Of a DNA stretch of 58,921 nucleotides, positions 1-58,921 are shown in pieces (position 1 is the first letter of the stretch; each line of letters starts with the position of its first letter). Where the stretch lies: the NCBI GenBank assembly GCA_910592345.1, contig CAJVPI010000083.1, forward strand, positions 1-58,921, read 5' to 3'. The notes under the pieces were generated by a model. That model saw only the letters and a program-made list of their open reading frames with translations, ran no database searches and was not told the origin of the DNA. Made by a program: the position numbers and the translations under genes. This DNA is from Paraglomus brasilianum (taxonomy: Eukaryota).

Positions 1-94
1 TGGAAAATTTAAGGAGTTATTATTATGTACGTTTAGATGATACAACCGGTAGGATACTTTTGCACGTTACTGTATTAATAAAGTTCACATTTTC

Positions 95-345
95 TTTCAT
101 GGACAAACAATATTTTGTACTGTTCTTGAGCATTTTTGGGCATTCTTTTTTCAACATTATTCTTCATAATAAACCAAATATTAAGATCTGGACTGTTGGA
201 TTTTTTAATGGATATTCACTACCCTTTTTGCGCTCAATGAAGTTGCATCTTTGAGCTTGCAAAGATTGTTCACTACTGCAAGTAGAGAAATATCAGTATT
301 TCTTTTGCTGAATGAATACCATTTTGCCAAAGTGTAAATAGTAAA
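95..345 (-). mobile_element. Internally deleted Tc1/mariner transposase relic
   Basis: Minus-strand frameshifted fragments read LWQNGIHSAKEI..NTDISLLAVVNNLCKLKD..IERKKGSEYPLK (HTH plus degenerate GSGRP-type motif), directly joined to NSPDLNIWFIMKNNVEKRMPKN (degenerate SPDLNPIENxW C-terminal Tc1 motif). Boundaries approximate. Confidence 0.55.
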
Positions 346-2385
346 ATAGTTTGTCGTAAATTTCAACTATGGTACAAAGGCAAACTTCTAAATTAATTCT
401 GGCAATAACAATAAAAATAATAAATTCACCAGTAACGAGATAAAGCAAATTTGCTAATACAAACACGCTCAATAGAAGGTTAATTGTTTTTGCTTTGTAA
501 ATAAATGCAGACTTTTTATTTATGGAACAAAAAAAAAGTTATTTGCAAACCGCCATTTTTTTCGAGACACATGAGTATAAAGAATTACTTGCTTATCAGA
601 AAGGAATGTAATTAAACATTAAAAAAACATGAACAGGAACATGATCAAACACTTTAGGGACATATCGGAAAGTCGCGCTTCTTATCTATCTAATCGAACT
701 GCTATTCTTAACTACATGTACCACACACCACTTCTGTCCAAATTAATAAAATTGTTTACGTATTGTACAACTACGATTACAACATGGCTGTTTGTCACTT
801 TGAATACTAATGACAACGCATGATTGTGGTACTCCACATAGGTAAAGAAATTAATTTGCGCAGGAAACCAACAAATAGAAAAATTTCCTTCTCGTGCAAT
901 TATTCTGATAATCCCCAAAGCAACCACTAAACAATAATTTGTATGTTTACTAAATATGGATTGTGTTTTGGTTACGCTGTTTGTTATGCTTGGAGAATAT
1001 TGTCTTTTGCAATCTAAAGCTAAGCACTCTTCAAATTAAAACATTTCTGCAATTACTAGTAAATGCCTGTGTGAGCTTCTTTTAGAAGCTACTATACTTT
1101 ACTTGTAAAACTTAATATTTAATTTATTAGTGATGGTTTTTATTAAATTACACTACTTTGATAAAACGTTTGAAGTTCGTACATCTAAGTCTTGATTCCA
1201 CAATTTTTATAATTTCTCTTATTTGCTCTAATAGTATCGATAGAGTAAATCGCCAGATTTGTGAAATCCTTAAAACATTACAAGGGATAACCCCATCCAT
1301 TGCTGATCCTCTTGTGAAATAATTAGAGGCAATAATGAAAGCTGGTAATCCTCTACGACCTATTTGAACATATTAACAAATCCGCCGTAAAACATTGTTA
1401 TACTGAAATAATACCGCAATGCTCGGTGGAAAACGCCCAACCTAAAAAGGAACAAATCACTATCAATATATTACAAAGACTTTTCTGTGAACTATTGACT
1501 AACAAATTTACCCACGATGTGTTTGGTAAAGTATTATTTGTTATCCCTGGCATCTGACATCACCGCTGACGTTATTTGTTCATTCGATCAAACAAGCAAT
1601 TAATTTCTTAATGTTGAGGTGCTTTGTTCGAACGCGCAAAACGAGTTTTAAGAACCGTATATCAGCGTATCTTTATTATGATCATTTATCTTTATACTCC
1701 TGCAGATGTTTTATCACCCGCCATACGTCTTTTCATGCAGTGCCGGCGAGACGTGTTTGAAATACGAGGAAACAAGATGATCTACATAACTTTGTTGGCA
1801 ACAAAATACAAATTATTGGCAAAAGCAAATAATATAACACAAAGGAGATTTGCATCACCCAAGCGTTGTACACAATGATATGTAAGATTAACACATAATT
1901 TCATAATGTAGCATACCCTACCGAACGTCTTCTATGTGGCTTGTAGAAAATCATTAAACGTTTCGTGCCAACATGCTTAAGACCGAGCTTTTTTCGAAGG
2001 TGGCCTTCTCTTTGTTTTTACTGATTGGGGACGTTAAAGGGGTCCGATCTACCGTTCCCCACCAATTGTAATTGTATTGTTCGAATTCGGTTAAATTATT
2101 TCCGAGCAAATATTTGTACCCGGATCAAGTTAATCTACCTGCATGAAAAGTGCCCAAATACTAGTTTATGACGGTAGCAGTTTACCCGATTGAAGAAACG
2201 CAGAAACCTTATTTTTTGATTCGTTAACCGAATGATCTGAAGATCCGTATAAAATGAGACTGCTTAGCAGCTTTTTTGGCATACCGCCATAATATCAGGT
2301 TAGTAAAACTGTAACGATCAAAATAAGCTTTCAAGATTTTTAAGTTCAAACGTTAACTTTAAATTCTCCATTGTTAATCAGGATA

Positions 2386-4480
2386 ATGTCTGCCAATTCA
2401 CCAGAAAAGAAATCTCCTACAAACGACGCTGGCGTAACAGTTGGCGAACAAAATGATCTCGAGGTATCGAGGGATGTCGAGAAATTAAAAGGACAGGGCG
2501 AAGCTGTAGTACACTTGACACGTTGGCGGTTGTTCTGGGTTATGGTTGGGTAAGTATCAATAAGTCGAAACAATTACAACTGATGTATCAAGCCATAAGA
2601 AGAGGAAAAATGAGACACTTTTACTAATGAATGGTCTTATTAATCGCCCGCTCTCTCGTGCGCTTTCCATTATGCAATTCTCAGCCTTGGCCTCGCAATC
2701 TTTCTCGCTGCGTTAGATCAAACGATTATTGCAACTTCGCTATACAGGATAGGCACCGATTTTAATGCATTGAACGAAATTGCCTGGGTTGCAACCTCAT
2801 ATCTTTTAACCGCGACAGCATTCCAACCGACATATGGAAAGTTTTCCGACATATTTGGAAGGAAGATAACGTTTTTATTTGCCATTTTGGTATTCGAATT
2901 GGGCAGTTTGTTATGTGGCTTAGCACCAAATATGGTAATAAAGGGGTGGGAGGAGGCATGTAATTTGACTTTTTCGTTTTCATCTTTACTTCATTGCTCA
3001 TCTCGCTGCTCTCAAAATTAGACGACGCTGATAATATTCCGAGCTATAGCAGGAATTGGTGGTGGTGGTATTATAGGTTTGGTAATTATTATAATTGCAG
3101 ACATTGTTAGTCTCGAAGAAAGAGGAAAATACCAAGGACTTATTGGGGCAGTGTTTGGAATTGCATCAGTCGTTGGTCCTCTGTTGGGTGGGGCTTTTAC
3201 TGATCACGTAACTTGGAGGTATGGATTGACAGTAATCTAAGAAAATACGAAAGAGAAAAAGTTTCTTGATATTGATATAACGCTAACTCTAAATTTTCAA
3301 TCGTAACTTGGTCAGATGGTCGTTCCTAATTAATTTACCGTTCGGTGCGATAACCCTCGCTGTTATAATTATACTATTACACCTTCCCCGACCACGAGGG
3401 TCGTTATTGAAAAAACTTGGTCGTATCGACTGGTGGGGTACACTTTGTTTAGTATCCGCTACGGTCGCTTTACTACTTCCCTTAAACTGGGGCGGCGATC
3501 AATACGCTTGGAATGATCCCATAATTATCTCCCTTCTCGTCGTCGGTGGTGTCTTGTACATAGTGTTCGCGGTTGTCGAGGGATACGTAGCCGTGGAGCC
3601 TATCGTTCCGCTTCGACTGTTTAGAGACCGAATCTTGTTAGGATGTATTTTGGTAAATTTATTCCAGGGCATGGCATTCTTAGGCGCCATCTATTATGTT
3701 CCCATATATTTCCAAGTCATCCACGGTGCTTCGGCAACCACTGCCGGATTAGAGTTGATACCATTCATTCTTGGTGTTGTTATTGCGTCAATTGTATCGG
3801 GACAAGCCATGTCAAGAGCACCGAACATAAGGAAACAAATATTCTGTATCGTTGGTGGTGCACTTATCGTTGTGGGATCGGGTTTGACGTCTACATTTGA
3901 CATTGACACAAATCGTGGAAAGCAGATTGGGTATTTGTTCATTCTGGGAATTGGAGTTGGGCTGATCATGCAGACGACGTTGTTGATTGGACAAGCTTCG
4001 GTCGTATATTCGGACATTGCTATTATTTCTGCGGTCCTGGTATTCTTTAGGACGAGTAAGTATCGTGTTGTGCGCGTATGATTGAAATGTTTAGAAGCGA
4101 AAGAGAGTTTTCGAGAATTGCAAGTGTTATCGTATTGTTGGCTAAATTGAGTCTTTTGCACCACTTTGCATTATTCAGTTGGATTTGTGTTCGGTGTTGC
4201 CATCGTAGGCACAATCTTCAATAATGAACTTCGGCATCAAATCGACATACTAGGGATAAATATCACTTTCGACGTTCTTAAGAAGAACCCGCAGATTATC
4301 GGCAGTCTTCCACCAATAATTCAGGGTCAGATTATAAATGCCTATGTCCAAGCATTACAGCTAGCATTCACGTGTATAATTCCGATGGGTGGTCTGTGTT
4401 TCCTGTCTGCTTTCTTGCTTGGGAAAAATAAGAATATTGGGAGGCGGCCTGGTGAGGAAGTTCCCGCTGGTGTAGAGTAA
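2386..4480 (+). CDS. MFS drug:H+ antiporter (DHA2/14-TMS family), multi-exon
   Basis: Spliced segments give [96 protein letters not shown] and RIDWWG. GT-AG introns start near 2550, 2934, 3219 and 4056. ATG 2386 (MSANSPEKK), stop 4480. Confidence 0.93.
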
Positions 4481-5994
4481 GAAATGATTATTGGCATTTA
4501 ATTCAAACGAAAGTCTTCTTGATAATTAGAACTGTTTTGCTGTTTTTATCTTAAAAAAATTCCCGGCATCGATGAACTAGAGAATTGGTATATATACTGG
4601 CCCAACATCAAATAATATATAATAAACAAATAATAATTTAATCTTTTGTAATTTCGTTGTTGTATTGTTATGTCTCATACGCACAAATATCAATATGACA
4701 GTTCTCTTTTTGTTGTCAATAATTCCGCGACACTTATACACTAGTCCAAATTAGTCCATTCGTGTTATATGCTGTACGACCATATAAATGTCGGAATTAT
4801 TGATTGACACAACCGATATAGTTCAACCGATATAACCCAACTATTAACTCAACTATTGCTACCTATCGCTTAAAAAAAGTATGCCTTTTGCTAGACTAAA
4901 GTCTGCAGGCCTTTTCATTAGAACACATGAATCCCTTACACCTCACTCGAACGATTATATTCACTCCTGCTTCCCTCAAACGCTCCCTCACTCAAACACT
5001 CACTTGACCGAACACACACGACCGACCGAACACACACACACGGCCAGTTTGGAAATGGGAGTGTTCTAACGAGCAAAACGAGGTAGTCGAACACCAAACT
5101 ACAAGCAGCCAAACAGGGTCACGCTGAAGCACAGCATAGACGGCCTTACGAGGAGATTACGGACCAGAATTTGCTCGAGCAGTTGCATCGAAGAATCTTT
5201 CGAAACCGAGTTAACTTGGCTTGCCTTTGCGAAATCTGACGATGCTTCCAGTATTCACAATTTCCCGCTCGTTCATGATTTTGTAAAATACAAAATTTGG
5301 CCTATTGTTGCAGTCGGTTTTACCGTGTTAGCCGTCTGACCGATTTACATAAGATGCAGCAAGCGCGGGCTAGAATAAAATCGCTCGAAAAGATGCTTCC
5401 CACAATAATAAACAAAAAACATACAGATGATAACAGATATGGCGGATTGCGCGAAAACCGCATTACAAGAGGCCCGAATGCAGCTAACCTGTTCCATCGG
5501 CGAGAAACCAATTGCTGGAGAAATGCCGAAGGAAGTTCGTAGAGAAATTAGAGAAGAGAGTGAGGGAAAGGAAGATGAACTAGAAAGTTTCGGAGAGGAT
5601 GCAGCGGAGTTTAGATTACAAGTTTAAAGAACAGTATTTGTGAATATTAATACCATAAATTATGTATTATTGTAAAGTTACGATGTCTACTAATCAATAA
5701 AGTAAAAGCTATCTATATCTAATTTTTACGTATTGATTTACCAATCACTTTCGATAGAACAAACTTCAAATCGCTAAGGCTTTTGAACAAAACAAGCTAT
5801 GCTCATAAAGACTATATTAATACATACTCCAAAAGCTGCACTATAAGAAAATGGCGCCATTTTTTCGCTTCCTTGACAAAATCATATGTAAACTTTTTAG
5901 TAAAATTTCTCCACTTTAAAAAAGGTTTGCCGCCTTAAAGTGATCGGCAAAAAAAACTTCAACCACAATAAAATTTTTAACGTCGCAAAAAATA

Positions 5995-8439
5995 ATGGCA
6001 GGCTCGTGGAATACTTTAGAACCTAAACTCAGTCCACAAATGTTCGTATCTCATAGTTTCCGTCATAACTCCCGGCCTCAAGTAATGTATTCAGTCTATG
6101 CTAACAGGCAACAGTTTGGATGTTCTAGACGTAATGGGGTTCGAATGCATGACTCCTGTTCAGGCTGGAGTAATTCCTTTATTTATGCAAAATAAAGATG
6201 TCGTTGTTGAGGTAAAAAATGATACATAAAATGCTCTAAATAAAACGATTAGCCTTACACATTCTGCTCATGGAATTTAGGCCGTTACCGGTTCCGGGAA
6301 GACTCTAGCGTTTGTTATTCCTATTATCGAAAAGTTGATGCGCCGTGAAACATCACAAAAACACTCAATTGGAGCTCTGATTATCTCTCCGACAAGGTTA
6401 TTTGATAACATTTGCTAGGAAGACTTGCACATCATGTTATATTCGGCTGACATTATTACATCAATACTAGAGAACTTGCACAACAAATATCATCTGTTAT
6501 TGATCTCTTCCTAAGAGATGGTGCCATCGTCCTAAAACATGCTTTATTTATCGGTGGCACGTCGGCTCTGCAAGATGACATTAAACGATATAAAGAGTTG
6601 CGACCAGACATTGTTGTCGGAACTCCCGGACGCTTGGAAGATCTTGTGGTTGGGCGCGGATCCTCAAGCGGGATAATTAACGCGAAAGAGATGGAAGTGT
6701 TGGTTTTAGATGAGGCCGATAGACTGTTGGACATGGGATTTACTCAATCCCTGAGTAATATTCTGGCTCATCTTCCAAAACAAAGGCGCACGGGTTTGTT
6801 TTCTGCCACAATGACTGATGCGTTGACGGAAATTGTGAGAGCTGGTTTAAGAAATCCTGTACATCTTCAGGCTAAAATAGAAAACAATTCCTCAAAAGAC
6901 GAACAACGGACGCCAATTACGTATGTATTTTCTTTTCTAAAGTCATATAGTGCGTTGATTTCCAATCATTAACCAATATGTTTCTCTCTTAAAAGGCTAT
7001 CCATTGGATACATCTTGTGCGAACCCCATCAAAAGCTATCCCAGTTGTTGCGATTATTGAAGAGGGAAACTGTGACAAAGTTTATAATATATTTTGCCAC
7101 ATGTGCATGCGTTGACTATTTCTTCAAGGTAACATACAAGAGTAATCATTGCAATGACATGCTAGTAAATTGATATTAAAATTTTCGATTTTCTACTCAG
7201 CTATTTAAAGGCTTGCCTCAGCTAAAAAATTTCAAGATAAATTCACTACATGGACAGATGAAGAGTAAAAAGCGGATTGGTAAACCCAATGTCATCACAT
7301 TTTGTCTTTCTACCTTTGTTGGTTCATTTTATTGACAAGATATTATCTTTTTCCTAGCCAACTACAACACATTTGTAAATCTTCCGCCTACCTCAAAGGC
7401 CATTTTATTATGTACAGACGTGGCTGCACGGGGACTGGATGTTCCTGATGTTGATTTTGTAATACAATACGATCCTCCACAAGACCCGAAAGTTTTCTCT
7501 CACCGTTGTGGCCGGACAGCAAGGGCAGGCAGAGGTGGAAAAGCGATAGTTTTTCTAACGACAGGAAGGGAAGAGGTATATGTAGGTAAGTACAAATCTG
7601 TTGGTATAATGTCGCAATATGTGATGCGTGAGGAAACAAATAAAAATTTCGTACATGCATCGGCAGAATTTTTGAAAATTCGCAAAATTCCTCTTCAGAG
7701 ACAACCATACTTGCTACCCGATGGTGCCGTATATAAATTGGATGAGGATTTGGATGATACAGTTCCCAAAGAAGATACAGACAACGAGAGACTAATTGAA
7801 CAAGTTAGGAAGATAATATTGTCCGATAGAGACTATCATGATAAGGTAAATGATAAACAGCGGTTTATTGAGATTCTCATATTTAATTGATACATTAACG
7901 GATTGGTTGCTTTCTCAATGATTTAAGGGCACAAGGGCTTTTGTCTCGTATGTGAGAGCGTACTCTAAGCATGAAGCAAATTATATATTTAGGATGAAGG
8001 ATCTTGATCTGGGAAAAATTGCCAAGGGTTTTGCATTGTTACAGGTATGTTTTGTGCTTTGGCGGTAGTCAGCAGTTACGGTCGTATGTTAATAATATTA
8101 GCTGTATTCTAACACCCATTCCAGTTGCCAAAGATGCCTGAACTGAAAGGGAGCAATATTGAGTTTGACAAAGTTCCAATAGAGGTAGGTTTATATATGT
8201 ATTTCCTCATTTAGCTTGAATTCGAACTGTCTTAATACTGATGACTATTATCACAGATGGCAGAATATAAATATGCAGACAAAAACCGAGAGACGGCACG
8301 AGTAAAGGAACTAGAAAATCCCCGAGGCAAGAGGAGAAAGTATGTGCTTGTGTAAACCCCCTTTTTTCTATCTCTTGACTATTGGTCGCTTACTAAGAAT
8401 ACTCTCTTTTCGCTACATATTAGAATATCACGATCATAG
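5995..8439 (+). CDS. SPB4: DEAD-box RNA helicase Spb4/DDX55 (60S biogenesis), multi-exon
   Basis: Q motif [93 protein letters not shown], and the Spb4-specific [44 protein letters not shown]. The 3' end is tentative. Confidence 0.92.
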
Positions 8440-9147
8440 CCTCAATAAAAGCGCGTGGGAAACGGTGGAACTACGCGACGGATCCGTCTTTAATTATTTA
8501 AACATTTTTCCCGGTCATAAAATTTGACCGTCAGAAATTGCAGAAATTTTTTAACCGACATTGCTCTGTCAATATATTGCATCACACTCGATTTTATCCT
8601 GCTGCCTCCAGCCAGTTCTGGTATTATTGACTAATAGACCATCCGTTAAGGTAGAACAACTCTAATTAGTTTTATTTCCGCGTACTTGTATCGAATCTGG
8701 CCACGGAGTAATACTATCTGCTACTGCCCACTCGTAATGATTCAGGCATTTTCTATTTTACTTTATTTCGTGCCTTTTAAACATACAACGCTATTCAGAA
8801 TCTAGTACTCTAGATCGGTCAATCGATTAATTGAATATTATATATTATAATTAATATACTTTGTTAAATCTGTGATTAAAACTCACTGTCAAACTTGATG
8901 GATCCGATTAAAGAATGATATTCGACAAATATTTTCATTTTTAAATCCTGAAAGAAACAGTCATAGTCAATAGACTAGCCCATTAATCTAAGTCTGTACC
9001 ACATTCACATTGTGCAAAAACGGATCACTTCGAAATTTTACGATCAACCTAATTTTGTTCGGCCCCACATCCTGTAAAAGAGACTATAGTCGCATAGAAG
9101 CACGACGTTAAGAGTCTAAACTCCTTAATCAAGACTAACCATTCAAA

Positions 9148-10010
9148 ATGAAATTAGTAAGGCAAGTAAGCATATCCCGAGTGTGAAAAAAAAAAAAAAA
9201 AAAAAAACCAAAATTTCCAGTTCTGCGGCGCGATCTCGTGTAGTTGCTTTGTCTATTCGTTGTTCTAATTGCTCATTGTATGCTGTAATGTGTACAGATT
9301 TTTAATGAAACTAAATAGTGAAACGGTAACCATAGAACTCAAAAATGGAACTATAGTCCACGGAACTGTTACAGGTTTGATAACCATTACTGATCAAATG
9401 AGACAGTCTTCTTTGGATGTTTAATAGTCGACAAATTTAACAATAGTTTCACACCATATAACATTCCGAACGATTGATTGTTTACATCAACAGTAATCTA
9501 ACCAATTTGTCTCTCTACAATGCGTCACTCTCTTTGTTTTCTCCTATTCTACCATCTTGCCCGGTAAATCAATCGCTATTAGGTGTAGACATGTCAATGA
9601 ACACACATCTTAAACTCGTAAAAATGACGGTGAAGAACAAAGATCCAGTCCACTTGGATTCACTCAGCATCCGTGGTAATAATATCAGATATTACATCTT
9701 ACCTGATTCACTCCCACTGGATACCTTGTTGATTGATGATACACCAAAAGCCAAGGCTAAAAAGAAAGAACGTAAGTGGGGAAGGAACGTGATGCAAGAT
9801 GTTTCGTATGATAGCAAACAAGATAGGATTATGAGTACGGTTGGGTGGCGGTTATTGGGAGTGGGCGATACTATGGAGGCATATATAGGCATCGGACAGG
9901 TCAGAATTTTCTCACCATTTGCATTTTTAATTTTTCAAGCTGCTGGTGTTGGTCGCGGACGAGGCAGAGGACGTGGACGTGGAGTTCGTGGACGTAGCAA
10001 GCCACGTTAA
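9148..10010 (+). CDS. SMD1: Small nuclear ribonucleoprotein Sm D1 (4 exons: 9148-9161, 9298-9374, 9583-9771, 9940-10010)
   Basis: Spliced product [83 protein letters not shown] followed by a GRGRGRGRG tail. Confidence 0.96.
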
Positions 10011-11226
10011 TCATCAGAGGTCTTTTAATAAAAAAGTTCATTAAGGGAAATGTGATGTCGACGTTCGGTCGCCTGGAAACGTTTGGTGTCCAAATTGGCC
10101 TGGGGATGATAGTTTTCAAATTTAGCTCCAAACATGTTCGTGTCAATTAAGGCGTAGCTGTATTTACAGGCTTGGTCCAGTAGTCGTGGGGTTTCCAAGT
10201 GATAGTCCTGCCGTTAGCAGCTTACAAAAGAAGATTATATGATATGATGTTAGAATTACGATCAATACAATCCGGATATCGAAAGACTATTTTATTTAGA
10301 AAAGTCGATAGCTTCGATTGGTCTGTTGAGAAGTCTTTATATTCACTCATTTGGCCCCTCGCGTGTGAGTTTCAATCGTAAAGCTAATAGACGTTTTATT
10401 TTACAATTAATGGGATAATAATTATTAATGGTCAACTACTGTAGACTGATCCACCTTGGGTGGTTCGTGTTGAGGGCTTGAATTTGATCCATGACCCATC
10501 ATCTTAATGCTTAATATTGAATCAATTCCAACAAACATGTTCAAGTCCACGACCTAGAGCAATGACAATTTGCAAGTTAAAAGATTGTGAGCCGAGTATT
10601 TTACATTTACACAGAATGGACTTTTCCTAATTACGTGCGAAGGTGACGTAACGACTTTGGTTCTCTGTGAGGCTGTGCTTACTAATTTCGGTTGGCCTAA
10701 TTTCTGTTATTCACTTACTGTGCAGCAATAGCTTGCAGACCAGTGAATCAGGACCTCTAGCAGAATCAAAAGAAGGATATATGAACATAGCGGTAACTCT
10801 ATGATTCCTTAAAACCCTCTGAAGAGATTAGAATGTCTGAGTATTGTGGGCACCAAATATTGGCCTTGTCTTGCGGACCTTTACCTCTAGCTAGCGTGTA
10901 TAGTAGTTGTCGCCAACAAAGAACATTACTGAGGTAATCAAATTCCCGCACTTATCGAACAGATCCGCAATTCAAGTTATCACGCGAATTTCAAAAGCTG
11001 GAGTTCTATTACAAAGTTCTTGGGACTGAGGAACAGGTTCATTAAAATGACAAATTAGTTGCAGTGGTATCGTGCATCCGACATCGGAAGTCCCACCTCA
11101 ATCTTGTATGCTAACGAGCTGTTAAATGTTTCTTACTTTTCAAAAATAAATAGACTAAAATTACATTTACTATTTCTAAGTATGTTTTCGATCCTTCATG
11201 ACTCCGTCATCCAGATTCGTCCACCT

Positions 11227-12473
11227 CTAATTGGTTTTAACCTTTTCCTTGCCGTTCTCATCAAATTCATCTACCTCTCGCGCTTGCTTCTCCCAGATCA
11301 TATTGTCTGTCTTTAATTTATACTGTTCGTCTCCTGGAAGTCTGTGAGTACCACCCACTCTATCCCATAACGTGAAATACTGTCCGTAGTTGTAATTAAA
11401 GTAGAGATGGTGTAAAGTATGATGAGCCGCCCCGTTTATTAACGGGTTCGCTGTTAAGTAGGCGCCTACGAATATACGGGGAATTTTGTACGTGAGAAAC
11501 AGCTTGATAATTAGGAATAATGGATTTCGGTAAGTAATAAGAAATTACCATCATGTATTAGGATAGTCCAAACGTTAACAAACACAAATAGTCCGAGATA
11601 CACATATTTCTGGAGAGGAAATAAAAACACAAAGAGATGATACGGAACAGATTGGAGGTATCCGTCAAGCGGGTGAAATGCATGGGATGAGAATGGGGTT
11701 GGGACTAATGTCGTCAATAAAAGAGAAGGGTTATGAATGGTTTGTCTGGGTTTTTTTCCGGAAATAATAGAACAGAGCAAGTAATTCATATATCATTTTT
11801 ACCGATCCATCTATGATGTGGCTGTTGGAATGAGACAAAACGACGACGTAATTAGTAACAGTGTGCATAATGACCTATTCAACTATCTCTTTTGACCACA
11901 GCCTAACTTCATCTCTTTTCAGCATTCTATTCTTCGCCCACACCTTTCACACCCGATTATGCTCACCTTGTGCAAATGCTTATAAATCAATGGATGATGC
12001 AACCATCGGTGAATCCAATAAATACAAAAGTCGGTAAAGAGCAAGAACATCGGCACGCTTGCTATCAAATACCACCACCCATACTTTTCCACGTCATCAT
12101 ATAACCTAGAATACCCTTTCACTTCTCCAATAAACCAGGGTATGGTGACTGCAGTAGTAATAGGAAATCCACCGACGGACAGGAACATCTCTTTACGTAT
12201 TTGGTTCTTGAGGAATTTCGGATGTTTCATCAAGTCATGGTTAAATACCAAGTAATACGAGACGCCAGATAGCGAAAAGTAGAAAGTTGTAATGAAGGCA
12301 ATGGTTATAATAAAGAGAGTAGTGTACTGACGATAAACGTTATCGCGTGAAAGAAAGGAAATTGTTGAAAGAGAGGGAAAATAGGGATGGGAGACATTAA
12401 CAAAGCGAGGAAATACGTGCGCGTATAGATCGTCAAAAAGGTATTCGTCTGCATATGTGAGAACTATGTCCAT
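11227..12473 (-). CDS. ERG3: C-5 sterol desaturase (4 exons)
   Basis: His boxes [15 protein letters not shown] (spanning a 19-nt exon at 11803-11821) and [41 protein letters not shown]-terminus [26 protein letters not shown]. Confidence 0.95.
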
Positions 12474-12936
12474 GGTTGCCGACTGACAAGAACGAGTATT
12501 ATACGTGTGGTCTTATTGTGTGTGAAAAAACCGTAACCACAAACAAGGTTGCGGAGGATAAAAAGAGTCGAAATTTCTTGAAAATGAAATTTTTTTTTAC
12601 GTAAGGGTAACGAGTTACCGGGGATTTCTCTCGATCCTAATATTATTTGTCATATGCGTCGTGTAGTACCACTAAATATTACAACCCTGAATAGAAATGA
12701 ATGTTAACGAACCCTAACTATATCGGTAAATAACGTCAGGTAACACATAGCGACCGCATGGTGTAGACATTGGGATACAACTGAGGTATAGTAATAGCAT
12801 TTCAATAGAAAATATTGGGTTTAATTTTATTGATAAATTCCATTAGTGACGTCTGTCGTTTGACCTTTCTACTGTTTCATCTAAGCGCTCAATTATATAT
12901 AATGTATAGCATAATTTAGATTCTAATTTATTATAT

Positions 12937-13090
12937 CGCCTAATTTTTATGGTCTAATTTATTTATCGCCTGATTTTATGATCTGATTTTATGACCTGAT
13001 TTTATGACCTGATTTTACGACCTATCGCCTGATTTTATGACCCGCTTTTATTTGTGGCCCGATCTTATGGCATGGATTTTATTTATGGCC
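12937..13090. repeat. Minisatellite with ~13-bp unit CCTGATTTTATGA (degenerate array)
   Basis: cgcctgattttatgatctgattttatgacctgattttatgacctgattttacgacctatcgcctgattttatgaccc is directly visible, with degenerate flanking copies. Confidence 0.85.
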
Positions 13091-13201
13091 CGATTTTATT
13101 GCGTCGTCGCCTAACCAAATGAAGACTTATCCCGCACAAATATATATATAGAAATGGCATGATTTTTTGTGTAGGTTAGATAACTATAAATTTAGGAAAT
13201 T

Positions 13202-13296
13202 GGGATTGTGTAAGTTGGGGATAGGGATATATCTGAGTGGGATACAACTGCGTTGCAGCTGGGATATAACTGAGGTTGGGATATAACTGAGGTATG
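13202..13296. repeat. Degenerate tandem GGGATATAACTGAGGT repeats, with a further copy at ~12772
   Basis: gggatacaactg, gggatataactgaggtt, gggatataactgaggtat in this interval; gggatacaactgaggtat at 12772-12789. Confidence 0.7.
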
Positions 13297-25600: not shown

Positions 25601-27382
25601 ATGATTACGACAACCGGTCTTTCTCTCGCAACCCGTAAAAATATCCGTGACGAGTTCCAGAATAAAATCCCTGAATTGCAGAAAACACTGAATAAATTAA
25701 CAGGTAGCGATTATGAATTTCATGTTGATTTTGCTACATTGTACGAAGAATCCGTTAGAGCCAACTCTAGTCAGACTCAATGGTACAAATCTAGTATGGG
25801 CCAGATTGCTTATCAATACTTCGAGTCTATCGTGAGCAACATTAAGCGTGTCGCGGAGAACGACGATCTCGTCCGTAGTGATTTTATTAAAGTGACAAAC
25901 AAGCATGAAATCCATTTGGTCAATGATAGCGAGATCAATGGGGACAATGATTTAGAAATTGTCGACGGAATAATTCACATAAAGGTACGCCCAGGTCAAC
26001 TTGGCTATAACGCATCAGTTGGCTATTACATCCTTAACTACGTGAAGGTCGCCGACGAAACCATACCCTTGCGTACGAAGATAAATATTCGGGATGGGTG
26101 GGAATTGAAGATTCCAAATATTAAGAAAACCTTAAAGAAGGTTCTTGGCGAGGACTATGATTTTGTTGTTAACTTTGACGAAATTTATGCTCAGGCTATT
26201 AAAGAGAGACCTGACTATCTGGATTGGTATTCTTCCAGTTTAGGGGATATTGTTTACGGATATTTCGATTCTCTGAAAGGTTACATTCACAGATATGCAG
26301 AGAAGGACGAATTAGTTCGAAACGAATTACTTAAACTAACAGCGACCAGAAAGATCCACCTTGTTTATGATAGCGATTTGGAGACTAATGAACTTCTTGA
26401 AGTCAAAAATGATGCCTTCTGGATAAAGACAAGACCAAAGGACTTTGGTTCAAGCACCAGCATCGGATATTATTTGATTGATCGTGTAAAGGACCCAGAT
26501 TCTGCCTTGCCACTTAGAACCAAGGTGGATGTCCGTGACGAATGGGAACTGAAAATCCCAAAGTTGAAGCAACGGCTAAAATCATTGCTTGGCGAGGATT
26601 ATGGATTTGAGATTGACTTGGATGAAATTTACTCGCAAATCATCAAAGCTAATAAAAGTCAACATGATTGGTATACGAGAAGTTTAGGGTCGATTACCTG
26701 CAGTTATTTTGATTCACTTATTTCCAATATAGAGAAAACTGCGTCAGATGATTTGGCACGCAAAGAGTTCCTTGAAGCAACTTCGTCCCGTACATTTCAT
26801 CTTGTGCTCGATATGGAATTGGAGAGCAACAATGATGTCGAAATCGTGAATGGTGATCTTAATATCAAGGTCGATCCCAAGAACTATGGATATAACGTAT
26901 ACATTGGAACTGATATTTCAAAAAAGATTAAAGCTCCCGGATCAGCGTTTCCACTTGAGACGAAGCTTAATATTCGCAATGAATGGGAACTTAAGATTAC
27001 TGCCCTTAAGAAAAAGCTTAAGGAAGCAGTCGGTGAAGAGTATGAGTTTGTTGTCGACTTTGAAGAATTGCTTAACATTGCTTTAGAGAAAAACAGCAAC
27101 AGTGAGTCCAGTTGGCTGAAGCGCTCTTTGGGGGAAATCGTTTACCAATACTATGGCGCTCTAGTTGATAATGTGATTAAGGTTGCAAAGGATGATGATC
27201 TCGTGCGAGAAGGTTTCGTTGAAGTGACTGGAGAAAGGAAGATTTACTTGGTCTATGATTCGAATTGTGAAAGTAACTGCGATCTGCAGGTAGTTGATGA
27301 TGCAGTTTACATAAAGATTAAACCGGGAAGCCTTGGCAGAGATAGTTACTATGTTGGACATAACATCATTGATATATTGTAA
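25601..27382 (+). CDS. Intronless 593-aa protein with four tandem ~148-aa repeats, function unknown
   Basis: Long clean ORF. Repeats begin at aa 7, 155, 303 and 450 (L[SP]Lx[T][RK]x[ND][IV]R[DN]EW..KI..L...L...GEDYxFxV[DN]F). Confidence 0.9.
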   Translation: MITTTGLSLATRKNIRDEFQNKIPELQKTLNKLTGSDYEFHVDFATLYEESVRANSSQTQWYKSSMGQIAYQYFESIVSNIKRVAENDDLVRSDFIKVTNKHEIHLVNDSEINGDNDLEIVDGIIHIKVRPGQLGYNASVGYYILNYVKVADETIPLRTKINIRDGWELKIPNIKKTLKKVLGEDYDFVVNFDEIYAQAIKERPDYLDWYSSSLGDIVYGYFDSLKGYIHRYAEKDELVRNELLKLTATRKIHLVYDSDLETNELLEVKNDAFWIKTRPKDFGSSTSIGYYLIDRVKDPDSALPLRTKVDVRDEWELKIPKLKQRLKSLLGEDYGFEIDLDEIYSQIIKANKSQHDWYTRSLGSITCSYFDSLISNIEKTASDDLARKEFLEATSSRTFHLVLDMELESNNDVEIVNGDLNIKVDPKNYGYNVYIGTDISKKIKAPGSAFPLETKLNIRNEWELKITALKKKLKEAVGEEYEFVVDFEELLNIALEKNSNSESSWLKRSLGEIVYQYYGALVDNVIKVAKDDDLVREGFVEVTGERKIYLVYDSNCESNCDLQVVDDAVYIKIKPGSLGRDSYYVGHNIIDIL

Positions 27383-27790
27383 ACTGAATACATTGTAATA
27401 TTGTAATGTTACTATTAATGTGCTATTTTATTTGCAATAGTCTATATAGCATCTAATAGCTAGTTTAATTATATCAAGGATCAATTCACAACTCTCGCTT
27501 ATAAAGAATTGGAATTAAAGTTAATAAATCTGATCACGAATGTTTGGTTTCAAAAAATGAGCCCAGTTGTCTGTAATGATTGGTATTCTATGTAAGAACC
27601 AGAAAATTACATAAATAGAGAGCTTGCTTTGTCAAGTGCTTGGAAGAATTTAGATCTGAAGGATTTTTGTTCAAATGCGTAATATCTTCCAGCGAACCCT
27701 TCAAAGAAGTGACTCGAATCACGGGAATTCTTGAATATCAATGCAAGCTGATCGTTTTTCTGAGATACAAACCTTTACTATCGACCAAAT

Positions 27791-28623
27791 ATGTTGTTGA
27801 CCCCACCACATCACTTCGGGACTGTTGAGAAAGGAGTATACCGATCAGATATGCTTCGTCCCTCTCATTTTACCTTTATAAGGTCTCTCCGACTCAAGAC
27901 TGTTCTCGTACTGTCACCTGAAGTAACCACACGAGCTGTTACCAATTTTCTGGAAGAGAATAACATCCGACTGGTAGGTTTTGTCTGTAATTCATTTCCT
28001 GACAATTGTTACATCTTTATAAATGCATGCAGGTTATAGGTACATTTAGGCCTGAAGGTCTGGAAGCCCAATATAGGTTGGCGACCAGTGAGCGAAGAAC
28101 TGATTAAAGATGGATTAGAGCTAGTCTTGGATGTTGCAAATCATCCTATTCTCGTTATGTGCACGTAAGTGACTAGCTTATGATATTGTAGTATTTTAGA
28201 TACAACAATAATTAATATGATTTGTGGCGAAGGTCGGGCATCCATGAAACGGGAATGTTTGTTGGCTGTCTACGTAAATTACAGAATTGGAACTTCTGTT
28301 CGATTGTAGTCGAGGTAAAGTGGTAATATGGATATTCGCTTTAAGAATCATGCTCATGTGCTTATCCAACCAACACACGATTGTTGGATTGGAAGTATCG
28401 TAGTTATGCCGGCAACAAAGCGAGATACGTTAACGAGCAGTTTATAGAGCTCTTTGATATGGATCTGATAACGTTTCCTAAGAACTTGCCTTATTGGTTT
28501 ATTGAACAACGGAGATTATTGGTAAGCGTCACGCTCTGCTTTGGATCATATATGTCATACTGATTTCTTAAATTGATGAACTAGGAAGAGGAGGAAAAAG
28601 AGGAAGAATTAACGCAGCCGTAG
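27791..28623 (+). CDS. Siw14/Oca-family (PFA-DSP) phosphatase-like protein, OCA4-like, 5 exons
   Basis: MLLTPPHHFGTVEKGVYRSD..LRLKTVLVLSPE..WRPVSEELIKDGLELVLDVANHPILVMCTSGIHETGMFVGCLRKLQNWNFCSIVVEYRSYAGNKARYVNEQFIELFDMDL..LPYWF. Confidence 0.88.
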
Positions 28624-30206
28624 CTTACGTGAAAGACTATAGATTAATAGGGAGCAATAATTTATTATTTGTTTCTACTTCACGTTGCATGCTTTTGCTC
28701 GTAAGAATGATTAGCGAGAGTGCGTCATATGCACACAACAGTAGTGATTGCCTATCAACTATTATCGTATACGATAAAAGTCTTACGTTTCCTTAAAATT
28801 CATATAAGTAATTTGGAAGAATGATTATATTGCCAACATTTCGCTAATGATAAATCAATACCGTACAATCCACGATAAATTAACTTGTTATTAGGTTGGT
28901 TGTGTTGGTCTTTACCAACTCCCGGGACTATCTCTTGAAGATCCACAATGTATACTGGTATTATGAGTCGTCGATATGAGCATAATCGGTCACGACGGTG
29001 ATATGGCATATTGTGAAATTTTAATGATTTCCGTGATAAAATTAAAGTAAAGGGAGTAATTTATTTTACTTTACTTCTTTACCAACATTCTACGGTGATA
29101 AGTCTCTATCAACAATTGAATTACCACCAAGTTATCAGGTTGTCAATATGACAGCTCAACTATTTAACGTAAACGGACAAAATAGTATAACAGACTCGGA
29201 GTTAAGATTGGTTTGGCATCGCAGTTTTATTAATATTAAGTAGGCTGTGTCTATATTAATATGCTTTGATAACAATTTCATTGTTATTACTATCGCGAGG
29301 GACTTTTTATTCACAAACATTGTTATTACTATAAAGGTGTGAGCTATGTTTTCTAGCACGTGAGTCAGCATTGTTAAAGTATTTTAACCCAAATATACTC
29401 ACTAGTCGTTGCACCAACTTACTCTTTGGAATGCTCACTCAAATTCCATCGAAAGAAATCAGGATAGGAAAATTCCGAAGGAACGTCATAGCAATTTATT
29501 AAGTGATACTAGGGCGTAACATCGAAATGTTGCTACTCGTAATACGGGGGTCCTATAATAAGAATTACAGACGACAGTAAAGAAAACAGCAAAGTTTCAC
29601 CGTAGAAACATCTAAACATTTGTGTAAATAAAAAGTCTGCACTTGTATCTCTCTTGAAAATATCCTAAAGGTAAATGGAATGTCGAATAAGAGTTAATTA
29701 GATGAAGAGAAATCATCACAGCGCCAGCAACTGACAAAGTACTTCATTTATCAGACTGAATTATCCAGAACATAGTGTGTATAACCCCTCGTCGTATACT
29801 TCATGTGATATCAAGCTCCCGCAACAATCGATCGTAATGAACGTTAGGTTTATGGCGTTCTTTGCTGCATTGAATATGGAGAGATTTTGAGCTTGACTGA
29901 GGAGCGTCGTCTTGTATATATCTCGGATGATGTTGAACCAGCTTCTGATTAGTACAAGATGGGTTAGTTGTTTTTATTATCGAATAAAGTCTTACAAGAC
30001 AGCTATTAATGAACTTTGCTACGATTAACTCTTTCCCTATTTACTAACGTTATACACGCTACTATTTATTGGGTAAAGACTCTGTCGTGATTCTCTTCAT
30101 TACTATGCGTTACTGGTCTACTGTTATTACTTTTCTTGTTTTAATTTACTTAATAAATTGTTTTATTTAAAATTAATTTTCATCACAAAAAAGAATTATT
30201 AAATTA

Positions 30207-31200
30207 TTACAAACCCAAATCTCTTAATTCACTCTCGGCACCCATACTTGAGGATTGGCCTAATTTATGCTCCATGTTCGATAATCGATCATGCATCACC
30301 AGTAAAACATCTTTGACCTGTGAAAGAAGATACATGTTAATATGTATGCATCATCTATAGTTATGAATACTTCATTTACAAAACCGAGTTCTTGTTCTAT
30401 GAAGGAGCAATACTATTTATTTACCATATCGACTGATAGTTGAAGCATTTTTGCATTGGGCATACTTATAAGGTCTGCCGGGACAGCTCCGTCATTGAGG
30501 TATTGCCCAAGTTGGTAGCTATATTGTATTAGTATATACCGTCAATTCTCTACATAGGCAAGTAAAACAATGATGAGAGAAAACAATCACTCACGTTGTT
30601 ACTTGATCTAAATCGATCATAATGAGATCACTGAAGAACGAAAGATTCTTATCAATAAACGAGTACAACGTTTATTTTCTTGGATAAAACAACCATCAAT
30701 GACTGGCGAACATCTCACCGAATATAATCAAATTTGCGTGGTGTTGTGTGATAGACTTTCCCAAGCACATTGCCACAACCATGGCAATATGTCAATACGT
30801 ACGTGCTGTGGGGGAACACGGGTTAATGTATCAATACAATGGTAAATGATAATGATCACTTTGAAAGTATATGAATACAAAATACCTTCCCAAATCAATC
30901 CCTCCCCGTGACCATTCGACCTCAGTGCCAACTCTAATATTAGCTGGTTTAGCTGATGGAATCAATCGTCAATAACGATACTTTAGCGCGTAAACATTAT
31001 TCAGTTAAATTGTAAGTATATCTACCATGTAGAACAACACTTCGTAAGTCTTTGTCCGCATTGACCCAAGCAAATGAGTCACCAACGATAAGTCTACATT
31101 TAACGCATTGAAATACCAATGGAGCGGTAATTTCCTCGGCGCCACAGTCTTCAGTCGGTAAGTGCTGTTCTTGACGTTGGTGTTGTTGCATTGGTTGCAT
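30207..31200 (-). CDS. MIS18: Mis18 (Yippee/Mis18 zinc-binding domain; CENP-A loading factor), multi-exon
   Basis: PLVFQCVKCRLIVGDSFAWV, second CxxC YCHGCGNVLGKVYHTTPRKFDYIRDLIMIDLDQVTSYQLG, and C-terminal helix VKDVLLVMHDRLSNMEHKL. Confidence 0.85.
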
Positions 31201-34022
31201 GTAAGGATCCTAGGAACAGACATAGAACGGTCAGCTAAGGTAGTGCATGGACAGGTTCCTGCTCAGTCGTGCAGAACATGTAATTCACCATGTATGTCTG
31301 TTATTTATGGTCGGAATTTGATTTTGGAAAAGACGCCGCCTGACTTGCGCGTTCAACGATTGATCAAAGTTGAATCAGTGACCATGATTTGCATGAACAT
31401 CCTCTTTCGAAATAGACTCACCAGCTACTGTGGGTCAGGCAATTGACGGCTAAAGATAAATGGACAGTTCTTATGTGACTCTTATATTATTTGGAATTCA
31501 ACTCTCAGGTCCGACAGTAGTTAAATCAAACTTGCACCCAAATAAAATGTATTGCATCAAACAATGTGTCGGAAATAAGAATTAAGCGGGCAGAACGTAT
31601 TGAGCGAGCAGAACGAATGGGAACTCAAAAAATGGGTGTTATAGGAGACTTGAGACCAAGTTGTTCAAATGCATCCTTATTTTTGGTTTATTATTATGGA
31701 TCACTACATCCTCGTGCAAAAAAGTTTACCACGCCCAGAAGAAGAGCTCTTTTTTTAATATAGTAAGAGAATTTGTATTTGCAATCACATTGCCAATTCT
31801 CTCACTTTGTAGAGGTCAATGATGATAAACAACAAATGAATGTAGTTTTATCTGTATGTGACATGCTATAGTACAAAACCAAAGTGAAGATTACATATGA
31901 TAATAACAGCAGATTAAGATGTGGCTAGGATATTAATATTAGTTGATATGTCTGAGGAAAATGGCCAACCCTCTTTATTTTAGGCAACTAATCAAGACCA
32001 TATTTTACAAATGTTCTCTCAGCATGACTGGTCTGCAATCATAACACTGTTTCATTCTGGCTAGTACTAGGGTCTGCTTTAACATTATTCAATTTATATT
32101 ATATGGTCTATTGTTATTGTAGTATAAAAGAATGAGAAGTATTTTATTTATTAAAGCACTCATATTTTCTGCCCTAAAGTTTCAATTAAATCAAATTAAA
32201 GATTCAGTCACTCCTCAACAAAATGCAACCTTTTTTAATTTGCAGGACGTGATTCAAATGGCAGAACAATGTAATGTTGTCAGTCAAAAGTTACTAATAA
32301 GCAATTGTGGCAAGCTTTCAGAAGTCAAGATAAACTCAAAGCTGAATAATTAGAGTAAATCTAAATAGAGTAAATAACAGACATTAGAATAAATACAGAA
32401 TTTGTGAGCGTATTATTAGTATTGTAAAATAGTTTATCATCATCCGCTTGCCAACTACCGTTTTCACCCTGTTTGAATATACCCATCATACTTGTAACAT
32501 GTTGCGCCACCAACACAATAACGACTTTATAAATTGACGCGCGCGACAATTGATTTCTCGCAAATATCTTTTTTTTTTCATGTCAAAGTGCAATGTTGAT
32601 AGGCTTCTTCGTTATGCTGACGTAATTTTATACATCATGTGCTCTGAGTGCTTATTATTGTTATTACTATTTTAATATAGTGGCATGTATAGAACTTCAA
32701 TAGATGATGTGGAAATTTTATATAAAGAGATTCTCGTGCTTGTGCTCTTTCTGTAATATTTCATTCTCTGGCCCAAACGAAAAAAGGGACCCCTAAAGTT
32801 AATATAAGATACACAATATCCATATCCATAATCAAAAAGTTATTCACTCGAAGATGGCGCGCCTAATTCGTCTTTCAACAACAGTAAGTTGTAGCATGCT
32901 GTTCGTATTTTTAATACTAGACACTTATCGTTATTATTACATTTAGTTATTACTTATTTATATCGCGTAACACTAAAAAACGCGTGCTTAAAAAGCAGAG
33001 CTTTCAATAGGTACCGAAATTGATTCTTTTCTTATGCGCAAAATTATTTCTAACTATTATATATGCTATTCATTAACGGTAATGCAGATAATTCTAACCC
33101 TCCGGAGACTAGACTAAAAGACAACAGGACCAATGGCAAGTTTTGTTCGAGAATTGTCTAAAATTAGAAAGTTGGTTCAACTTCATCCGTAACCTCAGTG
33201 AGACGTACCCGGGTCAGTACAAGTTACCGCGGTACCAACTTTCTTGCTTTAAAGTACTTTTTCCCATACACTTTTCACACACCTTTTCAACAAACGCGAA
33301 AACGAAGAAGATTCATTTTAAGGTAGTTCCTTATTGAGTCTGTCTGAGTAATCAGAAATTGAAAACGGCAAGTTGCCAGTTAGGTGACCAACCTGGTATA
33401 CGGGGGACCGTCTGCTGTGGACGTTTTCGAAAGGTCTGTACGCAACAGCTTTGTGATAGTATTCTTGCTTGTTATTCTATTGTGCATGTGGGTAGGTCAA
33501 CGACCGTGGTAACGGCGCGATACCAAGGTTCCCTTTCACAAATTAGGTAAACAGAATCGGACGTCTTGGCGAATAGTATGAACTATTCATCAGCAAAAGT
33601 CTGACTGTAATGACTGTAATCCTGAATAGCTCCTGCTTCTTCTGACGATAGCATGTCTTAAGAAGATGTAGATTCGAAATGATCCGTTTGATCAGCTTTC
33701 TTTCAACAGTTAATGATTTTGCACGGAGAAGCGAGATAATACAAGTACAAGCTGGCGTTAGCGTCATGCATTAAGTCTTAAGTTTATCCAAATTCTCGTA
33801 GATGTAATAACCACATACAAAGTGCTTTAATATAGTCATTTAATAATTGGCATATTAATATAGACTTTATGTTATGTGTGTCTTGTAAAGGAAAGAACTG
33901 CACATTGCATTCTATTATTTGAGCCACATTCGCGCATTACTACATCGAGCACCATACAACAATCAGCCACATTACATGGCGAACCGTACTTGCTAGCTGC
34001 CTGAACTAAGTGCACAGGGTCA

Positions 34023-35881
34023 ATGCCACGAACGAAATCTTATACGCCAAGAACGGCTGGTGAATTCGTAAGAAGCCTTGAAGCATCGACAGCAGCCTGT
34101 GAAGGAGATGGGACAACAAGCAGAGATAAGGATAGGAGTGTTAGTCTCTGTCTTTTGGAAATCTCATATGCATCTACCTCGCCCTTGTAATTAGACTTTG
34201 GGTCAGCTGAAATTCTTCTTCCAACAAGTAGTTGCGCAACATCAACATGTATTTGTATATTCTTTTTAATAGCGACAACAACGCAGAGGCAAATACGGAC
34301 TAAATGAAGGCGGAGACGAAAAGACCATCATGAAACTGTTCTCTGACCAATATATCGATCAAATACGAGCAACCGAAGCTGTAGCTTTTATGACCAGAAA
34401 TTCAAGTTGCTGGGAGAGCCATTCACAGATTGCCTGTAAAGTTATAAATCTAGGTTGTTTGCCTAGGTTAGTTGGGTCGTTACGCTCGAAGAATATTGGG
34501 CTCGTAGTAAGTAATTAAGACTGAATGGCTCAGTTTCGTCATAATTGTTCCTGACTATTTGATTGCCATTCTTGTGATTAGTACCTTGCTGCTGAAGTAT
34601 TAGGCAACATTTGTACTTCTAGAGCGCGGACACGTTTAGTATTGCAAGCAAATGCCAAGTCGGCGTTGATAGAGTGTCTCGATCACACTTCCCCACGAGT
34701 ACAAGAGAAGGTACATATTATCTATCACGGTATGTTCGTTCATCGCGAATACGAATGTTTACCATGTTGACTGTGATTGTTTGCAATAGGCTCTCTTTGC
34801 TCTTGGTCGAATTTATCAATGGTGTGACTACGGAATGGGAAGATATAGTTTCCTCCCTGATGATTTGAGTCCTTTGTTGTCTTTCACAAAAGATTCTCTT
34901 GACTTACCTCTCCTCCGAGGAATATCTTATGCGCTAGCAAGTGCAACGACTGTCGTTAAACCCGAGTGGATGTTTATTATTGTAAGCGTAGTCTTTTTAC
35001 GCTTTATATCAACCGAGTGTCCGTTATTTACGCCGTAATTGTTTATGGGTTGTTATGGTTGATAATGCAAAGTAGGCTTATGATCTGGCGAAATTACATC
35101 ACTTCCTCGCATCACATATATATACTGAAGATGATGAAGTGCTGAAGCACATAACAACTGGATTGTGTTCATTATCTAAACACAAACAAGAACATTCATT
35201 CTTCATACAATATGGAATATGTCGACGGCTTGTTCAGTTACTTCAGTGAGCATAGTTTGCATTATTTCTATTTCTTTTCCGTAACCGTTTATTAACACAC
35301 AATTTCCATATAGGAACGATGTCGTTCAAGAGAAAGTTGGCGAGTGTATTTACAATCTATCAGCAGGAACACTTGAGACACGTCAAACAATCATTAATTG
35401 CGGTTGCCTATCTACTCTTTTGGGTCTCATTCACCCGTTAACACGCCCAAAGCTGCAAGAAACTGCATACAAAATTATCTGCAAGCTAGCATCCGCTGGT
35501 TCAATATACCAGGTGCAGGCGATAATTCGAGCTAATGCTGTCCCTTATTTAATTGACATTCTCGAAAATCGTTACGAATTACCGGACTACCAAGATGAAC
35601 TTCGAGACCTCATATGTAATGCTGTCTGTGTGATAGCTCGGAATGTAGATGGTGAGCATATTAAATATCTAATTGCCCGTGGATGTGTATCGGCTCTTTG
35701 TAAAGAAATGGGAGGCAGTATATCGGACGAGACCAAATCGGCTATTTTGGATGCGCTAGATAACTTTGTTGATGTCTGGGATAAGCTTAAAAGGAAAGAG
35801 AGACATGACATTAGGGATTTTGCGAGGCACATCGCTGTCGCACGAGATGTTTTAAATATGTATCGATCGCGTGCGCAATGA
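34023..35881 (+). CDS. Armadillo-repeat protein, divergent importin-alpha-like, multi-exon (start tentative)
   Basis: ARM-like segments VINLGCLPRLVGSLRSKN, AAEVLGNICTS..LVLQANA..VQEKALFALG, GICRRLVQLL, IYNLSAGTLETRQTIINCGCLSTLL, AGSIYQVQAIIRANAVPYLIDIL, IKYLIARGCVSALC..ILDALDN. Confidence 0.75.
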
Positions 35882-36149
35882 TGAGACAAAATGTGAGACA
35901 ATAGAAAGTTAATAGATTAGAGTTAGTATGCTGTTTGTCACAATTTAATTGTACACATATGTGAAAATGTATCGGATATCATGCCAATAAAGATGGAATA
36001 GACAAACGTATGCTTTCATTGGTTACCAATGTCTTGCAGAACAAAGACACCTCTGTATTTTATGTTTGTAGCATCTAATTATTATTTGAGCTGACTTCGA
36101 TTCTACCTCTTCCATCACCACGCCTTAATTAACAGTCCAGAGAATTCTG

Positions 36150-38624
36150 CTACTTTGGTGGTGTCGAATGAATTGCTCGAGCTGCTATCCCGTCAATTGT
36201 ATCTAAAAACTTCCTCCTCATGTCTCTAATAACCTCCGCCTTATTTGTATGCTCACTACCATTCTTCCCATCCGACTCTCGATTCAACATTATTATCACT
36301 ATTTCTGCAGCATTAAAAAATGTCCATAGTTCACCCACAGTGATGATTCGCTTCTTAGCCACAGAATTAGTTACTTTCAGCATTTGTTCTATAAATGTAA
36401 GACCTTTACTCGGCTTGAATACGTCAGAAAACACAGAAAAATAACACCTTGCCATAATCCGCAATGCAGCTTGAGCGGTCCATGGTTGACGCTCCTTTAT
36501 GGTTTGTAGATAATCTGAGCCAAGGTATTGTAATAAATAGGATTGTACTGCCGGGCGAAGAAAGTCTGCGATCGTTGGGAGAATGGTTTCCAAATAACTT
36601 AGCTGACCGATCGTTAGAGGAGTGGACGCGACATGTTCCGTAAGAAATGGTTGATTTGGGATGGGTTGTCCAGGAAAGGATAGCTGGACGTAAGACGAGC
36701 TCGAGGCTATCTGAGATACGTATGCACTAGACTGGGAAAACTGGGTGTGCATGGCATGGATGGAATCGGAAAGTGAGAGAAGACCGGTCGGAGATTGGCC
36801 CGTGATAAACTGGACGTTAGCTCGGCTGTTGGATTGAGTGTCTAACATATCTATATCTAAATTCACAGAAGCTGAAGACTTCCGTCGATTCTTTGGTGAA
36901 TGGATCGAGTCATATAGCGAGGAAGATTGAAGCTTTTTTGTGTCATGCATACTAGAATCTGCGGCCGATGGAGACGAATTGAGATGAATGTATACTGGTG
37001 ACGGCTGGTTATTAGGATAATTCGACAGGTATATGGGAACGGTTGCTGCAATCTCATTGGACGTTGTCTTATGTATATCGCCAACAATTATATTGTGAGA
37101 AGAGGAATCGGGACCTTGAAGTGTCAAGTAATTGTTGTTTTTCAATATGCCGTTATCGTTTTCATCATCACAATCCATCATTTCTGTATCTTCGTTGTAA
37201 GTATATGATAATATCTGTTCAATAATTTAAATTTTAGTGTCCTCTGATAATAATCACAGGTGAGTATGCAAATTCTCTCCTAGTGTCTACCTGATGCTTA
37301 GCGGTTATATCCAAGCTAGGTTTATGCAATGGCTTGTCGGTTGTACTAGTCTTTGCTAGATTGGTAGTTGACAGAATATGACCACCAGGAGGCATGTGAG
37401 TAGCTAGTATTTGAGCGATTAGTATGACAGTTAGAAGTGATAAAACTGCTTCCAATCAGACGATTTTTGGGTCGATAATTCTTCGGCCATATACTGACCA
37501 CTGAAAGTGTTTGCATTACGGTAGTCAATAACTGAACGATCGCCTGCTGGTTTACTTCCAATAATTCTGGTCAAGATGTTCTCCAATCCAAACTTCTTTT
37601 CAAAAGAGGCCGTCCCAATTCCTGCTCAAATGAGAAATACGTTAAATACTTTCTTTTCAGGCAGATTCCTGTCATCATTGCTTACCGTGAACCATCGCTT
37701 TAACACACAGATTTTTGTCGTTCGATAACAAAACGATATTTGAACTTGACACAGTCCGGAAATATCTGTGGCATAAAACATTAAAACGTGTCAATGATCA
37801 ATTTAATGCTAGAGTAAATTTAGCATGCGTTCACTTACCGGCAGCAGTCAAGAATTTTATCGTCGTTTAACTACATCCAAATCAGATACTATTGTTATAA
37901 CTGACTTAATCTAATAACTGACTAAATTTGGCCAGTCGCCCAATCTGCTAACTTACATTAGCTGCATCGATCGTTTCATCGAGCATCTGTCCTCTTAACG
38001 ATTCCTCTTTGTTCTCTAGACAACTATGCAAATACGTAATAGCGCTCTTTGCCAGGTTCTTTACATCTGGTGCTTGCTTTCCGTCTGAATTTTGAGCTGC
38101 ATACGTCTGTCGGTTACTAGGTGTGCTTTTCAATCCGTCCAGTTCCTGCAATACAACCCATGGAATAACCACGAGAATGTTGTATCTTTTGGCATGCAAG
38201 GTAATCAAAGTTCGAATAAACGCCAAATGACTTATGAGGAAATTAGTATCGACCACTACGATAAATTGGTGAGTCAAAGATGGAATTTTTGGGATCGTAG
38301 ATTGTCGAGTAGATCGTGGAAGCTGTGAGGATAATAATTGGTTATCTGAAATGTCTGTAGTCGACAAAGGCGACGTCGCTTGACTATGTTTTAATTCTAG
38401 CGGCTGGCTAAGAGAGAAGGGAAGAGCGCAGGAGGAAGAAAAGACGTAGAAGGTTTACTATTGACTAGCTAATTCAATCTCCAGAACGGGTTTCGTGGTA
38501 TAATACATACGGTCGTTTGCTGGCTATCGACAAGATCTCGTCGATACTCAACGATTTGAGCAGCTATGTCTAGTAGCTCATATTCATCATCTATGTCCAT
38601 ATACACAGTCTCCTCGTTGTCCAT
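36150..38624 (-). CDS. SWT1: SWT1-like PIN-domain endoribonuclease, multi-exon
   Basis: VVVDTNFLISHL, VVIPWVVLQELDGLK, LRGQMLDE, NDDKILDCCRYF and VLLSNDKNLCVKAMVH, followed by a long Ser-rich region and a helical C-terminal domain. Confidence 0.85.
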
Positions 38625-38749
38625 GATCGGCCTAATGTGTTTAGAAAGTTTTTCACCAAAAGTATGCTCGCGACATACCGCTGCGCTCGTTGCACCAAAC
38701 ACGAAATTATGATTGGGTCATGACAAAAATACATCTTATGAATTGACTA

Positions 38750-39775
38750 CTCCTAGGAAGATTCCCTGAGCGCCATTTCATCTCGACCCATACAGTCCCA
38801 CAATTTCGGCACTTGTACATCTCGGACCCCTAATTCTTCTGCTTTGGTCGCCAGACATTGGCGAAATTGATAGTTGCAGCATTTTACGAACGGTTTTTCG
38901 TGTTATCTTTCTTGTTTTTCGATTTACCATATTCGACACCTCAAAAGGAGTGAATCAAATTCGCGAGTAAAAAATGCGACGCCCTTTTTATGAACTTCAC
39001 TTTGCAGGTGTTTGATTTTTCGTCGCATCTGAAAGATTGCCTTGTCAAGTCGCAAGACCTTTCTCTTACGTTTTGAACTAGAGGCAGCCAGTCTGTCCTT
39101 TATATAAAGGAGATTATCCGTATGCTTGCATAGACGAATAATTCGTCCAATGTCGTATTGGCCAATTTTACCTACACCTTTGGCAGGAGAGTACCATGTG
39201 AAGGGTAGGGTCAATAGAAACTGCATGAATAGAACTATCCGCGGAGTTGTTTTGCGTCTCGTAAACCCATGAAAATTTACATTCATTAGTTTTGCGAATA
39301 TATGTGATGTTGCAATCGGATGTTATTCTGCGAGGAACAGGCCACTTATTACTATGCCTTTTTTTTCGAAATGAAGCGGCCACAAATCGCGCTTGTCATC
39401 CAGAGTGATAACAGGCTTATGACGATATGCAGAAAGCCTTGATAGATTATTATTATGGAGATGGGTGATATAAAAACGATTCCACGTGGATTTTGAAAAA
39501 TTCTGCACACGAATTATTATCGTTTGTAATCTTTTCGAGATCGAAATGACAAACTTACCCCTAAAATTAGTTAAATAAAATGAATAAATAAATCAATAAA
39601 TAAATCGAAACCAAAAAAAAAAAAACGAAAAATAACAATCATACCTAGCAGTTAATACCTCATCGATAATGTTTGCAGGCGCTTTGCCATGTGTACTTTG
39701 AAGCAGCATTCCAATACGTACGAATTTGCGTTCACCCCATACGCATAATTTTTGAAGTCTCTTGGCCTCATACAC
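38750..39775 (-). pseudogene. Fanzor2-like (IS607 TnpB-derived) RNA-guided nuclease relic with one spliceosomal intron (39561-39644)
   Basis: Colinear frameshifted motifs: KAPANIIDE..LTAR, intron, LSFRSRKD-QTIIIR, SDCNITY, AVSIDP/FTWYSP (RuvC-I), IGQYDIGRIIRLCKHTDNL, RMRRKIKHLQSEVHKK-like, FEVSNMVNRKTRKITRKTVRKML, YQFRQCLATKAEELGV, YKCRNCG, RD-NGAQGIFL (RuvC-III). Confidence 0.85.
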
Positions 39776-41212
39776 TGTTTCCTAAATCAGTTACCAAAGC
39801 TTTAAGTAATGATTTTCCATCATCAGCTCTATCTTTTAAGTGTTGCACATTACAGGCTGTGCATTAGGGTTGTGTTGACAAGCATAAATTGGCACACCAT
39901 TCTGTCAAGTAAAATGTTTTTCTATTTCTTTTGCAGCTATTCTTCCACAATTTGCGCAATAGCTGCACTTATGATCTTTAGTATCTGACAATACTTCACA
40001 TTGAGAACACAAAAAATGTTCTCGGTCCCACCGACTCATTCCATGAGTTTCAAAATTGCTATTATTTGTTGCTTTTAAAAATTTATAGTAAAAGTAAATT
40101 TGTAAAGAAAAAAATTATTGTTATTATCTTAAAATAATATAAGTCCATTCAACAATGGCTGCTGGAATTGTTTTCTTCATGTTTTTATTTCTTTCTTGGT
40201 TTATCATGAGTTGGGGTTAATGTTTGTTTATTGTTTTGTATTTTACGTTCTTGGTAAATTTCATAAGTAATTTTTAGGTATTCCTGGAGAGTTTGAGGAT
40301 CATTAATTTTAAAAACGTATTGAGCAATTTTTTCTCCCTGTTCTTTTTTTAAAATGCTTCTAATAGTGCTGTAATTCTTTGGTTCCATTGTGGATTTGAT
40401 GTAGATTAGTTTCATATTATATTTTTTATATAGAGGTAAGCCTATATGAATTAGATTACAGACTTATAATGCAACTAAAATTTATCATGAATTCAGACAT
40501 GCATGGGCCACAACTGTGCCACTAATACTAAATCAAAGCTAAAGTTAGTCACTCTAGCAAATTTTTTAGCCACACTAGCAATTTTTAACTCACATAGTCA
40601 AATGTTCACTTTGTCTGGTTTTGTTGCAGTCTGCCCCATATTGCCTAAATTATACATATAATATTACTGCAAAATAATAAAGAAATTATAAACTGAAACC
40701 TATACTAATACTATGCAAGGATTCAGTATAGTAATATGGTATCTACATCACTGGGCAGCCTTGCATCTTGAATGACACTGCTTTTGTCGACCCTGACTTC
40801 TGATATCAGTGTTTGACGATACAGCTACTGCTCCGAGTCCAATTCGCTCTATAACTCAAAAATTTCGTATTAACATTACAACTGTAAGCTCAAAAAAAAA
40901 AAGAAGAAAAAAAAAAAAAAAGACCTTTGCGCGCAGCGTTTTTAGCCAGTTTTGTACCTCTCGACTCGACACTGTCTTATGGAAAGTGTTTAACAGCTTG
41001 GTAGCTTTCCCTCTTGCATGCACCAGTATATTGCAACCCATGTTAATCGACTACAGTTTAGCCTTCATTGCAAACATCATCTCCTCTGTCTCCTCATTAT
41101 GTATTTCGAATTGGACACAAAGCGGAGAACGCGCAGAATATGCCATGTGAATTAGTACTGGAAATATACAGACTTTGAGCACGTTAAAAGCATCCCAACA
41201 ATGATATTCTGA

Positions 41213-41483
41213 TCAGAGGTCTTCAACCACGCACGCACAGGAACAGCAAACGCCGAACGAGTCCAGGCAAGTTGATTGAAGATGATATCATTCATTGCCT
41301 CTAACACTGGTCAGAGGTCTTCAACCACGCACGCACAGGAACAGCAAACGCCGAACGAGTCCAGGCAAGTTGATTGAAAGATGATATCATTCATTGCCTC
41401 TAGCACTGGTCAGAGGTCTTCAACCACGCACGCACAGGAGGAACAGCAAACGCCGAACGAGTCCAGGCAAGTTGATTGAAAGA
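41213..41483. repeat. Tandem repeat, 98-99-bp unit, ~2.7 near-identical copies
   Basis: Unit TCAGAGGTCTTCAACCACGCACGCACAGGAACAGCAAACGCCGAACGAGTCCAGGCAAGTTGATTGAA... starts at 41213, 41311 and 41410. Confidence 0.95.
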
Positions 41484-41846
41484 TTCCCTGCCAAGCATCG
41501 ACCATACGCAATCCATAACACTATGGAGCTCGTACGGGCAGTAGGTGCCGTTTAATGTTTCCCATGTTACAGTTACAAAAGTACTAACCTCCTGTATTGT
41601 TGGCATCGCGTGAAAACCTTGGCCAGAAGCATTGGGGTCACATAGTGTTATATACCCGTCGCAGGATATAATGCGATATATTACGTCACGTGTTTACGCG
41701 TCATACGTGTACATCTTGCATGCAATTTCCATGTAAAAAAAAATGGCTAGGTTTATTCTCTTAAGTGCAAAACCTCGCTATAGTAAATCTGTCGGGTCGG
41801 GATTTCTGTTTACTACGTGTATAACGAGGATTTATTGTATCGAGGT

Positions 41847-41880
41847 TTCGCGATATAACAAATATTTGCTATATCGCGAA
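41847..41880. repeat. 34-bp near-perfect palindrome within pogo-like terminal repeats
   Basis: TTCGCGATATAACAAATATTTGCTATATCGCGAA has one mismatched pair. Adjacent AAACCTCG/CGAGGTTT motifs. Confidence 0.8.
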
Positions 41881-42096
41881 CTCTTTATATACAGTCTGAC
41901 CATTATCAATTAGAATAGATCAACAAACACTTTTTTATCTCAAGAAGTAAATGAAACTGCACAATTGACGATGTGTTCGTCTTATCGATTACATAAACGC
42001 CGTCGACTGCTACACTGATTTATTCTCTCAATGTTGGTTCAAATTATAAAAATGATTTAACGTACTTTGTTCATACAATATGTTTTCTCCAAGTCA

Positions 42097-42237
42097 ATGA
42101 CTAGCTTGAGCTGTGCTAATACCGAATTCTTTAACAAGCACGTAGTTTTTTGTTGAAACTAGACTGTTAGCTTTCTTTTCACATAATCGCTTTTTTTGCG
42201 ATGCAGTTATAGATCGCCTCTTAGAACGGTCCTTCAT
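42097..42237 (-). mobile_element. pogo/Tigger (CENP-B-like HTH) transposase N-terminal relic
   Basis: MKDRSKRRSITASQKKRLCEKK..NYVLVKEFGISTAQAS matches the CENP-B N-terminal HTH pattern. TATAACGAGG-type subterminal motifs are nearby. Confidence 0.55.
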
Positions 42238-42965
42238 AGTAGTAGTATTGTACAGACGTTCTAAGTACATATAGTATGATAATGACGGTACTTGCAAACA
42301 AGCGATTGTTTTACTTATGCAAAATCTAAAAAAAGTTTACTATACTTATAACGAGGTTTCATAGTAAATTTACTGTAAATTTTCAAACGTTTACTCATTC
42401 CTGTCCTGAATTAGGAGGGGTCGGTTACTTATGGCCAGGACTGTATAGCGAGTTATCGTCATTACCAAGAATCCGTTTTATAGCGATAACATAATAGTTA
42501 CGAAAAAAATCGTTATACAAGACATTAGTGTTCTGTATTTCCTTTTTATTGAACAAACTACATTCTGATTGTTTCTTATTATTGACATGAGGTTTTACGT
42601 AAGGAGCGAACTGTTGATATCGTATTTGTACCGCAATTAAAGCCTGTGGGTGGATAAACGAGAAAATTAAACACATTATTCAAGCGTTCTATGGAAACAG
42701 TTTTTTCCTCGCTAACTCGAGTTTGTAGTCATTACCGAAACTGGATTATTAATACCGTGCCGGTGCTGGCAGCATTCATGCCAGCTGTTTTTAATTCATG
42801 TTCACTTTTGTACATATTAATATTAATGACGGTTTTTATTTTTACTTTTTAAATTTACCTACTACATGAACAGAGAAGTTACACGACGCTTTGGTCGGAC
42901 AAACTGTCACGATTAGGAAATTTCTGGCTGTAATAATAAACCATGGCTGGCTTCTTCCCGTTGAC

Positions 42966-45223
42966 ATGCCGAGTCGCAAATATACCACACTTCACGAACT
43001 CAGACGGTTAAAGACCGAACGCAACAAAAATCGTTCTCTGTACACGAAGTTACGTGATCCTGGCCAAACTTCTGCTCAGTCGAATAAGTCCTCTTCTGGT
43101 CAAAACTCGGCTTTGATTGCAAAATCCGATTCCAAAACGACAAATACTGTAAGACCAATCCCGTCGGTGCAAGATTTTATACTCCTTGTCTTAGAGTATT
43201 TTACAAGACCTTTTCGCACTGTGTTGCCGCTACCACTTGAATCTCGTGAAATATTAAAGAGGTAAAAAGGCGTATTGCGTGAGTTTGTATCTGTATATTA
43301 GATTATTAACACTGCTCCTTTTTGTAGGCTGACCAATCGACAAACCACTTTCCGAATACCATTTTCTGAAAAATCAATTAATAATCTTGAAGCTGCTTTA
43401 AAAACATTAGCTGAAACATGGGGACCGAATGTTTTCCAAGTAAAAGATGTGCTAGATGGTTCTCGCAGAAAGTTGCATTTGATCAGATTGGACATAGGCA
43501 AGTTGAAGAACGTGATAATACTTGAAAGGTTCGTTTGATCCTATTATTTTTTGGATGTTATTCCATGGAACATTGTAATTGTCAGAACAACTGGTTAATA
43601 TTTAATGAACAATATTCGATATTTAATAAAATAGAGCTTCTAATCTCGAAGACAACGCATCATTTGAAGCTGCTCTTAAATTAACCACAAATTACGTTCA
43701 CAATGGTCAGAAAAGAAAAAATGAGGAATCAGAAGTGGCAGATGAAAGTATGTTAGTCTAATACGTTAATTTATGTCAAAGTTGCGTTCAAGAAACCTGA
43801 TTGACAATTTATCCGTTCGCGTCACATGCGATAAACGTAGCTTTGAAAGAAATCGAGGAATTACTGTCAAAACCAAGCTATAAAGAAAGAGAAGACAAAA
43901 GCACTCTTCAAGAATTATGTGAAACGTTCAACAAAAAATCGGTTCATGATATTCTAATTAATGATACGGTATGCAGTAAGAATGTTATACAAGAATAGAT
44001 ACCATTTCATGTAATGATCGTGTTCTTGACTAACGTTTTATTAGTTTTCCTCTACAAATAATGTTTTTCGAGAATTTTGCGTATATGGAACGAAAACAGA
44101 TTGCCAAAAAGCCAGGAAGACTCCGCGAGCATGCCATAGAGTAAGCTTACCAACAATCTGCTAACTTGGTATACTTGTTTGATTATTTATCAAGTCTTTT
44201 TTGTCACTTTAACTGTCATCAGGTCCATTTTAGGCCGATGTTGAAACCACACACTGATCTAGACCTTGGCGACTGCTCGTATCTGAATACTTGTCATCGT
44301 ATGGATACATGCAAATATGTTCATTATGAGCTAGATGAAGATGAAGTCGAGTGGAAATATATTCAACGGAAACCAATTCCTCCTAGTGTTTTATATACAC
44401 CTCCTACAAAAGTTCTTCCACCGCAATGGATAAACTGTGACGTGAGGAAGTTTGATTTTTCAGTCCTGGGGAAATTCACCGTCATCATGGCCGATCCTCC
44501 ATGGGATATACACATGACAGTAAGTTGAATTTAGTCATAATAATCCGAAGCGAACATAATTCATGGCAATAATATTTTACTATATCTCTTACAGCTGCCA
44601 TATGGCACAATGACTGATGATGAAATGAAAGCAATGGCAATTTCTGATTTACAAGATGAAGGGTTGATATTTCTATGGGTTACTGGGCGTGCTATGGAAT
44701 TAGGACGCGAATGTCTTGCCATATGGGGTTACGACAGAGCTGACGAGTTAGTGTGGATAAAGACTAATCAACTACAAAGACTCATTCGTACCGGACGCAC
44801 AGGACATTGGTTGAATCATAGCAAAGAACATTGTCTTGTAGGCATCAAGGGAAACCCAGAGGGACTTAACCTTGGCATGGACTGTGACGTACTGGTAGGA
44901 GAAGTTCGTGAAACTAGTCGTAAGCCAGATGAAATATATGGACTTATTGATCGATTAGCACCCGGTACCCGTAAACTGGGTAATTACATTATATTTAATT
45001 ATAATTATTATTAGAAAGTTTGTCCTTTTAAGTTTGCGTGTTATTGAGTATTTTTTAATCTACAGAAATATTTGGACGTCAACACAACACGCGTCCTGGC
45101 TGGTTGACACTTGGTAATCAGTTGGATGACGTTCGACTATATGAGCCCGATGTAGTTGCACGCTACAACGCTCGTTATACGGATAAGCCTTGTAGTTTGA
45201 CAGAGTTACCACCAGATTGGTAG
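42966..45223 (+). CDS. METTL3: mRNA m6A methyltransferase catalytic subunit METTL3/Ime4 (MT-A70), multi-exon
   Basis: Two CCCH fingers ([41 protein letters not shown]), [118 protein letters not shown]. Confidence 0.96.
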
Positions 45224-45339
45224 ACAGAGGTGAGCTCTTTGTTCTGTCATAGTTACCTGCTTACCTCCGCTGCCACGGGAAAGTTACTGCTCGTAATGAG
45301 AACATAGAGCAACTCTTCTTTGTCACTCCCGTTCTGTAA

Positions 45340-46635
45340 TCACAATTCGTTTCCTATTGTCACCCAGTAATCTCTTAGGTTGTTTTTTCGGCCAAATATC
45401 TCGAGATACTTGCCTGGAGGAAAGGGCATATATCAAAGTCATGTAAATTTAGGCACTGTTTATGAATCTTTTGGTAAATAGACATGTAATTTATAAAGAC
45501 ATATACCGTTTGGGACCAGCCCTTCTATCATTTCATATAATTCTTCTGGTTTCTGGCTTTGTCCTCGCCTTTCCGAATAGATAACATCTGATAATATCGA
45601 ATGTTGACATCCTGGTGGATCTTCACCCTTTTTAATGGTTCAAGTCATTGAATAACAATCTCAAATATAGTAACTAATTTCGGCATCGCAAACATATACC
45701 TTTTTCCCAACTAAACACGTTTCCTTTGCGTGCTGGAGATAAAACCCATGACCTTTTGCCACTCTTCGATTAACAGTCTGTTTGACCCATGTGATATCAT
45801 CGACATATGTATAACCCCATTTACGCATCATCTCAAATGCTTTGGCATACTTATTATTAATAACCCATATGAAGACAAAGCCATTCTCTTGGAGTTTTTG
45901 TATTGGCATCTCCTCGATACACACGTCAGGAAGTTGTTGGTATGCAATAGCAACCTAAGAAGAAAGAAAACCTTGAATGGGGCCTTTTTATTTAAAGAAT
46001 GGTAACAACATAGAAAAAGAGTAATATATACACCACGAGTCGGAGCATGAGTGGCCAATTGCCATGGTGGATCCATAAGTATGACGTCAAATTGACATGC
46101 CTTTGCGAGTTCCTGCAAAGCGGTATTCATGTTATTCCACTTTTAATTTATACAAACACGAATAATTGAACCCAAGAAAGAACGCACTTACATCCCATTC
46201 AAATGTCAAGACATTTGCCTTAATCGGAATACACCACTCTGGTGCTTGAAAGGTTTCCCATGAACCTTCTAAAAGCGAAAAAAGATTCTATCATGCCAGC
46301 ATCAAAAAAATACATTTCTATAACCGTTCATAAACAGCCGACTTACTTTTGTTGTTATTTGGTTCTCCTGCCTGCCCACTTTTCTGCACACCTTCTTTTA
46401 CTTCGTCCTGTTCTTTTTGTTGTTGCTGCTTTCTGGTAATGGCCTCTAATTCTGCAATTTCTTCTAACAATTCGTCAATTCGGAGACGAAGCTCCGTTTC
46501 ACGTCGTAACAGTTTCTGAAGCTGACTGTCAAAAGGAGTTCTAAACGCAGTGGTGTCGTCGTTTTCTTCAAGGAAAGTATCATAATCGTCGTCAAGAAGA
46601 GGAGTGAGAGATGAATTTTGTTCAACCTTTGACAT
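45340..46635 (-). CDS. MTA1: DNA N6-adenine (ApT) methyltransferase catalytic subunit AMT1/MTA1 (MT-A70), 6 exons
   Basis: CIPIKANVLTFEWD, QFDVILMDPPWQLATHAPTRGVAIAYQQLPD, LQENGFVFIWVINNKY, WGYTYVDDITWVKQTVNRRVAKGHGFYLQHAKETCLVGKKG, ERRGQSQKPEELYEMIE, KYLEIFGRKNNLRDYWVTIGNEL*. The RGVAIAY and KGHGFYLQHAKE signatures match ciliate MTA1/AMT1. Confidence 0.93.
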
Positions 46636-46868
46636 TGTATAAAAAGACGCGATCAAGAAACTTTGATATTTATTTTGGTATTTATGGGAGTACGTGATGC
46701 TGATGATCAAAACCCATTATTGGACGCACGTGGAAAAGAATGTTTGGGGCACCAGAAAGATTTCAGGGTTTTCAACACATTCAACGGCCTTTTGACTTAT
46801 TTTTTGTCGCTTGTCCACGTCTTTCTGCTTTCTTCGCGTAGCTTGAAACACTTTTTATATTTGCGAAA
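46636..46868. promoter_or_regulatory. Probable bidirectional promoter (233 bp) shared by AMT1/MTA1 and the BOD1/Shg1-like gene
   Basis: Divergent ATGs at 46635 (-) and 46869 (+). Contains a CACGTG E-box at 46727-46732. Confidence 0.6.
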
Positions 46869-47742
46869 ATGCATTTGACTCCAGAAGAAGTAGTATCAGA
46901 GTTTAAACGTAGAGGAGCATTTGATGAATTACGAAGAGAGTTGCTGGAAGAATTTCTGAAAAGTGTAATCAAAAGCAAAATTTCCGCGACCTTTAATTTC
47001 GAATAGATTATATGCTTTTCTATTCTCATATTATTAATTCGCTCTAGGAAAAAGGCAAAGAGTTTAACGAACGACTCAAGTCGTTGCTTGAATCAAGGAC
47101 TGACGGCGATCCGTCACTCTTAGACAAGGACCGAACAGAAATACATATTATATTACTTAACGACTTTGACAAGTATGTCTTCCTTTAAACATTTGTCGAG
47201 CGGGGGCGACTCGGTTACCCCAACTTAACTAGGTTTCGTGTATATAGGGCACGGGAAGATGAAAAAATAAAAGAATATATTTTGAAAGAAATAATAGAAT
47301 CAACGGAATACCAAGCAGCGCTTGTACAAAGACTCGGATCAATAGTTACAGAACTTTGTGCGTCAGAAGATGACGGTATGCTAAGAGATCTCTGTTATTA
47401 AGTTAAATTTCCGGGTATCTGATTACATCGTCAATTATAAAAGACACCATCAAAGGTAAAGAATCTGCTAGTATTTCCACTTCAGTCATCACAGATTCAA
47501 TCAAGCCTAGCCTAATGGAGGTAGAAGACATTAAAAAAGACAACGCAAACAGCGAACTTGATTTAGCAAAAGCCAGGGAATCTTCTGAAGATGAGCCAGA
47601 AGAGGGGGAAGCCACTGAGCAAGAAGATAACGAGGGAGGAATATCCAGTCCTAAGCGAAAATCCGACATAGACACTGTACTCGATTCTGCTCCTTTCAAA
47701 CGGAGAAAGTCCGAACGCTTGATAAAAAAGTCAGAACATTAG
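46869..47742 (+). CDS. BOD1/Shg1-domain protein (COMPASS/SET1-associated), multi-exon
   Basis: MHLTPEEVVSEFKRRGAFDELRRELLEEFLKS|EKGKEFNERLKSLLESRTDGDPSLLDKDRTEIH, then an acidic low-complexity tail ending in basic KRRKSERLIKK. Confidence 0.8.
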
Positions 47743-49510
47743 GGTCAAAGTTCTGTCGTTTCCGGTATTGGACACTAAAATTTTGCGTAATAGTAAATAG
47801 AATTCATCGATGGCGTGTTCTCAGGGGGATGCATATATACTGTTTCGCAACAATGTTCCGATTTGCGTGTTTGTGGAATGCGAAGACATACATATAAGGA
47901 AATGTGTGAGCAAAAATTTCTGGGGCATGTGTCGTATTAATAGCACTCCATACACTTTTTATTCTGCTCTTTAAGTTTTTGTTCTCTCACACCTCCTCAA
48001 TCCCTGCATCATCTTCATCAATGCTTTACAAATATATACATAATCAGCAAGGGGAGTCAAAATTGTATGTTGTGGCCTGCTCCTAGAATTTTGTGTGGAG
48101 AAGTATAAATTTACCAGTGTAGGGAGCAAGAGCCAACCTGTCGAAAGTGTTGAGCACTTTTACGCTGGGACAAATATAAAAACCATGCTTGATTATAGAG
48201 TTGTGCTGGGCATGTTATTGTTAACACTATGTATGATCAGTCATGGTGCAGGTATGTGTGCACATAATTGAATTCGTCTCTTAGTATGTTCATTCCTCTG
48301 ACATATTTATCTCCACCAGCTCTGCCCATAACAGATCAAAAAGATACGTTCATCTTATCGTCCGCGAACACAGACGATCCCAGCACAATACCTGGGCAAT
48401 CGCTTAGGCTCCCTAGTATTGCTCCAATAGTTGCAGCGGTTTTAGCTCTCCTCACAGCACCTGTCATGCTTATCTCAGCTCTTATCATTGCAACTTCTAA
48501 ATCACGCTGACTGGAAGAGACTTCTATCGTACTAATTTGCCGATACTTATGGTTGGTGAACGGTTATATGATTTGGAGTGGAGGAACAGGACAGCTATAG
48601 TGGAAAGGAAGAATGTAGAGTATGTGATGGAAATACGGCTTTGTAAATAAATCATGGAGTCTCATAGATGTGAATAGTACAAGCTCTTCGTGGCAATAAT
48701 TTTGTGGCCGTGTAGCCATCCAATTTAGCATTGATAGTTATTGGCAACAAGCGTTAATATTTCCGGAGGAACAAATAAAACCTAATACTAATCTAATATA
48801 ACCGTTCTTCAATTATTGAAAGGAGATAACCCCGTTTAATATATTTCATTGCCTATTACTATCATGCCACGTAAATGTAAATTAACAATACTACGTGCCA
48901 AGGAATAAGCTTCATTATTTCTGGTTTAATTCCTTTTGCTGACTTGGCTAAAATTCCCATTCAGAATTTGAACTTACAGTCTGTCAGACTGGAATAGTAT
49001 AGTGAACCAGGTAAAATGAGAGCGACTAGATGTTGAAGATATCGTCCCCATAGAATTGACTTGCATTCGAGAGCAGACTCGCAGGTTACTTTGAAAAATC
49101 TACGTTATTCGTATTGCAATAAATAATTAGTCGCTCAGACCTTAACTGAGCAATATACTGTAGTAAGGACAATATTCCGAGTTAAGGTCTGTTTTCAAAT
49201 AAGGTCTACGTAACTAACGCATTCCCAACCCGAATAATTGCGAACCGTAACAGTATGTTATTTCTGGCCTAGTGAAATTTTTCTGAAAATTAATCATTCA
49301 TGAGGACCAGCATTGGATAATTAATGAGATGTTCATTCGAATTATAATGTTTAGACTTCAGCAATACTATCAGAGTACAGATTATTATTATTATGGGAGT
49401 TTTTGATATAACCTATTATATGCGATTCCAGACTGTATTACATATCACACGCATATATTATAATAATAATACGTTTTATTATTATTAGGTTTTAAACAAT
49501 GTTCTAAGAT

Positions 49511-51780
49511 CAACGCGCAAGCCTTCCACTTTTTGGACCCCAGGCACCCTGTTGACTACGAGCTTGTAAAGCTTCTTCACATTCATTGACCGCTTTAATT
49601 ATGGGTCTCATCAACACATAATTTCTAACGAAAAATTGTCATTGTTTTATCTCTCGTTCATATAGTGTTAGTGCACTCTCAAATTTTCTTCTATATACAG
49701 CAAGCTGTTGATGTCTCTCTGTAAGTCTGGTATCTTGCTGAATCATTGAGCTCAAATCCTCTTAATTTCTTCATCTGTGTCGTCTCTTAATCTGACCCAA
49801 GGATTGTTCATTGGATTAATGATTGGAAGATTATCCTTTTAAAGATAAGAAACGGATAATCATGTCGGCGTATTGTTTCAGTGTATGTAGGCATGAATAG
49901 TCTGCCATTCTTTTTAGTCACAAGATGCTTACAGAGAAGATACCGACTATTTAAGTATGCAGGGCACGAACACACCCAGTTATTAATGTCAACATGATAT
50001 CTATCTTCCAACATCAGCCATTGCAAGCTCTTTTTGAAATTCTGCCACCAAGCTGGAAATCCAAAGTCAGGAATAAGCTGCTCAGCTAAAATTTGGGTGA
50101 GTTGATCAAGTCGGGGTCTGTTGTGATTATATTTGTAGTTATATTTAAGAACTCGCCAGTGACTCTCAGTAATCATAATTGTACATGCCAACGGCATGGC
50201 AGCCGAATAGGAAGAACGGGCGAACAGTTTCCAATCTTTTTCGTTATACCAACATGTCCACACGATTTCGTGAACGACAGAATCGATAGATCTGTGGCGA
50301 TGTATATTGTCTATCGAAGGAGGGTGTATGGTAAGGATATCATGAATAGAATCCACTTTAAGACTCATGTCGCTTAGAATATTGTCGAGATTGTTTGGTT
50401 CGGGGGAAGAGGCTGAACTCAGGAAAGTGTTTTTTGTTTGTGGATGCGTGTTTGCATGTTTTTTAACTGTATTTCCTTTACAAATTCATCCCGACATAGA
50501 GGACTATTGTCATCCCGTGGAATCAATAAAACTTAAAATTCGGTTTGCTTCCAAGACCTTGGTTGCTGTGTACGTTCTCACCGATTTCTTATCCTTTCGA
50601 TGGAATGTTCAAGATGCCAATAACAGAGTTGAATGTTTGTAATCCATGACCATGCCTCACTGATTCTCCTACATCTTTGTTTAATAAAGCAAATACAGGC
50701 TTAAGTCCGTCACGTCTAAGGCTCGAAAAAAACTTTCGTAGTACTGCAACTCGAGTTTGAGTCTCATTTTCAGGATTTAATCGGTGCTGTCGTAAGTACA
50801 AAGATACAACTGCCTTTAATTCTTTCCGTTGTCCGAATGGACGAATTATCGATTCATGGTGTGACAAAAAACCACCACAAAATTTATTGTGTAATTTACG
50901 ATAATAATAATATGAAACTTGACTAATTAGTCGACGAACGACTGATAAATCATCTACACGAATATTAATGTTATCGTTATCCTGTTGTTCAAGAAACGAT
51001 AAAGACTTTCTTAATTAGATGTGTGTAGGGTTTGGGACGTTTTTTACCAGATTGCTTTTGGAACGATCCATAAAACTCTTCATAATTTGGACGGCTGAAT
51101 GTTATTAATATTAAGCATCCGAATTAAAGGAAGGAAATTTGAATAACGATAAGCGTCCGAATTAACGAGAAATTATTACATATATGGGAAATGATCTGCA
51201 ATAGTTGGATTTTACAATACTTAATTTATACAGTTTGATCACTTACAGTTGTCCGAACCGAATTATTGAGATTTCATAATTATGGACGAATAAAAGGAAG
51301 GAATTTGATATGAAAAAAACGAGTCCGGCATCAAGCGTCCGGATTATGAAAATCCGAATTAAAGAGGGACGAATTAATATTAAAGGCTGTTGACTGTATG
51401 CAATAAATAGGCATACCATAGCCTCCACAATTAGCGTTTACTATAATAACTTCTGTTACATCTTCAGCACCAATAATTCCAAATAAAGGCATAGTAAATC
51501 CGAAGTCGTTTTCTTATCGTTATTCTGTGTAATCAAGTGGTTTGAAGCCTTTTTCAGAAAACGTTGGCTGTTCAAGATACATTTTTGCTGAGAGAAGCTG
51601 ATTCTCCTGATTCATAATGTAAGTATTTTTTTTACAAACCAATGTCCAATAGTAGACTTGTTCCTTTGTATGTACCTCTGAATCTATAAGGTTTTGTTGC
51701 TTGAGTCTTTTATATACCTCTGCATTTGCAGATTATAACCAGTATTTACTTTTATCCTTTCTTTTGCCTCATTAGGGAAT
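49511..51780 (-). mobile_element. Decayed MULE-type transposase with SWIM finger, interrupted by a MITE
   Basis: Fragments TKEQVYYWT, FGFTMPLFGIIG..VTEVII, NANCGGYGMP, RVAVLRKFFSSLRRDGLKPVFALLNKDVGE, WYNEKDWKLFARS, TIMITESHWRVLKYNY..NRPRLDQL, WVCSCPAYLNSRYLLCKHL (SWIM). Confidence 0.8.
50807..51396. mobile_element. ~590-bp pogo-like non-autonomous element nested in the MULE relic
   Basis: Left end TA-CAACTGCCTTTAAT (50805) and right end ATTAAAGGCTGTTGACTG-TA (51398) are inverted, 13/14 core match. Many internal TCCGAATTA repeats. Confidence 0.7.
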
Positions 51781-52746
51781 AACACTTGTTGGTATGTTGT
51801 AATACCATTCACTAACAAATTCATGACATATTACTACAGCTACTCTACCCTATGTACACACTACTCTATGTCCCCAACGCCCGAGTCACAAAGTCGTTAC
51901 CTGCTGAAGTGGCTGATGCTGCGAGTGCATCTTGCAAGTTGCCCACTTGTTTCATCCAGTACTCCTCCTTCACCTTCAGCTCGCCTTCAGCAAAGCCAGC
52001 AATATCTCTTTTCCTTGTCAGTAAGGTCATCCTTTCACGCAGCCTCTTCAGCTGCCCCTTCACTTCTTCGTACTCCTTGTTGGCGTCCTGGTATGCCTGT
52101 TGAATGGTTGTTGTAAAGTTTGCTTTCGATGAGAGGACGTGTTGCGCGATATGATCTAATATATGCTGATCAGTGGCTTAATCAATGACGTACGTATTAG
52201 TATATTAGGACCCTTTTCACAACGTAGCTATTGTTCCCCTGTACGCAGAATGTACCAATGACTTATCTTTTTTATTTATTATTTTACTGATAGTCGTTCG
52301 GTCAATGTATTTTAGACGTTCTTGTTATTTTCTGTGACATTTTTTTATCAAGTGAAGTGAAGAAACTATTAAATTACTTTCCATGGACGGGCTAGTCAAA
52401 ATGTTGCCTAAAGGTCAAAAAATGTGACTACATGGGGGTTGTGACTATTAAGAGGTGTTTATAAAGGGGTACGACTGTATGACTATAACAAACAAACGCG
52501 TTCAGATTAGCACATGTAACTTGAAATAAATAATTCACTTTATTACCAGTAGGTTTACTATGTCCCAAAAATGATGTCATTATAAGTCTAATACTAAATG
52601 CACCCTATAATACATTAACACATAAAAACAGATTATATGAGCACATTCTTAATTATAATTGGCAGATTTCTGCACAGTAAATATCTTGTTGGCAGCAGCC
52701 ATATTAAACATTACCTCCTATACCAAATATACAGTTTCAGTTGACT

Positions 52747-54141
52747 TTAAATATACCTCAATTGGTTAGAGGTAAACTGAGGAGGCGTCCATTGTAAACA
52801 ATTCTCATCGATTTTTCTCTTGTTCTTCCTTTTACTCCGCTCATACGCGGCTACTAGCCCCTCTGATAACAAAATAATCTGTTGCCCCTTGTATGGTTTA
52901 ACAGCACCTAATGTTTGTAATGTTTGTAATATATCTGATTGTGACACACTCGTTCTACTGGATATATCTTCAATAGTGATATCCTCATTTGCATCCTTAA
53001 CCTCAAGAAGCAGCTCAACGACAATCTCTGTCCAATAAGCTCGATAAGACAAAAGACCAAGATCAGATAGTGGTTTCTCAGGTGATCCTATTTTCCCTTC
53101 CTTCTTGGACAGTTCATAAGAAAATGATATTAATAATCTCCCATAACCTTGGCGTTGATATTGAGGCAATGTAAGAATACAGGCGAGATTATATCCTTCA
53201 CCGCTTTCTTTCTCTTTTGAGAAATATCCAATTATATGGCAACCCTTATTATCTCTCTTGCACATTATATAAAAAAGGAACGGATCAACGTCATAATACA
53301 AAGTCTTATGGTCAAGAAATAATTTAGACAATAGACATAGATTACGACAATAAGTTTTCTGCTTATGACCGTCGATCTCAAAGAAAGACAAATCACCCTG
53401 GCGATAGATTTCATTCCCTGGAGGATGTAGCACTGTACATTTTTGTAAATGTCTCTTCAATTGCTGCTCACTTATAAAATGGTATAAGCAAAACTCACAA
53501 ATATAAACAACCGAAGCATTAGCAAACTCGGCTGGAAACGGCGAAAAATACCACGTCTCGACATCGTACTTTCCAATATGTATCCTTTCCAGATTCTTCA
53601 CACGAGATATCTCAGAGAATGATTGCGTCATAGATCCAGAGTGACGTAGCTTTTCGATCTCTTGTTCTTTGGAGAATACAGCAGGAGTAGGCGTACCCGG
53701 TGATGCATCAACATCGGCGTCCTCAGACTGAGGCGTAAATGGATCGTCGAGGGAGGATATCTTACGCTTTTTAGAGACAGGAATTGGAGTACGATTGCCA
53801 TTATGATTTGGGGAAGAGGAATCGGTTTCTCTTAGACCACCTTTGGCTCGTTTTTTTGACGAAGGGCGTTCAATTTCTCTGGAGAAGTCTATTCTATTTA
53901 TAGATACCCACTCGTCGAGACGTTTATTGAATTCCATAAAATGGACATAGTATTCCGTGTGCCCATTGTTATTCCTGACAGACAATATTTCCGCTCTACG
54001 AGCCTCGTTATGATCTTTGGCATCTTTGTTCACATCTACATAGACTTTATACCCAACTGTGATATCATTCGGACTTGGAGAGCCTACGTACGATGGTGTC
54101 GATGGTCGAGATGAAGGGGAGTTGGAGAATTTCGTAGTCAT
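52747..54141 (-). CDS. ESA1: MYST histone acetyltransferase Esa1/Tip60 (NuA4 catalytic subunit), intronless
   Basis: Chromo-barrel AEILSVR..YYVHFMEFNKRLDEWV, EIEKLRHSGSMTQ, TWYFSPFP, C2HC finger ICEFCL..HLQKC, CRNLCLLSKLFLDHKTLYYDVDPFLFY, NLACILTLPQYQRQGYG, GSPEKPLSDLG. Likely ATG 54141 (MTTKFS). Confidence 0.96.
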   Translation of the reverse strand: MTTKFSNSPSSRPSTPSYVGSPSPNDITVGYKVYVDVNKDAKDHNEARRAEILSVRNNNGHTEYYVHFMEFNKRLDEWVSINRIDFSREIERPSSKKRAKGGLRETDSSSPNHNGNRTPIPVSKKRKISSLDDPFTPQSEDADVDASPGTPTPAVFSKEQEIEKLRHSGSMTQSFSEISRVKNLERIHIGKYDVETWYFSPFPAEFANASVVYICEFCLYHFISEQQLKRHLQKCTVLHPPGNEIYRQGDLSFFEIDGHKQKTYCRNLCLLSKLFLDHKTLYYDVDPFLFYIMCKRDNKGCHIIGYFSKEKESGEGYNLACILTLPQYQRQGYGRLLISFSYELSKKEGKIGSPEKPLSDLGLLSYRAYWTEIVVELLLEVKDANEDITIEDISSRTSVSQSDILQTLQTLGAVKPYKGQQIILLSEGLVAAYERSKRKNKRKIDENCLQWTPPQFTSNQLRYI

Positions 54142-54824
54142 ATAAGTGACAATATCTCTGTGGTGAAGTGCAGTGAACTTGGCTGCGGCGGATGAGGATA
54201 GGGAAGAAAGTATGTTTGTGATTGGTTGATAATAACTAAACGGGCACATTCACGTGAAGCATTTTGTGTATATTCGAGGAGGAATGAAAATCAATCAGTA
54301 TGTCTAGCACCAAATTACTATTAGTAGCGCCGTTTGATGATTACAAGAGTCTTTCGTAGATGTAGATATTACATCAACGTTTTAGTCTATATTTATAATT
54401 ACATATGGAATATGAAAAAGCACTTTCTCACAATTGTTTATGCTTACATTAACTTGGGTGGTGTCATTGTTGTTTTTGAAATCAGGCTAGTTTCATCAAC
54501 AATTTTTTATAGCATACATACATACTGTAAACCGCAATCAAATTGTGAGCAAGCTAAAAAGGTATGTAATAAAGGTAATAAACAACATCATAAAATCTAT
54601 TGTTATTGCAAGACATTCTCATTCTCATAGCCAAAGCAGTTATTCAAGAAAGCCAAGATTTTTGCGAATCATCATAACTACTTTTTATTCTTTATTTGTG
54701 TCAAGTACATTATAATTAAAAAAGCAAATTTCGAATTTCGTATCAAATGCAATCCACATTGTACGTGAAGCAAACCAAATCGTATTGTTCATTTGTAATA
54801 AGGATATCAGATTTGTTTGTCAAA

Positions 54825-56200
54825 CTAATTCTGCGAGTCTATACGCTGTTGTTCAAGCATCTCTTCTACAATGGCATAATCATATTCAGGGGGATTGTCT
54901 AGATATAAGTGATGTCCAGCACTACTTATGCGTTTTAATTTTGTAGGGACGCTCATTGTCTTCCTTGCTTCTTCTCCTGCACGATAGTCCATCCAATCAT
55001 GCATACCATCTACCAAACACAAATAGCGATACGTTGTTAAGAAACGAGACATCTTGAAATGCACACCTTCTCCCCATCGTAATGACGGGTTCAATACTTA
55101 CATATAAAAGCGGTCGGCATCTTCAAATTTTTCAATCTCCTAATTAACGGCTTCCTAGCATATGCCCCAGGCGACAGTATCCTATTCAAGGCATATTCCC
55201 CGCTTCCTGATGCACTCGATATCTGAAACAAATAATCGTATAAATCAATCCGATCCCGTTCTTCCAAATGGTTAAACCGCGTAGAGGTATACCATTCTAC
55301 AAGTGACGGACCGAACGGGCCAGACAAGCGCATCATCAACTGCGGTGTGATGTTCGCGTTCCACAAACGAACAATCCAGCTGGAAATCTTTTGACCACCT
55401 CGATATAAAGCTTCGCCGGTGGGACTTGGATTCTCTGGTATTCCGACTGGAGATACGAGAATTAAACGCTCTACCCGTTCGGGATACTTCAATGCGTACA
55501 CAGCTGCCAGATATCCGCCAAGTGAATGACCCAATAAAGTCATCTTCTTGATTTTGTGAATCTCGCGCCACTTCTCCAACGAATCAACGAAGAAACTCTC
55601 AGCTTCGTCGACTGCCTCGTCGACTGTTTTGGCATTTATATTAAATTTTGGTCTGGATGATCTGCCCATACCTAACCAGTCGATGGCATATATCTTCCAC
55701 CCAGGCACCTGAGACAGCGAATGATAATTACGATAGAAGAAACCAAGACCGGCTCCAAAACCATGACACATGACAAGACATTTTTGTGTGCTTGAGGGTG
55801 ATTGTATGTTTGTATGTTGATTCTGTACATCGACCTGTGTTTGTGGCTCGGCAGTAAATCCCAGTTGGGCATCGACCATTGGTTCTGACAGTGATGATGT
55901 CTGTAGTCCATCTCTTCCTATTATGAAATCATTACCCATCTGATCGATAGAAAGTGTGTTTATTTTTCTCTTTCCATCGCCATCGAGATCAACTAATCCT
56001 ACTCTGGCAATCGTCTTTGAATTTTCTGGATTACCAGTCGTTTTCTGGCCGTCGAGGGAAAAAAATGCGAGTCTTGATAACAGACGTGCTTCGGCTGCTT
56101 CGGACGTTTTTTCCGTTCGCTGGTACCAACGACGAAGCGAGGAAAAACGTTCGTTTAGTGGAAGTGCTGGTGGGATAGTTTCTAATGTTAACGAAGTCAT
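54825..56200 (-). CDS. Alpha/beta hydrolase, ABHD4/ABHD5-Cld1/Ict1 family (lipase/acyltransferase), 2 exons
   Basis: LVMCHGFGAGLGFFYRN, AIDWLGMGRSSRP, AESFFVDSLEKWR, nucleophile GHSLGG, SGSGEYAL..ILSPGAYARKPL, FIY|GMHDWMD, and HX4D motif AGHHLYLDNP. One intron at ~55011-55099. Confidence 0.92.
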
Positions 56201-58149
56201 AACAGCTCGAAATGTACGTGAAGAAGCAAAGGAAGTATCGGTGGCTAGGAAGCGCAGGTCCGGGAGGCGTTATTTTATTTATCCTTGTGGAATGTATTCA
56301 TTTTATACTTGCAGATCTGTGATTGTGTAATCACTACCTACATCCCGACACGTAGTATTCCTATTTATGGAGGAGTGGCTATCTGAGCGTCCAATGAAAA
56401 GATAATATTTGAGCCTGTACGACCTGGCAGGAGGATTATTTTCTAAGGCCTATCAGTTTCCAAATCAGGGTTCTTGCAACTCCCTGAGGGTGACGCGACT
56501 CGACATTATTTGCAAACTGAAGCCATTTTTGTGGAAAAAAAACGAAGCTAATATGTATATCTTTTTTGCCTTTACCTTGTTCACACAGAGCTCGATGAAG
56601 ACTAATATTTGATGCTTTTAAAGTATAATCCATTGGAAGTATCTTTTCTTTTTCTTGACTTTAATCATCCTGCATACAACTAATGTAACACGAGCGGAAA
56701 TTCCCATATACGCCCAATAATAATAATTGTTGATCAAGAAGTCGTAAAAATTCAACGGGCATTCCATTAGCTTAGAAACGCCCGAGATGTCAAAATCATA
56801 AACACTTTTTTTTTTACAATTGTCTGATTCGTCGTTTTGTTACCCGATCTGCCATATGTACGAGTGATAGGAACAAATTGTTATCTTTCATTATCGCATG
56901 ATCAGTTTTTTTCGTAATCAGCTCTATCAATCAGTATTCGAAAATCGGACAAGTGAACATACAATAATTATCCGTTATCAAGTCACATCTAAAAGTAACA
57001 GAAAATATTCTCTATATGGGTTGTGTGAATTGGTTTTCACTATTATTTCATATTTATAGTAGAGACTGTTATGAAGACTGTTAAATCATATGTTCCTCTC
57101 TAAATTTCTGCGCAGCTCCGATGGTGACACGAGGCCTCTAAGATCAGCGCTGCCAACTTTCACTTATTCTGTTACGAAGTTCCGGGATTTGACCCGCTCT
57201 GAGAACAGGGTTAAAAATCGTTTCAAGATCATGTAATTTATTGGTACAAGAGATCATTCTGATGTGAAAAGTGACAGCCGCACAAGCTATCATGAGATTC
57301 GCAGTGGGTACATTAGCAGTAGGGCATAGCAGTTGCAGTATAAGAAGCGACTTTCCGTTAGATTCCATCATATTCCTTAATGTTCCTTTAATGTTCAATC
57401 AATATTTTCTTATACTCTGAAATACGTTATTGATGATTTGTTCTCTGGTAATTATCGATATACAGTCAACTCTGTTTATAAGGGCCTTCTTTATACAGAC
57501 TGGTTAAAAATTTATAAATAAATTTCCAACAATAATTTCCATATGTGTGTGATTTCTTTACATGGACCATTCACTTGTCCTGATCCGCAGTAGGAATGGC
57601 GCGATATCAAAGGGTTTTTAATCCTATTTTTAATATCGATATGAGTTACTACGATCTTCTCTATATGAAATAAAAATCTTATAGATAACATTGACAAGTC
57701 CCGTCTTGAATACTTATTACAGGGGGTATGCTACTCCAACTTTGAGCTAAGGGAAGAAGTCAAGGTTTGTACGGTTTGATGTAAATAGTAAAGCCTATAA
57801 ATTGTCAGGTGATGGTTGCATCAGTTAGGGTTTACCATAAAAGCGGGCATTTAGATTATTAGGAATGTCATCATAGTAATAGTATTGTATTTTGAGTGAT
57901 AGAATTTAATTGGCTTATCAAACACACAAATCGATGCCGAGGATATTAATTATCACATTTCTGGGAGTAGCACCGTGGAAACTAAAACCCGGGAGTTTAA
58001 AAACCTCTTAGAAAGAAATATTGCTTACGGACAAAAAACCCAACAAGCCTTTCTATTCTGCATAGCAATGAATTGGCTATGTGTATTAACGATTGAATAA
58101 ATGGACATATTAAGATTGCAATACATAATAGCATACGTTCGCGGAAATC

Positions 58150-58760
58150 CTATCTAACTGACGTACTATAAAACGGCGAGTACCAACAGCCAAAATCCAA
58201 TCCTATTGGTTATTGCTCCAACACGTATATCATGGACACCTGAAAATTTGGTGTTTGATAGCTCCTTCCATGGGCCCATTGCAATAATTGACATATATTT
58301 CTCCAGCTGTGTGATTGCACTATTCAATACATCACCTCTGCTCTGTTGTAGGGATGTATTTCCTCTTCAACAGTGCCCCTTCTCCTTCTGATTCAAGGTT
58401 TCTGTTGAAATTGTCTAGCTGTGATGCAGTGAAGTTGCTACACCAGGATCCAGCTTCCCCACTTAACAAACCCAAGAGGGAAAGAGCTTCAGCTCTACAA
58501 CAATACTCAGAGTCTGGGTATCCAAAATCGAGCATTTGGCAACAAAGAGATTAAGATCAGGGAATTTGTAACACCCTTCACCATAACATTTCCTTGAATC
58601 TGCCATGAGACAGAGTTCAGAAACCTGACCACTGAATGGAATTAGTGACAGCAGAGCAGATTTTAGTGCACACTCATTGACTGTTTGTAGGTCTCCTGTC
58701 AATTCACTCCTGAAGTACTTCTTTATAATTTCAATAAACGAGTTTACTGTTCCATCCAAA
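58150..58760 (-). pseudogene. Degenerate PD-(D/E)XK-like nuclease domain of the AAA-ATPase-like fungal expanded family
   Basis: VNECALKSALL..SELCLMAD..GCYKFPDL..SIVVELKL, frameshift, SLLGLLSG..LLKRKY..VLNSAITQLEKYMSIIAMG..GVHDIRV..ILAVGTRRFIVR. Frameshifts and stops present. Confidence 0.5.
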
Positions 58761-58921
58761 AGGTCTTAGTATACCCTATCCCTATCTCAGTAGTGCCAGC
58801 AAAATTGTTGGCACATTGTTCTTCAATTAATTGTGCAATCACCTTGTCAGCGGTTTTCTTCGCGAGGCGGCTGCGCTCCCTCACCGTGACAATAGAGCTC
58901 TGTAGTGTCGATGCTTAGTGA

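Follow-up and report, generated by a model that had tools for sequence, protein, structure and literature searches.

The stretch of DNA analysed here (the window) is a single 58,921-bp contig of Paraglomus brasilianum, eukaryotic and intron-rich, with a GC content of 37.6%. It carries two convergent MT-A70 genes, a METTL3/Ime4 orthologue on the plus strand (42966..45223) and an AMT1/MTA1 orthologue on the minus strand (45340..46635). Their stop codons end at 45223 and 45340, respectively, and 116 bp (45224..45339) lie between them. Public models for both genes, 3626_t (P0131) and 3627_t (P0241), are present on this contig, and no further MT-A70 match was observed among the ORFs scanned in the window. 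The ApT and CpG ratios of the window showed nothing unusual. Repeat-like DNA was noted upstream of METTL3.

The METTL3 gene consists of eight exons (42966-43261, 43328-43528, 43635-43747, 43841-43968, 44045-44140, 44223-44519, 44595-44979, and 45066-45223) encoding 557 aa without an internal stop. All seven introns are of the GT..AG type; six were observed as spliced joints in RNA-type contigs, and intron 2 was placed by homology. Tandem CCCH zinc fingers precede the methyltransferase domain, and both are contained in the RNA-supported model, finger 1 as C-x7-C-x9-C-x3-H (read from the alignment) and finger 2 as C-x5-C-x5-C-x3-H. The public model 3626_t (539 aa) mis-splices finger 1. The domain itself matched PF05063, with DPPW at residue 369 and the 11-residue signature loop at 442. 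In comparison with PDB chains, the protein scored 404 bits against full-length METTL3, 98 against MTA1-type chains, and 87 against METTL14, and it was 65% identical to the Rhizophagus and Gigaspora orthologues. In a 34-row tree of METTL3-type and AMT1-type rows only, it grouped with animal METTL3 at 100/100. The plus-strand gene is thus METTL3, as the preliminary description had stated, and its product is predicted from sequence to be the catalytic subunit of the mRNA m6A writer.

The AMT1 gene is composed of six exons on the minus strand (46635-46347, 46268-46192, 46112-46032, 45954-45700, 45627-45507, and 45413-45340), with all five introns of the GT..AG type. The encoded protein of 298 aa is identical to public model 3627_t, matches PF05063, and carries DPPW at 136, RGVAIAY at 148, and KGHGFYLQHAKE at 216. 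Its score was 252 bits to 7f4l_C, compared with 119 for METTL3, 57 for METTL14, 31 for MTA9, and 23 for METTL4-like chains; AMT2/5 had no labelled PDB chain in this list and are absent from the tree. Entry 7F4L belongs to the MTA1c structure paper, in the accessible text of which Y258 and Y294-L295-Q296-H297 are given as MTA9-binding residues (PMC9174199). According to the alignment, these contacts (Y258 and Y294-L-Q-H297) are kept in the Paraglomus protein as Y185 and Y221-L-Q-H224.

METTL3 and AMT1 fell into separate clades of the tree, each at 100/100. As the AMT1-type rows were fungal, with P0040 left out because it is without DPPW, the tree contained no ciliate rows, and the ciliate link of AMT1 therefore rests on the PDB scores. 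Identity between the two window proteins was 37% over 195 aa, so the pair is not a recent duplication. The preliminary description, which had assigned the minus-strand gene to AMT1/MTA1 and had named a position outside this group as evidence to the contrary, is borne out in this respect, as it is for two intact convergent genes, both with DPPW, whose reading frames were confirmed by the exon models. The minus-strand product is predicted to be the catalytic subunit of a symmetric ApT DNA 6mA writer.

According to the accessible text of the papers cited, mRNA m6A is written by METTL3 with METTL14, and ApT 6mA by AMT1 with AMT6/7 and p1/p2; the METTL3 and AMT1 families separated before the last common ancestor of eukaryotes (LECA), and the RNA and DNA MT-A70 enzymes are portrayed as having evolved mostly independently (PMC12695648). 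Symmetric 6mA in Mucor is the product of Mta1, and 6mA is low in Glomeromycota (<0.3%) (PMC11258239); in Rhizopus, Mta1 is essential (PMC12019607). AMT1 was reported in all arbuscular mycorrhizal (AM) fungal genomes analysed, including R. irregularis, which has low yet symmetric ApT 6mA (PMC8298701). A role of AMT1 as a substitute partner for METTL3 was considered and rejected, since Gigaspora and Rhizophagus have METTL14 (listed for G. margarita and R. clarus).

The junction between the two genes was spanned independently by two soil-metagenome contigs, L003 (98.5% identity to the window) and L007 (94.6%). Because both cross it, the adjacency of METTL3 and AMT1 is real and not an assembly artefact. 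An RNA-type contig from run X6 (45133-45342) and one from run X9 also cross the gap. The gap is present in L003 with one substitution and in L007 with eight; its divergence in L007 was 6.9%, compared with 5.6% for introns, and it is thus no better conserved than they are. A frameshift and changes at conserved residues were observed in L007, which may represent a gene copy in decay or an error-prone contig. Nine soil-metagenome loci with AMT1 were found in total, and METTL3 occupied the same position in two of them (L003 and L007). It was absent downstream in the other seven, among which ample 3′ flank is available only in L005 (864 nt) and L006 (474 nt).

On its other side, AMT1 lies head-to-head with a Shg1/BOD1-like gene on the plus strand (46869..47742; public model 3628_t) containing a COMPASS-associated domain (PF05205), with 233 bp between the start codons. 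This gene is a neighbour and stands outside the METTL3-AMT1 pair. It shares one contig with AMT1 in P. occultum and not in Ambispora leptoticha. A search with the Shg1-like protein returned seven proteins, with no Geosiphon, Diversispora, or Rhizophagus orthologue among them.

Transcripts over the junction were evaluated in RNA-type contigs from 4 of the 23 listed runs; such contigs give no ends, levels, or strand counts. Record 20 of run X9 (1,429 nt, depth 12.7), spliced at the METTL3 introns, continued unspliced from 45065 to 45512. It thereby covers, on the plus strand and antisense to AMT1, the segment 45340..45512, i.e., the last exon, the last intron, and the tip of exon 5, with the reservation that a contig extending over two genes is not in itself proof of one transcript. 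In run X15, a contig of 237 nt (depth 3) displayed a joint 45227>45366 with a single G between, and covered 45366-45390 past it. This joint corresponds to the removal of GTGAGC..CACCCAG from the extra-G allele carried by X6, X9, L003, and L007. It defines a GT..AG intron of 138 nt in the METTL3 3′ UTR (45230..45367, plus strand), seen in this one contig, which starts 7 nt past the stop and has its acceptor inside the last coding exon of AMT1.

Since the splice signals of this UTR intron fix the strand, the METTL3 3′ UTR enters the AMT1 coding sequence in antisense orientation. The overlap was therefore observed in spliced (X15) and unspliced (X9) form, each represented by one contig from one run. 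L003 and L007 retain the UTR splice sites, but both are too close to the window for this to mean much. Most of the AMT1 body was uncovered in X9 and X15, a pattern from which silence cannot be read. In S. cerevisiae, overlapping convergent 3′ UTRs are described for more than 20% of genes, often with reciprocal interference (PMC3900390, accessible text). By analogy with these yeast pairs, high expression of one gene could dampen the other through the overlap; the overlap itself is probably a consequence of the 116-bp gap.

The placement of both genes in other fungi was read from contig sizes, locus tags, and accessions of orthologues, among the matches listed and the available Table S1 rows of PMC10826363. 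Both genes were placed in 23 species: they were adjacent in one, on the same scaffold in two, on different contigs or far apart in 17, and in uninformative positions in three. Adjacency was found only in P. brasilianum among these species, and otherwise only in Paraglomus-like metagenome DNA. In Geosiphon, the genes G9A89_005591 and G9A89_005623 are located on one 710,016-bp contig, non-consecutive and 32 tags apart, a distance repeated by the accession order. In Diversispora epigaea, Glove_22g118 (AMT1, classed by the motifs in its table row) and Glove_22g6 (METTL3, classed by BLAST) have non-consecutive numbers on scaffold 22 (843,147 bp). Gene numbers in these two species may not follow position, and the genes could be closer than the numbers suggest. 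Counting Paraglomus, the two genes share a scaffold in three AM-fungal orders out of four sampled.

The 17 species with different contigs or far-apart tags were R. irregularis (OCT59_027947 and OCT59_007251), R. clarus (RCL2_000975700 and RCL2_002643800), R. diaphanus, Glomus cerebriforme, Funneliformis caledonium, F. mosseae, Gigaspora margarita, G. rosea, Entrophospora SA101 (of whose seven AMT1 contigs only the longest is shown), E. candida, Calcarisporiella, Endogone, Tieghemiomyces, Dimargaris xerosporica, Cladochytrium, Rhizophlyctis, and Chytriomyces. In 14 of them, the assemblies are too fragmented or too little known for linkage at about 1 Mb. Besides the window's own, five assemblies are informative at this scale, with the genes linked in Geosiphon and D. 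epigaea and unlinked in R. irregularis, R. clarus, and Calcarisporiella. The uninformative species were P. occultum, where the genes are on separate contigs of 2,358 and 2,295 bp and the AMT1 model is truncated at the 3′ end, and D. cristalligena and Rhizoclosmatium globosum, whose JGI-style identifiers carry no position. Among 120 listed of 2,979 matches, or in the clusters examined, no METTL3 of Ambispora, Mucorales, or Mortierellaceae was present, which does not imply loss.

Linkage was not seen in the seven usable species outside Glomeromycota (Calcarisporiella, Endogone, Tieghemiomyces, Dimargaris xerosporica, Cladochytrium, Rhizophlyctis, and Chytriomyces). The microsynteny comparison proposed in the preliminary description thus yielded loose linkage in Geosiphon and D. 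epigaea, but distant positions in Rhizophagus and none beyond Glomeromycota.

The immediate neighbours of METTL3 vary by lineage within Glomeromycota. In Geosiphon, the METTL3 model includes, as a downstream fusion, a dysbindin-like gene of the same strand (atlas score 0.95, taken as a lead only), Entrophospora models are fused downstream to a kinase or MSC domain, and a Dentiscutata model is fused to Sua5 upstream; these fusions are probably annotation merges of neighbours. The four other machinery genes listed for D. epigaea (KAR4-like, WTAP, VIRN, and YTH) are on scaffolds 674, 120, 429, and 77, and about 78 tags separate METTL14 from a YTH gene in R. clarus. No synteny passage was found in the G. 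margarita 3D-genome preprint. The notion of a conserved tail-to-tail locus is not supported, given adjacency in one of 23 species and two of nine metagenome loci, with other genes downstream of METTL3 in the Geosiphon and Entrophospora models. Nor are other pathway members located with the pair in D. epigaea, where the listed genes are spread over four other scaffolds.

For a genome of about 10,000 genes, the chance that one named pair is adjacent is approximately 2e-4, and that for any of 15 MT-A70 pairs approximately 3e-3. Adjacency is rare per genome, yet a large scan should turn up coincidences of this kind somewhere. For assemblies of 129 and 147 Mb (PMC9453076, accessible text), two independent same-scaffold matches, in Geosiphon and D. 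epigaea, have a chance of about 3e-5, rising to 3e-4 when core genes are taken to be clustered threefold; ancient genes do cluster regionally in R. irregularis, according to the accessible text of 10.1101/2022.10.19.511543. The chance of at least two of five Mb-scale assemblies being linked is 4e-4 to 8e-3. Under both placements of Paraglomus, the root of the group is spanned by the Paraglomus, Geosiphon, and Diversispora lineages. Together with the chance of about 3e-5 to 3e-4, this points to inherited linkage, which probably predates the split of the AM-fungal orders and is broken in Rhizophagus. The pairing goes beyond an accident of one genome, with one scaffold shared in Geosiphon and D. 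epigaea, but exact adjacency was observed only in Paraglomus-like DNA.

The explanation we consider reasonably probable, and rank first, is that two intact MT-A70 writers of separate machines, whose genes likely lay in one chromosomal block of the AM-fungal ancestor, neighbour each other in the compact genome of Paraglomus with no selection acting on their pairing. Such a passive block is favoured because adjacency was found in 1 of 23 species and the genes were apart in 17, the neighbours vary, the partners are scattered, and the gap is unconserved. Judging from the known families, METTL3 would act with METTL14, and AMT1 with an MTA9/AMT6-7 partner and p1, the partners presumably being encoded elsewhere. 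Local inversions and transposon expansion would have shuffled the block, leaving the genes adjacent in Paraglomus, separated by tens to roughly a hundred gene numbers in Geosiphon and Diversispora, and unlinked in Rhizophagus; the adjacency may be either ancestral or derived. Ranked next, and unlikely in our estimation, is linkage kept by selection, with the writers coupled in cis, the METTL3 3′ UTR acting as a natural antisense to AMT1, and the alternative intron tuning the overlap. The sharing of one scaffold in three of four orders would be in accordance with it, as would the plus-strand transcript entering the AMT1 coding sequence in two runs, spliced and unspliced, the UTR splice sites kept in L003 and L007, and, by analogy, the reciprocal regulation of yeast convergent overlapping pairs. 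However, antisense coupling requires adjacency, found in Paraglomus-like DNA only, the gap is without extra conservation, the partner genes are unlinked, and L003 and L007 are too similar to the window for their splice sites to count much. Moreover, the genes are unlinked in Rhizophagus, which retains AMT1 and symmetric ApT 6mA (PMC8298701, accessible text), so the linkage is not needed for the mark. A more elaborate account, which we regard as decidedly unlikely, would place in the AM-fungal ancestor a tail-to-tail unit whose METTL3 3′ UTR and alternative intron formed an AMT1 antisense switch, trading RNA against DNA adenine methylation, kept in Paraglomus, loosened in Geosiphon and Diversispora, and lost in Rhizophagus.

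Coincidence in each lineage, with no inherited linkage, would suit the fact that only two of the five Mb-scale assemblies other than the window's show linkage, that related genes do end up close to each other, such as METTL14 and YTH in R. clarus, and that core genes cluster in AM-fungal genomes (10.1101/2022.10.19.511543); the chance values of about 3e-5 to 3e-4 and 4e-4 to 8e-3 given above nevertheless make it very unlikely, and it follows third. Highly improbable is the survival of the pair from an ancient tandem duplication by which METTL3 and AMT1 parted before LECA. The two are paralogues with 37% identity over 195 aa whose families did split before LECA (PMC12695648, accessible text), but linkage was seen in none of the seven non-Glomeromycota species with usable placement, and immediate neighbours turn over even inside Glomeromycota. 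Ranked last is a misassembly or a pseudogene, for which the repeat-like DNA upstream of METTL3 and the damaged copy in L007 could be cited. It is hardly credible, as both reading frames of the window are intact and L003, the X6 contig, and the X9 contig each span the gap independently, and it is largely refuted already.

Both enzymes are known, and both genes were already in public annotations. The linkage, which the preliminary description took to be undescribed, is not mentioned in the openly accessible full-text literature searched, including the accessible text of the papers cited above and of the 2026 review PMC13297926. What appears to be unreported, in that it was not found in print, is the linkage across three AM-fungal orders and the antisense overlap in Paraglomus. 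If the linkage is passive, it marks an old chromosomal block in a group with little-studied synteny. A regulatory linkage, in turn, would tie the RNA and DNA adenine-methylation systems, whose evolution is described as largely independent in the accessible text of PMC12695648, directly to each other in cis. Should background same-scaffold retention among Paraglomus, Geosiphon, and Diversispora be low, the retention of this pair would itself be unusual; the one neighbour pair compared, AMT1-Shg1, is apart in Ambispora.

In comparison with known METTL3/Ime4 proteins (MT-A70, PF05063; the METTL3-METTL14 writer), the Paraglomus protein shares the two CCCH fingers, DPPW, and the 11-residue loop, and is without notable difference; its genomic position and 3′ UTR overlap alone are unusual. 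With AMT1/MTA1 of the MTA1c complex (Tetrahymena, Mucor, and Rhizopus), the minus-strand protein shares DPPW and the MTA9-binding interface loop and tyrosine. Its activity is predicted from sequence, in a group low in 6mA, and METTL3 linkage was not found in the accessible portions of the MTA1c/AMT1 literature examined. The arrangement is an unreported instance of a convergent overlapping pair, and its inherited linkage is looser than first proposed. Like the cis sense-antisense pairs of S. cerevisiae, it is tail-to-tail with a short gap and one transcript extending over the other gene. In contrast to these pairs, the Paraglomus overlap extends into coding sequence, includes a 3′ UTR intron, and connects paralogous genes for two nucleic-acid methyltransferases.

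The Shg1/BOD1-like gene (PF05205, COMPASS-associated) was located at window positions 46869-47742 on the plus strand, head-to-head with AMT1, the two start codons being 233 bp apart. A further chromatin gene, encoding a MYST-family histone acetyltransferase by its domain content (Tudor-knot, zf-MYST and MOZ/SAS), was found on the minus strand at 52747-54249. As this gene lies about 6 kb from AMT1, four chromatin/methylation genes are held within about 11 kb.

The public METTL3 model of P. brasilianum, P0131 (539 aa), was found to be mis-spliced at 44045-44140 and 44970-45065, so that CCCH finger 1 is lost, together with five residues close to the C-terminus. The RNA-supported model yielded a length of 557 aa. 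The P. occultum METTL3 model, P0122, was also aberrant in its 5' part.

Other genes of the window, at 2644-12512, 27764-28039, 37948-38717 (minus strand) and 55091-56269, comprise a PIN-domain protein, an MFS transporter, a DEAD-box helicase, an LSM protein, a fatty-acid hydroxylase family protein, a WD40 protein, a tyrosine-phosphatase family protein, an ARM-repeat protein and an alpha/beta hydrolase. Three near-identical 72-nt repeats, spaced about 100 nt, occupy 41209-41480, and a short element present in high copy in soil runs lies at 42444-42527. Open reading frames resembling transposon remnants, with a weak SWIM match, lie at 38.9-39.6 kb and 49.8-51.0 kb.

A copy of the METTL3-AMT1 junction, 94.6% identical, was observed in the soil-metagenome locus L007 (positions 1-1214). 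Its METTL3 was frameshifted, conserved residues were changed and the contig end was folded back; L007 may be a decaying duplicate or a noisy contig.

The neighbours of AMT1 were not the same in the Mortierellaceae-like soil contig L009 (2861-7253), where AMT1 is preceded by two long membrane-protein ORFs, an order agreeing with the merged MBOAT-AMT1 protein model P0066. In R. clarus, about 78 locus tags separate METTL14 (RCL2_000300200) from a YTH reader (RCL2_000292400), and some background rate of loose m6A-gene proximity therefore exists.

The Shg1/BOD1-like gene was not on the AMT1 contig in Ambispora leptoticha; in P. occultum, both genes were present on one contig (3087_t/3088_t). Its position beside AMT1 is noteworthy because, according to PMC12019607, 6mA tracks H3K4me3 in Rhizopus.
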